Shown: in pieces, positions 1 to 64,000 of the stretch
Numbering within the stretch: position 1 is the stretch's first letter
Layout of the letters: every line of letters starts with the position of its first letter
Source of the DNA: Bacteroidaceae bacterium
GTDB taxonomy: Bacteria; Bacteroidota; Bacteroidia; Bacteroidales; Bacteroidaceae
Length of the DNA stretch: 64,000 nt
Reading direction: 5' to 3'
NCBI GenBank assembly: GCA_045600825.1
Contig: JAZRYP010000012.1
Span: 3,321 to 67,320, forward strand
Position numbers and translations under genes: made by a program
The notes under the pieces: model-generated
The model's input: the letters and a program-made list of their open reading frames with translations, nothing else
Databases searched by the model: none
Told to the model about the DNA's origin: nothing

Positions 1-2
1 CA

Positions 3-1706
3 TCTACTTTAAAAGAAATTGGAGCATATGCATTTAATGCTCAAACACGTATGTGTTGTGATATTACATTTCCTGAGGGCTTCCTTGTTATAAAGGAAGG
101 TGCTTTTAAAGATTGCCCGTCTATTACGGGCATCAAACTCCCTTCCACCACTCAGACAATTCAAAAGGGAGCATTTCGAAATTGTTTCAATGTTTCACGC
201 ATAGTCTGCAACGCGATTGAGCCGCCAACCGTATTGGACTATGCTTTTGACGGTGTTGCCAAGGATAACTTTACAGTCGAAGTTCCGGCACAGTCTGTCA
301 AGAAATATCAGGCAGATCCTGTATGGGGTGAGTTCAAGCGTATTGCTGCACACTATGATTTCTCGCTTAGCCGCGATAAGATGCGTGCTCTGAACGGAGA
401 AATGACACGCACATTTACTCTTCGTGCTCCTGCAGGCTTCAACTGGAGCATAGAGAGCAAACCGGATTGGGTGACAGTAAGCCAGGAATCCGGAACAGGC
501 AAGGCTGACATCACCGTCACAGTCAGCGCAATGGAAAGAACGGACGAGATGTTTGAAGTGAACGAAGGAACATATAACTATCCGGATTATAAACAATACA
601 AAGGTCGTAGCGGAGAAGTTGTTTTCAGCCTTGACGAGAAGGATTACACCTGTACTCTGGAGGTGGAACAATACGACTACGATTATGCTGACGGTTATGT
701 CAAAACCCACCAGGATGCAACACAAGGCAATGGCATTGACATTATATTCATAGGCGACGGCTACGATGCCAGAGATATTGCCAGTGGTACCTTTGTCAGC
801 AATGCCGATGAGGCGTACAACGCATTCTTTGACCTGGAGCCGTACAAGACATACAAGGATTATTTCAATGTGTATTCCGTTATGTCAATGTCCGATGAAA
901 GCGGCATAGGTACGGTCAACACCATCCGGGACACCAAGTTCGGCACATACTTTACCCAGAACCGCATAATGATTCCAGATGTGGAGCCTATGTTTGAGTG
1001 GGCAAAGAAGGCAGACAATGATGTGGATTTCACCAAGGCACTTGTTATCAACCTGGTGAATACATCAACTTACGAAGGAATCTGTGCAATGTATGGCGAC
1101 GGTTCAGCCATTGCATTCTGCCCTGTAAGCCGCGATGCCTATCCTTACGATTTCCGTGGAATTGTCCAGCACGAAGCCGGCGGTCACGGATTCGGCAAGC
1201 TTGGCGACGAGTACATCTATCACAACGCTTTTATTCAGACTTGCGGCTGTATATGTTGCGACCATGGTAACGTATTCAATGCAATGAAGGAGAAAGGCTG
1301 GTACAGGAATCTGTCCATGAGCGGCGATGCCAATCAGGTTCCGTGGGCGCATCTGATATATCACAGCAAATATTCCGATTATGTGGATATGTACGAGGGT
1401 GGCTATATGCACAGCCGCGGCGTGTATCGCAGCGAGGCTACCAGCTGTATGAACAACAACATACCTTACTACTCGGCAATCAGCCGTCAGGCTATTGTGG
1501 AGAGGATTATGGAGATTGCGGGCGAGGAATTCACACTTGAGAAGTTCTATCAGAATGACAGCGATGCTTTCGGCACCATTACCAAGGGTGCCTGGGCTGT
1601 GCCGTTTGACCGCACCTTCGGCGTGGATCCAAAGTGGAGCCGTGGCAGTGAGAAGGGTTCGGTTGTCTATATGGGTGAGCATCCTGATTACAGCAAAATC
1701 AAATAA
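3..1706 (+). CDS. LRR(BspA-like)-BACON-peptidase M64 (IgA-peptidase-like zinc metalloprotease), 5' partial
   Basis: Open in frame from nt 3 (STLKEIGAYAFN..), so the N-terminus lies upstream of the window. BspA-type leucine-rich repeats (IKEGAFKDCPSITGIKLPSTTQTIQKGAFRNC). BACON-like segment (FNWSIESKPDWVTVSQESGTGKADITVTV). M64-type zinc site HEAGGHGFGKLGDEY. Confidence 0.75.
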   Translation, partial: STLKEIGAYAFNAQTRMCCDITFPEGFLVIKEGAFKDCPSITGIKLPSTTQTIQKGAFRNCFNVSRIVCNAIEPPTVLDYAFDGVAKDNFTVEVPAQSVKKYQADPVWGEFKRIAAHYDFSLSRDKMRALNGEMTRTFTLRAPAGFNWSIESKPDWVTVSQESGTGKADITVTVSAMERTDEMFEVNEGTYNYPDYKQYKGRSGEVVFSLDEKDYTCTLEVEQYDYDYADGYVKTHQDATQGNGIDIIFIGDGYDARDIASGTFVSNADEAYNAFFDLEPYKTYKDYFNVYSVMSMSDESGIGTVNTIRDTKFGTYFTQNRIMIPDVEPMFEWAKKADNDVDFTKALVINLVNTSTYEGICAMYGDGSAIAFCPVSRDAYPYDFRGIVQHEAGGHGFGKLGDEYIYHNAFIQTCGCICCDHGNVFNAMKEKGWYRNLSMSGDANQVPWAHLIYHSKYSDYVDMYEGGYMHSRGVYRSEATSCMNNNIPYYSAISRQAIVERIMEIAGEEFTLEKFYQNDSDAFGTITKGAWAVPFDRTFGVDPKWSRGSEKGSVVYMGEHPDYSKIK

Positions 1707-1718
1707 GGAGGAACGGAT

Positions 1719-2600
1719 ATGAAAAAGACAATATTGTTTGCAATTGCAGTTTTTGCTTTGGCATCGTGCTCAAAGCAGAGTTTGTCAGATATCAATTCTG
1801 ACGAAATCCGCTTCAACATCAGTCTGCCCGATGGCTGTGCGTTGAAGTCAGCTACAAAGGCAACCGCCACATCGTTCCAGAACGGCGATGTACTGAGCCT
1901 GTATGCTGTGGAATACAGTGGTGAAACGCCGATGCCGCTTCAGGTGGGCGGCAACTTCCTGAACAACGAGAAGCTCACGTACAATGGCAGTACGTGGCAG
2001 TCGGCACGTACGCTCTACTGGAGCACTTTTGCCTGCGATTTCTATGGACTGTATCCGTATCAGCCTTCCATCGGCTCCATTGACAGATATCCGTTCTCGC
2101 TTGAGGCCAATCAGAATGGTGCAGGATACGAGGCTTCGGATTTGCTCTATGCCAAGGCAGAGGCAGTAAGCCGCGCGGACGGCAGTGTGAATCTGCAGTT
2201 CCGGCACATGATGTCAAAGTGCCGCGTGGTTATCGAGAAAGGTCCTAAGTTTGAAGGCGACATTCCCGATGACATTGTAGCCCACATCTACAACACTATA
2301 ACGGACTGCACGGTGAATCTGGAAACGGGTTCGGTCGAGAAGGACCCGTTCGGTGCCAAAAATACTGTCACTATGAAGAAACTGTCCAACACGGAATTCG
2401 AGGCAGTATTGGTTCCGCAGAACCTTGAGAAGCGCACTCCGCTGATAGAGCTGACTATGGGCGGCATTGCGTATCTGCTCGAAACATCGCTCAGCTTCCG
2501 TCCGGGCTATGTCCATACCCTGACTGTGACACTGAACACATCGCCCGACCAGGAGATGATAGAAATCAACATCAGTCCCGAGACCGGCGACTGGAACTGA
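1719..2600 (+). CDS. fimbrillin-family (Mfa-like) lipoprotein
   Basis: Lipoprotein signal MKKTILFAIAVFALASC. Fimbrillin-like hallmarks are present (FQNGDVLSLYA, DFYGLYPY, DLLYAKA, VNLQFRHMMSKCRV, GYVHTLTVTL). ATG lies 12 nt after the M64 gene stop. Confidence 0.65.
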   Translation: MKKTILFAIAVFALASCSKQSLSDINSDEIRFNISLPDGCALKSATKATATSFQNGDVLSLYAVEYSGETPMPLQVGGNFLNNEKLTYNGSTWQSARTLYWSTFACDFYGLYPYQPSIGSIDRYPFSLEANQNGAGYEASDLLYAKAEAVSRADGSVNLQFRHMMSKCRVVIEKGPKFEGDIPDDIVAHIYNTITDCTVNLETGSVEKDPFGAKNTVTMKKLSNTEFEAVLVPQNLEKRTPLIELTMGGIAYLLETSLSFRPGYVHTLTVTLNTSPDQEMIEINISPETGDWN

Positions 2601-2614
2601 TTTCACACTAGCAA

Positions 2615-2660
2615 CCGCCCCGTTGGACTCATTTATCCACCGGGGCGGGTTTTTTTTTTT
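2615..2660 (+). terminator. Rho-independent terminator after the fimbrillin-like gene
   Basis: 8-bp GC stem CCGCCCCG (2615-2622) pairs with CGGGGCGG (2641-2648). An 18-nt loop separates the arms. A T11 run follows at 2650-2660. Confidence 0.55.
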
Positions 2661-3390
2661 GGGGGGGGCAACTCATTGTCATTAATTCCAGTTGTTTCTC
2701 ACAGCGGACTCTGACCGTTCCGGAATGGTTTTCCATTATCCAGAACGAGTCTGAAAAGCGGCGCACTATGTCAAGGTCGTGCGATGAGACGAGGATGGTC
2801 TTGCCTTCGTCGTGAGCCAGACGGAGCAGCAGGCGCATCAGTTCCTCCTTGCTCGGGTAGTCCAGAAAAGCCGACGGCTCATCAAGAAGTATCACCGGAG
2901 TCTGCTGAGCCAGCGCCTTGGCTATCATAACCTTCTGGCATTCGCCGTCGCTGAGTGCAGAGGCATAGCACTCTGCAAGATTTTCAATTCCAACCAGTCT
3001 CATAGCCTGAAGTACCGCGGCTTCGTCATCTGCGGAAAGTGTTCCCAACAGCCCTGTGAACGGAGCACGCCCGAATCCGACTATATCATATACAGTCAGG
3101 CGTGCGAGCTCCGGACGCTCCGTCAGAACCACGCCTATCATCCGTGAGCGTTCTGTCTGGGTCATCGCGGCTACAGTGGCCGTCTTTGTTCCAAAGCCGA
3201 CCGTAACACTGCCGGCCAACGGTTTCTGGAAGCCGCCGATTGTGCGGAGCAAGGTGGATTTGCCTATTCCGTTCACACCCACGAGGCACACCAGGGAACC
3301 ATCGGCAGTCTCAGCGCACAGGTTTTCAGCCACAGGCGTACTACGTTTGCCCGACAGATAGCCTATTGACAGATTATCAAGCCGTATCAT
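2629..3390 (-). CDS. ABC transporter ATP-binding protein (FepC/BtuD-like), no permease or binding protein adjacent
   Basis: Walker A GVNGIGKST, signature LSDGECQKV, Walker B ILLDEPSAFLD, H-loop SSHD. ATG start lies 4 nt after the STAS gene stop. Confidence 0.85.
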   Translation of the reverse strand: MIRLDNLSIGYLSGKRSTPVAENLCAETADGSLVCLVGVNGIGKSTLLRTIGGFQKPLAGSVTVGFGTKTATVAAMTQTERSRMIGVVLTERPELARLTVYDIVGFGRAPFTGLLGTLSADDEAAVLQAMRLVGIENLAECYASALSDGECQKVMIAKALAQQTPVILLDEPSAFLDYPSKEELMRLLLRLAHDEGKTILVSSHDLDIVRRFSDSFWIMENHSGTVRVRCEKQLELMTMSCPPQKKKPAPVDK

Positions 3391-3394
3391 TGTT

Positions 3395-3706
3395 TCAAGA
3401 CGGATTCTTAGCCTTGATGTCGAGTTTTGAGTCTATGTTTGTCATCTTGAAAATGCTCATCACCTGGGGGCAGACATTTATGATTGAAAATGATGCGCCT
3501 AGTGACAAGGACTTTTTGTTAGCCAGCAGGACCTGTCTGAGACCTGCGGAAGCCATATATTCCACAAGATCAAAATCCAGAATCAGAGAGCCGGCCTCGG
3601 TTACGGACTCGACCGCATCGCCAAGTTCAGGAGATGAAGCGGTATCAAGCCAACCCTCCGGCTTGATTATTACAGTACCATTCTCAACAGTCTTTGTGAT
3701 TTGCAT
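3395..3706 (-). CDS. STAS-domain anti-sigma-factor-antagonist-like protein (SpoIIAA/RsbV family)
   Basis: 103 aa with the typical STAS layout (VIIKPEGWLD.., LILDFDLVEYMASAGL with a conserved Ser, FSIINVCPQVMSIFKMT). Start lies 1 nt after the upstream gene stop. Confidence 0.8.
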   Translation of the reverse strand: MQITKTVENGTVIIKPEGWLDTASSPELGDAVESVTEAGSLILDFDLVEYMASAGLRQVLLANKKSLSLGASFSIINVCPQVMSIFKMTNIDSKLDIKAKNPS

Positions 3707-3707
3707 A

Positions 3708-5690
3708 TTATTGTTTCATTAATGTTTTTGAAATTGTCAGGATATTCTTTCCATCGGTATATTCATAGTCAACCGAATCAGCGACAGTGAACGCAATAAA
3801 CCTTCCGAGCCCGCCTACCCTCGTATCAATGTCATACTCGTCTGTCGATGGCATATTCTTTCTGGGATCAAACTGACGGCCTCCGTCAACGAAGCGCAAT
3901 ACCGCCTGATTGGAATATTCCAGTGAGAAAAGTATCTTCTCCCCCTCGGGAACCTTACCGTCGAATGCGTATGAGCATATATTCACGAAACATTCCTCGG
4001 CGGCTACGCACAAGTCCAGTTTGAATTTGTCCGGCATACCGCTGTCCATTATCAGGGACTTTATTTTCTGGAATTCCCTGATATCATAATCAAGTGCTAT
4101 AGGAGCATTATCGCAAGCCATCAGCGACAGCATGGTAATATCGTCGTTCTGTTCTGCATTTCCGACAAAGGCTCTCACGGCATCATACACACGCCGCGCC
4201 GGATTAGAAACACCGAACGATGCCGCCAGCACATTCTCCAGCCTTTCAGTCCCGAAGAACTCACCTTTCTCATTTGCAGCCTCGTTGACGCCATCGGTAT
4301 AGAGCAGAAGGGTGTCACCCACATTCATCGGCACGGACACATCGGTATATTGTTCATCAGGAAATAGTCCAAGAGGAGAACCCGGAGTACCATCCAGCCG
4401 AATAAGCCTGTTACTTATTATATATGGCTGGTTGTGGCCGGCATTGGCATAAGTGACAATATGATTTTCAGAATCGTATATGGCTATGAACGCTGTCACG
4501 AACATCATTTTTGGGTTTTCCTCGGACAATGTGGAATTGACATTGCCAAGTATGCTGGCCGGACTGTGTCCAAGTCTGGCAAACTGACGGATAAGAGTCA
4601 GCGTAACCGCCATAAACATCGAGGCCGACATTCCCTTGCCTGATACATCGGCCACCACTGCCATTGTGTGGTTGTCGTCAATACGGATGTAGTCATACAG
4701 ATCACCTCCGATATATTTGGCAGGTTTCATTCCTGAATGAATACGGCAGTTCCCGATCAGGGCCTCTCTTGCCGGCAGAAGTCCGTTCTGGATTGACGCG
4801 GCAATGTCAATCTCCGCACTTTGACGTTCCTGTTCACGGCTCAGTTTCTCATTGTCCGTCATATAGCGGTCAATATCGTCAGACATACGGTTGAAGGCCT
4901 CAGAAATCATAGCGAACTCATAATATCCTTTCTCGTTCAGTCTTACCTTTGACCGCTGTCCTCCCTTCATATAGTCCTCTATAGCCTTACTGATATTCTT
5001 AGCAGGAAGTGATGCTTTACGTGATATAAGCAGATGGAAGATTGCTATTGCCAACGCGATAATCACGAAAAAGACAATGGCAACTGTGATTATTCTGCTC
5101 TGAATCTGGGATTTTATCTCATCATTCGATACGGCACATCCCAGAATCACCTTGTTTCCGAATGCGTCCTTTACAAGATACTCAATCTCCACATCAGACG
5201 GGACAAGCGCAGCATCCAGAACCGCAAATGCCATCTCGCCGTTCCATAGCGCAAGTTCATCGTCAGTAAGTTTATAATTAACCACGCATCCCACTATCGT
5301 GTCCCCTCGGTAAGCATTGAATTTCCCTGCAAGTTTCTCATCACAGGAGAATGAAAGTAGCGTAATGGTACCATTCTCCACATCCGGCGCGTAGAGATAT
5401 ACATAATCCACATTGTACCACTTGCAGAAATAATCGCCTATAAAATCCGCATCACTGCTGTAATTAAGATCTATCGGAATATGCCTCTGCTCACTCTCGT
5501 AGCACATCATATCGCCATATACGGACAGCAGCATCTTCGCATATCTCTGACTGTTTTCCATTACATTCTGTGATACGACCCTGTAGGAAAAAGACATAAT
5601 GATGATTGCACAGGCAGCCATCAGCAAGGCCATTCTTCCAGTAAGACTTATAGCTATGGAACTATTTTTGTACTTTTCCTTTTTCTTCAC
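3708..5690 (-). CDS. Membrane sensor: HAMP - SpoIIE/PP2C phosphatase - RsbW/SpoIIAB-like GHKL kinase fusion
   Basis: Two TM helices flank a ~160-aa extracytoplasmic segment. PP2C motifs are DVSGKGMSASMF and LLLYTDGVNEA. The C-terminal ATPase-like module has AAEECFVNICSYAF, VDGGRQFDP and VGGLGRFI. The ORF opens with GTG at 5690. The first ATG is at 5633. Confidence 0.8.
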   Translation of the reverse strand: MKKKEKYKNSSIAISLTGRMALLMAACAIIIMSFSYRVVSQNVMENSQRYAKMLLSVYGDMMCYESEQRHIPIDLNYSSDADFIGDYFCKWYNVDYVYLYAPDVENGTITLLSFSCDEKLAGKFNAYRGDTIVGCVVNYKLTDDELALWNGEMAFAVLDAALVPSDVEIEYLVKDAFGNKVILGCAVSNDEIKSQIQSRIITVAIVFFVIIALAIAIFHLLISRKASLPAKNISKAIEDYMKGGQRSKVRLNEKGYYEFAMISEAFNRMSDDIDRYMTDNEKLSREQERQSAEIDIAASIQNGLLPAREALIGNCRIHSGMKPAKYIGGDLYDYIRIDDNHTMAVVADVSGKGMSASMFMAVTLTLIRQFARLGHSPASILGNVNSTLSEENPKMMFVTAFIAIYDSENHIVTYANAGHNQPYIISNRLIRLDGTPGSPLGLFPDEQYTDVSVPMNVGDTLLLYTDGVNEAANEKGEFFGTERLENVLAASFGVSNPARRVYDAVRAFVGNAEQNDDITMLSLMACDNAPIALDYDIREFQKIKSLIMDSGMPDKFKLDLCVAAEECFVNICSYAFDGKVPEGEKILFSLEYSNQAVLRFVDGGRQFDPRKNMPSTDEYDIDTRVGGLGRFIAFTVADSVDYEYTDGKNILTISKTLMKQ

Positions 5691-5726
5691 GCTACGGATT
5701 TGTCTGAATTCTCTTTCAAAACTACT

Positions 5727-7100
5727 CTAATTATCTGAGTTTCGCAAACCCGCAATGCGCGGAATAAGGAAAAGCGGGCTGAGACCCGGAGTCCTCCTCC
5801 TGATTACGCAGACCGGTATCAGCAGCAGAAGCGCAGACATCAGCTGACCTGCGGCAAAGCCGAGCCAGGGATTCAGAACCGTGTAACGGAGCGATATTTC
5901 CGAGAACAGCCAGAATCCGAAGAACGGAAGGATGGCCTGGACCACAGAAAGGAACAGTGCAAGATTATTGCGGGAGTAAATCTGATACACGGGAACGATA
6001 TTGCCTGTCAGCGTATGCAGGATTATCTGTATCGTGAAAGCCGGAATTGCAGCTACGGCAACGGAAATATTGCCGATATCCTCTACTCCGAGCAGCATTG
6101 TAATCTGTCGCGGAAAGGCAATGGTCAATGCTGAGAACACGGCCAGACTGACAAACAGGAACCTGTATGCCTTGCGTACCAGTCTGCGTATGCCGGCGGT
6201 ATCGTCACGTCCCTTCAGTATAGCTCCTATCGGCTGGATTGTGCGGTACGTTCCGTTCAGGAAAATGGTGGAGAACACCAGCAGCTGCATACAGACTGCA
6301 TACGCCACAAGTCCGCTGTCACCGAAATAACGGCTGCAGACTATATTGTTACAGGCAAACTGTACAGAGAGCAGGATTGAGCTGATGAACAGGGGCAGTC
6401 CATACGCTACGATAGGACGGACATCTGATTTGCGGACATTTACTGTCAGTCTCAGCGTACCGGCTTTCCGGAAATGCGGAAGCACCAGCAATATGCAGAC
6501 TATGTACATAATGCAGGTGGCAAGTGCAGCACCTGTTATTCCCCATCCGAGATATTTCATAAAGACGACATCCAGAACGAGATTCACGATGTTGCTTACT
6601 GTCACAGCAAAAGAGGCGCGTTTCGGCTCACCATCAACAGTGACATAAAAATCGACAGCCGTCATCAGCATCATAGGCACTGCCGAGAGCAGCATCACCC
6701 TCAGAAAATCACGCGCCAGAGGCATTACGGTCTCGGACTTGCAGAGCATACTGACAAGCGGTCCGAGAAAAGCCGTTCCAACCAGTGATATCAGCAACGC
6801 GACTGATACGGTCATTCCCATAGAAAGCGAGAAAATCCGGTTCGCACCCTCACAGTCCTTACGGCCTATTGCCATACCGACAAGCATAGTACCACCGCTG
6901 ACAAAGAACACAGACAGTGAGAAGATGGCCTGAAGCACCGGCCTGCATACATTGACAGCGGCCAGACCATTGTCGCCGACAAAATTGCCGACCAGGGAGG
7001 CATCCACTATATTGGCTACCTGAACGGCGGCTATGGTCAGAATTGAGGCAGACAGATAGCTGCCGAACATTCTGTCAACATCCGATGTGCTGTTCTCCAT
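5727..7100 (-). CDS. MATE-family efflux transporter
   Basis: 457 aa, about 12 predicted TM helices, MATE-like repeats (NIVDASLVGNFVG, GLAAVNV). The start codon overlaps the upstream stop (TGATG at 7098-7102). Confidence 0.8.
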   Translation of the reverse strand: MENSTSDVDRMFGSYLSASILTIAAVQVANIVDASLVGNFVGDNGLAAVNVCRPVLQAIFSLSVFFVSGGTMLVGMAIGRKDCEGANRIFSLSMGMTVSVALLISLVGTAFLGPLVSMLCKSETVMPLARDFLRVMLLSAVPMMLMTAVDFYVTVDGEPKRASFAVTVSNIVNLVLDVVFMKYLGWGITGAALATCIMYIVCILLVLPHFRKAGTLRLTVNVRKSDVRPIVAYGLPLFISSILLSVQFACNNIVCSRYFGDSGLVAYAVCMQLLVFSTIFLNGTYRTIQPIGAILKGRDDTAGIRRLVRKAYRFLFVSLAVFSALTIAFPRQITMLLGVEDIGNISVAVAAIPAFTIQIILHTLTGNIVPVYQIYSRNNLALFLSVVQAILPFFGFWLFSEISLRYTVLNPWLGFAAGQLMSALLLLIPVCVIRRRTPGLSPLFLIPRIAGLRNSDN

Positions 7101-8377
7101 CAGTCAACCCTGTGATCAATCACCTTCTTTATCTTGCCTGTTATCGGGTTGCGTGGCAGACTGCCGAGCGGCACAAGGCACACCTCATAGCGGTTGAAGA
7201 AACCTATCTTCAAACCGCCGGCAATGTCCTGGATATGCTGTGCCAGCACCTCTTCCAGACGATGCGCGGCATCAGCGTGCTTCTCAGGCTCGTCACACTC
7301 CACGTTCACGACCAGATCCATACGCGCGCCGGCCACATCGGCAAGCTCAATCTGGAAATTCAGGCTCAGTTCCTCCACCTCGCTCACGGCACGTTCAAAC
7401 TCGCCCACCGTGACGTATGCGCCCCCAAGCTTGAAATCCTCACCGGCACGGCCTGCCAGACGATACTTCCTGTCGGCACTGCCACAGGCGCAAGTATCGT
7501 CAATCCACGATGCAAGATCGCCTATGCGGTATCGGATAATAGGATGGAACTCACGTCTGAGACTGGTGACAAGAATCTCGCCGGTCTCACCGGGGCCGAC
7601 AGGTTCCATAGTGACAGGATTGACAATCTCTATCAGCTGGAAATCTGTGAGCGTGTGATATTCTCCGAATCCGCAGTCTGTACACTGATAGCCCATAATT
7701 CCACAGTCGCCACTCGTATATGCCAGAGGCTTTATCTCCTTGACGCCCAGCCATTTCCTGACGTGAGCCTCGGCCTCGCGGCTCATCTGTTCTCCGGCAT
7801 AGCAGGCCATACGCAAACCTTCAAACGGTTTATTGTCCTTCTTTGCTATGTCGGCCATCAGCACGAAAAATGTAGGAAGTGACAGGATTACCGTAGGCTT
7901 ATACTCCCGGCAAAGTTTGTATGCCTCGTCTATGCCGATATTCGCAGAAATGGGCAGATGTACACAGCCGCTGCGCATTATCATCTCGTGAGCGCCGATG
8001 AACGACGGCCAGAGATGGCCTGCAACGAACATATTCGCCACTATATCGTCCTTACTTACACCAAGCCTCATAAAAGCCTCGGCCTGTTTCTGACAGAAAT
8101 CGTTCCACTCGCTCTGCCTCAGGACTATGGTACGCGCTACCCCACTTGAGCCGCCGGTACTGCTCACGATGGCATCTTCCAGAACTCCTGTAAACATTGT
8201 CGTGGTACGCGGATACGTGTTATCGTAAAGCTCGGTACGCTCCAATACCGGAATCTTCCGCCACTCCTCCCAGGTGGATGGAATCTTACAGCCACTGTAT
8301 TTCTGCTTGTAATATGGTGCCTTGCAGGCTGTCTGAAAGATTTCCACCGCACGTTTCAGTTGATTGTCTTCTATCAT
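7100..8377 (-). CDS. Phenylacetate-CoA ligase / coenzyme F390 synthetase-like adenylate-forming enzyme
   Basis: PaaK-like N-terminus (APYYKQKY..IPSTWEEWRKIPVLERTEL). P-loop-like SSTGGSSGVART. GEILVTSL and IIRYRIGDLA motifs. Confidence 0.75.
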   Translation of the reverse strand: MIEDNQLKRAVEIFQTACKAPYYKQKYSGCKIPSTWEEWRKIPVLERTELYDNTYPRTTTMFTGVLEDAIVSSTGGSSGVARTIVLRQSEWNDFCQKQAEAFMRLGVSKDDIVANMFVAGHLWPSFIGAHEMIMRSGCVHLPISANIGIDEAYKLCREYKPTVILSLPTFFVLMADIAKKDNKPFEGLRMACYAGEQMSREAEAHVRKWLGVKEIKPLAYTSGDCGIMGYQCTDCGFGEYHTLTDFQLIEIVNPVTMEPVGPGETGEILVTSLRREFHPIIRYRIGDLASWIDDTCACGSADRKYRLAGRAGEDFKLGGAYVTVGEFERAVSEVEELSLNFQIELADVAGARMDLVVNVECDEPEKHADAAHRLEEVLAQHIQDIAGGLKIGFFNRYEVCLVPLGSLPRNPITGKIKKVIDHRVD

Positions 8378-8390
8378 AGCAATACGTATG

Positions 8391-9734
8391 TCAAATTACG
8401 AATCTGTGTTTGAGATTGCCCTGCAGGACTGATACATCCTCTGTACGTAACGTGACAAGAGGCCTGTCGCAGGACTTGGAGAGGTTGTGGTACTTGAAGC
8501 TGAACTCCGCACTGTGACCGCAGAGATACTCCAGCAGCAAAGTCTGGAACCGGTCACTGTCGGAATGTCTCTCCCCACGGGTATAGACAGTGAATTCAAA
8601 GGTGCTGATATCATTCTCCACTGCCTCGTGAACAGAAAACAGTCCACCATAGCCCTCAGCCTCAGGCAGAGACAGCAGCCACTGCTGTATATCACCGATC
8701 ATCAGGTTTGTTCCATAGAATATCACGGCATTGTCGGCCCGGCCGAATACATACATCCATTGCTCGGGCATAGCGTCCAGCAGGTCATCAGGCACGATGC
8801 CTCTCAAGGACTCCCTATCCATCAGTCCGCCACGATCCTTCGTGTCATAACGAACAAGCGGAATGAACTGATCCTTAGTCACGACAATGTGTCCGCCAAT
8901 AATCTCAATCAGGCATTTGTCATTCAGACACAGCATCATCGGCGTATCCTCCGTACCGAATATCTCCACACTCCTGTCGGGATGCGACGCGAACCATTTG
9001 CGGACTTTGATTGAAGCGACAGTCTCGTACGACACATCGCCGGTATCCGCACTTCCATAGCCTGTCCATAGCACGCTTGTGGAATCGGCAGGATGACCGT
9101 ATTCCACGCAGATATGCTCACGCAGAGATTCCGTGAAATATTCGCCAACGACCGGGAAAAATGTAGTGCCCGGTTTCAGTCGGATTCCGCTATCCTGTAT
9201 CAGTGCTGTTATAATGGGAATGTTCGATGGATTCGTAATGACAAGCAGTTGGTCATACCGCTCGTGATATGCCTTTATCACGCTCACCGCCTCACGGAGA
9301 TCCAGTCCGGGAGTGGCAATTGTGAAATGATAATTGCCCGACAGAGCGATATTGCGTATCGCCGCCGCTATCTGCATCCCACCTATCCACATTCCGAATG
9401 CCAGACATTCCAGACACAAGGTCTTCCTGCTGTCAATGTTATAATGGTCAATGAACATCATCTCAATGCTCTCCATATATGCCTTCTCGTCACACGGACG
9501 CTTGGGCCAGAACACGGCTCCGGACCTGGAGAAACCGCTGCTCGCACCTATCAGATGGATGCGGTCCATATCACCGGGACGGCAAAGCTGTTCCATAGGA
9601 TATGACAGCAGATAATCCTGCTTGCTGATTATCGGCAGATCCTCAAACTTATCAGGGAAAGCCTTCCCTACCTTATCCTTATAGGCTCCGACCTGTTGCC
9701 AGATTTCGTGAGCCATTGATTTTCCATCTATCAT
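8391..9734 (-). CDS. Second, divergent PaaK/F390-synthetase-like adenylate-forming enzyme
   Basis: DLPIISKQDYL, GASSGFSRSG and LVRYDTKDRG are present in the same order as in the neighbouring ligase. ATG lies 3 nt after the NRPS stop. Confidence 0.65.
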   Translation of the reverse strand: MIDGKSMAHEIWQQVGAYKDKVGKAFPDKFEDLPIISKQDYLLSYPMEQLCRPGDMDRIHLIGASSGFSRSGAVFWPKRPCDEKAYMESIEMMFIDHYNIDSRKTLCLECLAFGMWIGGMQIAAAIRNIALSGNYHFTIATPGLDLREAVSVIKAYHERYDQLLVITNPSNIPIITALIQDSGIRLKPGTTFFPVVGEYFTESLREHICVEYGHPADSTSVLWTGYGSADTGDVSYETVASIKVRKWFASHPDRSVEIFGTEDTPMMLCLNDKCLIEIIGGHIVVTKDQFIPLVRYDTKDRGGLMDRESLRGIVPDDLLDAMPEQWMYVFGRADNAVIFYGTNLMIGDIQQWLLSLPEAEGYGGLFSVHEAVENDISTFEFTVYTRGERHSDSDRFQTLLLEYLCGHSAEFSFKYHNLSKSCDRPLVTLRTEDVSVLQGNLKHRFVI

Positions 9735-9737
9735 ATT

Positions 9738-12700
9738 CTATCGGTTATAATCGTCATCAAAGAATTCAAGAGCCTGAATCTGTATCAGGAACTGTTCCAT
9801 ATAATCCCAGGTAGTTGTGTTCCACTGGAAGCCCAGATGATACAGCACCTCGGTCGTATAATCGGACGCATAGCTGTTGAATACAGCCGTCTTGCCGTCA
9901 CTCCGCGAGGTGTATGCCAGCATCGACTGCAGAATATCAGCATTCCTAGGATTCTTCAGAGCCTCCTGAAGTATCCGTTCAAATTCACTGCCGCCAACCG
10001 CCCTTATAGTGTGTCCCATCCTGTTCATACGATCCACCAGATCCAGATACAGAGCCCTGTGTGGATTGAACACATTGAAAATCACACAATCGGAATTCGT
10101 ACCTGCCAGCAGACATATAGCACGTGCGGTCTCATCAATCGGCGAAAACTCAGTCTTGGCCATAAGACCACTGTACGGAATGGCGCCAAGTGTCTGGTAA
10201 GCCTTCAATCGTCCCATAAACGAGTTGCTGTGGAAGTTTACCTGGAATTCGCCGTCGCTGCTTCGCGGAGCAAGGTTGCCCAGGCGCATAATCTTGGCTT
10301 TCAAGCCTTTCTCCGCAACAGCTTCAAGAATCGCCCTCTCGGCAAGGAACTTTGAACGGAGATATTTGTTGTCCAACACCTGTCCGAAATACAACTCATT
10401 CTCCAGCAGGATATGGGGCATCGGATGCGGGTTGTCGCTCAATGTCACGCCAGACACGCTTCCCGTAGAGGTGTGGATGAACGTAGCACCAGTCCTGAGA
10501 CAAAGGTCAATACAGTTCAGTGCGCCGCCGATGTTGATATCCTCAATATCCGTACCTGCCGAGAAATGCTTCACATTCGCGGCACAGTTTATTACAGTGT
10601 CAATGTGGATGTCCCCCAGTTCAATAGGCTTCGTGACATCGCCCTCAAATGCAAACAGGCGCTTTTCCACCTCTTCCTGATAAATATCGTTGAAATAGTA
10701 GAACAGCATAGTCTGAATTCTGGTCATTGCGCTCGCATTCTTCTGTCCGCGCACAAGACACCAGATGGCGGGAATATTCTTATCCTCTAACAGTTCCCGA
10801 AGCACGTGAATGCCCAGATATCCGGTAGCGCCCGTAAGCAGCACTGTACCGAGAGGACGCACTGACGTATCCTTGAAATACGTACTGCTGTTGTTCCTGC
10901 TGACAATACCGGCAAACCGACCGTAATCGTAGTTGGAAATCTCCGTATCATCTTCAGGAAGTTCGTTCGAAATCACCGCGCCACCATTGACAAAAGCTGC
11001 CATAGCCGCAGGTGTCGGATTGTCAAATATGTCCTTGTAGGCAAGCCTGTATCCGCCACGACTTATTGCCACAGACAGACGCATCGCGACAAGTGAAGTA
11101 CCGCCAATCTCGAAGAAATTGTCCTTTGCACCGACCTTTTCAAGTTTCAGCACCTGCGCAATCGCATCGCAGAAGAACTTCTCAAGACTATTCTTCGGTG
11201 CCACATACCCGCGCTCTGCCACTGTCGGCTCAGGAAGCTTTTTCATATCAATCTTACCGGAAGGCGAGACAGGCATTTCCTTCAGTTCCATCAGAATGTT
11301 CGGCACCATATATGGAGTAAGCCGCTCCGACATACCTTCCTTTATGGAATCCGGAGTACAAGGACCATCAGCTGTAAACCAGGCCACAAGCTTATCCTGC
11401 TGGCCTACTTTCCGTATCGCCACCACACACTGGTGAACACCGCTCTGCTCGCCCATCACGGTCTCTATTTCGCCAAGCTCTATGCGGAGACCGTTCAGTT
11501 TCACCTGACTGTCAGTACGGCCAAGTATCATCACCTGACCATTGTCTGTCCATTTGGCGTAATCGCCGGACTTGTAGGCACGTGTTCCGTTCCACCCGAT
11601 AAATGCAGCGGCGGTCTTGTCCGGCAGATTATAATAGCCGGGACATACTCCAACACCACTTATGAGCAGTTCACCCATCACACCTGCCGGAAGCTCATTA
11701 CCGTCAGAATCTATGATATATTCGGTGAAACCGGGCAACGGAGAGCCGACAGATACAGTATCGCAGCCGTTCAGTCTGGCGGCATTACAGCAGATAGTAA
11801 TCTCCGTAGGACCATACATATTGTAAATCTCCGCGTCCGTCATTGCCTGAAGACGCTTCATAAGAGAGGCAGGAAGCTTCTCACCGCCCATCTGTATCAC
11901 CTTGCAGTCCCTGATGACATCGCGGTACTCCTGCATTTCCATATAGGTGTCAATTCGCGACGGAGTACCACTCAGTACATCCGCGCCGGTCTTACGGTAC
12001 AGTTCGGCCAGAGCAAGGCTGTCGGTAGTGGTCTTCTCATCGGCAAACACAAGCATTTTACCGTTGAAAAGGGCTGTTCCGTATTCAAGGATTGACAGGT
12101 CGAAAGATACCGTAGCACTGCAAACCACGCCACTTGACCTGGTGGCAACAGCATACGTATGCGGATTCGCCGGATGCGGAGTCAGATAATTGACAATGCC
12201 GCGATGTTGCAGCATTACACCCTTAGGAGTGCCTGTAGAACCACTGGTGTAAATCAGGTACGCCAGGTCATCGGGTGTCACATCAATATTCAGAGGCTCC
12301 GTGGAGCAGGAGGCTGCAGCCTTACGCACATTTTCTATATCAAGAGCACGGTCTGCATAATCGCCCACTTTATCAGACGTAGTCAGCACAAAACGGCCTT
12401 CGGAATTCTCCAGTATGAAGGCTATTCTCTCGGCCGGATATTCCGGATCCATCGGTATATACGCCGCACCCGATTTCATAACGGCATAGACGGCAACAAG
12501 GAAATCGCTTGTACGCGGCAACAGGAGCACTACCCTGTCGCCCTTGGCAAGTCCCCTCTCAGCCAATGCGCGCGCCATACGGCAAGCCTCTCGGTCAAAC
12601 TCCCTGTAGGTCAAGGTACGGTCTGATGCCACGACCGCGACAGCATCGGGAGTTTCACGTGCCCAACGTGCGATGCCATCGTGAAATGTACCGACCGTCG

Positions 12701-15700
12701 ATACAGAATCTGCAACTTTATGAAATGGTTTCAGGACTTCCTTCTGACCATCACTGAGAATGCTCACGCTACGCATAGGTGCACTCCCGTTATCTGTCAT
12801 ATTGATTGCAGCCGTAACAATGCTGTCAGCAAGCGACTGCATCAGTCCACGGCTGTACAGCGAATCATCGTATTGGATGACAAGTGAAGGCTTACCGCCA
12901 TAAACCTCGATGAATACGCCAATCTTGAACTTAGGTTCTGTCAGTCCGAATGACCCGAACCCAACCTTTTCGCCGCCAATCTCTGCATCGGAGATAATAC
13001 CCAACTGATATGCGTATGTGATTGCCGCCGAATAGCCGTAATCTGCAGCTATTATGGAGAACGGATAGTTCTCGTGAGCCACCGTACCACGCAGGACTTC
13101 AGCCGCAGCGGCAATATACTCTTTCACACTACCCTTACCCTGGCGTATGCAGACAGGAAGCGTATTCACGAACATACCTACCGTCGATTCTATGTCGAGA
13201 TTCTGACGTCCGCTGCTGACCGTAGAGATATAGACATCCTGGGCATTTGCATAGCGTCCTATCGTGTAGGCCGCAGCCGCAAGCCAAAAGCCTGCCGCAG
13301 TCACACCTTCAGAGCGCCAGTCGAGCAGACGCTGCGGAAGTTCCATAGCCACCTCGGCCTGCCGTCCGGGACCTTCGGACGATATATCGGAAGCTATCTC
13401 GGTGACATTCTCATAATCACGCAACTGCCCGGCAAAGAACTCTTTATGTTCCTTGAAGCTGTCGCTGGCTGCAAATGACTTCTGATCCCGGCAGAAATTA
13501 AGATAGGTGTATCTCTCGTCACTTACAGAGCCCCCGCCCAGCAGAGTTACCAGTTCCCTGAAGATGATATCGTACGAGCCTCCGTCGCACACCAGATGAT
13601 GTATGTCGAGCAGAAGCACCGGTCCGCAAGCGTCAGACGCCATTATCTCACCTCTCCAGAGCGTATCATTCTCCAAATTGAAAGGACGGACAAAACGCTG
13701 TTTTTCTTCGTCGGCATTATCCGTCAGGACAACAGGTATCTCAGCCTTGCGGGTCTTGGGAACGACCTGCACTATCTCACCGTCCTCGTCCGCCTGGAAC
13801 TTGGCGAACAGTATCGGATGAGCCTCAAGGACACTCTCCGCAGCCTTTTTCAAAGCTTCCGCAGTCACTGACGCAGGGAAACGCACTTCCATAGGGATAT
13901 TATAGATTGTGCTATCAGGATGCGCCAGACAGTCGGCATATACTCCCTGCTGCGAGAATGACAGGCGTGAGATACCACTACTGATGGTTTCACCGGCATT
14001 TTCCGCATTGCCCGACGGTTCATTGCCCCTGTTCAGAAGAAACTCCAGAATGACATTCTCCACATCGGTTATGCTGATGCCTGACAAAAGTTCGGAGCTG
14101 CCTATCTTCACGCCGAATTCCTTGTAAATCTGAGCCGCAAGACGCATTGACAGTATTGACGACAGTCCGCAATATGCAAGCGGCACGCTCAGACCCACCT
14201 CGCTTCCTACGAGTCCTGCGGTCATTTCCTGCAATCTCTTCTCCAGCACATTCGGCTCACGGTTATCCTGCACCGTATCGGATGCCCCATCTGCCGGCGC
14301 GACAGGCTCCGGCAGTTTCTTCCGGTCAACCTTCTGATTCACATTCAGAGGAATGGCATCAATCTGCATAGTCACGGCCGGCACCATATAAGGCGGTTTC
14401 TGCGAGAGAATGAACTTATTTAACGCCGCAATATCAATATTTCCATCACTGACCACGTATGCGGCAATGAACTTGCCACCGCTCGCCAGGTCAAATGCCT
14501 GTACTGTCACATCCCTGATGCCGTCGAACTGGCGGATGACAGCCTCCACCTCCTTTAATTCTATTCTGAATCCACGTATCTTCACCTGTCCGTCGTTCCG
14601 GCCGACGAACTCGATGTTGCCATCGGCACGGTAGCGCACCACATCGCCGGAACGGTACGATTTTTCTCCATAAACGCCGAATACATCAGCAGTTTTCTCC
14701 GGAGAGTTAAGATACCCGCGCGACACCTGTTCACCCAAGATAATCAGTTCACCTGCCGCCCCCACCGGAAGATCCTTGCCGAAACGGTTCACGATTCTGC
14801 AATTAAGCGTATCAAGCGGCTTTCCTATGGGAATATTAGGCTCGGATTTCAGCACGGGATATATGGTAGAGAATACCGTACATTCCGTAGGCCCATATAC
14901 ATTGTAGAATTTATAGCCTGTCGGAGGATTGATTGATGCAAGTTTCTCGCCGCCGATTGACAGATGACGCAGCGTAGGATGCTCCGGAAAGAGTGTCGCA
15001 AACTGATAGCCCACCTGAGTTGTAATGAAGCTGTGCGTCACTCCGCAATCTATAAAATATGCGTTCAATGCGTCAAAATCCAGACGGATGTCCTCCGGCA
15101 CAATGGCGCAGGCGGCACCGGTAGTAAGAGGTGCATACATATCCATCATATCGGCATCAAAGCCGAATGATGCGTATGCGGCCACACAGTCACCTGGATT
15201 CAGGCTGTAATAACGCCTGTACCAATAGCAGAACGTTACCAGATTATGATGTCCTATGACCACGCCCTTAGGAATACCTGTGGAGCCGGAAGTATAGAGC
15301 AGTACCGCCGCATCAGACGGCTTCACCACGTGTCCGCCAAAGGATTTCATATCACCGGCTATACCGGCATCCGGGTCTGTCAGCATCACTTCTCCGTCAA
15401 AGCTGACCAGTTCCCTCAATTCAGAATCCACAATGAGAAGCGAGGCTCCGCTGTCCTTCACCATAAAGTCAAGCCTCTCCTTAGGATAACTCGGATCGAG
15501 CGGCTGATATGCCGCACCGGCCTTCATCGCCGCAAGAGTATATATAGGGAAGTTCTCGGATCTTCCCTGCATAATCGACACCACCGGTATGCCCAGTTCC
15601 CTGTTCTGCTGACCTTCGATTCTATCGGCAATTTCTGCAGCAAGACGGTCGCTGCGTTCATCCAGTTCACGGTATGTCAGGCGCCTGTCACGGAATATCA

Positions 15701-17075
15701 CGGCGGTATTGTCCGGCCAGGCCTTTGCGCAGGCACGCAGCAGTGAAACTACGGTATCGTTTTCGTCCGCCTTTTCCGGAGTCCTGCTGAATGCGGCTAT
15801 CTCATCGGTCTGCACTGCATCACACAACTCTATCTGCGAAACATTCTCCGATACCAGAAGTCCTGACAGCACATTGTCAAAAGTTCTCGCGAATTCACCG
15901 ATAATTCCGTCGGAATACTGCCTTGCCGAATACTGCATCATACACTTGAAACTTCCATCGGCATCCTGGAACACATTGACCAGTATCGCATAGCCCGGAC
16001 GGCAGGAACGTATGTCCTCAGTCTCCTGCAATCTGCCACCAAGATCTATGCGGTAATCGTACAGTTTGCCCTGAAAAGCGAAACATATCTGCGGTGTCAA
16101 TGACAGATCCGTACAGCAGTCGCCGAATGAATATAGCGCACGGCTTCTGGCACCGCGTATCTGCTCTGATGTCTGCTTCAGCAATTCCGCGATATTCCTG
16201 TCCTCCCTGAAATTCTGATAGACAGGGAAAGTCTTGACCATCATTCCCAATGTATGCGATGTCTCACTACCATTGCGTCCGTGATGTATGGTCGCAAACA
16301 ATGCCCCGGAATCACCGGTGAAATTGGACAATGTGTATCCGAATGCCACCGTGAACGGAATGCTTATGCCCACCCCATTCTCCTTGCTGAATGACGATAC
16401 CGCCTCGTATTGTACGTCCATCGGGAATGTCACCGACTTCCACTGCGTATCTTCCGGCACAGTCTCATCGGACACGTCCGGTATAGGCGCTGTGGCCGCA
16501 TCGGTAGCCGCACCGAACTCACCGGCATACCATTCCTTAGCATCAGCAAACTCCTGACTTCCGCGGGATTTCTCCTCCTGCACGGCCAGAATGAAACTGT
16601 CAGTCTGCTCCAGCTCCAGTTTCTCTCCGTTGTAGGCCTTGCCCAAGTCCTCCTTGAACACCGTAAATGACACTCCGTCAAACACAATATGGTGGAAACA
16701 CAGTCCGAAGATGTTACCCTCGGCAGTACGGCACAGACCGAAACGGAACAGTGGCTCTGAGAAGATGTCGAACCTGCGCTGCATCTCCGTCTTGAGCGTT
16801 TCCTTATCCTTGTATTCCCTGACGGCACTCCCGGCAGTCTGCGCCTTCACCGGTGGCACTATGCAAATCCCGCCATCGTCCGCATGCTCTATACTTGAAC
16901 ACACGTACGGATGATTGTTCAGCACCGCCGCCACCGCTTCCTTGAGTCTGTCAATATCCACATCAGCCCCAAGCCTGTACAGCAGGCATATATTGTAGTC
17001 ACTGTTACCCACAGCCTTAGACTCCGAGAAATAAATTCCCAGCTGCGTCTTCGTAATTGGAAATGACTTCTTCAT
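9738..17075 (-). CDS. Dimodular non-ribosomal peptide synthetase, C-A-T-C-A-T-R (terminal thioester reductase)
   Basis: 2445 aa. C domains: HHIVFDG and HHLVCDG. A domains: LLYTSGSTGIPKG and LIYTSGSTGTPKG, YGPTE twice, GRNDGQVKIRGFRIEL and GRTDSQVKLNGLRIEL. Carrier serines sit in CGLSS and EIGGTSL. The C-terminal part has Rossmann LLTGATGYLGIH plus YLRSK (YxxxK). Confidence 0.92.
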   Translation of the reverse strand: MKKSFPITKTQLGIYFSESKAVGNSDYNICLLYRLGADVDIDRLKEAVAAVLNNHPYVCSSIEHADDGGICIVPPVKAQTAGSAVREYKDKETLKTEMQRRFDIFSEPLFRFGLCRTAEGNIFGLCFHHIVFDGVSFTVFKEDLGKAYNGEKLELEQTDSFILAVQEEKSRGSQEFADAKEWYAGEFGAATDAATAPIPDVSDETVPEDTQWKSVTFPMDVQYEAVSSFSKENGVGISIPFTVAFGYTLSNFTGDSGALFATIHHGRNGSETSHTLGMMVKTFPVYQNFREDRNIAELLKQTSEQIRGARSRALYSFGDCCTDLSLTPQICFAFQGKLYDYRIDLGGRLQETEDIRSCRPGYAILVNVFQDADGSFKCMMQYSARQYSDGIIGEFARTFDNVLSGLLVSENVSQIELCDAVQTDEIAAFSRTPEKADENDTVVSLLRACAKAWPDNTAVIFRDRRLTYRELDERSDRLAAEIADRIEGQQNRELGIPVVSIMQGRSENFPIYTLAAMKAGAAYQPLDPSYPKERLDFMVKDSGASLLIVDSELRELVSFDGEVMLTDPDAGIAGDMKSFGGHVVKPSDAAVLLYTSGSTGIPKGVVIGHHNLVTFCYWYRRYYSLNPGDCVAAYASFGFDADMMDMYAPLTTGAACAIVPEDIRLDFDALNAYFIDCGVTHSFITTQVGYQFATLFPEHPTLRHLSIGGEKLASINPPTGYKFYNVYGPTECTVFSTIYPVLKSEPNIPIGKPLDTLNCRIVNRFGKDLPVGAAGELIILGEQVSRGYLNSPEKTADVFGVYGEKSYRSGDVVRYRADGNIEFVGRNDGQVKIRGFRIELKEVEAVIRQFDGIRDVTVQAFDLASGGKFIAAYVVSDGNIDIAALNKFILSQKPPYMVPAVTMQIDAIPLNVNQKVDRKKLPEPVAPADGASDTVQDNREPNVLEKRLQEMTAGLVGSEVGLSVPLAYCGLSSILSMRLAAQIYKEFGVKIGSSELLSGISITDVENVILEFLLNRGNEPSGNAENAGETISSGISRLSFSQQGVYADCLAHPDSTIYNIPMEVRFPASVTAEALKKAAESVLEAHPILFAKFQADEDGEIVQVVPKTRKAEIPVVLTDNADEEKQRFVRPFNLENDTLWRGEIMASDACGPVLLLDIHHLVCDGGSYDIIFRELVTLLGGGSVSDERYTYLNFCRDQKSFAASDSFKEHKEFFAGQLRDYENVTEIASDISSEGPGRQAEVAMELPQRLLDWRSEGVTAAGFWLAAAAYTIGRYANAQDVYISTVSSGRQNLDIESTVGMFVNTLPVCIRQGKGSVKEYIAAAAEVLRGTVAHENYPFSIIAADYGYSAAITYAYQLGIISDAEIGGEKVGFGSFGLTEPKFKIGVFIEVYGGKPSLVIQYDDSLYSRGLMQSLADSIVTAAINMTDNGSAPMRSVSILSDGQKEVLKPFHKVADSVSTVGTFHDGIARWARETPDAVAVVASDRTLTYREFDREACRMARALAERGLAKGDRVVLLLPRTSDFLVAVYAVMKSGAAYIPMDPEYPAERIAFILENSEGRFVLTTSDKVGDYADRALDIENVRKAAASCSTEPLNIDVTPDDLAYLIYTSGSTGTPKGVMLQHRGIVNYLTPHPANPHTYAVATRSSGVVCSATVSFDLSILEYGTALFNGKMLVFADEKTTTDSLALAELYRKTGADVLSGTPSRIDTYMEMQEYRDVIRDCKVIQMGGEKLPASLMKRLQAMTDAEIYNMYGPTEITICCNAARLNGCDTVSVGSPLPGFTEYIIDSDGNELPAGVMGELLISGVGVCPGYYNLPDKTAAAFIGWNGTRAYKSGDYAKWTDNGQVMILGRTDSQVKLNGLRIELGEIETVMGEQSGVHQCVVAIRKVGQQDKLVAWFTADGPCTPDSIKEGMSERLTPYMVPNILMELKEMPVSPSGKIDMKKLPEPTVAERGYVAPKNSLEKFFCDAIAQVLKLEKVGAKDNFFEIGGTSLVAMRLSVAISRGGYRLAYKDIFDNPTPAAMAAFVNGGAVISNELPEDDTEISNYDYGRFAGIVSRNNSSTYFKDTSVRPLGTVLLTGATGYLGIHVLRELLEDKNIPAIWCLVRGQKNASAMTRIQTMLFYYFNDIYQEEVEKRLFAFEGDVTKPIELGDIHIDTVINCAANVKHFSAGTDIEDINIGGALNCIDLCLRTGATFIHTSTGSVSGVTLSDNPHPMPHILLENELYFGQVLDNKYLRSKFLAERAILEAVAEKGLKAKIMRLGNLAPRSSDGEFQVNFHSNSFMGRLKAYQTLGAIPYSGLMAKTEFSPIDETARAICLLAGTNSDCVIFNVFNPHRALYLDLVDRMNRMGHTIRAVGGSEFERILQEALKNPRNADILQSMLAYTSRSDGKTAVFNSYASDYTTEVLYHLGFQWNTTTWDYMEQFLIQIQALEFFDDDYNR

Positions 17076-17137
17076 ATTTCTGTTTTTATGCGAATATACA
17101 ACTAATTTCCGGACAATGGATTTATCTGTTTTTGATA

Positions 17138-17145
17138 TATCTTTG
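17138..17145 (+). promoter_or_regulatory. Candidate Bacteroidetes -7 box (TATCTTTG) upstream of the esterase gene
   Basis: Matches TAnnTTTG, 36 nt upstream of the ATG at 17182. No well-spaced -33 TTTG was found. Confidence 0.3.
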
Positions 17146-17160
17146 GGGACGGATTAATAA

Positions 17161-18294
<1,134 letters not shown>

Positions 18295-18303
18295 TCTGCA
18301 CTG

Positions 18304-20610
18304 TCAGAAACGCACGTCAACGGCATTGCCATCGTACTCTATGCTCTTGGTACGGATTGTCTTGCCGTCAATGTAGGTGATATTGAAGCGGCGGGTTTTC
18401 AGCATTCCCTGATACTCGCCGCTGCGTTTTCCTATCGTCAGTTTTGAGCCCCTCAGAGAGAATTCTATTGTCGTGTATTTTCCCTGCTCGTAATTATAGT
18501 TGTCACCCTCATCCTCGTAGAGTGTGAAATTGCCGTTTTCACCGGCAAATACGCGGATTTCAAGGTCATCCCACGGCTTTTCAGAAGCATACTGCACGTC
18601 CGGTCCAACCGGCAGGATCGAGCCTGCCTTGACAAACAGCGGACAATGGTCAATAGAGGCATCGACAGTCACATCCTGACCACCGCTATACAGACGGTTA
18701 TCATAGTAATCGTACCATTTCGTACCCGACGGCAGATACACATCCATCGTTTTGGCCTCAGTCCAGTCGTACTTCTCATCACTCCAGCGGCGTTCCTCGG
18801 TCGTGTAGAGTGCATGAGTAACAGGGGCTACAAGGAGCGAACGTCCGAACATAAACTCATCGTTCATGTCCCAGACCTTGCGGTCAGCCTTGAAATCCAT
18901 CATCAGCGCACGCATAAAGCTGTCATCGTTGCTTGATACCTGCCAGGCGGTACTGTAGATGTAAGGCAGCAGCGAATAGCGCAGCCTGATGGCCTTCCCA
19001 ATGGCATCGTATATCGGCTCCCCCTTCTGACCGAACTCCCAAATCTCGCGACGGGAGGACTCTCCGTGACTGCGCATCATAGGATTGAACACGCCGAACT
19101 GCAGCCAGCGCACATAAAGCTCCTGAAACAGAGGATTACGCGAACAGGTCTGCGTCTGGCCGTACCTGTTGTAGCCGCTCGGGAAAAAACCGCCTATGTC
19201 ACTGTTCACGTATGGACTGCCGGTAAGGGTATAATTCAGACAGAGCGGAATCTGCGCACGGAAGTCATTCCAGGTGGATTGCACATCACCGCTCCAGGTG
19301 TTGGCACCGGTACGCTGCTGGCCGGTAAAGTACGAACGGGTCAGTATGAACACACGCTTGTCGCTGCTCACGGCACGCTGATGGTCATAGACACCCTCCA
19401 CACACATCAGCGGATAGATATTGCGCACACTGCGGAACGAACCCATCGCCGTAGGCTGATCCAGGTCGCTTTCCTTGAAATCGTGATGGTCCGGGTCCGT
19501 AGAATCCATCCACCACGCATCAATGCCGAGATCGTAGAGTTTGGACAGATATTTCCAGTAGATGGCACGCGCCTCATCGCTATACGCATCGTAGCACAAT
19601 ACCCCCGACGGATAATCCATACGCGGAGGCCAGTATTCAGCCAGTCCGCTGTTCGGCCAGGTGAGGAAATCCAGCAGCAGATTCCTGTCGTTCAATTCCC
19701 GGAACTGCTTGGTCTGCGGACCGAACGACTGCCAGATGGATATTGATATATGGGCATTCATCGCGTGAGTCTGTTTCACCATATCCTTCGCATCGGGGAA
19801 CTCCGCATTCAGGAACTCCATTGCGTTCCACAGATAGTTGTTGCCCCAATATTGCCAATCCTGAATGATACCGTCCAACGGCACACCGACGGCACGATAG
19901 CCCTTCACCACATCGAGCAGTTCCTTCTGGCTCTTGTAACGCTCACGGCTCTGGTGGAATCCGTAGGTCCACATCGGAATCATTGGCACCTTGCCAGTGA
20001 GCCAGCGCAGACCTGCCACCACCCCGTCGGCATCGCCCCCATAGATGAAATAGTAGTCTATCGCCTCAGCCACCTGCGAGCTGATGTTCAGCACCCTGCC
20101 GTCATCGCTCCACTCCGTCGGCGAATAATTGTCAACGAAAATTCCGTAGCCTTTTATTGACTGGAAGCAATTGGCGTAATCCTCCGTATTTGACTGTATC
20201 ATAGTGCGGTTCTCGCCACGCTGGCTCATCTTGCCGTTCTGCAGCATACCCACGCCGTATATCGGCTCATCGGCATCGAGAATCCAGCTCTGGCCGGCCT
20301 TCCAGGCACCTTTGTCTATACCGGACTCTATCGGTTCGAAGTTGCTCGGGCCCTCCTGAAGCAGCACATGTCCCTTGGCATCCATAAATGTGACAACGCC
20401 ACCCCGGCCGATTGCAACCTTTATCTCCGGTCTCTCCACATCCTGCGGCTGAGCCGTGACAGACACGCTCGGCGACATACGGAACTCTCCTACCGTCTTC
20501 TCTATCCTTACTATACGGGGCGTATAGTACGACACCCTGACCTGAACGTCCTGCGCCGCCACGACCAATGCCATCACCGCCGCGACAATGAATACAGACA
20601 ATCTACGCAT
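18304..20610 (-). CDS. Glycoside hydrolase family 31 (alpha-glucosidase/alpha-xylosidase-like)
   Basis: Signal peptide. GH31 nucleophile region GIDAWWMDSTDPD. Acid/base region TWSGDVQSTW. NPMMRSHG is present. Confidence 0.85.
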   Translation of the reverse strand: MRRLSVFIVAAVMALVVAAQDVQVRVSYYTPRIVRIEKTVGEFRMSPSVSVTAQPQDVERPEIKVAIGRGGVVTFMDAKGHVLLQEGPSNFEPIESGIDKGAWKAGQSWILDADEPIYGVGMLQNGKMSQRGENRTMIQSNTEDYANCFQSIKGYGIFVDNYSPTEWSDDGRVLNISSQVAEAIDYYFIYGGDADGVVAGLRWLTGKVPMIPMWTYGFHQSRERYKSQKELLDVVKGYRAVGVPLDGIIQDWQYWGNNYLWNAMEFLNAEFPDAKDMVKQTHAMNAHISISIWQSFGPQTKQFRELNDRNLLLDFLTWPNSGLAEYWPPRMDYPSGVLCYDAYSDEARAIYWKYLSKLYDLGIDAWWMDSTDPDHHDFKESDLDQPTAMGSFRSVRNIYPLMCVEGVYDHQRAVSSDKRVFILTRSYFTGQQRTGANTWSGDVQSTWNDFRAQIPLCLNYTLTGSPYVNSDIGGFFPSGYNRYGQTQTCSRNPLFQELYVRWLQFGVFNPMMRSHGESSRREIWEFGQKGEPIYDAIGKAIRLRYSLLPYIYSTAWQVSSNDDSFMRALMMDFKADRKVWDMNDEFMFGRSLLVAPVTHALYTTEERRWSDEKYDWTEAKTMDVYLPSGTKWYDYYDNRLYSGGQDVTVDASIDHCPLFVKAGSILPVGPDVQYASEKPWDDLEIRVFAGENGNFTLYEDEGDNYNYEQGKYTTIEFSLRGSKLTIGKRSGEYQGMLKTRRFNITYIDGKTIRTKSIEYDGNAVDVRF

Positions 20611-20659
20611 AATATCCGGTTGTTTTTATTACTGACGACAAACATACACAAATTGCGAG

Positions 20660-20667
20660 TATCTTTG
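20660..20667 (+). promoter_or_regulatory. Candidate -7 box (TATCTTTG) upstream of the CBM9-like lipoprotein gene
   Basis: Matches TAnnTTTG, 27 nt upstream of the ATG at 20695, in the divergent GH31/CBM9-like intergenic region. Confidence 0.3.
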
Positions 20668-20694
20668 TATTCCAAAGACAGTAATTCAGGCAAT

Positions 20695-21447
20695 ATGATG
20701 AAAAGACTGACATTTCCATTGATCGTTATCCTATCAATATCTGTGATATGCGGATGTGAAAAGGATAGTACAAACGGACAGGAGATACCTGAGGGCGCTA
20801 TTGCAGCAGAGAAGATTTCCGTGTCCGGCATACGTGCAAGCGAGATACCAGAAATATTCGCTTCCTGCGGAGTGACGTACAATGCCGTATCGGTCCTTAA
20901 CTGGCCTGAGAAATATCCTTATCTGCCGGAGGTGGATTTTGCCATTGCGCACAACGGAAGCAATATACTGATTCACTATCGGGTGACAGAGAAGAGGACT
21001 GTCGGCACTATGGAGAACGATTTGGACCCGGTATATAAAGAATCCTGCTGTGAGCTGTTCTGTATGGAAGAAGGTGACAGCCTGTACTACAACATCGAAT
21101 CAAACTGCATCGGCTCAATACTTATGGAGTGCGGCACAGGACGTGACAGCAGAGAGACATCAACGCTTACGAACCTGCAGAAGATTGACCGCTGGGCCTC
21201 ATTGGGCAGAAGTTCAGTCGGTACCATTGCCAGTGAAAAACATTGGGAACTCGCACTTGTCATACCGCTATCCGCATTCTGGCGGCATACGTACGGAACT
21301 CCTGACGGAAAAACATTCCTTGCCAATATCCACAACTGCGTAGGCAGCGGCGATGACCGCCAGTACGTCACGTGGTCGCCGATCGGGACGGAGAATCCAG
21401 ACTTTCATCGTCCGGAATATTTCAGACGCATATATTTTAAAAAGTAG
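20695..21447 (+). CDS. CBM9-like carbohydrate-binding lipoprotein
   Basis: Lipoprotein signal MMKRLTFPLIVILSISVICGC at the first ATG outside the GH31 gene. The body resembles CBM9-like proteins (LNWPEKYPYLPEVDFAIAHNG.., PDFHRPEYF). Family assignment is from memory only. Confidence 0.5.
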   Translation: MMKRLTFPLIVILSISVICGCEKDSTNGQEIPEGAIAAEKISVSGIRASEIPEIFASCGVTYNAVSVLNWPEKYPYLPEVDFAIAHNGSNILIHYRVTEKRTVGTMENDLDPVYKESCCELFCMEEGDSLYYNIESNCIGSILMECGTGRDSRETSTLTNLQKIDRWASLGRSSVGTIASEKHWELALVIPLSAFWRHTYGTPDGKTFLANIHNCVGSGDDRQYVTWSPIGTENPDFHRPEYFRRIYFKK

Positions 21448-21467
21448 TATCTTTACGGATTAAATGA

Positions 21468-22553
21468 ATGACTATGGACATGAAACTTAGAGATAACTGT
21501 AAATACGCACTCCTGGTGCCGACGAGTATGGGACTGCGTGTCACACCGGAAAACGGCCAGCCTATACAGTGCAGCGACGTGCTTCACTTGCAGGCTACCA
21601 GTGCAGAGACCAATGTGGCAAGCATCGCATCTTATTTGGGAATGCCGGTCAAAGTGCTGACGACATTCGTTCAGGGGAGTCCGTTCTCGGCCTTCATCAA
21701 GGCCAGTCTGCGCAGCCGCGGAATGGATTTCGAGGGTGTGGATGTACCCCAGGGAGGCCCCTGGGGCCACCGTCATCAGATTAATGTGGCAGACAGCGGC
21801 TACGGTTCGCGCGGACCGAGAGTCTGGAACGACCGTGCCGGCGAGGTGGGACGCACATTGAACGTAAAGGATTTTGACCTGGACCGCATATTCGGACAGG
21901 AGGGAGTGCAGATAGTACACCTGTCCGGCCTCATCGGAGCTCTCAGCCCGGAGACCAGCCGATTCTGTCTGGAAATAGCACGTGCAGCAAAGAAATACGG
22001 CACACGAATCAGCTTCGATCTGAATTACCGCGCATCATTCTGGCAGGGACGCGAGCAGGAACTGCACGATATATTCTCAGAGATATGCAGCATAAGCGAC
22101 ATTCTGATAGGAAATGAGGAGGACTTCCAGCTCTGTCTCGGCATTGAGGGGCCGGAGGCAGGAGGCAAGGACATCGCAGCCAAGATAGGCGGATTCAAAG
22201 AGATGATAAACCGTGTCAAGGCACAGTATCCCAACGCCCAGGTGTTCGCCACGACACTCCGTCAGGTGGAAAACACGAACAGTCACAACTGGGGAGCGAT
22301 AATGCTTGAGGGCGACACCTGGCACATTGTAGAGCCACGCAGCATCCACGTTCTGGACCGCATAGGCGGAGGCGACGGATTCGTAGGCGGACTGCTCTAC
22401 GCAATACTCAAAGGCTGGGAACCGGAGAAATGGATTCAGTTCGGCTGGGCCACAGGCGCGCTTGCCACGACTTTCCTCACGGACTATGCCCAGCCTGCCG
22501 ACGAGGAACAGGTATGGAGCGTGTGGGCCGGCAATGCCCGTGTAAAGAGATAG
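21468..22553 (+). CDS. kdgK: PfkB-family sugar kinase, probably 2-dehydro-3-deoxygluconokinase
   Basis: PfkB signature DRIGGGDGFVGGLLY. The 361-aa length is typical of Bacteroidales KdgK. Hexuronate genes lie nearby. Confidence 0.65.
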   Translation: MTMDMKLRDNCKYALLVPTSMGLRVTPENGQPIQCSDVLHLQATSAETNVASIASYLGMPVKVLTTFVQGSPFSAFIKASLRSRGMDFEGVDVPQGGPWGHRHQINVADSGYGSRGPRVWNDRAGEVGRTLNVKDFDLDRIFGQEGVQIVHLSGLIGALSPETSRFCLEIARAAKKYGTRISFDLNYRASFWQGREQELHDIFSEICSISDILIGNEEDFQLCLGIEGPEAGGKDIAAKIGGFKEMINRVKAQYPNAQVFATTLRQVENTNSHNWGAIMLEGDTWHIVEPRSIHVLDRIGGGDGFVGGLLYAILKGWEPEKWIQFGWATGALATTFLTDYAQPADEEQVWSVWAGNARVKR

Positions 22554-22565
22554 TCCGCACAGGTT

Positions 22566-23843
22566 ATGCTGTACTTTGCAAGAGGTTCCAGGAACGATGT
22601 CATCACCCCTGACGAGGTGCGTGCCATTCTGAAAGATGTGTTTGACGGAATGGGGCCGAAGAAGCGCGTACTCGCTCTCCCACCCGATTTCACAAGGGCA
22701 AATTCGTATGCAGGACCTATTACGGAAATGGCCTATGACTATTTCCAGAATAGACTTACAGACATTATGCCGGCGTTGGGGACACACACTCCAATGACCG
22801 TCACACAGATATCGGCAATGTTCGGGCACACTCCGCACAGCCTGTTCCGCGTACACGACTGGCGCAACGATGTGGTGACAGTCGGCGAAGTGCCTGCGGA
22901 ATATATAAACAAGGTGAGCGAAGGCCGTCTGAGCTACAGCTGGAAGGCTCAGGTCAATAAGCTGCTGCTAGACCCCAACTTTGACCTGATACTGTCGATA
23001 GGCCAGGTGGTGCCCCACGAGGTTATCGGAATGGCCAATTACAACAAGAACATATTCGTAGGCGTAGGCGGTGCCGAAGGCATCAACAAGAGCCATTTCA
23101 TAGGTGCAAGCTATGGAATGGAGCGCATTATGGGACGCGCAAAAACGCCTGTGCGCGATGTGCTGGAATATGCCTCACAGCATTTTATCAGCCATCTGCC
23201 TATAGTCTATATCCAGACCGTACTGTCAAAGGACGACAACGGCACGATGAGACTGCGCGGCCTGTTCATCGGAGATGATTTTGAATGTTTCCAGCGCGCA
23301 TCGGATCTGGCACTTGAGACGAATTTCATAATGGTTGACAAGCCTATACGCAAATGTCTGGTATGGCTGGACCCGGAGGAATTCAAGAGCACCTGGCTCG
23401 GTAACAAGGCCATCTACCGCACACGTATGGCTCTGGCCGACGATGCTGAGCTTATCATTATGGCCCCTGCGCTCAGGGAGTTCGGTGAGGACACGACCAT
23501 AGACCGTCTGATACGCAAATACGGCTATCGCGGCACACCTGCCACACTGAAGGCCGTCAATGATAATACAGACCTGCAGGACAATCTCGGTGCGGCCGCC
23601 CATCTGATACACGGTTCGAGCGAAGGACGTTTCAGCATCACATACTGTCCGGGGTCGGAAATGTCCAAGGCGGAAATTGAAAGTGTAGGATTCAACTACG
23701 GAGACCTTAACAGTATATTGGAGAAATACAAACCGGGGAATATGCACGACGGATGGAACATCACTGCCGGCGGAGAGGAGATTTATTACATATCCAATCC
23801 AGCGCTTGGCCTGTGGGCGCACCCCGACAGATTCTCCGACTGA
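22566..23843 (+). CDS. LarA-like (DUF2088, lactate-racemase superfamily) protein
   Basis: 425 aa (LarA is ~424 aa). Hand alignment to remembered LarA gives PPDFTRA vs SDHTRP, PHEVIGMANYNKNIF vs SHFFAGFSGGRKSVL (Lys aligned), and INKSH vs MANH. Confidence 0.5.
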   Translation: MLYFARGSRNDVITPDEVRAILKDVFDGMGPKKRVLALPPDFTRANSYAGPITEMAYDYFQNRLTDIMPALGTHTPMTVTQISAMFGHTPHSLFRVHDWRNDVVTVGEVPAEYINKVSEGRLSYSWKAQVNKLLLDPNFDLILSIGQVVPHEVIGMANYNKNIFVGVGGAEGINKSHFIGASYGMERIMGRAKTPVRDVLEYASQHFISHLPIVYIQTVLSKDDNGTMRLRGLFIGDDFECFQRASDLALETNFIMVDKPIRKCLVWLDPEEFKSTWLGNKAIYRTRMALADDAELIIMAPALREFGEDTTIDRLIRKYGYRGTPATLKAVNDNTDLQDNLGAAAHLIHGSSEGRFSITYCPGSEMSKAEIESVGFNYGDLNSILEKYKPGNMHDGWNITAGGEEIYYISNPALGLWAHPDRFSD

Positions 23844-23870
23844 CAACTGACTTAGAACCTGTTTTTTAAT

Positions 23871-25007
23871 ATGAAGATAGTCTGTGACAACAAGATACCT
23901 TTTCTGAAAGGAGCCCTGGAGCCTTACGCCGATGTAGTGTATCGGCCAGGCAGTGAGACTACGGCTGATATAGTACACGATGCCGACGCTCTCATAACAC
24001 GCACACGCACCAAATGTAATGAAGCTCTGCTGAAAGGCTCGTCCGTAAAGATGATTGCCACCGCGACAATCGGGTTCGACCACATTGACACCGTTTGGTG
24101 TGAGCGGAACGGCATCAGCTGGACCAATGCACCGGGCTGCAACTCGTGGTCCGTACAGCAGTACATTGCCTCATTGCTCGTGACTATGGCCTCGGAAATG
24201 GGTTTCAACTGCTCCGACAGGACTCTTGGAGTTATAGGTGTGGGCAACGTAGGCAGCAAGGTTGCAAAGATAGCAGCCACACTCGGTTTCAAGGTTCTGC
24301 TGAACGATCCGCCCCGCGCACGCAAGGAAGGAAATGACGGTTTTGTTTCATTGGACGAACTTGTCAGCAGAAGTGACATCATAACCTGCCACGTGCCATT
24401 GCAGCGCGAGGGAGAAGATGCCACATACCACCTATTTGATAGAGAGCGCATCGCCAGCCTTCGCAAGGACCAGATTCTGATAAACAGTTCCAGAGGCGAA
24501 GTCGTTGACAACATCGCCCTGAAGGAAGCATTGGGAAGCGGTTCCATCAAAGCTGCATCGCTCGATGTCTGGGAGAACGAGCCGGACATTGACCGCAAGT
24601 TGCTTGGTATGCTGTTTACTGCTACCCCACACATAGCAGGATACTCGCTCGACGGCAAGGCCAACGGTACCTGGATGAGCGTGCAGGCTGTCGGCCGTGC
24701 ACTCGACCTGCCGTGCAAGGACTGGAAAGTAAAGGAGATTCCCCTGCCGGCACAGCCTGTGGAATTCTGCCTGGATGCAAGCGGAAAGAGTTTCCAGCAG
24801 GTGATGACAGAGGCAATACTTTATACATACCGCATCCGCGAAGATGACGGCAGGCTCAGGGAGAATCCGTCGGAATTCGAGCGTCAGCGCGCAGACTATC
24901 CTGTACGCCGCGAGTTCCCGGCATTCACCATCCGCCTGTCAGGAGCCGACAGACGTATGCAGCAGGCTCTGAATGAGATTGGCTTCAATTTGATTATTAA
25001 GGATTAA
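23871..25007 (+). CDS. pdxB: 4-phosphoerythronate dehydrogenase
   Basis: MKIVCDNKIPFLKGALEPY N-terminus. D-2-hydroxyacid dehydrogenase NAD site GVIGVGNVGSKV. ~378 aa with a C-terminal dimerisation extension typical of PdxB. Confidence 0.8.
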   Translation: MKIVCDNKIPFLKGALEPYADVVYRPGSETTADIVHDADALITRTRTKCNEALLKGSSVKMIATATIGFDHIDTVWCERNGISWTNAPGCNSWSVQQYIASLLVTMASEMGFNCSDRTLGVIGVGNVGSKVAKIAATLGFKVLLNDPPRARKEGNDGFVSLDELVSRSDIITCHVPLQREGEDATYHLFDRERIASLRKDQILINSSRGEVVDNIALKEALGSGSIKAASLDVWENEPDIDRKLLGMLFTATPHIAGYSLDGKANGTWMSVQAVGRALDLPCKDWKVKEIPLPAQPVEFCLDASGKSFQQVMTEAILYTYRIREDDGRLRENPSEFERQRADYPVRREFPAFTIRLSGADRRMQQALNEIGFNLIIKD

Positions 25008-25013
25008 CAATAT

Positions 25014-26477
25014 ATGACTATGAAAGAAGTTTCCGACATTGGCCTGATAGGTCTGGCTGTAATGGGAGAAAACCTTGTTCTGAATATGGAGAGCAAGGGA
25101 TTTCACGTGAGCGTATTCAACCGCACCACATCGAAGGTGGAGAATTTCATCAACGGACGCGGTAAGGGCAGGAACATTTACGGAGCAATGACGCTTGAGG
25201 ATTTCATAGCATCACTGAAACGCCCGCGCAAGGTGTTCCTGATGGTGAAGGCCGGACAGGCTGTAGATGATTTCATTGACAAGCTGATACCGCTTCTGGA
25301 GCCAGGCGACGTAATCATTGACGGCGGCAACACGCATTTCCCGGACACCGCACGACGCACGGCTTACGTGGAGAGCAAAGGACTGTTATACATAGGTACG
25401 GGAGTATCAGGCGGCGAGGAAGGTGCCCTGAAAGGACCGAGCATGATGCCCGGAGGCTCACCCAATGCCTGGCCTGTCGTCAAGCCCATATTCCAGAGTA
25501 TCTGCGCCAAGGTGGAGGACGGAAGTCCGTGCTGCGACTGGGTTGGCGAAGGCGGTGCCGGCCACTTCGTTAAGATGGTTCACAACGGTATTGAATACGG
25601 CGACATCCAGTTGATATGCGAGTGCTATCAGATAATGAAGGATATACTCGGAATGAGCAACGAGGAGATGCACAGGACATTCGCCGAATGGAACAAGGGC
25701 GATCTGGACTCCTACCTTATTGAAATCACACGCGACATACTGGCCAAGAAAGACGCGGACGGCCGCTACGTGCTGGACTATATTCTCGATACAGCCGGTC
25801 AGAAAGGCACTGGCAAATGGACAGCCATCTCCGCGCTGGACGAGGGTATTCCGCTGACACTTATCGGTGAAGCCGTATTCGCACGCTGTCTGTCAGCACA
25901 GAAGGAGGAGCGTGTGGAGGCAAGCAGGATACTCGCAGGTCCGAAACCGACTGTATTCAATGGTGACAAGGCTGCATTGCTGGAGGATTTGCGCAAAGCC
26001 CTGTTCGCAGCCAAGATCGTATCGTATGCACAAGGCTATGCACTGATGCGCGCTGCCGCCAAGGAATACGGCTGGAATCTGAACTACGGCGGCATAGCCC
26101 TGATGTGGCGCGGAGGATGCATCATACGCAGTGTGTTCCTCGGTAAGATAAAGGATGCCTTCACCGGGAATCCGGAGTTGGCGAACCTGATGCTCGACGG
26201 GTATTTCCGCGACAAGCTGGCCGAGGCCCAGCAGAGCTGGCGCAAGGTTCTGTCGCTCGCCATCACCAACGGAGTTCCGGCACCTACTCTCTCTGCCGCC
26301 CTTGAATATTACGACGGCTACCGTTGCGGACGACTGCCTGCAAATCTGCTGCAGGCACAGCGAGACTTCTTCGGAGCACACACATACGAGCGCACCGACA
26401 AGCCACGCGGTGAGTTCTTCCATACCAACTGGACAGGACACGGAGGCGACACTGTAGCCGGGACATACACGGCATAG
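25014..26477 (+). CDS. gnd: 6-phosphogluconate dehydrogenase (decarboxylating)
   Basis: [21 protein letters not shown] site. [28 protein letters not shown]-like and [11 protein letters not shown] are present. Confidence 0.93.
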
Positions 26478-26503
26478 AAAATGAGGAATATGTTATCGCA
26501 TAC

Positions 26504-26533
26504 AAAAAAGGAGGTCGAAAAACCTCCTTTTTT
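26504..26533. terminator. Bidirectional Rho-independent terminator between gnd and tRNA-Lys
   Basis: An A6 run precedes the stem GGAGGT (26510-26515). The loop is cgaaaa. The other stem arm is ACCTCC (26522-26527), followed by T6. It reads as a hairpin plus U-tract on both strands. Confidence 0.7.
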
Positions 26534-26534
26534 G

Positions 26535-26607
26535 TACGCGATCAGGGATTCGAACCCTGGACCCATTGATTAAGAGTCAATTGCTCTACCAACTGAGCTA
26601 ATCGCGC
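26535..26607 (-). tRNA. tRNA-Lys (anticodon CTT)
   Basis: The reverse complement GCGCGATTAGCTCAGTTGGTAGAGCAATTGACTCTTAATCAATGGGTCCAGGGTTCGAATCCCTGATCGCGTA folds as a 73-nt cloverleaf. It has a 7-bp acceptor, D arm GCTC/GAGC, anticodon stem ATTGA/TCAAT with loop CT-CTT-AA, and T arm CAGGG-TTCGAAT-CCCTG. CCA is not encoded. Confidence 0.9.
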
Positions 26608-26632
26608 ATCAAGCTCTCTCTCAAAAGCGGTG

Positions 26633-26663
26633 CAAAGTTATGAAATATTTTGATTATTCCAAA
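26633..26663 (-). promoter_or_regulatory. Bacteroidetes sigma-A type promoter for tRNA-Lys (-33 TTTG, 19-nt spacer, -7 TAACTTTG)
   Basis: On the minus strand: TTTG (26663-26660), a 19-nt spacer, then TAACTTTG (26640-26633). This is 26 nt upstream of the mature tRNA 5' end. Confidence 0.55.
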
Positions 26664-26718
26664 GCATACAGCTTTTTTTTGAACTTATTTTTTACGCTTA
26701 CCAAGCAGGAGTCTGACG

Positions 26719-28125
26719 TCAGAAACGGAAGAATCTCTTCGCATTGTAGTAAGAGATATCCTCTACCATACGCTCCACCCTGTTCATCTCAGACATAGGT
26801 ATCTCACCCTTCTCCACATCGTCTGCTATGAGATTGCATAGTATGCGTCTGAAATACTCGTGACGCGGATATGACACAAATGAGCGGCTGTCCGTCAACA
26901 TTCCGACAAAACGGCTCAACAAGCCCATCACGCTCAGCGTGTTCATCTGCTCCTCCATACCCTTTTTCTGGTCACAGAACCACCATCCTGCTCCAAACTG
27001 AATCTTACCCGGCACGCTTCCGTCCTGGAAATTGCCTATCATTGCGGCAACTACGGCATTATCGCTCGGATTGAGATTATAGATGATAGTCTTGGTCAGT
27101 TTTCCTATACTGTTCAATCTGTCCAGGAAACCTGCCATCTGCTTTGCATCGGCACACGGACCTATTGAATCAAATCCCGTATCAGGGCCTATCTGATTGA
27201 ACATCTTGGAATTGTTATTACGGATAGGGCCATAATGGAACTGCTGTGTCCACCCGGTATCGGCATCCATCTTGCCGAACTCAAGCATCATTGCAGTCTT
27301 GAACTTGGCCGTCTCCAGAGCGTCAAGTTCGTTACCTTTCTTATATACCTTCTTGAAAATGGCCTCAATCTCATTATCCGTAAACTGCTCATTGTAGAAT
27401 CCCTCCATTCCGTGATCGCTCAGACGGCAACCCTGCTCCTCGAAGAACTTATGGCGTACTGTAAGAGCATCCACCACATCCTGGAATGAGCCTATCTTAA
27501 CTCCACTGACCTTGGACAGCAGGTCTATGTACTGACGGTACGCCTCAGGATTCTCTACAGCCATTGCCTTGTCAGGACGCCAGGTCGGCAACACCTTAAC
27601 CTTGAACTTTTCATTACGGGTCTTGGTATGATATTCCAGGGAATCAACCGGGTCATCCGTTGTACAGACCGTCTCGACATTATACTTCAGCATCAGGTTA
27701 CGTGCGGAGTATTCAGGACTGAGCAGCATCTCGTTGCATTTGTCGTATATACGGCGGGCATTCTTCGCATTCAGAGTATCCTCAATGCCGAAACAGGTCT
27801 TGAGTTCCAGATGAGTCCAGTGATACAGGGGATTACGAAGCAGGTACGGTACCGTTTCCGCCCATTTCTGGAATTTCTCCCAATCCGAGGCATTCCCTGT
27901 AATATAATGCTCCGACACGCCATTTGAACGAAGGGCACGCCACTTGTAATGGTCCTCCGACAGCCACAGTTCCGTAATCGAACCGAAACGATGGTCCTCA
28001 GCCACCATTTTTGGATTCAGATGACAATGATAATCTATTATGGGCAAGTTCTCTGCGTGATTATGAAACAGATGCACAGCCGTATCAGAATGAAGCAGAA
28101 AATTGTCATGAATGAAAGGCTTCAT
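26719..28125 (-). CDS. uxaC: Glucuronate isomerase
   Basis: Classic N-terminus FIHDNFLL..LPIIDYHCHL. 468 aa, full-length UxaC-like. Confidence 0.92.
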   Translation of the reverse strand: MKPFIHDNFLLHSDTAVHLFHNHAENLPIIDYHCHLNPKMVAEDHRFGSITELWLSEDHYKWRALRSNGVSEHYITGNASDWEKFQKWAETVPYLLRNPLYHWTHLELKTCFGIEDTLNAKNARRIYDKCNEMLLSPEYSARNLMLKYNVETVCTTDDPVDSLEYHTKTRNEKFKVKVLPTWRPDKAMAVENPEAYRQYIDLLSKVSGVKIGSFQDVVDALTVRHKFFEEQGCRLSDHGMEGFYNEQFTDNEIEAIFKKVYKKGNELDALETAKFKTAMMLEFGKMDADTGWTQQFHYGPIRNNNSKMFNQIGPDTGFDSIGPCADAKQMAGFLDRLNSIGKLTKTIIYNLNPSDNAVVAAMIGNFQDGSVPGKIQFGAGWWFCDQKKGMEEQMNTLSVMGLLSRFVGMLTDSRSFVSYPRHEYFRRILCNLIADDVEKGEIPMSEMNRVERMVEDISYYNAKRFFRF

Positions 28126-28143
28126 ATTATATAAATTATGTGG

Positions 28144-29391
28144 TTAGACAAACAGTTTCCTTATGTGACGGTACAATATATTCTCAATCACCTGCGCTCC
28201 GACTACATCACGATTCCTGTCCAATGCGGCATAATACTCATCGCCGTGTTCGGCGGCAAGCTTGTAGCTTACGTGTATCAGCTGTCTGAAATCGGGATTA
28301 TACGCAGAAGACAGTTTATTATGACGCAACACCTCTGCAAACTGGGAGCCGGTCCAGGAATTTATGACCTGTTCCGACGGCAGGCGCGAAGGGTTTATGT
28401 CTATGACCGTAGCGTACGGAGCGCACAGCTCGTCAATACGTCCGAGAGCCTCGACAGAAAGCCTTTTTGCCAAATTCAGGGCCTTCCCGTCCGACAATGC
28501 CAGTCCTATAATCTCCTCAAGCCACGTAGTTCCGGCGGTCTTGATGTGTATGCCCTTGTCATATTTGTCAATCAGGCTCCCCATAACAGGATAAATCGAA
28601 AACTTGTCGCTGCCGGAATGAATGCTGAGCTTCAGATTGTCGGGCAGTCCGAACTCACGTACAGCGAAATCAATGACCAGCAGGTCGGCCTCGAACTCCG
28701 CAGCAAAGCGGCTTACGTCACCGACATAATCGACGCCTTTGTTGAAACGTCCGGTAAATTTGGGAGCGATGGTCTGCACAGGAATACCCTCACCGGCAAT
28801 AGCTGAGAGTATGAAGAACATCTCAACGGGCGTCTGCGGCTCATTCACCTCGTCCATAGAGATTTCAGTCACGAAATTATCCGCGCCCTTCTTCTCCGCT
28901 ATATGTCTGTAGATGCGTCCGGCTTCACCCACTGCATACAGATAGCGTCCGGCTATCCCGCGCAATGTCTCCTCCGGCATATCAAACGGACGGTCAATGC
29001 CGGGTATCGCCAGTTTTCCCACATATTTGGCGTTTGCCTTGACAAATGCATCAATATCGCATTCCGGTGCCGGCTTGCCGATATAGTCAGCTACATCTAT
29101 CGTGAAGAAATCCGATGCATCCATAAAGCGATCGGCATTGTTCATATTGATATGATCGGCATCTACGAAATATGGTCTGTCATATCCAAGATTTCCAACA
29201 GCAGCATCTGCCTCTGCCCGCGTGTCGGCAGGCTCGGTCCCGACTATCTGATGTTCACGGTTAGACTTGTTCCACACAGGGACGAAACTCCTGCCAAATT
29301 CCCTCTCAGCACGCACAAGAGCCTCCAACTGCGACTCGCCTTCGTGAGAAAAGCGGTCACCTATACCAAATGAGTATTTACCTATTCTCAT
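28144..29391 (-). CDS. uxaE: Tagaturonate/fructuronate epimerase-like protein (UxaE family)
   Basis: DADHIN, LSIHSGSDKFSIYP, IKTAGTTWLEE and RQLIHVSYK match my memory of Thermotoga UxaE (SLHSGSDKFSVYP, VKTAGTSYLEA, RQLIHVTYG). The track ORF opens at a TTG (29409). The first ATG is at 29391. Confidence 0.6.
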   Translation of the reverse strand: MRIGKYSFGIGDRFSHEGESQLEALVRAEREFGRSFVPVWNKSNREHQIVGTEPADTRAEADAAVGNLGYDRPYFVDADHINMNNADRFMDASDFFTIDVADYIGKPAPECDIDAFVKANAKYVGKLAIPGIDRPFDMPEETLRGIAGRYLYAVGEAGRIYRHIAEKKGADNFVTEISMDEVNEPQTPVEMFFILSAIAGEGIPVQTIAPKFTGRFNKGVDYVGDVSRFAAEFEADLLVIDFAVREFGLPDNLKLSIHSGSDKFSIYPVMGSLIDKYDKGIHIKTAGTTWLEEIIGLALSDGKALNLAKRLSVEALGRIDELCAPYATVIDINPSRLPSEQVINSWTGSQFAEVLRHNKLSSAYNPDFRQLIHVSYKLAAEHGDEYYAALDRNRDVVGAQVIENILYRHIRKLFV

Positions 29392-29405
29392 ATATCCGAT
29401 TATTA

Positions 29406-30209
29406 TCAAAACTCATACAATTCCGAAGGAGTCGTCCTTTTCAAGGCTGTCAGTCCGACATCCTTGCCTGGTATTATCCCAACGCTTCTCAAGCTGAACT
29501 CAACAGCCTTATATGCAATTTCCGGATGGTTGTTCTCCCCGCTCAGATGACACAGCCATATATGCTTCATATTCTCTGTGATATTCTTCGCCAGAAACTC
29601 GGCAGTCTCCTTATTGCTGAGATGCCCGAGCCGGCTTGTTATCCTGTCTTTAAGGAATTGGGGATAATGTCCCATACGCAGCATATCCTCGTCGTAATTC
29701 GCCTCCATAATCAGGTAGTCGGCACGCACGATATACGAAGAGACCGTGTCCGTAATATGTCCCAAATCTGTCACAAAGCAGAAATGACGCCCATCAACCT
29801 CAATAAAATATCCCACGTTGTCCGTTCCGTCGTGAGGCACTTCAAACGCGGTTATCCTGAACGGACCGAGTTCCATAGGACTCTCCTTCTCTATGTATTT
29901 GGAAGATATTGCGCCAAGCTTCTCGCTCATACAATAGTTGTTGTTCACCCCCTCGTGTGTACGTCTGGTAGCGTATATAGGCAGCCAGAACTTATTGCCA
30001 AGCGTACCTAATGCCTTGATATGGTCGGCGTGGTCGTGCGTGACAAACACGGCCTTGACAGTGCTGAAAGGCACACCGACAGCACTTAAATGCTCACGTA
30101 TCTGACGTGCAGGTATTCCCGCATCAATCAGAATTCCCTCGTCGTCCGCTGCCAGATAATAGCAGTTTCCGCTGCTGCCGCTGGCCAGACTTATAAATCT
30201 CAGTCTCAT
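29406..30209 (-). CDS. MBL-fold metallo-hydrolase
   Basis: LASGSSGNCYYL and the metal motif THDHADH. 267 aa. Confidence 0.8.
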   Translation of the reverse strand: MRLRFISLASGSSGNCYYLAADDEGILIDAGIPARQIREHLSAVGVPFSTVKAVFVTHDHADHIKALGTLGNKFWLPIYATRRTHEGVNNNYCMSEKLGAISSKYIEKESPMELGPFRITAFEVPHDGTDNVGYFIEVDGRHFCFVTDLGHITDTVSSYIVRADYLIMEANYDEDMLRMGHYPQFLKDRITSRLGHLSNKETAEFLAKNITENMKHIWLCHLSGENNHPEIAYKAVEFSLRSVGIIPGKDVGLTALKRTTPSELYEF

Positions 30210-30250
30210 ATATATGTTTTTTTATTCCTTCCATATAAATATCCATGCTA

Positions 30251-32584
30251 TCAGAACGGGTAGCCTATCGCAAAATGTATGGCATAATCGCGATAATCCA
30301 CCTTGTTTACAAAAGGATAATGTTCCGGAGTCGAGCTGCTGTATGCCGGATTGATTATCTGCTTGCCATAATCAAGCCTCAACACCAGGAAATTGAAATC
30401 AAGCCTTATTCCGGCTCCGCACGACACGCCTATCTGATTATAGAAAGTATTGAACCTGAACATACCTCCGGGCTGCTCATCGTACTCCCTTATCGTCCAT
30501 ATATTGCCGGCATCTGCGAACAGGGCGGCATTGACCTTCCAGAACAGGTGGGCGCGGAACTCGAGTGTAGCCTCCAGCTTCACGTCACCCGACTGTCTGA
30601 CATAGTTCACAGCATCATCCTCACCACGATAAACGCCAGGGCCAAGTTCCCTGACTGCCCAGCCTCGTACACCGTTGGCACCACCGGAATAGAATCTCTT
30701 TTCGAACGGCACACTGGTTGAATTGGAATACGGATATGCGATGCCATATTCCGTATGGAACAGCAGATTGTTCCACTTGTCGATTCTCCAGTTCAGTGTA
30801 ATCTCGCCATCACTCCTGACATATTGGGCAAATGCCACTCCCAGGCATTTGTATTGTCCGTATTCATTTACATCGGCATCCGACATTCCGGATATCAGAT
30901 TCAGCACATTGCCCGATGTCTCGGCATTGAAACGCAGAGAGAGAGTCAACGGCTTGATAACTCTTGAGTTGGGATTTGCGCTTGAATAATAGAATGAATA
31001 TCCTATCCTGGACAGAAGCATATCCTCATAGTTGTACCTGAGAATCGAATACCTGCTGTCTATAGGATCAAGATACTCTTTTCTGAACTGATCGGATATC
31101 CAGGGAACTCTCAGGAAATTTATATCCAACACATCAACCTTATGTCTGTGCCTTCTCATACGCCAGATATAGCTCCAGCTGAAAGTAAACACCAGTTTAT
31201 TGAACTCCGGCCTGTTCTGCGAGTTGAGCATCAGGCTCAGTTCCGACGTTGCCTGACTGCGTCTCTGGAATTCCTGTCTGACAAACGGGAACATCAGTTT
31301 CGGGAAATCCAGTTTAGTTTCCAGTCCGTACTCCTGATAGCTGTTTCCCGAATATCCCGGCAGATTGTTTATAGCCTCAAATGCTCCGCGCAGAATCAGA
31401 GTGAACTGCTCCCCGCCGTGGAATATGTTCCTGTCTGTCAGGGACAGCAATGCCGCAACGCCAAGATCGCCTGCCGTATTCGTGCCCTCCAGTTCAGCAG
31501 AGAATGAATATTTTCTGTCAGGAGCGATGAACACGACAGCATCCAGAGAGTCATTTCTCTCATTCTCCACGAATCTGATATTTGAGAATCTGACGCTGCT
31601 CATATCCGACAGAGACGTATTGGTACGCGACACACGGCGGCTGTCATACCTGTCACCATTGCTTATGAATGAATGGTTTCTGATTATCTTCGGCTTCAGA
31701 CGCAGCTTTCCGTCACCCTTGTCTATGTAGTAATACGAATAGCCGTCAACCTCCTTCCGGGAATAGCGGCCAAGATCCTCGGACGCGTTCGAATTCTCCC
31801 CGAGGACATAGCTCACTGAATTCACATACCTTACAGGATACGGGACATCCTTTCCATCGTCGTCCTTTGCGTATGGCCGGACATACATAGTCAGATTGAC
31901 ATCGTATGATCCGCTGACAGTATCAGCAACAAACGATATGCAATCCTTATCGACTCCGTAATAGCCGTTCATCTGAAGGACTGATATTATCCTGTCTCTC
32001 TCGGAATCCAGCACTGATGCGTCAAACCACACTCCGGCCGACACAAGCGGAGCAGAGCCCTGCGCAGATGAGTACGCCAGCGAATCTATGGCCTTGTCCG
32101 GGATAACTCTTTCAAACGTGCCTATCCTGTATCTCTGTCCCGGATTGATCACATACGTAAGATCGGCCTTGGGCTTACGATGACGCACTATGCTCTTGCC
32201 GACCGACGCTTTAAGATATCCGGCATTGTTCAGATAGAGCCGCATATTATCGATGGAGCTTGCACACAGCATTGTATCCAGGATGACAGGCTCTTCGCCG
32301 ATACGCCGGAACAGATTTCTGTCAGACGGGTCCTCTCTTTTCTTTCCGGACAATGAATAGACCCTCAACGGTATTCTCAGCAGACCCAGCCATTTTGTGT
32401 TAGGTGTCTGATACGACAGCTTCCCATATTGCGACAGGTTGTCCAGACTGTTGTCTTCCGACTCGACGCTTACCTTATGAAGCAGATAATCGCCTTCCGG
32501 AACATATTTATACACCGAGCATGACGCAACCATACATATCGCTGCGGACATACACAGATATCTAAACAAATTCCGTTGCATCAT
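30251..32584 (-). CDS. BamA/TamA-family (Omp85, surface antigen D15) outer-membrane protein
   Basis: Signal-like MMQRNLFRYLCMSAAICMVASCS at the in-frame ATG 32584. POTRA-like N-terminal region. C-terminal beta-barrel ends in ..AIHFAIGYPF. The longer track ORF (to 32674) would cover the divergent promoter. Confidence 0.7.
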   Translation of the reverse strand: MMQRNLFRYLCMSAAICMVASCSVYKYVPEGDYLLHKVSVESEDNSLDNLSQYGKLSYQTPNTKWLGLLRIPLRVYSLSGKKREDPSDRNLFRRIGEEPVILDTMLCASSIDNMRLYLNNAGYLKASVGKSIVRHRKPKADLTYVINPGQRYRIGTFERVIPDKAIDSLAYSSAQGSAPLVSAGVWFDASVLDSERDRIISVLQMNGYYGVDKDCISFVADTVSGSYDVNLTMYVRPYAKDDDGKDVPYPVRYVNSVSYVLGENSNASEDLGRYSRKEVDGYSYYYIDKGDGKLRLKPKIIRNHSFISNGDRYDSRRVSRTNTSLSDMSSVRFSNIRFVENERNDSLDAVVFIAPDRKYSFSAELEGTNTAGDLGVAALLSLTDRNIFHGGEQFTLILRGAFEAINNLPGYSGNSYQEYGLETKLDFPKLMFPFVRQEFQRRSQATSELSLMLNSQNRPEFNKLVFTFSWSYIWRMRRHRHKVDVLDINFLRVPWISDQFRKEYLDPIDSRYSILRYNYEDMLLSRIGYSFYYSSANPNSRVIKPLTLSLRFNAETSGNVLNLISGMSDADVNEYGQYKCLGVAFAQYVRSDGEITLNWRIDKWNNLLFHTEYGIAYPYSNSTSVPFEKRFYSGGANGVRGWAVRELGPGVYRGEDDAVNYVRQSGDVKLEATLEFRAHLFWKVNAALFADAGNIWTIREYDEQPGGMFRFNTFYNQIGVSCGAGIRLDFNFLVLRLDYGKQIINPAYSSSTPEHYPFVNKVDYRDYAIHFAIGYPF

Positions 32585-32590
32585 AACTTG

Positions 32591-32598
32591 CAAAGTTA
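32591..32598 (-). promoter_or_regulatory. Candidate -7 box (TAACTTTG) for the Omp85-family gene
   Basis: The reverse complement of CAAAGTTA matches TAnnTTTG. It ends only 6 nt from the ATG at 32584, which implies a near-leaderless transcript or a downstream start. Confidence 0.3.
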
Positions 32599-32691
32599 AG
32601 AATCTGTTTTGAAATGTCACAATTAATCTTTTATAAAGTCTTTCCGGCTGAAAACCGGTGCTTTTTGCTTTCATTTATGCCGGTCAGGCAC

Positions 32692-32699
32692 TAACTTTG
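32692..32699 (+). promoter_or_regulatory. Candidate -7 box (TAACTTTG) for the TrmH-family gene
   Basis: Matches TAnnTTTG, 19 nt upstream of the ATG at 32719. A TTTG lies at 32664-32667 (24-nt spacer, longer than consensus). Confidence 0.35.
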
Positions 32700-32718
32700 C
32701 CGCAAATATCAAAGCCTT

Positions 32719-33471
32719 ATGCTAAGTGCCTCCAAGATCAAGCTGATACATTCACTTGCCCACAAGAAATACCGTCTTGAGAACGGATTGTTCCTGGCAG
32801 AGGGAGCAAAGCTCACAGAAGAGCTTACAGGTACATTCGAATGCGTCTTTCTGGCAGCCACAGAGGAATGGCTTTCCAAAAATCACCCCAAAGGAATAGA
32901 GCAGATACAGCCAGTCACTCAGGACGAGCTGCGTAAGGCGAGCCTGCTGCAGACACCGCACGATGTATTGGCATTATTCCGCATTCCCGACAACCCCTGC
33001 AATATGGATATCGCCGCCAATGAACTGTGTCTGGCACTGGACGGCGTACAGGATCCGGGAAATCTGGGTACTATAGTAAGACTCGCCGACTGGTTCGGAA
33101 TCAACCATATTTTCTGCTCACAGAGCACAGCCGACGTATTCAACCCCAAAGCAGTGCAGGCGACTATGGGCGCAATAGCCAGGGTACAGATGCATTACGT
33201 GGATTTATTCCAGGATCTCAGCCGCCTGGCCTGTGATATACCGACGTACGGTACTTTCATGGACGGTAGCAATATATACACGGAGCACCTGAGCCGGAAC
33301 GGAATCATAATTATGGGAAACGAAGGAAACGGAATCAGTGCAGGAATTGAAGGACTTGTACATCACCGCATAGGCATTCCAAGCTTTCCCGCAGGACGTC
33401 CCACATCGGAATCGCTCAATGTCGCGATGGCCACATCCATCATCCTTTCCGAATTCAGAAGAAGATTCTGA
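32719..33471 (+). CDS. TrmH/SpoU-family RNA 2'-O-methyltransferase
   Basis: SpoU motifs LDGVQDPGNLGTIVRLADWFG, IIMGNEGNGIS and ESLNVAMATSI. Confidence 0.8.
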   Translation: MLSASKIKLIHSLAHKKYRLENGLFLAEGAKLTEELTGTFECVFLAATEEWLSKNHPKGIEQIQPVTQDELRKASLLQTPHDVLALFRIPDNPCNMDIAANELCLALDGVQDPGNLGTIVRLADWFGINHIFCSQSTADVFNPKAVQATMGAIARVQMHYVDLFQDLSRLACDIPTYGTFMDGSNIYTEHLSRNGIIIMGNEGNGISAGIEGLVHHRIGIPSFPAGRPTSESLNVAMATSIILSEFRRRF

Positions 33472-33479
33472 GATTACAA

Positions 33480-34343
33480 TCAGTCAACAGTCAGAAGAGA
33501 ATCAACACTCTCATCAAGCGAGTCTGCAGCAACTGCCGGAATGGAATCCACGGTAATCCTGTGAACATCGGACGCGTGATAGCGCATAAGGGCAATGTCG
33601 TGCAGAACCATCAGAGACATATCGTCGCCCTCCTGATTCAGATACGTTATCGAGCCCATTACATTTTCAGGCAGGACGGCCTCATCGCTCTGCAATATCA
33701 GGCTGTACATACCATTCTCGCGGACAAGAGTATCAATAGACGATATGCTGTCCTTATACCCCAGAGAAAATGAGAGATATGCTCCCCTATCCGTTTTTGC
33801 AGATATCGTATCAGGGAAGATGTCATTGAAAATTATGCCGACCTTCCACTCCAGAGAATCAGCCTTATAGAATGTGGAATCCATATTGACAGAGAATGTC
33901 AGAGGATTCAGCAATGGTGCATCGGTCATTATGCGGTTGCGACCCAAGTACCACAAATCGACAGAATCGCCATTTTCCACCATTATGGATTTCTTCTCAA
34001 TCTTCTCCAGCCTTGACGCTATGGTCTTCTTCTCCCTTTCCGAACGCTCCGTAAGACTGACATAGATATCATACAGCTGATCAGGATGACGTGTGTACCA
34101 CAGCAGGGAGGCTTCATATTCATCCTGTGTAATGTTGTGGCGTTCAAATATATAATTGAGATACAGCTCCTGCTTGTATTTTTCGTCGTATTGCAGGTCG
34201 GTTCCTATGGCCTGTGCAAGATGGTAGTCATACAGGAAATCCGCAAACCTGCGTGGAGGTATCACGTCTTTTCTGTCACGGTTACCGCATCCCACGACAA
34301 ATGTGAAAGCCATCAACAGCAATATCAGCCGGCAGTGCGTCAT
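33480..34343 (-). CDS. DUF4296-like lipoprotein with C-terminal extension
   Basis: Lipobox FVVGCG. IPPRRFADFLYDYHLAQA resembles DUF4296. The start overlaps the lspA stop (ATGA). Confidence 0.5.
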   Translation of the reverse strand: MTHCRLILLLMAFTFVVGCGNRDRKDVIPPRRFADFLYDYHLAQAIGTDLQYDEKYKQELYLNYIFERHNITQDEYEASLLWYTRHPDQLYDIYVSLTERSEREKKTIASRLEKIEKKSIMVENGDSVDLWYLGRNRIMTDAPLLNPLTFSVNMDSTFYKADSLEWKVGIIFNDIFPDTISAKTDRGAYLSFSLGYKDSISSIDTLVRENGMYSLILQSDEAVLPENVMGSITYLNQEGDDMSLMVLHDIALMRYHASDVHRITVDSIPAVAADSLDESVDSLLTVD

Positions 34344-34990
34344 TCCACGTTCTCCGTTTTTCCTTTGCCAAGTTCCCCGTTAAGGCACTTCGCATAGAAC
34401 AGTATTATCGCTATCATTGCGCAGGTTATGCAGGAATCTGCGACATTGAATACAGGGCTGAAGAATATATTGCCTCCAATCAAAGGTATCCAGTCGGGCC
34501 ATGTCCATAACGGGAAATAGAACATATCCACTACCTTCCCGAAGAAGACAGGCGCGTATCCGTCGCCGAAAGTTACAAGAGATGCCACCCCGTCAGCGCC
34601 ATATCCGCTTTGAGAGAATATCTGACCGTAAATGATACAATCCACCAGATTGCCGGCTGCTCCGGCAATGACACAGGATACACAGACGATATAGCCTGTA
34701 GGGTAGCCGCCCTTATTGATTATCCTCACCAGGTACCATACGAAGAAGGCAATGGCAACAATACGGAAAAGCGACAGAAACAGCTTGCCGAATATCTCCA
34801 TTCCGAAAGCCATTCCGTTATTCTCGACAAAGAGTATATAGAACCAGTCGGTTATACGGATCTGCTCACCCAGGTACATATTGGACTTGACCAGATATTT
34901 CACAATCTGGTCTGCCAGCAGTATCAGGACAATAAGCAGCACGGCTATACGTCTCTGCCGCGATTTTTCTTCTGACGGAGAACCACTCAT
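34340..34990 (-). CDS. lspA: Lipoprotein signal peptidase (signal peptidase II)
   Basis: NNGMAFG and FNVADSCI catalytic-Asp motifs, four TM helices. Confidence 0.88.
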   Translation of the reverse strand: MSGSPSEEKSRQRRIAVLLIVLILLADQIVKYLVKSNMYLGEQIRITDWFYILFVENNGMAFGMEIFGKLFLSLFRIVAIAFFVWYLVRIINKGGYPTGYIVCVSCVIAGAAGNLVDCIIYGQIFSQSGYGADGVASLVTFGDGYAPVFFGKVVDMFYFPLWTWPDWIPLIGGNIFFSPVFNVADSCITCAMIAIILFYAKCLNGELGKGKTENVE

Positions 34991-35001
34991 AAAGTCATCC
35001 C

Positions 35002-35376
35002 TTACTTTTTCTGCTTTGCCTCAATGCACAATGTTGCATGAGGTACGGCGCGCAATCTGTCAGCAGGAATAAGCTTGCCTGTCTCGCGGCATATTCCGTA
35101 TGTCTTGTTCTCTATACGCACCAGAGCAGCCTGAAGAGACTGTATGAATTTCATCTGACGCTGTGCGAGACGTGTTGTCTCCTCCTTCGTGAGAGTATTC
35201 GCACCTTCCTCCAGCACCTTGTATGTAGGAGATGTGTCGTCAGTACTATTGTTGTCGGCATTCATAAGAGAAGCCTTCAAAGCATCATAGTCACGCTGCG
35301 CAACAGCCAGTTTCTCGTTTATGAGCTGACGGAACTCCTCAAGTTCCTCATCAGTGTAGCGTTTTTTCTCAGCCAT
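35002..35376 (-). CDS. DksA/TraR-family C4 zinc-finger protein
   Basis: 124 aa with a coiled-coil N-terminal region and a C-terminal YGICRETGKLIP..RL motif. It sits between ileS and lspA, a conserved position. Confidence 0.7.
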   Translation of the reverse strand: MAEKKRYTDEELEEFRQLINEKLAVAQRDYDALKASLMNADNNSTDDTSPTYKVLEEGANTLTKEETTRLAQRQMKFIQSLQAALVRIENKTYGICRETGKLIPADRLRAVPHATLCIEAKQKK

Positions 35377-35399
35377 AGCAGTAATTTTTAGATTAATAC

Positions 35400-38300
35400 T
35401 TAGTTTTGTCTCTCCACCTGAGCCTTCAGCGAATACTCGTCAAATGAGACATCCTCACCTTCGGACAGACCGGCGACAAGCTCAATCGAGTTGGCCAGCA
35501 CCTGTTCCTTAATCCAGTCCATATACTCAATGACAGCCTCATCCGTGGCTGTGGTCGATGACAGGCGCACGGCAATACGGTCTGTTATATCAAAGCCGGA
35601 TGCCTTGCGCATATCCTGAATTCTCTTCTTAAGTTCACGTGCTATACCCTCACGTACCAGCGCGTCTGTCAATGTGATATCCAAAGCAACTGTCACCGTT
35701 CCCTCGTTGGCGACAACCCATCCGGGAATGTCCTCGCTGAATATATCCACCTCCGAGGTATTCACCACGGCCTCCTGACCGTCTATGTTGAACGTAAACG
35801 AGCCGTCACGTTCCAGAGCGGCGATATCTTCCTGACTCATATTCTGCACGGCAGCCGACACGCTCTTCATAAGTGAGCCGAATTTTTTGCCGAGCAGTTT
35901 GAAGTTACACTTGACCTTCTTCACAAGTATTCCGGCCGTGCCCTCCACGAACTCGACCTCCTTGACATTCACCTCGCTCCTTATCAGTTCCTTGACCGGC
36001 TCCAGATTAGCCTTGACATCGGCAGTCACAGGAACGAGTATTTTCTGAAGCGGCTTGCGCACATTGACCCTGACATCATCGCGCTTACGCAACGCAAGCG
36101 TCATTGACGTGATTTTCTGAGCGAGTTCCATACGGGCCTCCAGAGCTTTGTCTATCATATTTTCATCACATTCCGGGAACATAGCCAGATGCACGGAATC
36201 GGACTTGACTCGTCCTGTCACTGCGTTCAGGTCGCGGAACAGACGGTCTGCATAGAACGGGGCAATAGGAGCCATCAGCAGGGAGATTGTCTCCAGACAA
36301 GTGTATAATGTCTGGTAAGCCGCAAGCTTGTCTGCGTTCATTGCACAGCCCCAGTAGCGGTCTTTGGTAAGACGTACATACCAGTTCGACAGGTAATCGT
36401 TCACAAAATCCGTAATCAGACGGCCGGCACGTGTAGGCTCATAATCGTCCAGACACTCGCGCACATTCCTTATCAGAGTGTTGAGCTCGCTGAGTATCCA
36501 GCGGTCCATCACAGGTCTGTCCGCCACAGGGATGACACTCTCCGAGAAATCGAAGCCATCCACATTGGCATACTGGGCAAAGAATCGGTATGTATTGTGA
36601 AGAGTGCCGAAGAACTTCCTCACGACATCCTTCACCCCTTCCTCGTCAAAACGGAGATTGTCCCAGGGCTGTGCATTGGTAATCATATACCAGCGGAGCG
36701 GGTCACTGCCGAACTTCTCAATCTCGCCGAACGGATCGACGGCATTGCCGAGACGCTTGCTCATCTTGTTGCCGTTCTTGTCAAGCACCAGTCCGTTGGA
36801 TATGACAGCCTTGAACGATACGGCATCGCGTACCATAGTGGCAATAGCGTGCAGGGTATAGAACCAGCCTCTCGTCTGATCCACGCCCTCTGCTATGAAA
36901 TCGGCAGGGAACACCTGTCCCTTATCGACAAGTTCCCTGTTCTCAAACGGATAATGCATCTGTGCAAACGGCATTGCGCCACTGTCAAACCAGACATCAA
37001 TCAGGTCGGTCTCGCGCTTCATCGGACGTCCGGCCTCAGACACCAGGACTATATCGTCAACATACGGACGATGCAGATCTATCTTCTCATAGTTCCCAGC
37101 CGTGTAGAGATCCGGTACGAAGCCCTTATCCTTGAACGGATTGGATTTCATAAGACCGGCCTTGACGGATTTCTCTATCTCGTCATACAGTTCATGAACG
37201 GAGCCTATGCAAATCTCATCACCATCATCGTTGCGCCATATAGGCAACGGTGTTCCCCAGTAGCGGCTGCGGCTGAGATTCCAGTCATTCAGGTTCTCAA
37301 GCCATTTGCCGAATCTTCCTGTACCGGTCGATTCCGGTTTCCACTTTATGGTCCTGTTCAGTTCAATCATTCTGTCACGTGCGGCAGATGCCTTGATGAA
37401 CCAGCTGTCCAGCGGATAATAGAGTACAGGCTTGTCGGTACGCCAGCAATGAGGATAGTTGTGTACGTGCTTCTCTATCTTGAAAGCTGTTCCGGCCTGC
37501 TTCATGCGCATACAGATGGCAATATTCAAATCCTCGGCCTTCGATGCCGCAGACTCATCGTATTTACCGCCCTCGTTGAACTTGGGGTCGTATGCGTTCT
37601 TCACGTATGCGCCTTCATACTCCTGATACAGGGACTTGTCAACGCATCTGTCAACGAAATCAGGATCAAGTTCATCCAGCATCCAGTATTTTCCCGTAAA
37701 ATCAACCATCGGACGGGTCTCCATCTTGCGGTTGACCATAAACAGCGACGGAATGCCGGCAGCCTTTGCCACAAACGCATCGTCAGCGCCGAATGTCGGA
37801 GCAATATGCACGATGCCTGTACCATCCTCCGTAGTGACATAGTCACCGGGGATTACGCGGAATCCGGCATCACTTATCTTTATCGAGCCGTCCTCGTCCT
37901 TATAGGTCGGCCTGACCCACGGGAAGAGCTGGGCGTAATGCATTCCAACCAGATCTGATCCCTTATAATTCGCGACAATACGGTACGGAATCACCTTATC
38001 GCCCTGAGCGTATTGCTCCATCGGCAGTTTCCCGCCCTCCGGATTCAGATACGCGGAGACACGCTCAGAAGCCATAATCACCGTCACAGGCTGACCTGAG
38101 TACGGATTATAGGTCTGTACTGCCACATAATCTATCTTATTGCCCACACAGAGGGCAGTATTTGACGGCAATGTCCACGGAGTCGTGGTCCAGGCAAGGA
38201 AGCACGGCGTACCCCACCCTGTCATCTCCGGCTTGGGATCGAGTATCCGGAACTGCGCCGTCACCGTTGTATCCTTGACATCGCGATAACATCCTGGCTG

Positions 38301-38891
38301 GTTCAGCTCGTGGCTGGAAAGTCCTGTTCCGGCAGCCGGAGAATATGGCTGTATGGTATATCCCTTGTAAAGATATCCCTTGCCATACAACTGCTTCAGC
38401 AACCACCAGAGAGTCTCAATGTAACGGTTATCGTAGGTTATATAAGGATTGTCCAGATCAACCCAGTAGCCGATCTTGCGTGTCAGCTCACTCCAGCGCT
38501 CCTTGTATTTCATCACCTCGGTACGACAATTTCTGTTATAGTCATCAACCGAAATCTTCTTGCCTATATCCTCCTTGGTAATGCCCAGATTCTTCTCCAC
38601 GCCAAGTTCAACAGGAAGTCCGTGAGTATCCCAGCCGGCCTTGCGGTTCACCTGGAATCCGCACATTGTCTTGTAACGGCAGAAAGTGTCCTTTATGGTA
38701 CGTGCCATCACGTGATGAATACCCGGCATTCCATTTGCCGACGGAGGTCCTTCATAGAACACGAAGGAGGGACAGCCCTCACGTTCCGTCACACTACGCT
38801 CAAACAAATTCTCTTTCAGCCAGTCAGCCAGCACTTCCTCATTCAGCTCTGACAGATTCAGCTGACTCCGTTCTGCAAATTTGCGGTTCAT
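35400..38891 (-). CDS. ileS: Isoleucine--tRNA ligase (long type)
   Basis: HIGH-type motif PSANGMPGIHHV, KMSKRLGN, editing domain, 1163 aa. Confidence 0.95.
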   Translation of the reverse strand: MNRKFAERSQLNLSELNEEVLADWLKENLFERSVTEREGCPSFVFYEGPPSANGMPGIHHVMARTIKDTFCRYKTMCGFQVNRKAGWDTHGLPVELGVEKNLGITKEDIGKKISVDDYNRNCRTEVMKYKERWSELTRKIGYWVDLDNPYITYDNRYIETLWWLLKQLYGKGYLYKGYTIQPYSPAAGTGLSSHELNQPGCYRDVKDTTVTAQFRILDPKPEMTGWGTPCFLAWTTTPWTLPSNTALCVGNKIDYVAVQTYNPYSGQPVTVIMASERVSAYLNPEGGKLPMEQYAQGDKVIPYRIVANYKGSDLVGMHYAQLFPWVRPTYKDEDGSIKISDAGFRVIPGDYVTTEDGTGIVHIAPTFGADDAFVAKAAGIPSLFMVNRKMETRPMVDFTGKYWMLDELDPDFVDRCVDKSLYQEYEGAYVKNAYDPKFNEGGKYDESAASKAEDLNIAICMRMKQAGTAFKIEKHVHNYPHCWRTDKPVLYYPLDSWFIKASAARDRMIELNRTIKWKPESTGTGRFGKWLENLNDWNLSRSRYWGTPLPIWRNDDGDEICIGSVHELYDEIEKSVKAGLMKSNPFKDKGFVPDLYTAGNYEKIDLHRPYVDDIVLVSEAGRPMKRETDLIDVWFDSGAMPFAQMHYPFENRELVDKGQVFPADFIAEGVDQTRGWFYTLHAIATMVRDAVSFKAVISNGLVLDKNGNKMSKRLGNAVDPFGEIEKFGSDPLRWYMITNAQPWDNLRFDEEGVKDVVRKFFGTLHNTYRFFAQYANVDGFDFSESVIPVADRPVMDRWILSELNTLIRNVRECLDDYEPTRAGRLITDFVNDYLSNWYVRLTKDRYWGCAMNADKLAAYQTLYTCLETISLLMAPIAPFYADRLFRDLNAVTGRVKSDSVHLAMFPECDENMIDKALEARMELAQKITSMTLALRKRDDVRVNVRKPLQKILVPVTADVKANLEPVKELIRSEVNVKEVEFVEGTAGILVKKVKCNFKLLGKKFGSLMKSVSAAVQNMSQEDIAALERDGSFTFNIDGQEAVVNTSEVDIFSEDIPGWVVANEGTVTVALDITLTDALVREGIARELKKRIQDMRKASGFDITDRIAVRLSSTTATDEAVIEYMDWIKEQVLANSIELVAGLSEGEDVSFDEYSLKAQVERQN

Positions 38892-38951
38892 CCTCTATTC
38901 CTAAATTGAATGTTTCAGGCCGCAAAATTACTTTATTTATATAACATTTCA

Positions 38952-38959
38952 TAATTTTG
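38952..38959 (+). promoter_or_regulatory. Candidate -7 box (TAATTTTG) upstream of hisH
   Basis: Matches TAnnTTTG, 11 nt upstream of the ATG at 38970. No clean -33 TTTG was found. Confidence 0.3.
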
Positions 38960-38969
38960 CAGACCGGAT

Positions 38970-39560
38970 ATGAAAGTAGCCATAGTCAAATACAATGCAG
39001 GAAATGTCAGTTCCGTGATGCACGCCCTGGACAGGCTCGGCGTGGAGCATATTCTGACGGACAATGCCGAAGCCCTGCGCTCGGCCGACAAAGTCATATT
39101 CCCCGGTGTAGGCGAAGCAGCGACAACTATGAGCTACCTCAGGTCACACGGATTGGATTCCATTGTCAAGGGACTAGCACAGCCTGTCCTGGGTATATGT
39201 CTGGGGCAGCAGCTGATGTGCTCGCACAGCGAAGAAGGCGATGTGGACTGTTTGGGAATATTCAATGTACCAGTCGTAAGATTTCAGGCTGCAAGCAACG
39301 AAGAGAAAGTCCCGCACATGGGATGGAATGAGATTGAATGTACCGGAGATGCACTGTTCAAAGGTTTCAGCAAACCCGAATCCGTATATTTCGTCCACAG
39401 TTTCTACGTGCCCGTCTGCAAATGGACAGTTGCGGAAACTGACTACATAAATCCATTCAGCGCGGCACTTCATAAAGACAATTTCCACGCGACGCAGTTC
39501 CACCCCGAGAAGAGCGGTAAAATCGGTGAAAAAATATTGTGCAACTTCCTTGATTTGTAA
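38970..39560 (+). CDS. hisH: Imidazole glycerol phosphate synthase, glutaminase subunit
   Basis: MKVAIVKYNAGNVSSV, GICLGQQL (Cys nucleophile), QFHPEKS. Confidence 0.92.
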   Translation: MKVAIVKYNAGNVSSVMHALDRLGVEHILTDNAEALRSADKVIFPGVGEAATTMSYLRSHGLDSIVKGLAQPVLGICLGQQLMCSHSEEGDVDCLGIFNVPVVRFQAASNEEKVPHMGWNEIECTGDALFKGFSKPESVYFVHSFYVPVCKWTVAETDYINPFSAALHKDNFHATQFHPEKSGKIGEKILCNFLDL

Positions 39561-39566
39561 ATAATA

Positions 39567-40289
39567 ATGACAATAATTCCTGCCATTGACATTCTCGACG
39601 GAAAGTGCGTAAGACTGACCAGGGGAGACTATTCATCACAGAAGATATATTGTGATACGCCCTTGGATATGGCGCTGCTGTTCCAGGACAAAGGTTTCAG
39701 ACGCATACATCTGGTCGATCTGAACGGAGCAGGTGGAGATCACATCATCAACCGTTCCGTGCTGCACGATATATGCTCCAAGACAGACCTCACAGTAGAT
39801 TTTGGCGGAGGCATCAAAAGTGACACGGACATTGAGGCGGCATTTGACGCAGGCGCGGCAATGGTCACTGTAGGCAGTATCGCAGTCAGTTCTCCCGACA
39901 AGGTTGCCAAATGGGCAGAGCTATACGGATGTGACCGGATAATACTGGGTGCCGATGCCCGCAACGGGAAGATATCCATCAACGGATGGAAAGAGGACAG
40001 CCAACTGGATCTGTTCGGATTTATCAGAAAATACACCTTGCTTGGAATAAGTCAGGTGATATGCACGGATATCAATCTGGACGGAACACTTCAGGGACCT
40101 GCCACGAGACTGTATCGCAAGATTCTGGCTGAATTCCCAAGCATAAGGCTCACAGCCAGCGGAGGCGTGTCTTCAGCCGCCGACCTGACAGAACTTAAAG
40201 AAGCCGGACTTGACTCGGCAATTGTCGGCAAGGCATATTACGAGGGAAGAATCACGCTGGACGAGATGGCAATGATAGATGATAGATGA
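39567..40289 (+). CDS. hisA: ProFAR isomerase
   Basis: IIPAIDILDGKCVRL, GGGIKS, SGGVSS. Lies between hisH and hisF. Confidence 0.9.
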   Translation: MTIIPAIDILDGKCVRLTRGDYSSQKIYCDTPLDMALLFQDKGFRRIHLVDLNGAGGDHIINRSVLHDICSKTDLTVDFGGGIKSDTDIEAAFDAGAAMVTVGSIAVSSPDKVAKWAELYGCDRIILGADARNGKISINGWKEDSQLDLFGFIRKYTLLGISQVICTDINLDGTLQGPATRLYRKILAEFPSIRLTASGGVSSAADLTELKEAGLDSAIVGKAYYEGRITLDEMAMIDDR

Positions 40290-40321
40290 TAGACAATGAC
40301 AAGACGAACGGATAACGCACT

Positions 40322-41080
40322 ATGCTGGCCAAAAGGATAATACCCTGTCTCGACGTTTGCGATGGAAGAACCGTCAAAGGCGTGAATTTCGTAAACCTGC
40401 GCGATGCCGGAGACCCGGTTGAGCTGGGTCGCATCTATAGCGAACAGGGGGCAGACGAACTGGTATATCTGGATATTACAGCAAGCCATCAGGGACGCGA
40501 TACATTTACAGAGGTGGTAAAGAGGATTGCCGCAGAGATATCAATACCGTTTACCGTGGGAGGAGGTATCAGAAGCGTTGACGATGTGGAGAGGATGCTT
40601 CTGGCCGGAGCCGACAAGGTATCCGTCAACTCAGCCGCAATCAGAAGGCCGGAGCTTGTCAGCGAGATTGCGAAAGCTTTCGGACAGCAGGTATGCGTAG
40701 TAGCCATTGACGGCCGTATGACACCGCAAGGATGGCGATGTTTCCTGAACGGTGGCCGGCTTGAGACGGACCTGGACCTGTTTGACTGGGCAATGAAGGC
40801 ATCGGATATGGGAGCCGGCGAGATTCTGTTCACGAGTATGGACCACGACGGCACACGCGACGGCTATCCCAACGACACTCTTGCAAAACTGCATCAGTTG
40901 CTTCCGATACCGGTGATAGCATCGGGCGGGGCCGGAAAGATGGAGCATTTCAGGGATGCATTTACCATCGGCAAGGCTGACGCCGCACTTGCCGCTGGTG
41001 TGTTTCATTTCGGAGATATCAGTATAAAGGATTTAAAAGATTATCTTTACGGGCAGAAAATCCCGGTAAGGATTGTATAA
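40322..41080 (+). CDS. hisF: Imidazole glycerol phosphate synthase, cyclase subunit
   Basis: KRIIPCLDV..GRTVKGVNF, DELVYLDITAS, VGGGIRS, SGGAG. Confidence 0.93.
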   Translation: MLAKRIIPCLDVCDGRTVKGVNFVNLRDAGDPVELGRIYSEQGADELVYLDITASHQGRDTFTEVVKRIAAEISIPFTVGGGIRSVDDVERMLLAGADKVSVNSAAIRRPELVSEIAKAFGQQVCVVAIDGRMTPQGWRCFLNGGRLETDLDLFDWAMKASDMGAGEILFTSMDHDGTRDGYPNDTLAKLHQLLPIPVIASGGAGKMEHFRDAFTIGKADAALAAGVFHFGDISIKDLKDYLYGQKIPVRIV

Positions 41081-41091
41081 CGACAGACAAT

Positions 41092-41685
41092 ATGGAAATA
41101 GATTTCGAGAAAATGGGCGGACTTGTTCCTGCCATAATCCAGGACAACGTCACAGGCAAGGTGCTGATGCTCGGGTTCATGAACGAAGAGGCTTACGACA
41201 AGACCGTCAGCACAGGCAAGGTCACATTTTTCAGCCGTACCAGACAGAAGCTCTGGACAAAAGGCGAGGAAAGCGGGAACTTCCTCAATGTAGTGTCCAT
41301 TCTCAACGATTGCGATAACGACACCCTTCTCATCAAGGCAAACCCGACAGGTCCCGTCTGTCACACAGGCGCAGACACGTGCTGGGGAGAGAAGAACTGT
41401 GCGGACATCAACTTCCTGTCATATCTGCAGGATTTCATCTGCAAGAGATATCAGGATATGCCGGAAAGTTCATATACCACATCCCTGTTCAGGAGCGGAG
41501 TGAACCGTATGGCCCAGAAAGTCGGAGAAGAAGCCGTAGAGACCGTCATCGAGGCTACCAACGGCACCGACGACAGGCTTATATACGAGGCATCTGATCT
41601 TATATATCACCTCATTGTATTACTCACATCGAAGGGTCACCGCATAGAGGAACTCGCGACAGAATTGAAGAAACGTCACAAATAA
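41092..41685 (+). CDS. hisIE: Bifunctional phosphoribosyl-AMP cyclohydrolase / phosphoribosyl-ATP pyrophosphatase
   Basis: HisI part: LVPAIIQD, SRTRQKLWTKGEESGN, DCDNDTLL, CHTG. HisE part: YTTSLF..KVGEEAVE..DLIYHL. Confidence 0.9.
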   Translation: MEIDFEKMGGLVPAIIQDNVTGKVLMLGFMNEEAYDKTVSTGKVTFFSRTRQKLWTKGEESGNFLNVVSILNDCDNDTLLIKANPTGPVCHTGADTCWGEKNCADINFLSYLQDFICKRYQDMPESSYTTSLFRSGVNRMAQKVGEEAVETVIEATNGTDDRLIYEASDLIYHLIVLLTSKGHRIEELATELKKRHK

Positions 41686-41691
41686 CAGCCA

Positions 41692-42390
41692 ATGACACTT
41701 ATTGACTACAGAGGAATCGAGATTCACCAGGAAGATATGTATGTCCTTGGTGATGTGACATTTACAGTCGAACAGGGAGATTTCGTATATCTCATAGGCA
41801 AAGTCGGAGCAGGCAAAAGCACACTGATAAAGACCCTCTACGGTGAGCTCGATGTAATATGCCAGGGACCTGAGAGCCACGCCTACGTACTCGGTGAGGA
41901 TATGTCGTCCATCAAGCGGAACCAGATACCCAAGCTGCGCCGCAGACTGGGCGTCATTTTTCAGGACTTCCAGCTGCTGACTGACAGGAATGTGCACGAG
42001 AACCTCAAGTTCGTGCTGGAATCGACAGGATGGAAGGACAAGCACAAGATAAGCCAGAGGATAATGGAAGTCCTTACTCTGGTCGGGATGGACACAAAAG
42101 GCTACAAGATGCCTCACGAGCTGTCCGGCGGAGAGCAACAGCGAATATGCATTGCAAGGGCACTGCTCAATGACCCGGAACTGATCCTGGCCGACGAGCC
42201 GACAGGAAATCTTGACCCGGAGACAGGCCGTCAGATAATAGGTATTCTCCACAAGGTCAGGGAATCTGGCACCGCCGTAGTAATGATAACCCACAACCTG
42301 CAATGGCTCTCAGAATTTCCGGGCCGCGTAATGGAATGCAGGGACAGATGTCTGCACGAGATTGAAAACAACACAAACGTATCTATATGA
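41692..42390 (+). CDS. FtsE-like ABC ATP-binding protein
   Basis: Walker [10 protein letters not shown], signature [15 protein letters not shown], Walker [12 protein letters not shown], 232 aa. The cell-division assignment is tentative. Confidence 0.6.
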
Positions 42391-43706
42391 AAGTTCTGAA
42401 ATTTGGCGGCACCTCGGTAGGGAGTCCGCAGAGGATGAATGAGGTAAGTAACCTTATCTGTAATGACGGTGAGCAGAAGCTTGTTGTCCTGTCGGCTATG
42501 GCCGGGACTACGAATACGCTTGTGGAAATAGCGAAATACTACAGCAAGGGTGAGAGCGGAAACGCCGCTGCCGTCATTGACAGGCTGCACGACGCATACT
42601 CACAGCACATAGCGAATCTGTACGACACCGTAATATACAAGCAGAACGTACAGGATTTCATTGACAGGAAATTCGAGCACCTGAGATCATTCGGAAGCGT
42701 CCGGTTTACAGAGAAGGAGGAGAAGGAGATTCTGGCACAGGGCGAACTGCTGTCAACATTTATGATGACGAGCCTGCTCTGCGAGAAAGGAGTAAATGCC
42801 GCCCTTATACCGGCGCTTGAGTTTATGCGGACCGACATCAACGGTGAGCCGGATATGAACTACATACAGAAGAACATCGCCAAGCACATTGACACGGACT
42901 CCGACATTCAGATATATATCACCCAGGGATTCATCTGCCGCAACATCAACGGCGACATAGACAACCTGCAGCGTGGCGGCAGCGACTATTCGGCATCAAT
43001 CATAGGTGCAGTGCTCAATGCGGAGGAGATACAGATCTGGACAGACATTGACGGAATGCACAACAACGATCCGAGGATAGTGAACAAGACCCAACCTGTA
43101 CGTCACCTTCTGTTTGACGAGGCTGCCGAGCTGGCATATTTCGGAGCCAAGATTCTCCATCCTACCTGCGTACTTCCGGCCAAGAACGCCGGCATTCCGG
43201 TGCGCCTGCTGAATACTATGCAGCCGGACGCTCCGGGTACGCTGATTGACAATGAGACCGATCACGGCAAGATAAAGGCCGTAGCCGCAAAGGACAACAT
43301 CACGGCAATCAACATCCAGTCAAGCCGAATGCTGCTGGCATACGGTTTCCTCAGGAAAATATTTGAGATATTCGAGGCCCACAGGACCCCTATTGATATG
43401 ATATGCACGTCGGAGGTCGGTGTATCAATGTCCATTGACAATCCGCAGAACATAGATTCCATTATCAATGAGTTGAAAGAACTGGGCACGGTAAGCGTTG
43501 AGACCAATATGTGCATTATCTGCGTGGTCGGAGACATGAAATGGAACAATGTGGGATTTGAATCGCGCGTAATGGATGCACTGAGCGATATTCCCATACA
43601 TATGATATCATACGGAGGCAGCAGCTACAACATCTCATTCCTTATTAAAGAAGATGACAAGAAGCGCGCACTGCAGAGACTGAGCGACACCATATTCAGA
43701 AAATGA
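42387..43706 (+). CDS. lysC: Aspartate kinase
   Basis: [20 protein letters not shown]-terminal ACT domains. Overlaps the neighbouring genes by ATGA at both ends. Confidence 0.88.
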   Translation: MKVLKFGGTSVGSPQRMNEVSNLICNDGEQKLVVLSAMAGTTNTLVEIAKYYSKGESGNAAAVIDRLHDAYSQHIANLYDTVIYKQNVQDFIDRKFEHLRSFGSVRFTEKEEKEILAQGELLSTFMMTSLLCEKGVNAALIPALEFMRTDINGEPDMNYIQKNIAKHIDTDSDIQIYITQGFICRNINGDIDNLQRGGSDYSASIIGAVLNAEEIQIWTDIDGMHNNDPRIVNKTQPVRHLLFDEAAELAYFGAKILHPTCVLPAKNAGIPVRLLNTMQPDAPGTLIDNETDHGKIKAVAAKDNITAINIQSSRMLLAYGFLRKIFEIFEAHRTPIDMICTSEVGVSMSIDNPQNIDSIINELKELGTVSVETNMCIICVVGDMKWNNVGFESRVMDALSDIPIHMISYGGSSYNISFLIKEDDKKRALQRLSDTIFRK

Positions 43707-44824
43707 CAGACACCCCATTCTACCGCTATGACATCGGACTGCTCCGCAGGACGCTGGACGAATTGAGAGAGCTGGCCGGGAGCCGCTGTCACATCCACTA
43801 TGCCATCAAGGCCAATTCCAATCCATTATTGCTCAAGCATATAAAGGAGTACGGACTGGGTATCGACTGTGTCAGCGGAGGAGAAGTCAAGGCTGCACTC
43901 GATGCAGGATTTCCACCTTCGTCAATAGTATTCGCAGGAGTTGGCAAGGCCGACTGGGAGATAGACCTCGCACTTGAAAATGACATATTCTGCATCAACG
44001 TCGAGTCCGAACCGGAACTTGAAATCATACAGGAAAGGGCACACAGTCTTGGGAAAAAAGCGCGCATCGCGTTCAGGGTGAATCCCGATGTCGATGCACA
44101 CACCCACTCAAACATAACTACAGGCATTGCCGGGAACAAATTCGGTATAGACCTCAACATGCTTGACGGCATCATTGCCAAAGCCTTGGGTATGGACAGC
44201 GTCATTGTAGATGGACTGCATTTTCACATAGGCTCGCAGATTCTTGACATGGAGCCATTCCGGAAGCTTTGCCTCCGCATCAATGAGATACAGGACAGGC
44301 TGCAGGAAAACGGCTTCACTGCCGGACATATCAATGTCGGCGGCGGTCTCGGTGTCGATTACACAGATCCAGACAATAATCCTATAGCCGATTTCAGAAA
44401 CTATTTCGGCATATTCCGCAATAATCTGAAACTGCGTCCCGGACAGGAACTGCATTTTGAGTTGGGGCGTTCCATAGTCGCACAATGCGGACAGCTGATT
44501 ACCAGGGTGCTGTATGTCAAGAAAAATCCGTTGAAGCAGTTCGCGATAACCGATGCCGGGATGACGGATCTGATCAGGCCGGCACTGTACGGAGCATACC
44601 ACAGAATCGACAACATCAGCAACCCTGACAGCAGGTTGCAGGTCTATGATGTGGTAGGACCGATATGTGAATCATCGGACACTTTCGGCAAGGACAGGGA
44701 ACTTCCGGAAATCCGCAGAGGCGACCTGCTTGCAATCAAGTCGGCAGGTGCATACGGAGAGAGTATGGCCTCCTGCTACAATCTGAGGACGCTGCCACGC
44801 TCGGAGTCATTCGAATCTGATTGA
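43703..44824 (+). CDS. lysA: Diaminopimelate decarboxylase
   Basis: Group IV PLP decarboxylase motifs YAIKAN, HFHIGSQ, GGGLGVDY, PICESSD, AGAYG. Coupled to lysC. Confidence 0.85.
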   Translation: MTDTPFYRYDIGLLRRTLDELRELAGSRCHIHYAIKANSNPLLLKHIKEYGLGIDCVSGGEVKAALDAGFPPSSIVFAGVGKADWEIDLALENDIFCINVESEPELEIIQERAHSLGKKARIAFRVNPDVDAHTHSNITTGIAGNKFGIDLNMLDGIIAKALGMDSVIVDGLHFHIGSQILDMEPFRKLCLRINEIQDRLQENGFTAGHINVGGGLGVDYTDPDNNPIADFRNYFGIFRNNLKLRPGQELHFELGRSIVAQCGQLITRVLYVKKNPLKQFAITDAGMTDLIRPALYGAYHRIDNISNPDSRLQVYDVVGPICESSDTFGKDRELPEIRRGDLLAIKSAGAYGESMASCYNLRTLPRSESFESD

Positions 44825-46066
44825 CCTGGAAGGCGCAATCCGTGATATGACAGCAGACGGACCTGTCAGCATCAGCACAGACAGTACGAATACTGCGATA
44901 TTGAGCAGCGACAGCCAACCAGCTCCCAGTTCGCACGGAACACTGTCAAGATAATAGTTTTCCGGATTCAAAGGTATGATGTGATAACGCTGTTGCAGCA
45001 GGCATAGACCGATTCCCAATACATCGCCGATCACCATTCCCTTCAGGACTATTCTTGCGGAAAGCATCAGGAAAATTCGCCGGATCAGGCCATTGCCAGC
45101 ACCCATTGCCTTGAGCATTCCTATCATTGAGGTACGCTCCAGTATTATTATCAGGAGGCCGGAGATAATGGTGAATCCGGCAATTCCCATCATCAGCAGA
45201 AGTATGATAACAACATTGACATTCAGGATGTCGAGCCACGCGAACAGCCCGGAATTGATCTGTTCCGTAGTACGTATCATATAAGGCTCGTTCGTACGCA
45301 TCGTAATCTCGTCGAACACTGACCGTGCATCCATATATGCATCGTACAGAGATATACCGTCTGCAACAGTCAGTTCTATTCCGGAACTCTGCTCCGCGTT
45401 CCACCCGTTTATCTGCTGTAGCGTATGTATATCGGTAATGGCATAAACCTTATCGTAATCAGGGAAATTGGTCTGGTAGATACCTGACACGGTAAAACGT
45501 CTGAGCCTTATGCGCTCCTGCATAAAGCAGGCATCAACCTTGTCTCCTACAGAAAGTTCCAGCCGATCGGCCAAAGTCTTGGACAGCAGAATGCCACCGG
45601 ACGCCACGCTGTCACTGCAAGCCGGAATTTCACCTTCAAGCAGATAACTTTCAAGGAAGGAGAAATCGTATTCCTGCCCCACCCCCTTCAGCATAAATCC
45701 CTGGAATGAGCTGTCTGTACGAAGCACACCGGCTTTCTCCACATACCTTTGCGCGTGTCTTATTCTATTTCCTTCAAGCAGCATATCGAAACTCTCTGCA
45801 GGACAGGATACCGGGTACTCTTCAAATTCCGGGGAATAATCGCAGTTGACCACCTGGATATCCTGCATGAATCCACGGACCTTCTCACTCACCTGATTAC
45901 GGAATCCCCTGCTCACAGCCACTGAGAGTATCATCACGAACAGTCCGAGAGACACCCCTACCGTGGCGATAATGACAGCCGGACGCGTAGCCCCGCGTGC
46001 CCCGTCACCACGTCTGTACAATCTTCCTGCAATAAATTTACTTACCACACTGAAACCAAATAGCAT
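44807..46066 (-). CDS. FtsX-like ABC permease (LolC/E family)
   Basis: N-terminal TM, a large periplasmic loop, and a C-terminal FtsX domain (ERTSMIGMLKAMGA..). Converges on and overlaps the lysA 3' end by 18 nt. Confidence 0.75.
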   Translation of the reverse strand: MLFGFSVVSKFIAGRLYRRGDGARGATRPAVIIATVGVSLGLFVMILSVAVSRGFRNQVSEKVRGFMQDIQVVNCDYSPEFEEYPVSCPAESFDMLLEGNRIRHAQRYVEKAGVLRTDSSFQGFMLKGVGQEYDFSFLESYLLEGEIPACSDSVASGGILLSKTLADRLELSVGDKVDACFMQERIRLRRFTVSGIYQTNFPDYDKVYAITDIHTLQQINGWNAEQSSGIELTVADGISLYDAYMDARSVFDEITMRTNEPYMIRTTEQINSGLFAWLDILNVNVVIILLLMMGIAGFTIISGLLIIILERTSMIGMLKAMGAGNGLIRRIFLMLSARIVLKGMVIGDVLGIGLCLLQQRYHIIPLNPENYYLDSVPCELGAGWLSLLNIAVFVLSVLMLTGPSAVISRIAPSRSIRFE

Positions 46067-46091
46067 CGCGAATATAGCCTTTTTATCATTA

Positions 46092-46107
46092 TAGTTTTGT
46101 AAGTTTG
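46092..46107 (+). promoter_or_regulatory. Two adjacent candidate -7 boxes (TAGTTTTG, TAAGTTTG) upstream of the YggS gene
   Basis: Both match TAnnTTTG and lie 28-36 nt upstream of the ATG at 46135. Confidence 0.3.
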
Positions 46108-46134
46108 TAGTTGAATTCGCAGTAACTCTGGCAA

Positions 46135-46830
46135 ATGGATACGAATGACATCAACGGCATAGCGCAAAGGCTTCTTGAAATCAGGGAATCCCTTCCTGAC
46201 AATGTGACTCTCGTTGCCGTATCCAAAACACATCCGACAGAGTTCATACAGGCAGCATACGATGCCGGCCAAAGGGTTTTCGGTGAAAACAAGGTGCAGG
46301 AAATGGCGGCTAAGCACGAGGTCCTTCCCAAAGACATCGAATGGCACTTCATAGGTCACGTACAGCGTAACAAGATACGCCAGATGGCATCGTTCGTATC
46401 AACCATTCAGGGTATTGACTCCTTTGCCGCATTAGAGGAAACCGATCGTCAGGCAGAGCGTTTCGGACGCACGATAACCTGCCTGCTCCAGATTCACATA
46501 GCGACAGAGGAAAGCAAATTCGGCTTTTTCCCGCAAGAATGCTCTGATATGCTTGCCGAAGGCAACTGGCGGACTCTCAGCCACATAAAAATAGGCGGTG
46601 TAATGGGAATGGCAAGCAACACCGACAACAATGGGCAGGTGCTTTCCGAATTCACGAATCTGGTGGAATTCTTCCAGTTCGCAAAAGAGCATTTCTTCAG
46701 TGACGATACGGATTTCAGGACGATATCCGCAGGAATGAGCGGCGATTATCCGACAGCTATTCAGGCAGGAAGCAATATGATACGGGTCGGCACAGGCATA
46801 TTCGGTGCCCGCGACTATACAACACACTAA
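46135..46830 (+). CDS. YggS-family pyridoxal-phosphate homeostasis protein
   Basis: LVAVSKTHP (PLP lysine), WHFIGHVQRNK, MSGDY, IRVGTGIFG. Confidence 0.85.
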   Translation: MDTNDINGIAQRLLEIRESLPDNVTLVAVSKTHPTEFIQAAYDAGQRVFGENKVQEMAAKHEVLPKDIEWHFIGHVQRNKIRQMASFVSTIQGIDSFAALEETDRQAERFGRTITCLLQIHIATEESKFGFFPQECSDMLAEGNWRTLSHIKIGGVMGMASNTDNNGQVLSEFTNLVEFFQFAKEHFFSDDTDFRTISAGMSGDYPTAIQAGSNMIRVGTGIFGARDYTTH

Positions 46831-46862
46831 CCACTCTATCAGACAACACATTTACTTGATAT

Positions 46863-48524
46863 ATGGACTCCGGAACATCACTTATCTCCTGCATACAGGA
46901 CAGCATCAGGAAGAATTGGGATCTTGAGGCACTTACCGACTACAAAGGAACGACACTGCTGTATCGCGACATTGCAAGGAGGATAGCAAAACTACACATC
47001 CTGTTTCAGGCTGCCGGCATCAAACCAGGAGACAAGATTGCCCTGTGCGGCAGGAACTGTGCAAACTGGGCATCAGCGTGCCTGGCCGCAATGTCCTACG
47101 GTGCCGTAATCGTCCCTATCCTGCACGAGTTCAAGCCAAACAACATTCACAACATAGTCAATCATTCCGATGCGAAGCTTCTGTTCGCAGGCGACCATAT
47201 ATGGGAGAACCTGAACGAATCCATGATGCCGGAACTGACCGGAATCATTATCATCGACGATTTCTCGCTTGCGATATCGCGCAACGAGAATCTGACGGAA
47301 GCCCGCGAACATCTGAACGAGCTGTTCGGGAAGAAGTATCCGAAGGACTTCACGCCTTCCAATGTATGCTATGCCATACCGCCGTCGGACAATCTGGCAA
47401 TGATCAATTACACATCCGGCTCAACAGGTTTCTCCAAAGGTGTAATGCTTCCGTACCGTTCCCTTGAAAACAACAGGGAGTTTGCAAAAAGGGTTATGCC
47501 CAACCTCAAGGCCGGCGATCAGGTGATTTCAATGTTGCCTATGGCACATATGTACAGTTTCGCCTACGAGTTCATCTACGAGATTTCCATCGGATGCCAC
47601 GTATATTTCCTGACACGTCTGCCGAGCCCGAAGGTAATTTTCCAGGCATTCCACGACATAAAGCCCAAAGTCATCATAGCAGTACCGCTTGTCATAGAAA
47701 AAATCATCAAGAAGAATGTACTTCCAAGACTTGAGACCACACAGATGAGACTTCTGCTGAAGGTACCTGTGGTAAATGATCAGATTAACAGGAAAATCCG
47801 CAAGGAACTGATCAACTCGTTCGGAGGAGAATTCTATCAGATAATCATCGGTGGAGCGGCATTCAACCAGGAAGTGGAGAACTTCCTCCATTCAGTACAT
47901 TTCCCTTACACAGTAGGCTACGGGGCCACCGAATGCGGCCCGATAATATGCTACGAGGACTGGAAGACCTTCGTACCAGGTTCCTGCGGAAAAGCGGCAT
48001 ACGGAATGGAAGTCAGGATATTGAGTAACGATCCGGAACATATTCCAGGCGAAATTGTCTGTCGCGGACCGAACGTAATGCTGGGATATTACAAGAACGA
48101 AAAACTTACAGAAGAGACAATAGATGCAGACGGCTGGATGTACACAGGCGATCTCGGCATAATGGACAGGGACGGCAACGTATTCATCAAAGGGCGCAGC
48201 AAGAGTATGATACTGGGTCCTTCCGGGCAGAACATCTATCCGGAGGAAATAGAGGACAAGCTCAACAATATGCCTTGCGTGTCCGAATCTGTCGTCATAA
48301 GCGAGAACGGCAAGCTTGTAGCACTTGTATATCCGGACTTCGACGAGGCAATGAACCTCGGTCTGAAGGAAGAACAGATACCGGCTACGATGGAAAGCAA
48401 CCGCAGCGAGCTCAACAGGGAGCTGCCTGCATACGAGCAGATATCACAGATAAGAATATACAACGAGGAATTCGAGAAGACACCCAAAAAGAGCATCAAG
48501 CGTTTCCTCTACCAAAAAGAATAA
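46863..48524 (+). CDS. AMP-dependent synthetase / long-chain acyl-CoA ligase-like
   Basis: INYTSGSTGFSKGV, GYGATECGP, YTGDLG..DRDGNVFIKGRSKSMI and PKKSIKR are present. Confidence 0.8.
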   Translation: MDSGTSLISCIQDSIRKNWDLEALTDYKGTTLLYRDIARRIAKLHILFQAAGIKPGDKIALCGRNCANWASACLAAMSYGAVIVPILHEFKPNNIHNIVNHSDAKLLFAGDHIWENLNESMMPELTGIIIIDDFSLAISRNENLTEAREHLNELFGKKYPKDFTPSNVCYAIPPSDNLAMINYTSGSTGFSKGVMLPYRSLENNREFAKRVMPNLKAGDQVISMLPMAHMYSFAYEFIYEISIGCHVYFLTRLPSPKVIFQAFHDIKPKVIIAVPLVIEKIIKKNVLPRLETTQMRLLLKVPVVNDQINRKIRKELINSFGGEFYQIIIGGAAFNQEVENFLHSVHFPYTVGYGATECGPIICYEDWKTFVPGSCGKAAYGMEVRILSNDPEHIPGEIVCRGPNVMLGYYKNEKLTEETIDADGWMYTGDLGIMDRDGNVFIKGRSKSMILGPSGQNIYPEEIEDKLNNMPCVSESVVISENGKLVALVYPDFDEAMNLGLKEEQIPATMESNRSELNRELPAYEQISQIRIYNEEFEKTPKKSIKRFLYQKE

Positions 48525-48528
48525 AACG

Positions 48529-50979
48529 ATGAAGAAGTTTTTCAGCAGATACGGTGCATACGTCACAGCACTGTTCATATTCATTGCTTTGGCCTGTATT
48601 TATTGTGCCCCATCACTTGGCGGGAAAGTCGTCAATGCTGGAGATGTAGATACATATACAGGAGCCGTACACGAGATTATGCAATTTCAAAAAGAGAGTG
48701 GAGAAAATTCTTTCTGGACAGGCTCAATGTTTGGAGGAATGCCCACATATCAGATTGGAGGTTCAAAATACAAATCCAATACGTTACTGAAGCCGTTGAA
48801 ATCAGTATTACTTGCTGGGCATAAGACAAAAAACACGCCATTCATACTTATACTCTATTTCATTTGCTTTTTCACGCTGCTAAGGTGCTTCGACATAGAC
48901 AAGTGGACATGTATCGCAGGAGCCATCGCAATATCACTGTCCTCATATTTCCTGGTTATTATCCCGGCAGGTCATATGACGAAAACATCAACCATTGCAC
49001 TGATGGCAGTTGTCATCGGAGGTTTCAGGCTGATATTCAACAAGAAATACAGCAAGGGCATACTGCTGACCATAATACCTACAGCAGCAGGCATCACCAA
49101 CCATCCGCAGATGTCCTACTACATCTTCATGCTAATCGGCACATTGTACATTGCGGAACTATATATTCATATCAGGGAGAAAAAGATGAAAGATTTCTGC
49201 ATCGCAACAATAATTTTCGCCCTGACAGTAACAGTGGGTCTTGGCGCAAACAGTCCGAACATATTCGCGAACAAAGAGTATGTTACACAGACCATGCGCG
49301 GAGGGCATTCTGATATTGAAAGCGACAGTAACACCAGCAAGGCCTCCGGTCTGGATATTGCATACGCCACAAATTGGAGTTACGGTATTGACGAGTCATT
49401 GTCTTTTATGATACCGGGCATTATGGGAGGAGCCTCAAACGTAAATGTAGGAGAAGGTTCCAAGCTATATGCTGATATTGTAAAGAGAGGTTTTGACAAG
49501 CGTTCCGCCGCACAATTCTGCCAGAACATTCCACTATACTGGGGTGACCAGCCGGGAACGGCAGGCAACGTATATATGGGAGCTGTAATCTGTTTCCTTT
49601 TCGTTCTGGGGCTCATAATTGTAAAAGGGCCATACAAATGGGCTATCGCATTCGCCACAGTTATGTCCATAGCTCTAGCCTGGGGACGCAATTTCATGTC
49701 TCTTACAGAATTTTTCTTCAAGTTCTTCCCTTTATACAACAAGTTCCGCGCCGTATCCTCAATTCTGATTGTAGCTGAAATAACGATGCCGCTACTCGGT
49801 TTCATTGCTCTGCGCGATATTATGAAAGGCACTGTAGATAAGGACAAAGCTATGAAAGGCATATACATATCTGCCGGCATAACAGCAGGTATATGTCTGT
49901 TTATAGCTTTCTTCGGAAAGAGACTATTCTCGTTTACAGGAGCGTACGATGCACAATTGACAGAATTACCTGACTTCCTGTATTCCGGAATCATTTCAGA
50001 ACGTCAGACACTGCTGCTCAAAGACTCATTACGTTCTGCCGTTTTCATTCTGATGGCAGGCTTTGCAACATGGATATGTGTAACAGGTAAAATTGAAGGA
50101 CGGTATTTATCATTGATTTTCGGCATTCTGATTCTTGCAGATATGTGGGCTGTTGACCGCCGTTACTTCAACGAGCGCAACTATATCAGCGCAAAGCAGA
50201 ATTCCGGCAAATTTGAGATGCTGCCATACGAGAAACAGATATTAAGTGACACCGATCCGCATTTCAGGGTTATGAATCTGACGACCAGTACTTTCAAAGA
50301 TTCACGCACTTCATATTGGCTGAAATCCCTAGGCGGATACAGTGCAGCGAAGCTGCGCCGCTATCAGGATCTGATAGACCAGCATCTGTCAAAGATGAAT
50401 ATGAACGTAATCAGCATGCTCAATGCGAAATACATAATCACTCAGGGCGAGAATGGTCAGCCCACACCATTACGCAATACACAGGCAATGGGAAACGCCT
50501 GGTACGTGGATACGCTTATGATAGTTGACAATGCCAATCAGGAGAGCGATGCTCTGAACACAATTGATTTGCGCACTACTGCCGTACTGGACAAGGAGTT
50601 CGCCCCGTTTGTCAGGACTCCTGTCCGCGTCCATGATAATAATGCAGCAGTACGATTGACAAGATACACGCCACGTTACATAGATTACGAAAGTACATCC
50701 AACGCAGACGGAACCATAGTATTCTCCGAGATATACTATCCGTTCGGATGGAAAGCCACAATAGACGGTAAGCCCGCCGAGCATTTCAGAGTCAATTACA
50801 CCCTGCGGGCTCTTAATGTACCGGCTGGCAAACATCAGATTCATTTTGAGTTTGCTCCGGACAGCATAAAGGCAGGAGAAATAGTAGCCCTTGTGTTTAT
50901 TGTCATAATGTATCTGACAATAGCTGCAATAATCGGTTTGAGTATATTCAAAACTATACGTAGTCATAGTCAGAAATGA
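48529..50979 (+). CDS. YfhO-family polytopic membrane protein (GT-C-like glycosyltransferase)
   Basis: 816 aa with many TM helices and a C-terminal soluble domain plus final TM, the typical YfhO architecture. Family call is by recognition only. Confidence 0.6.
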   Translation: MKKFFSRYGAYVTALFIFIALACIYCAPSLGGKVVNAGDVDTYTGAVHEIMQFQKESGENSFWTGSMFGGMPTYQIGGSKYKSNTLLKPLKSVLLAGHKTKNTPFILILYFICFFTLLRCFDIDKWTCIAGAIAISLSSYFLVIIPAGHMTKTSTIALMAVVIGGFRLIFNKKYSKGILLTIIPTAAGITNHPQMSYYIFMLIGTLYIAELYIHIREKKMKDFCIATIIFALTVTVGLGANSPNIFANKEYVTQTMRGGHSDIESDSNTSKASGLDIAYATNWSYGIDESLSFMIPGIMGGASNVNVGEGSKLYADIVKRGFDKRSAAQFCQNIPLYWGDQPGTAGNVYMGAVICFLFVLGLIIVKGPYKWAIAFATVMSIALAWGRNFMSLTEFFFKFFPLYNKFRAVSSILIVAEITMPLLGFIALRDIMKGTVDKDKAMKGIYISAGITAGICLFIAFFGKRLFSFTGAYDAQLTELPDFLYSGIISERQTLLLKDSLRSAVFILMAGFATWICVTGKIEGRYLSLIFGILILADMWAVDRRYFNERNYISAKQNSGKFEMLPYEKQILSDTDPHFRVMNLTTSTFKDSRTSYWLKSLGGYSAAKLRRYQDLIDQHLSKMNMNVISMLNAKYIITQGENGQPTPLRNTQAMGNAWYVDTLMIVDNANQESDALNTIDLRTTAVLDKEFAPFVRTPVRVHDNNAAVRLTRYTPRYIDYESTSNADGTIVFSEIYYPFGWKATIDGKPAEHFRVNYTLRALNVPAGKHQIHFEFAPDSIKAGEIVALVFIVIMYLTIAAIIGLSIFKTIRSHSQK

Positions 50980-51887
50980 TCTCCGTCATAGTCTGTACAT
51001 ACAATAGGGACAAATACATTTACAACACACTGAAATGTATAGCCGACAATGATTTATCATATAACGAGTATGAGATCATTGTTGTGGACAATAACTCCAC
51101 CGACAACACTGTCTCTGAAATACGAAGAATCTATGCAGATTATCCGGATGTCAATCTTAAACAAATCACAGAACAATCACAAGGCCTGTCGTTCGCCAGG
51201 AACAGAGGGATACAGGAATCAAGCGGGGACATTCTGGTGTTTCTGGACGATGATGCATTTACCGACAGTCACTATCTTGACAGATTATCAGCCATAATGA
51301 ACGGACATCCTGGGATTGATGCATTTGGAGGAAAAATCGTCCCTACATTTGAAAATGGCACTTCGCCGAAATGGCTTTGCAAATGGACATATTCCTGGGT
51401 CTCTGGGCTGGAAATGGGTAACGCAATGATTCCATTCACAAGGAATTATCCCATCGGAGCGAATATGGGATTCCGAAGGAAAGTATTTGAAAAATGCGGG
51501 ATGTTCAACACCTCTCTTGGAAGAGTCGGAAAGAATCTGGCAGGAGGAGAAGAAAAAGACATGTTCAACAGGGTACGTAACTCCGGATTCGGCATATTTT
51601 ACATTCCTGACATTCCTGTAAAACACATTATACCGGAAACACGTACAACCACAGATTACATCAGACGTTTGGGATACGGTGTCGGCACAAGCGAAAAAAT
51701 CAGATGCCGTGAACAGGGATATGCAAGCTACATTAAACGTATTCTTATTGAATCCGTTAAATGGGCAGCCAGTCTGACTCTATGGATAGGCTATTCACTA
51801 ACAGGGAGATTCTGTTGCGGAAACATGCTGATATACTTCCGCTGGTATGTCACAAGAGGTCTCTTGGCAAAGTCCTCCTGTCTATAG
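50976..51887 (+). CDS. Family 2 glycosyltransferase
   Basis: MISVIVCTYNRDKYI, VVDNNSTDNT, DDDA (DxD). The start overlaps the YfhO stop (ATGA). Confidence 0.85.
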   Translation: MISVIVCTYNRDKYIYNTLKCIADNDLSYNEYEIIVVDNNSTDNTVSEIRRIYADYPDVNLKQITEQSQGLSFARNRGIQESSGDILVFLDDDAFTDSHYLDRLSAIMNGHPGIDAFGGKIVPTFENGTSPKWLCKWTYSWVSGLEMGNAMIPFTRNYPIGANMGFRRKVFEKCGMFNTSLGRVGKNLAGGEEKDMFNRVRNSGFGIFYIPDIPVKHIIPETRTTTDYIRRLGYGVGTSEKIRCREQGYASYIKRILIESVKWAASLTLWIGYSLTGRFCCGNMLIYFRWYVTRGLLAKSSCL

Positions 51888-52823
51888 AGTGCCGGATATG
51901 ATGTGCTTGTAAAAAGTATTATCCCTGTGGAATATACTCTGATCGCGGAACTTGTACGTAAGCTTATGAATATTTGATGCGGAAGATATATCATCCATCA
52001 TCTGATCCGAATACGGTTCCGCCAAAACAGCCTGCAGCCTATGCACATCAACATTATTTACAAAACGTATCTGCTTCCATAAAGCACGGCTTTCAGGATC
52101 TGAATCAACAATAGCCGACAACAAAAGATGAAACAGATAATAATCACATAACCTGCTCTCACGTTTCCAATAAATTTCAAGAATATATTGAATACGTTGC
52201 AAAATGGGATTATTTCTCTGAGCGGCTATAAACCAGCTTGAGCACTTGATAACAGCATTGTCGAAGGCTGACGTCTTGAACACGAACAACGGGCTGTCAA
52301 GTGCCGCTTCAGGCATAGGCCCAGTCATCAGCACAGTGGAATCAATCCAAAATCCACCATATCTGACCAATAATGCCACACGTATATAATCAGAATATTG
52401 TGCGAACTGCATCTGATGCTTTCTCAGACGTTCATTAATAGAATTCGGAATCACAATATAATCTGCAAGGTTTGAATTATCTACCACTCTGACCTCACAC
52501 TCTCCAGCGTGTTCTCGTATTGATGAAATGCATCTCCGTACAATTTCAGGAGCAAATTCTTCACCTTGCAACCATAAGACCCATATAATCTTTGCCGGCT
52601 GGGTATCAGACGATTCCAATGGACTGAAATCTTTGAGATATGGTATATATTTGCGTTTGAGATAATTATATGCTTTTTTCTCACAAACCGCATCCATCAG
52701 GGCCTTATCACCAATCCATCGTATAGGAAATAGATATTTACATACCTCTCTGACACAAAAAAACCATCCTTTTTTCCTTAATGACTCAAGGCTACGCACA
52801 GTTATGTCTTTTATTCTACCCAT
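51882..52823 (-). CDS. Caps_synth / GT32-like capsular polysaccharide synthesis glycosyltransferase
   Basis: IIWVLWLQGEEFAP and SDYIRVALLVRYGGFWIDSTV motifs. The start is uncertain. Candidates are ATG at 52823 or 52841, or the track TTG at 52856. Confidence 0.65.
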   Translation of the reverse strand: MGRIKDITVRSLESLRKKGWFFCVREVCKYLFPIRWIGDKALMDAVCEKKAYNYLKRKYIPYLKDFSPLESSDTQPAKIIWVLWLQGEEFAPEIVRRCISSIREHAGECEVRVVDNSNLADYIVIPNSINERLRKHQMQFAQYSDYIRVALLVRYGGFWIDSTVLMTGPMPEAALDSPLFVFKTSAFDNAVIKCSSWFIAAQRNNPILQRIQYILEIYWKRESRLCDYYLFHLLLSAIVDSDPESRALWKQIRFVNNVDVHRLQAVLAEPYSDQMMDDISSASNIHKLTYKFRDQSIFHRDNTFYKHIISGTL

Positions 52824-54021
52824 TATTTGTATTTTTCCCATCCATTGACCGCACAAATTCCACTATCTCTGCAGAAGAATTGAAATTCAAACTATTCCCC
52901 CAGAAACGCAACAGAATACAATTCCTTACATTCGCATCAATATGATAATTACCGGCAAGGACACATTCCTGCAATTCTTCAAAAGAATACGTTTTAACAC
53001 CGGCAACATTTTCATCAAACGGATAATAAAAATCACGTTCGCTCACATACTCCTCATAATCATACAGATACAGAATCACACCTTTGTCCGGCAGAATCAG
53101 ATAGTCATACAATATGGATGAATAATCTGTTATCAGCACATCCGTGTAAGGAAGTAACGGATACACATCCACATTCGAACCGACCAGACTTATATTTGAG
53201 AACTCCGATACCCCGTCAATTATTGTATTCGCATGTGGTTTCAACAGCAGCAGAGCATTTTTTTTCCGCATTATGTCATTCAATCTGTTCAGATCCATAC
53301 TCTGGGTAAATACCTTACGCTGTGAATCACGCCACGTCGGCATATAGATAAACACCTCATCAAAATCCACAGTCCTGTCTATCAATGCCATAGTGGCCTC
53401 AGGCTCATACCTGGAAACAAAGTTCCTGCGCTCTATGTCAGACATTCCCAGTATGGCATTCCTGGGGTATCCGAACTCCAGACATCTGTTCTCGGGTATT
53501 CTGAAAGCTTTAGCGAACATTGAGGTCTGGAAAGGTGCTGACGATATCAGATAATCAGGTCTGCGGAAAGACTCAGGATGGAAAAACACCTCTTTGGGCT
53601 TTTTTCTTATAAAGCGGTCTCCCATAGGTCCTGATACCGTATTGAAATCAGTTCTCTTCAGTCCAATACCATGCCAGAGATTCACACACACTGCTCTGCC
53701 CGACAGACAGAACATTATATCAGATGTGTATGAATTGAAAAACCAGTATTTTGATGTCAGCGCATACCAGGCACCATGCACACTGAGAACGTTATATGCC
53801 TTAAGCCCAAAAGATCTGACCAGTCGTACAGTATCACCATTGGTTGACAGCCATGCGGCATCTGCATCGCCATGATTTTCCGACAGCCATATAAACAGAT
53901 ATTTTGCATTATCATTGAACGCACCCCTGAAACTTCCGAACGCATAGCGGTTACTGCGTCTCGGAAACAGAAACGAGAACGGATAAATCAGGTAACATAC
54001 AAGATAAGCCAGAAACTTCAT
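52816..54021 (-). CDS. TagF/TagB-family CDP-alditol (glycerol/ribitol) phosphotransferase
   Basis: NAKYLFIWL, VNLWHGIGLK, YMPTWRD and ITDYSSILYDY motifs are typical of CDP-glycerol glycerophosphotransferases. Confidence 0.75.
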   Translation of the reverse strand: MKFLAYLVCYLIYPFSFLFPRRSNRYAFGSFRGAFNDNAKYLFIWLSENHGDADAAWLSTNGDTVRLVRSFGLKAYNVLSVHGAWYALTSKYWFFNSYTSDIMFCLSGRAVCVNLWHGIGLKRTDFNTVSGPMGDRFIRKKPKEVFFHPESFRRPDYLISSAPFQTSMFAKAFRIPENRCLEFGYPRNAILGMSDIERRNFVSRYEPEATMALIDRTVDFDEVFIYMPTWRDSQRKVFTQSMDLNRLNDIMRKKNALLLLKPHANTIIDGVSEFSNISLVGSNVDVYPLLPYTDVLITDYSSILYDYLILPDKGVILYLYDYEEYVSERDFYYPFDENVAGVKTYSFEELQECVLAGNYHIDANVRNCILLRFWGNSLNFNSSAEIVEFVRSMDGKNTNNG

Positions 54022-54030
54022 GACACAATG

Positions 54031-55395
54031 TTATTTTTGAATTCTGACATCAAACACCTGACCACTCGCATCTGAGAGTAAGACAGACAATGATGCTACA
54101 GCTACAGTACCGGTATCAAGCAATGTACCTTCCGGCTCATTACCAAAGTTCCGGATACGCATAGGAGTCTTTGTCCGCTCGGGATTCATCACATTCACCC
54201 TTATTCCGTCCCCCTCCCATTCCTGGGATATGGCCTGCATAAAATTGACGACTGCTGCCTTGGTTGATGAGTATATACTATAGAATGATCTGCCGCGAGT
54301 ATAAGAGCTAGAAGTATATAGCAGCAGTTGACCCTTTGAATCCTTCAAATACCGGAAGCTCTCCATTGCAATGTTGACCATTCCGTCATAGTTAGTACGG
54401 ATCACAGTGTTCAGAGTGCCCCTATCCATCGTCATCAATGGTTCCTTCACAAGTATCGCCGCCGAATTGACAACGTAATCAATCCTGTGCTCATGCTCAT
54501 AGACAGATTCAAGAGCAAGCCGAACAGATTTATAGTCCGCGATATCCGTATTGGTGGTACTTCTGGAAAAAGTATAGGCTTTGGCACCGTTTGCCAATGC
54601 GACTTCGGCGACTTCGGCACCAATCCCGGAATTGCCACCAAATACCACCAGAACTTTTCCTGCCAATGGAGACAAGTCTGCCTCGCTCTGCACCACCGAA
54701 GATCTCAACTGAAACAGTTTATCCAGCAGGTACGAATCCTCCTTATAAGTCAGCTTCATATTGGATTCCTCGCCGGTCACTACAAACACCCTTTCATCAG
54801 GCAGGTATCTGACCACCGTACCACAATCATCTGATGACACGAAATCCGGATCCTTCAATGCCAGCTCGTATGCCTTGCTGATAATCTTCTGCTTGAAAGC
54901 CTGAGGAGTCTGTCCCCTGCGCAACAGACGGCGATTGGGGATATTATCTATCAGATTACCAGTTTCATCTACCTGAATTATCGTATCTGTAGCAGGTACG
55001 GCTACATCAATAGCATTATACTCATTCAAGGCGCTTATTATATCATCAATGATGCGGTCACTCAACAATGGCCGCACGGCATCGTGAAATATCAGATTAC
55101 AATCCGGATCATAGTCGTACGCCCTGATTGCCGCAAGACTGGAGTCATATCTTTCCTTGCCTCCGATCAACACCTTCTTCAGTTTGGTCCATCTGTTACG
55201 CAGGATTATACTCTCCACTTCGCGTACAAGAGATGAATTGACCACTACTGCAATCTCATCAATTCCCCTGTGACGTTCAAACACATCAATAGTATGTTCC
55301 ATCACAGTCTTCCCTGCCACTTTATAGAACTGCTTCGGAGTGCTCAAACCTGAGCGTGATCCAACGCCTCCTGCCAAAATTACACCTACGTTCAT
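54031..55395 (-). CDS. Bifunctional IspD/TarI-like cytidylyltransferase + SDR reductase (Bcs1-like CDP-ribitol synthase)
   Basis: N-terminus MNVGVILAGGVGSRSG..PKQF. C-terminal SDR VLVVFGGNSGIGAEVA and YSSTKAAV (YxxxK). Start taken at ATG 55395, 1 nt after the LicD stop. Confidence 0.7.
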   Translation of the reverse strand: MNVGVILAGGVGSRSGLSTPKQFYKVAGKTVMEHTIDVFERHRGIDEIAVVVNSSLVREVESIILRNRWTKLKKVLIGGKERYDSSLAAIRAYDYDPDCNLIFHDAVRPLLSDRIIDDIISALNEYNAIDVAVPATDTIIQVDETGNLIDNIPNRRLLRRGQTPQAFKQKIISKAYELALKDPDFVSSDDCGTVVRYLPDERVFVVTGEESNMKLTYKEDSYLLDKLFQLRSSVVQSEADLSPLAGKVLVVFGGNSGIGAEVAEVALANGAKAYTFSRSTTNTDIADYKSVRLALESVYEHEHRIDYVVNSAAILVKEPLMTMDRGTLNTVIRTNYDGMVNIAMESFRYLKDSKGQLLLYTSSSYTRGRSFYSIYSSTKAAVVNFMQAISQEWEGDGIRVNVMNPERTKTPMRIRNFGNEPEGTLLDTGTVAVASLSVLLSDASGQVFDVRIQK

Positions 55396-55396
55396 A

Positions 55397-56218
55397 CTAC
55401 TTATCAACTAAAGAGATATTACTGTCAAATACCATTTCATGACCGCCTCTACCATTCTCACCAGGTAATGTCATATAGTCACCGAATAATCTTTTCAGAT
55501 ATGCGTCACAATCAACAGGAGCAGGGAAAAGATGTCCCTCAAAAGAAACAGTTCCCAAAGGTATCACATCACAGAGATGACGTTTACTGTAAAACCCAAC
55601 GCCAAAATCGTGATCCAAATTACCTCTATCAACAAACTGTCCTACAAAGCGCAGCCCCCCTACCAACATACGTACAAACGGATAAGCAACGACACCGATA
55701 CAATGTCTTAACCGGCCATCATCTATCACATTGTATTTTCTTCGAAAACACCTTCCGTATAATTTATTGATGTTTCGTGCAAACAGAGCCGTACCATATA
55801 TCATCGGGAATATGTCCAGCCACAAATTGACAGTTCTTACATTTCCATCACAATGCCTGTAACTCACAAATATACCGTCATTGACGATTCTAGGGTATAT
55901 TAATGAATTGTTATTAAGCATATCCGCATCACATAGTTTATATGGACTTTTGAGTTTATTCATAATCACTCTGCGGTATCTCATATAGTCCTTACGAAAC
56001 ATACACACATCAATATCATCATCCCAGGGAATAAAGCCTCCGTGTCTGACAGCGCCAAGCAGTGTTCCTGAATCCAACCAATATCTGATGCCATTCTCGC
56101 GACAAACTCTGTCAAACTCAATAAGAATCTCCAACAGACCCAATTGAACACTTCTAAGATCAGATCCGTCCGGATTATAATGCTCGCGCAGCTGTTTCTG
56201 TATTGATTCGTCAATCAT
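55397..56218 (-). CDS. LicD-family phosphotransferase
   Basis: IRYWLDSGTLLGAVRHGGFIPWDDDIDVCM is the canonical LicD core. Confidence 0.85.
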   Translation of the reverse strand: MIDESIQKQLREHYNPDGSDLRSVQLGLLEILIEFDRVCRENGIRYWLDSGTLLGAVRHGGFIPWDDDIDVCMFRKDYMRYRRVIMNKLKSPYKLCDADMLNNNSLIYPRIVNDGIFVSYRHCDGNVRTVNLWLDIFPMIYGTALFARNINKLYGRCFRRKYNVIDDGRLRHCIGVVAYPFVRMLVGGLRFVGQFVDRGNLDHDFGVGFYSKRHLCDVIPLGTVSFEGHLFPAPVDCDAYLKRLFGDYMTLPGENGRGGHEMVFDSNISLVDK

Positions 56219-57303
56219 AGGACATATGGAACAATAGTATCTACCAAATCACATCCATTTAGAATTCCATCGCGCAAATATTCCCTGTTCATGACATTCT
56301 GAGCCCAGCTTATAACAGTATCAATCATCTCCGTAGTAATTCCCTGCCGTTCAGCAAAAGCCCTGACCATCAGCATACCAAACGGGATATCCTCCGTAAA
56401 GTAACGGTTTCCATAATCAAGAACATATTTTTGAGATTCCAATTTTATCATAGGAACTCCAAGGCCCTTGAAGGCTGAAATAGAACGTATCGTCTTTGTC
56501 AATGAAACCGCATCGCTGCTCTCATAATATGTCAAAAGCGAAGGTATATCATTTTCACTCACATCGAATGATTCCGCCACCTTTCTAAATTCCCGGTCGC
56601 ACTCAATCAGAATTTCCGAACTTCTTACATCCCAATCTTCATAAAACATAATTCCCGGATTGTACGTTCCCTGACAACTTTCAAACATACCATATAGTCT
56701 GGAAGGATGCAATATCGGGTTACTGTTTGACAGCGTCACCTTCATATAATTATCCAGTAATACGACAGGAATATCAAACATCGCAGACAATGTTGATACC
56801 AAATACTCCGGTTCCGAAATATGCAAAGTTGCAATTGTTATTGAAGGTTTGTAGCCAAGCAGCATCGCTTTTGAGCCATACTCGCCAATTCTGGCTATAA
56901 AAGGCACTCTCTGCAGACCGAACAGGCGGGTATCAGGTCCCAGGAGTTTATCAGCCATAAGGAAAAATCCCGTACTGGACACAATTGAGCCGATATACAT
57001 ATCAGACGTAACGTATTCCCTGATTTTTATCAATTCATCAGCTATCGCAAATCCAGGAACACACATAAGGACAATCTCCGCGCCATCCAATGCAGTCTGC
57101 GCATCAGATGTAACCAAAGATAGATTTCCCCTGAATCTATTGCCGTTCGGATCTTCAACAATCAATGGTCTGCCATCCACGCACCATTTTTCGGGATGAC
57201 GCGTAAGCAAACGTACCGAATACATATCCTTCGACGCAAGGTATCCACCAGTCACATGAGCCAAGTTTCCACCACCACAGATACAAATCTCAGTCTTTTT
57301 CAT
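56215..57303 (-). CDS. NAD(P)-dependent octopine/nopaline (opine) dehydrogenase-family protein
   Basis: N-terminal Rossmann ICICGGGNLAHV. Size (~360 aa) and overall pattern fit the opine/G3P-dehydrogenase-like family. Assignment is by recognition only. Confidence 0.5.
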   Translation of the reverse strand: MKKTEICICGGGNLAHVTGGYLASKDMYSVRLLTRHPEKWCVDGRPLIVEDPNGNRFRGNLSLVTSDAQTALDGAEIVLMCVPGFAIADELIKIREYVTSDMYIGSIVSSTGFFLMADKLLGPDTRLFGLQRVPFIARIGEYGSKAMLLGYKPSITIATLHISEPEYLVSTLSAMFDIPVVLLDNYMKVTLSNSNPILHPSRLYGMFESCQGTYNPGIMFYEDWDVRSSEILIECDREFRKVAESFDVSENDIPSLLTYYESSDAVSLTKTIRSISAFKGLGVPMIKLESQKYVLDYGNRYFTEDIPFGMLMVRAFAERQGITTEMIDTVISWAQNVMNREYLRDGILNGCDLVDTIVPYVL

Positions 57304-59117
57304 TACATTCCCCTCAGTATCTCGGCAAGCATATGATTGTCATTTCTATCCCTCACTGCAATTCGAACGAACTGCCTGTCTGAGAATGCACTTTTAGTTC
57401 CGCAGTCCTTGATGAGTACATTATGCTCCCGCAGAAGCAGTTCCGTCAATTCATGCGATGAATAGCGCGACGTCACCTCACAGAGAAAATAATTTGCCGA
57501 TGACGGTATAACTCTCAGATATGAGACATCGCAAAGTTCTCTATAGAACATTGCTCTTTCCTCTATAAATTTATCACATGCAGCATAATAATCCTTCTCA
57601 TACTTGTTAAATATCTGCATGTAAAACTCTGCAAACGAATTGATATTCCAAATGGCAACCTCCTTACGCATTGCCTCAATAAGCGCGCTGTCGGATGATG
57701 CGACAATGCCCAGGCGCAACCCCGGGACACCGTACGATTTACTTATGGATTTCACGACCGCGAGATTTGCATTATCTGAAAGAATATCGTTTCGCAGCAA
57801 AGTATTGTCCTTATGATTTTCTGTAAAATCGACAAAACTCTCATCCACGACAAGCAAAATATTTCTCTTACTGCACCATCTTACCAATAAAAGGACATCA
57901 TCTGCTGAAATATAGTTACCTGATGGGTTATCCGGATTAACAAGCAAAAGATTGGACAAATTCTTGTCTGCAAAATAATTCATCAAATCATCTGCCGTAT
58001 ATGAGAAATCACGATTGTCGGGTACATATCTGACTATATTCTCCGAAGCCAATCTGTTCGGATACTCCTCGAAAGTTGGAAATACCACACCTGTCTTCCC
58101 TTGTGCATGATTCTCCATCAGACATTTTATCAGTTCTGCAGCTCCATTGCCAACACACACATAATTCTGCCGTATCCCGAAATACTTTCCACCAAGCAGC
58201 GAATTGACAGCCATTCCCGATGGATACTGCGTAAGTAATGAGTTGAAATTTGCACACATTTCATCCTTCATCCTGGCTGGAGGGAAATAGGGATTGACCA
58301 AATAACAGAAATCCTTCAACTCCGGGAATCGCCAGTATCCACCATAGCAATGAGACAATTTGGCCAGGCGTGCATCGGCAGAGGAAAATATTGTCTCTGC
58401 TATATCCTTATCCTGAACATCATCAATCTCATACCACTTTTCATCAGTTATCGGAAGAGCCTTCAGCTCAGATTTGTCCAGAACCGTCAGCACACGCAAA
58501 ACCTGCTCATAGTACTCATTATTACCCATTGCCCTGCTGTATGCCTCAAGAAACGGCACATACTGATTCGTACAGAACTCTCTGCTGAATTTATAAATAT
58601 TGCAGGTTTTGTAATAGTATGGAACATCTGAGTATTTGAATGCCTTTTTCGGAACGAAACTGACTATTCTATTATTATCATCAATACATACCATAGTGCC
58701 ATCCATCCATGTCTCGTACTTGGCCACTAGCGCCAGATTAGGATATGGATTATCCAACAGCAGATTCAACATACGCTGTTCAAAAATCAAATCACTCTCC
58801 AGTAGCAAAGTATCATCCTCCTGCAACTGTTTCTTTGCCAGAGCCAGTGAATATATATTGTTTGTGCGGTCGAATATCGGATTGACAATATACTCAATTG
58901 TCAAGATCTCATCGTAACGGTGACCTATGTAATTCATAAGTCTCTCACCTTCATATCCGACAACTATCACCACGCGTGATAGTCCGAGACCCGTCAGATT
59001 CATGAGCATTCTATCTATCAATGGTACGCCATTAACCTCAATCATACACTTTGTGTTGGATTTTGTAAGCTCACCAAGACGCTTACCCATTCCTGCCGCC
59101 AGAATTATCGCCTGCAT
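57303..59117 (-). CDS. Fusion: LicC-like nucleotidyltransferase + class I/II (HisC/CobD-like) PLP aminotransferase/decarboxylase
   Basis: N-terminus MQAIILAAGMGKRLG. C-terminus VNPDNPSGN, VVDESFVDF and KSISKSYGVPGLRLG (PLP lysine). Confidence 0.75.
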   Translation of the reverse strand: MQAIILAAGMGKRLGELTKSNTKCMIEVNGVPLIDRMLMNLTGLGLSRVVIVVGYEGERLMNYIGHRYDEILTIEYIVNPIFDRTNNIYSLALAKKQLQEDDTLLLESDLIFEQRMLNLLLDNPYPNLALVAKYETWMDGTMVCIDDNNRIVSFVPKKAFKYSDVPYYYKTCNIYKFSREFCTNQYVPFLEAYSRAMGNNEYYEQVLRVLTVLDKSELKALPITDEKWYEIDDVQDKDIAETIFSSADARLAKLSHCYGGYWRFPELKDFCYLVNPYFPPARMKDEMCANFNSLLTQYPSGMAVNSLLGGKYFGIRQNYVCVGNGAAELIKCLMENHAQGKTGVVFPTFEEYPNRLASENIVRYVPDNRDFSYTADDLMNYFADKNLSNLLLVNPDNPSGNYISADDVLLLVRWCSKRNILLVVDESFVDFTENHKDNTLLRNDILSDNANLAVVKSISKSYGVPGLRLGIVASSDSALIEAMRKEVAIWNINSFAEFYMQIFNKYEKDYYAACDKFIEERAMFYRELCDVSYLRVIPSSANYFLCEVTSRYSSHELTELLLREHNVLIKDCGTKSAFSDRQFVRIAVRDRNDNHMLAEILRGM

Positions 59118-60649
59118 ATCACAAAACCAATATATTTTTTCACAAACCCATTGACATACTTACGTTCACTTCCCGTAATTCCTATGAAATAAACGACTAA
59201 TGCAGTCCATATCATACTGACTGTCATTACTATAATCGCAGATAAAAGGCCGTCGGACATTTCAAAAAGCCATTTTACAAGCAGTGGCAATGTCACACAC
59301 ACAGACGTCACCAAAAGAATGACAGATACAACTTCGCGCACGAACATTCTTACATCAAGTCCTACCAGTTTTCTCACGAAATACACTCTTTCAAATTGCG
59401 CTACCATTGACAAGATTATAGACACATAGAAAACAATCTCAACATCCCAATTCAGCCACTTATATCCCACATATCCCACAGGAACAATGGCAAGCAATGT
59501 CGAGCCCATACATATCTGATACCATTTGTTTCGGCCAGTAGCCTGTATTGCTGACGCCAAAGGATTTGTGAAAGTATCAATCATACCATTCACAATGAGC
59601 AATCTGGCAAAGACAACGGCATATTCAGGAACCTCCTTCAACCAAATGTCAAGAACGGCCGGAGTCTCTATAAGTATGGGCAATGCCACAATCAGCAACA
59701 TATAGTATGTAAGCCTAAGACTTTGGCACATAAGGCCAATCATATCTTCCGTCCTTCCGTCTGCGTACGATTTGATCAATTGCGGCTTTACCGCCATAAA
59801 GAAATTTGATTGCAGCTGGACGATTGTATTATACACCCTATTAGCCACATCACGCGCGGCATTCACGACAGGACCGAAAAATGGATTCAGCAACAGGAGA
59901 TTGACGCCATACGTTTTGCACACACCGGCCAATGAGCCAATCATTTCCCATCCCGTAAACGAAAAGACCTGTCTGAATATCGTTCTGTCATATTTTATCG
60001 ATACACGGCATTCAGCATAGAAGATTCTGCAGTACAGATAAAACGCAAGTGATGTCATTACCTGAACGACAAGCATCAACCATGCGTAAAGTATCAGTTT
60101 GTCATTATGAGAATGGCTCAGCAAAAGAGATATAGCCAGCGAGCCGAATGCCTCAAACACGCTGATATACGCAAAAACCTTCATTTTCTCTCTTGCAATA
60201 ACCATTCCCATATACGGGACACGCATTATCTGAAATATAAAACTTACAATTGAAAGCTGAAAGACATAATGAGCAGCATATACACGGCCGGCAAGTTTCA
60301 TTTTGTTCTCAAGAAACCACATTCCTGCACTTTCCGAGAGCAGAACAACAGTCAGTGCAATAACTATGAAAACTATTATTGTCTGACTGAAGCAGCGTCT
60401 CAACCTGTCAAAGTCGCCACGTCCTATCTCAAAGGAATAGAATCTCTGACATGCCGTTGACATTGTTGCAGAAAGGAAAGAACACATCTGTACTATGCTT
60501 CCGACAGCACCATATATGCCGAAATCGACCTTACCTAAAGCTGCAAGAATGACTCGTGACGCATAAAGATTGACCAGCATAACCACGCCCATTCTGATGT
60601 ACAGCATCAGCGTGTTTTTTGCTATCCGTTTCTGATCAATCCCTACCAT
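59105..60649 (-). CDS. Wzx-like polysaccharide flippase (MOP superfamily)
   Basis: 514 aa, about 12-14 TM helices, N-terminal KNTLMLYIRM typical of O-unit flippases. Confidence 0.7.
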   Translation of the reverse strand: MVGIDQKRIAKNTLMLYIRMGVVMLVNLYASRVILAALGKVDFGIYGAVGSIVQMCSFLSATMSTACQRFYSFEIGRGDFDRLRRCFSQTIIVFIVIALTVVLLSESAGMWFLENKMKLAGRVYAAHYVFQLSIVSFIFQIMRVPYMGMVIAREKMKVFAYISVFEAFGSLAISLLLSHSHNDKLILYAWLMLVVQVMTSLAFYLYCRIFYAECRVSIKYDRTIFRQVFSFTGWEMIGSLAGVCKTYGVNLLLLNPFFGPVVNAARDVANRVYNTIVQLQSNFFMAVKPQLIKSYADGRTEDMIGLMCQSLRLTYYMLLIVALPILIETPAVLDIWLKEVPEYAVVFARLLIVNGMIDTFTNPLASAIQATGRNKWYQICMGSTLLAIVPVGYVGYKWLNWDVEIVFYVSIILSMVAQFERVYFVRKLVGLDVRMFVREVVSVILLVTSVCVTLPLLVKWLFEMSDGLLSAIIVMTVSMIWTALVVYFIGITGSERKYVNGFVKKYIGFVICRR

Positions 60650-60681
60650 ATATCAAAATACAAAATGAGCTCTATGCCCCA

Positions 60682-62280
60682 TCATTTAAGAAGATTTCCG
60701 AGAATTGAACGGGTAAGATTTCGCACGACAGACGATGCGGCGGAACTGGCGGCCCTGCCGGCCACGGACTTGGCAGACGTGGTCTTGGATTTCTTGCCTG
60801 TTATCTTGTTGGAGACAGAAGTGCCTACGCTACGGCTCACTGAACTTATCGCGGCCCCGACTGCTGCGGTGGCTATGGTCTTGACCAGCTTGTTACCGCC
60901 GGTTTTGGTTCCGGACTTCTCTGCCTTTCCGGTAGCTTTACGTTCTTCAGCCACTGTTTCCTCCTCCTGTCGGGCCTGAGCCTCACTGGCCATTTTCTCG
61001 CTTTCGGCAAGCAGCACCTCAAACGCACTTTCGCGGTCTATAGGATGATCATAGCGTCCGTACAGACGCGAGGCATTGACAATCTGTGTACGCTGACCTT
61101 CAGAAATAGCGCCTATCTGACTTAACGGGAACAATATCCTGGCACGCTGCACTACCGACGGAGCGCCCTTCTCGTCAAGGAAAGAGACAAGAGCCTCGCC
61201 GGTCTCCAGCTGCATGATAGCCTCCTCCGTATCAAATTCGGGATTAGCGCGGAAAGTCTGCGCAGCTGCACGGACAGCCTTCTGATCCTTTGGCGTATAT
61301 GCTCTCAATGCGTGCTGTACCCTATTACCCAACTGCCCGAGTATTTCGTCAGGTATATCCGTCGGATTCTGCGTCACGAAATAAATACCCACACCTTTGC
61401 TGCGGATAAGCCTTATGACCTGTTCTATCTTATCAGTCAGAGCTTTGGAGGTACCGTCAAACAAGGTATGTGCCTCATCAAAGAAAAACACGAGTTTCGG
61501 CAAGTCCAAATCCCCCACTTCCGGAAGCTGCGCATACAAATCGGACAGCAGCCACAACAGGAACGTTGAATAAAGCTTGGGATTCAGCATCAGCTTATCG
61601 GCGGCAAGCACGCTCATCACGCCCTTACCTCCCTCGCACTGCATCAGGTCAAATATATCAAACGAAGGCTCACCGAAGAACTTCTCCGCGCCCTCGTTCT
61701 CCAATGCCAGCAGAGCTCTCTGTATGGCAGACACGCTTACCGCACTCACAGCGCCATACTGACGGCTTATATCGGCAGCATTATCAGCCACATACGTCAG
61801 CATGGACCTGAGATCCTTCAAGTCAATCAGCAGCAGGCCACGCTCATCAGCGACACGGAACAATACGTTCAGCACACCCTCCTGCACGTCATTGAGCTGC
61901 ATCAGTCGCGCAAGCAGCTGAGGTCCCATATTGGAGATAGTGGTACGCATAGGATGTCCCTGCTCGCCATACACATCGAAAAACCTGGTGGGACAGCCTG
62001 CAAATTGCGGATTTTCAATGCCGAACTCTGCACAACGCTTCTGGATAAAGCCTGTCATAGAGCCTGTCTGGCTGATACCGCTCAGGTCGCCTTTCATATC
62101 CGCCATAAAACACGGTACACCCGCCTGACAGAAAGTCTCGGCAATAACCTGAAGGGACACGGTCTTTCCCGTACCGGTAGCTCCGGCTATCAGGCCGTGC
62201 CTGTTAGCCATTTTTCCACATATTGACAACGCGCCGCAATCACAATGGGCGACATACAGACCTTTGCTGAAATCGTACAT
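60682..62280 (-). CDS. HerA-like / DUF853 (YjgR-type) P-loop ATPase with low-complexity basic tail
   Basis: Walker A GATGTGKT, Walker B VFFFDEAH. The C-terminal ~100 aa are rich in K/S/A/T/G. Confidence 0.7.
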   Translation of the reverse strand: MYDFSKGLYVAHCDCGALSICGKMANRHGLIAGATGTGKTVSLQVIAETFCQAGVPCFMADMKGDLSGISQTGSMTGFIQKRCAEFGIENPQFAGCPTRFFDVYGEQGHPMRTTISNMGPQLLARLMQLNDVQEGVLNVLFRVADERGLLLIDLKDLRSMLTYVADNAADISRQYGAVSAVSVSAIQRALLALENEGAEKFFGEPSFDIFDLMQCEGGKGVMSVLAADKLMLNPKLYSTFLLWLLSDLYAQLPEVGDLDLPKLVFFFDEAHTLFDGTSKALTDKIEQVIRLIRSKGVGIYFVTQNPTDIPDEILGQLGNRVQHALRAYTPKDQKAVRAAAQTFRANPEFDTEEAIMQLETGEALVSFLDEKGAPSVVQRARILFPLSQIGAISEGQRTQIVNASRLYGRYDHPIDRESAFEVLLAESEKMASEAQARQEEETVAEERKATGKAEKSGTKTGGNKLVKTIATAAVGAAISSVSRSVGTSVSNKITGKKSKTTSAKSVAGRAASSAASSVVRNLTRSILGNLLK

Positions 62281-62342
62281 ATATTATATTTTTAACATCG
62301 TCAAATTTACAAATAATACTTTAGATTTACGGAATAAATCAT

Positions 62343-62350
62343 TACTTTTG
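62343..62350 (+). promoter_or_regulatory. Candidate -7 box (TACTTTTG) upstream of the second AMP-ligase gene
   Basis: Matches TAnnTTTG, 27 nt upstream of the ATG at 62377, in the divergent intergenic region with the HerA-like gene. Confidence 0.3.
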
Positions 62351-62376
62351 ACAACGTTTGAAAAGTATGGCAGTCT

Positions 62377-64000
62377 ATGAGTAGTAATGTTTTCAAGAAC
62401 GTATTGGATCTCAGTAGCATCATAAACCTGAACAACCCCAGCACAATAGCTTTCTTTCAGGAAAGCATCACCAAGAACTGGGATCTGAAGGCATTGTCGG
62501 ACTATCAGGGTGAGACATATCTCTACAAGGATATCGCGGAAAGAATTGAACGGGCTCATATCCTGTACAGAAGTATCGGGCTGAATCCCGGCGATAAAAT
62601 CGCACTATGTGGCAAGAACTGCGCTAACTGGGGAATTGCATTTCTCTCAATTCTTTCATACGGAGCGGTGCCTGTGCCCATTCTGGCGGATTTCAAGTCC
62701 GACTACATTCACAACATAGTAAACCACTCCGAAGCAAAATTGCTCTACGTAGGAGATTCACAATGGAAAAGCGTCGAGCCGGACAAGATGCCTGCAATTG
62801 AAGGATATTTCAACCTGTCCAACCTGGAGTTGATTCTGGCGCCAAACGAAAAGCTGTCCGACTCATACGGAAAATTGGACGAGATTTTCAGCCAGAGATT
62901 TCCGAACGGGTTCGGCAAAAGCGATGTCGCATTCTTCAAGGAGAAAGACAGGAATGACCTTGCCATTCTGAACTACACCTCAGGAACCACGAGTTTCCCG
63001 AAAGGTGTTATGATACCTTACAGAGCGCTGCGCATGCTGATAACATACAGTCTCAAGAAGATGCCTCTCAAGCCCGGCAGCGATACAGTATGTATGCTTC
63101 CTCTGGCCCATATGTTCGGACTGATGTTTGAGTTCATCTACGATTTCATGTTGGGTTGCCACATACATTTTCTGACCAAGATTCCGAGTCCGAAGATTAT
63201 CTTCCAGACTTTCAAGGAATTCAAGCCCACGCTTATCATCACCGTGCCTCTGGTTATCGAGAAAGTTGTAAACAATGGTGTGATGCCGATTATGAACAAG
63301 CCTTCCATGAAAATAGCCCTCCAAATTCCTATTTTAAGACAGGTTATACTGAAAGGTGTCAGGAACAAACTCATTGACATATTCGGAGGTAAGATGGTAG
63401 AGCTGATTATCGGAGGCGCAGCACTCAGCAAAGAGGTTGAGAACTGCCTTAAGAAAATCAAGTTCCCATATTCAGTAGGATACGGTGCTACCGAATGCGC
63501 TCCTTTGATATCATATACACATTGGAACACATTCAAGTCCGGCACATGCGGCCAACCGATAGATGGAGTGACAGTCGAGATTCACAGTTCCGACCCTGAG
63601 AACACACCGGGCGAGATTACCATAAAGGGTGACAACGTAATGCTCGGTTACTACAAGAATCCGGAAGCCACTGCCCAGGCCATAGACGAGGACGGATGGT
63701 TCTACACCGGCGATATGGGTCTTATGGACAAGCACGGTTTCATCACGATAAAGGGTCGTAGCAAGAATATGATTCTAGGTTCCTCCGGGCAGAACATATA
63801 TCCGGAAGAAATTGAAACCATAATAAACAAGCTGCCTTTGGTGTCAGAATCGCTGGTGGTGGAACGTGACGGCAAATTGGTAGGTCTCATAGTCGCCGAC
63901 CAGGAAGCAGTAAGGAATGAAAGTCTAAGCCGTCAGCAGATTGAGCAGCGCATCGATGCGTCACGCAAGGAAATGAACGAATCGCTCCCGGCTTACGAGA
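62377..64000 (+). CDS. AMP-dependent synthetase / acyl-CoA ligase-like, paralogue of 46863-48524, 3' partial
   Basis: Not in the ORF track because it has no stop in the window. My translation from ATG 62377 gives MSSNVFKNVLD..ITKNWDLKALSDYQGETYLYKDIAERIERAHILYRSIGLNPGDKIALCGKNCANWG.. It continues through LNYTSGTTSFPKGV and GYGATECAP, and stays open to nt 64000 (..SRKEMNESLPAYE). Confidence 0.85.
   Translation, partial: MSSNVFKNVLDLSSIINLNNPSTIAFFQESITKNWDLKALSDYQGETYLYKDIAERIERAHILYRSIGLNPGDKIALCGKNCANWGIAFLSILSYGAVPVPILADFKSDYIHNIVNHSEAKLLYVGDSQWKSVEPDKMPAIEGYFNLSNLELILAPNEKLSDSYGKLDEIFSQRFPNGFGKSDVAFFKEKDRNDLAILNYTSGTTSFPKGVMIPYRALRMLITYSLKKMPLKPGSDTVCMLPLAHMFGLMFEFIYDFMLGCHIHFLTKIPSPKIIFQTFKEFKPTLIITVPLVIEKVVNNGVMPIMNKPSMKIALQIPILRQVILKGVRNKLIDIFGGKMVELIIGGAALSKEVENCLKKIKFPYSVGYGATECAPLISYTHWNTFKSGTCGQPIDGVTVEIHSSDPENTPGEITIKGDNVMLGYYKNPEATAQAIDEDGWFYTGDMGLMDKHGFITIKGRSKNMILGSSGQNIYPEEIETIINKLPLVSESLVVERDGKLVGLIVADQEAVRNESLSRQQIEQRIDASRKEMNESLPAYE

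Follow-up and report, generated by a model that had tools for sequence, protein, structure and literature searches.

Three closely spaced genes, coding for a membrane phosphatase-kinase, a STAS protein and an ABC ATPase, raise the question of what a partner-switching circuit controls when no sigma factor is encoded nearby. The initial annotation of the window (the whole 64-kb stretch of DNA analysed) proposed the ATPase as a plausible output. We consider another reading probable: the sensor and STAS proteins would form the phospho-switch of an acquired NRPS island, and the ATPase, a BtuD/FecE-type subunit, would stand outside the circuit as a bystander next to which the island landed.

The sensor and its STAS partner

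The sensor (660 aa, positions 3708-5690 on the minus strand, GTG start) had been read as TM1, an extracytoplasmic segment, TM2, a PP2C phosphatase and an RsbW-like module. Pfam, hydropathy and an AF2 model bear out this layout, and translation and alignment placed all the motifs quoted for it where they had been reported. Two hydrophobic segments, with hydropathy window centres at aa 20-31 and 203-219, correspond to TM1 (around aa 18-36, 5583-5639, a hydropathy peak) and TM2 (around aa 199-222, 5025-5096, hydropathy maximum 3.3); in the AF2 model, the TM1 helix (12-69) extends into the sensor domain. A Pfam search of the intervening residues (aa 37-198, 5097-5582) gave zero matches. Their AF2 model, built from a 13-sequence alignment (pLDDT 88, pTM 0.81), matched in Foldseek the Tlp3 dCache, the WalK extracellular domain, KinD, DctB, DcuS and a formate-binding sCache with TM values of 0.5-0.6, which points to a single Cache/PDC-like periplasmic sensor domain. 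The HAMP linker proposed after TM2 fared less evenly. Pfam HAMP was not significant for the sensor, but a HAMP-like two-helix linker at aa 223-305 (4776-5024) is suggested by NCBIfam alignments of aa 193-290 with the TM2-HAMP region of CpxA, EnvZ and MtrB and of aa 200-523 with SiaA, by precomputed PF00672 matches in several homologues, and by two long helices in the AF2 model (189-243 and 257-304).

Both catalytic modules appear intact from their sequences. The PP2C/SpoIIE domain (aa 309-525, 4116-4766; Pfam SpoIIE, E 3e-50 over aa 338-523) has residues D330, D348, S350-G353, D466-G467 and D516-D517 invariant or nearly so in 26 homologues. Its metal-binding aspartates (D330, D348, D466, D516 and D517) are strictly invariant, as in the phosphatase of a partner-switching module, and its fold matches SiaA-PP2C (6k4e) with a TMt of 0.80. 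In the RsbW/SpoIIAB-like GHKL kinase domain (aa 537-656, 3723-4082; Pfam HATPase_c_2, E 1e-10 over aa 546-655), E565, E566, N570, G604, G626, G627 and G629 are invariant in the same homologues and D602 is nearly so. The N-box, G1 and G2 motifs expected of a partner-switching GHKL kinase are intact, so that the ATP-binding residues, on which the initial annotation had made its assignment depend, are present on proper alignment. The kinase domain alone found nothing meaningful by phmmer against the PDB; the 26-homologue profile was required, and it matched RsbW (6m36) and Rv1364c. A fold comparison of the full-length model (pLDDT 83) gave as best PDB match 3ke6, the RsbU and RsbW domains of Rv1364c (E 3e-20, TMt 0.70).

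The STAS gene (3395-3706, minus strand, 103 aa) starts 1 nt past the sensor stop, as first described, and its product matches Pfam STAS (E 6e-12) and TIGR00377. It is a single-domain protein with a phosphorylatable serine at the position of SpoIIAA Ser58: Ser53 (codon at 3548-3550) aligns with the phosphorylated serine, DS(S/A)GL, of SpoIIAA (1th8) and TM1442. This serine, already singled out as the phospho-acceptor, is invariant in 12 of 12 STAS orthologues. Domains and residues together support the view that opposing activities are fused in one sensor beside a STAS protein with a conserved acceptor serine.

The NRPS island and the recurrence of the sensor-STAS pair

The initial annotation overlooked the NRPS cluster next door, which is the partner conserved with the switch. 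Upstream of the sensor gene, an island operon on the minus strand encodes a MATE exporter (5727-7100), a PaaK-like ligase (7100-8377), a 447-aa protein without a Pfam or NCBIfam match (8391-9734) and an NRPS with the domain order C-A-T-C-A-T-R by domain search (9738-17075). The NRPS, MatE, SpoIIE and STAS genes all lie on this strand within 3395-17075, the arrangement of an NRPS-linked PP2C/STAS/MatE cluster. Judging by domain order only, we take the NRPS to be probably of the peptide-aldehyde family; Guo et al. reportedly described dipeptide aldehydes from gut NRPSs in 2017.

A candidate Bacteroidetes-type promoter, TTTG-N20-TAGTTTTG (5717-5748, minus strand), is proposed from a consensus match only. 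It runs over the 3' end of the MATE gene, stop codon included, and the end of its -7 box is 26 nt ahead of the sensor GTG. This consensus has three matches in the window versus 0.96 expected, and at least three occurred in 10 of 100 shuffles; of the two remaining matches, one is the promoter of tRNA-Lys. A scan of the window for sigma-70 promoters and terminators stayed at the shuffle level, the sigma-70 model being ill-suited to Bacteroidetes.

Orthologous full-length sensors were found at 11 distinct loci (L012, L013, L014, L015, L018, L019, L020, L021, L105, L106 and L107; 36-53% identity) across two phyla, in Bacteroidales and in Clostridia; Lachnospiraceae and Ruminococcus are among the sources. 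All 11 adjoin a reductase-terminated NRPS, and in all 11 a STAS gene is adjacent or within the same cluster. No sensor orthologue was found in 24 same-genus genomes or in 400 other genomes of the order. In Prevotella, the NRPS most like that of the window adjoins a different, dCache-type, PP2C-kinase and STAS pair. With an NRPS beside every orthologous locus and an ABC ATPase downstream of STAS in none, we conclude that sensor and STAS are the regulatory module of the peptide-aldehyde NRPS island. The pairing itself was already noted in 2010, when phosphatase, anti-sigma antagonist and MatE genes were described around the NRPS mru0068 (Leahy et al. 2010, PMC2812497). Full-text literature searches for SpoIIE or STAS with NRPS returned no paper on mechanism.

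The textbook role of such modules would be to control a sigma factor. The RsbW-like domain would hold an unlinked sigma at the membrane, and unphosphorylated STAS would free it and turn the NRPS operon on. The matches of this domain to HATPase_c_2 and RsbW agree with such a role, and regulation of NRPS expression is what Leahy et al. assumed (PMC2812497). We nevertheless regard it as unlikely. The reported absence of a sigma factor nearby extends to the whole of contig C12, which holds the window and has zero Sigma70_r2 matches. In the assembly, which is 81% complete, the search recovered one primary sigma and seven of ECF size, none of the eight on C12; region 3 occurred only in the primary sigma, so that neither the contig nor the assembly offers a sigma-B/F-class alternative sigma as cognate partner. 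The NRPS-sensor-STAS set also recurs in two groups with different sigma repertoires, Bacteroidales and Clostridia, and no sigma gene accompanies it. As a separate observation, a primary-type sigma gene lies about 0.5 kb upstream of the NRPS at L105, a single locus.

The ABC ATPase and its position after STAS

The ATPase gene (2629-3390, minus strand, 253 aa) begins 4 nt past the STAS stop, as annotated. Its product matches Pfam ABC_tran (E 3e-23) and has intact motifs: Walker A GVNGIGKST, signature LSDGECQ (LSDGERQ in orthologues), Walker B ILLDEP and H-loop SSHD. The top NCBIfam matches were FecE, corrinoid, F420-0, AztA and FepC families, and MlaF was not among the best 25. The best score, 145 bits, is far below every equivalog cut-off (375 for FecE, 537 for corrinoid), and the assignment is therefore to a subfamily and not to an equivalog. 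By phmmer against the PDB, FhuC was the best single-domain match, but ABC nucleotide-binding domains all score alike there, whatever their subfamily; the assignment as BtuD/FecE-type thus rests on NCBIfam and synteny.

The observation that the window has no permease or binding-protein gene also stands. The genome has exactly one FecCD gene, with no ATPase beside it, and one BtuF-like Peripla_BP_2 gene, both on contig C20, and the window ATPase is the sole FecE-type ATPase of the assembly (81% complete). Among relatives, the partnership typical of type II importers is frequent: in 10 of the 12 other families of the order in which an ATPase homologue was found, its gene comes immediately after that of a FecCD permease, as it does in nine of the ten families where both genes were found on ordinary contigs, and the homologue adjoins FecCD in 8-9 congeners. 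Genus relatives carry full BtuF-FecCD-ATPase operons with cobalamin riboswitches nearby; no such riboswitch was found near the BtuF and FecCD genes of this genome. These comparisons strongly indicate that the ATPase serves the single FecCD permease and BtuF-like protein on C20, the pairing with a distant BtuCD/Fep-type permease that the initial annotation had named as incompatible with its proposal. The substrate would be either a corrinoid or an iron chelate. The resemblance is to the BtuCD-F and FecCDE importers in family matches and in the FecCD adjacency and riboswitches of relatives; unlike in those systems, the three genes are unlinked in this genus clade and the ATPase lies behind an NRPS-island operon.

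The ATPase is a gene of the chromosomal backbone and not cargo of the island. Of the 24 same-genus genomes, 21 carry an orthologue, without the sensor or STAS. In two congeners (G016 and G004), only 132 bp separate the ATPase from the divergently oriented orthologue of the window PfkB gene (21468-22553), where the window has about 18 kb between the two starts (3391-21467). The ATPase became the gene after STAS because its upstream intergenic region now holds this DNA, the island with it; judging by synteny, a gain of DNA in the promoter region of the ATPase brought the two genes together. Searches around the insert for target-site duplications or flanking repeats gave short, chance-level repeats only. 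The sensor-STAS-ATPase triad was seen only in the window and in a 96%-identical metagenome contig (L104), to which protein identity is 96% for the sensor, 100% for STAS and 80% for the ATPase. The 98-100% identical DNA tract shared by the two stops about 140 nt into the ATPase gene, which would place a recombination breakpoint near codon 47. Given the 4-nt spacing, the ATPase gene probably shares a transcript with those of the sensor and STAS, which would be a side-effect on expression and not a signalling link. Since two lineages share the junction, which lies within a nearly identical tract of recombination, a functional STAS-ATPase link may conceivably have been acquired secondarily.

That STAS binds and regulates the ATPase as MlaB does MlaF, the output first proposed, is in our judgement very improbable. 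Its attractions are the tight same-strand spacing, the junction shared with L104, and an unrelated dCache-PP2C-kinase and STAS family in which two Bacteroidales loci have a GlnQ-type ATPase as the following gene and a third has one at a distance of 2 kb, so a STAS-ABC link is not absurd in general. However, the triad is not a conserved neighbourhood, since the ATPase follows STAS in 0 of the 11 orthologous loci; it is a genus backbone gene found in 21 congeners that lack the switch, it gained its neighbour through the DNA gain described above, and it is FecE/BtuD-like and not MlaF-like, with a matching unpaired FecCD permease elsewhere in the genome. As with MlaF-MlaB, a STAS gene adjoins an ABC ATPase gene here; unlike that pair, the ATPase belongs to another family, no MlaE or MlaD is encoded nearby, and the adjacency is unconserved and derives from an insertion.

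It is hardly credible that the junction or the surrounding contig is an assembly chimera of co-occurring strains: the genome is a 74-contig MAG, synteny with congeners is broken downstream of the ATPase, and the S-methyltransferase block expected there is found at the end of contig C10 beside a multi-copy Rpn-like gene, but a separate assembly of another run gave a Logan contig (L104) with the same junction, which continues into the expected S-methyltransferase, so the junction is real and doubt falls only downstream of the ATPase stop.

The proposed switch and its relatives

We propose that the sensor and STAS form a self-contained phospho-switch within a horizontally acquired peptide-aldehyde-type NRPS island. 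Ligand binding at the periplasmic Cache/PDC-like domain would be relayed through TM2 and the HAMP-like linker and would shift the balance between the PP2C phosphatase and the RsbW-like kinase, which would set the phosphorylation state of Ser53, as family knowledge and the conserved residues suggest. Unphosphorylated STAS would then engage a non-sigma target. Because the NRPS, sensor and STAS are the only set conserved across two phyla, and no transcription factor belongs to it, this target may most likely be, if tentatively, a pathway protein (the NRPS or the exporter) or the kinase domain of the sensor itself. The ABC ATPase, as the single BtuD/FecE-type nucleotide-binding subunit of the genome, would remain outside the circuit.

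The best sequence-profile and fold match spanning both catalytic domains, the RsbU-RsbW fusion Rv1364c of M. tuberculosis (3ke6), likewise has a PP2C and an RsbW-type kinase in one chain with a STAS substrate. Rv1364c is cytoplasmic, with an N-terminal PAS domain and STAS fused at its C-terminus, whereas the window protein is a TM-Cache-HAMP sensor whose STAS partner is encoded by a gene of its own. SiaA of Pseudomonas aeruginosa has the same layout of two TM segments, HAMP and PP2C, and its STAS-like partner SiaC acts on a non-sigma target through direct binding (PMC7647112; PMC8457831). SiaABCD differs in its separate kinase, SiaB, in its acceptor Thr68 and in its output, a diguanylate cyclase from the same operon; at the window locus, the neighbours are the ATPase, MATE, ligases and NRPS, with no GGDEF gene among them. 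SypE-SypA of Vibrio fischeri and HsbR-HsbA of P. aeruginosa also combine an RsbW-like kinase and a PP2C phosphatase in one protein that acts on a single-domain STAS protein, with non-sigma outputs (PMC10120452; PMC7647112). Both are cytoplasmic with receiver-domain input, unlike the periplasmic Cache-like input here, and the domain order of SypE is opposite.

The nearest likeness in gene content is in Methanobrevibacter ruminantium M1, where mru0068 is a dimodular C-A-T-C-A-T NRPS, with a thioester reductase as terminal domain according to the Figure S8 legend, and where sensing, regulation and export were suggested for the surrounding genes (Leahy et al. 2010, PMC2812497). The mru0066-0071 region shares with the window a PP2C/STAS/MatE gene set around a reductase-terminated NRPS. 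It differs in having separate phosphatase genes and in belonging to an archaeon; in the Bacteroidales island of the window, PP2C and kinase are fused in a sensor with a Cache-like domain, and two further ligase-like genes are present.

A bolder extension, which we hold to be possible but rather doubtful, is that NRPS, Cache-PP2C-kinase sensor and STAS form a portable module that crosses phyla, in which STAS would control the pathway post-translationally by binding the synthetase or the exporter in response to an extracellular ligand, and that the switch operon also captured transcription of the only BtuD-type ATPase. We know of no NRPS for which such control has been described. If this were true, corrinoid or iron-chelate uptake would be tied to the same promoter as the switch operon.

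The present reading removes a tempting inference, as the 4-nt spacing would reflect DNA gain at the promoter region of a backbone gene and not a shared circuit. The question of an NRPS-linked switch was already raised by the 2010 genome paper, and this locus adds support for it and not a new kind of system: it is one more independent case of a gut or rumen peptide-aldehyde-type NRPS cluster with its own sigma-less phospho-switch, new in its Cache-like input domain and mosaic cargo. Knowing the target of the switch would help to explain when peptide aldehydes that inhibit proteases are made or released by gut bacteria.

Architecture and conservation of the phospho-switch

All three genes lie on the minus strand, in the order and with the spacing described in the initial annotation: the sensor (3708-5690; 660 aa, GTG start), the STAS gene (3395-3706), which starts 1 nt past the sensor stop, and the ABC ATPase gene (2629-3390; ABC_tran in Pfam), which starts 4 nt past the STAS stop. 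The annotation had also read the sensor as a fusion of TM1, an extracytoplasmic segment, TM2, a HAMP-like linker, a PP2C phosphatase, and a kinase, and the domain searches and the structural model agree with that reading. SpoIIE matched aa 338-523 (E 3e-50) and HATPase_c_2 aa 546-655 (E 1e-10) in Pfam. Among NCBIfam families, the TM2-HAMP region of CpxA, EnvZ, and MtrB aligned with aa 193-290, and the SiaA alignment covered aa 200-523. The full-length AlphaFold2 model (26 homologues in the alignment; pLDDT 83) runs from TM1 into a long helix, which leads to an alpha/beta domain; TM2 comes next, followed by a pair of long HAMP-type helices, and the chain closes with PP2C and GHKL folds. The top PDB match of the model was 3ke6, the RsbU+RsbW two-domain structure of Rv1364c (E 3e-20, TMt 0.70), and the comparison with the SiaA PP2C domain gave a TMt of 0.80. 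The extracytoplasmic segment, ~160 aa bounded by two hydrophobic segments in the hydropathy profile, had no match in Pfam. Modelled alone on 13 orthologues (pLDDT 88, pTM 0.81), it resembled Cache/PDC sensor domains, namely those of Tlp3, WalK, KinD, DctB, DcuS, and a formate-binding sCache (TM ~0.5-0.6).

Across 26 full-length sensor homologues, which share 36-52% identity with the window protein, the metal-binding PP2C residues D330, D348 (DVSGKG), D466 (TDG), and D516/D517, the kinase N-box residues E565, E566, and N570, G604 of the G1 motif, and G626, G627, and G629 of the G2 motif are invariant or nearly so; D602 of G1 is nearly invariant. The 103-aa protein matched both STAS and STAS_2 in Pfam, and its Ser53 aligns with the serine that is phosphorylated in SpoIIAA and TM1442 and is invariant in the STAS orthologues (12/12). 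With the ATP-binding residues of the kinase module in place and the STAS serine conserved, in keeping with the initial annotation, the switch looks functional at the sequence level. Its nearest characterised relatives are Rv1364c, SiaABC, SypE-SypA, and HsbR-HsbA. Based on the SpoIIE/RsbU-RsbW-RsbV, SiaABC, SypE-SypA, and HsbR-HsbA precedents, a ligand at the Cache-like domain would bias the protein towards phosphatase or kinase activity, the balance of the two would set the phosphorylation of Ser53, and the unphosphorylated STAS protein would bind a target.

The ABC ATPase as a backbone gene

It had been suggested that the ATPase, seen as an orphan, is a plausible output of this switch. The phospho-switch part of that interpretation stands on its conserved catalytic and acceptor residues, but the ATPase as its output does not: in our survey of metagenomes and genomes, no ABC ATPase followed STAS in any of the 11 orthologous sensor loci, and the ATPase is a backbone gene with an indicated FecCD partner. 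Single-copy ATPase orthologues (48-72% identity) are present in 21 of 24 same-genus genomes; sensor orthologues were found in none of these 24 (E <= 1e-60) and in none of 400 other genomes of the order (E <= 1e-100). FecE and the corrinoid ATPase rank first for the window protein in NCBIfam. ATPase homologues turned up in 12 other families of the order, and in 10 of them the gene lies directly behind a same-strand FecCD permease (G025, G026, G028, G030, G031, G034, G035, G036, G038, and G040). The exceptions are G032 and G039; no FecCD was detected in G039, where the ATPase gene lies at the beginning of its contig. Eight congeners carry a complete BtuF-FecCD-ATPase operon, and in a ninth (G008) the two genes are at contig ends. 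Cobalamin riboswitches occur near the congeners' systems (L110:1944-2146, L110:17331-17542, and L112:10771-10970); none was found near the BtuF and FecCD genes of the window's own genome (L010). In this genome, there is a single FecCD gene (C20:25852-26877), without a neighbouring ATPase, one Peripla_BP_2 gene 6 kb from it, and no FecE-type ATPase in the assembly other than that of the window. The unpaired FecCD gene and the FecCD adjacency in relatives strongly indicate a distant BtuCD/Fep-type permease as partner, and the "orphan" is a BtuD/FecE-type subunit.

A separate family of dCache-HAMP-PP2C-kinase proteins (~780 aa), also with STAS, was observed at L035:11-3786, L108 (G026:C54) 2830-11285, and L109 (G035:C77) 74-7772. 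A GlnQ/TcyN-type ABC ATPase (375-389 aa, with a C-terminal extension) directly follows in two Bacteroidales loci and lies 2 kb away in the third; the gene that comes next in L108 encodes a four-fold SBP_bac_3 and permease fusion. This combination may be a genuine partner switch tied to an amino-acid ABC importer.

The ATPase came to adjoin the switch through the gain of ~18 kb, including the NRPS island, upstream of it. In congeners G016 and G004, the ATPase is divergent from the orthologue of the window PfkB gene (21468-22553), 132 bp apart, with an S-methyltransferase block on its opposite flank. In the window, 18,077 bp (3391-21467) separate the two genes and hold the NRPS operon along with esterase, GH31, and CBM9 genes; in G017, the gap contains ~6 kb of other, unrelated genes. 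With a gap of 132 bp, ~6 kb, or ~18 kb depending on the genome, the PfkB-ATPase site is therefore variable, possibly a hot spot for insertions (window compared with loci L102, L103, and L099).

The STAS-ATPase junction itself is genuine, as confirmed by the independently assembled contig L104, in which sensor, STAS, and ATPase are joined in the same way. Protein identity between the window and L104 is 96% for the sensor and 100% for STAS but only 80% for the ATPase. At the DNA level, identity is 98-100% across 3251-4900, a 1.65-kb tract holding the C-terminal half of the sensor, STAS, and the first ~47 ATPase codons; it is 77-94% upstream and drops to 69-83% downstream, from ~140 nt into the ATPase gene. 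Sequence identity thus indicates a recent recombination tract spanning the island-backbone junction, and the ATPase gene serves as a flanking region of homology across which island DNA is exchanged. At its other end, the ATPase extends 17 residues beyond the stop point of all orthologues, through a T11-G8 homopolymer (2629-2680). Synteny with relatives stops there, and the region downstream of the ATPase stop, down to window position 1, is unlike all of them. The expected S-methyltransferase block instead terminates contig C10 (C10:9485-11283), beside a multi-copy Rpn-like gene (PD-(D/E)XK, transposase-like). Immediately past the ATPase, the DNA was either rearranged or joined during assembly of the MAG.

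A candidate promoter, a match to the Bacteroidetes-type consensus TTTG-N20-TAGTTTTG (5717-5748, minus strand), stops 26 nt short of the sensor start; if it is real, sensor, STAS, and ATPase would form a sub-operon. As the native 132-bp upstream region of the ATPase is lost in the window, the gene now probably depends on the sensor-STAS transcript for its expression. This predicted co-expression is a side-effect of the insertion and not evidence of signalling.

NRPS linkage and the target of the switch

Upstream of the sensor, the same strand encodes a MATE exporter, a PaaK-like ligase, a 447-aa protein without a family match in Pfam or NCBIfam, and a 2445-aa NRPS (C-A-T-C-A-T-R). From metagenomes and genomes, we collected the surroundings of sensor homologues and obtained eleven distinct loci with an orthologous full-length sensor (L012, L013, L014, L015, L018, L019, L020, L021, L105, L106, and L107; 36-53% identity), from Bacteroidales MAGs, Lachnospiraceae, Ruminococcus, and others. 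A reductase-terminated NRPS adjoins the sensor in all eleven, and STAS lies either next to the sensor or elsewhere in its cluster, again in 11/11. The gene after STAS differs among them (PPTase, SusD, YccF, amylase, chagasin-like inhibitor, or unrelated convergent genes). In the Clostridia-type locus L107, the chagasin-family cysteine-protease inhibitor (Inhibitor_I42; L107:12352-12756) immediately follows STAS and is thematically near a peptide-aldehyde protease-inhibitor pathway.

The NRPSs most similar to that of the window (43-44% identity) are from Prevotella, where they adjoin a dCache-PP2C-kinase sensor of 740 aa that is not orthologous to the one in the window and is paired with a STAS of its own. 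Since these relatives carry the other sensor, the window cluster looks like a mosaic, combining the sensor type of ~2970-aa NRPS clusters with the NRPS type of Prevotella clusters. At L078:8957-21166 (a Prevotella MAG), and also in L065, L073, and L037, the window-like NRPS occurs with a dCache-type PP2C-kinase sensor, STAS, an Alginate_exp-like outer-membrane protein, and MATE.

A host sigma factor would be one candidate target of the switch. The absence of a sigma gene near the switch, noted at the outset, extends to the whole contig, and the 81%-complete assembly has no region-3-containing alternative sigma. Partner switching in this organism may generally be sigma-independent. The 2.1-Mb genome encodes four SpoIIE, four STAS, and four HATPase_c_2 genes (contigs C31, C20, C51, C23, and C13), and only one primary and seven ECF-size sigmas were found in it. 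Loci from two phyla have just three genes in common, those for the NRPS, the sensor, and STAS, and no transcription factor travels with this unit in the loci compared. We therefore consider a target inside the unit, be it the synthetase, the exporter, or the kinase domain, more likely than a host sigma factor, although this is the weakest step of our argument.

A similar association was noticed in Methanobrevibacter ruminantium, where serine phosphatases, an anti-sigma antagonist, and a MatE protein surround the NRPS mru0068, and the authors suggested roles in sensing, regulation, and export for these genes (PMC2812497). The locus described here is a further member of this already noticed class of NRPS-linked, sigma-less partner switches.
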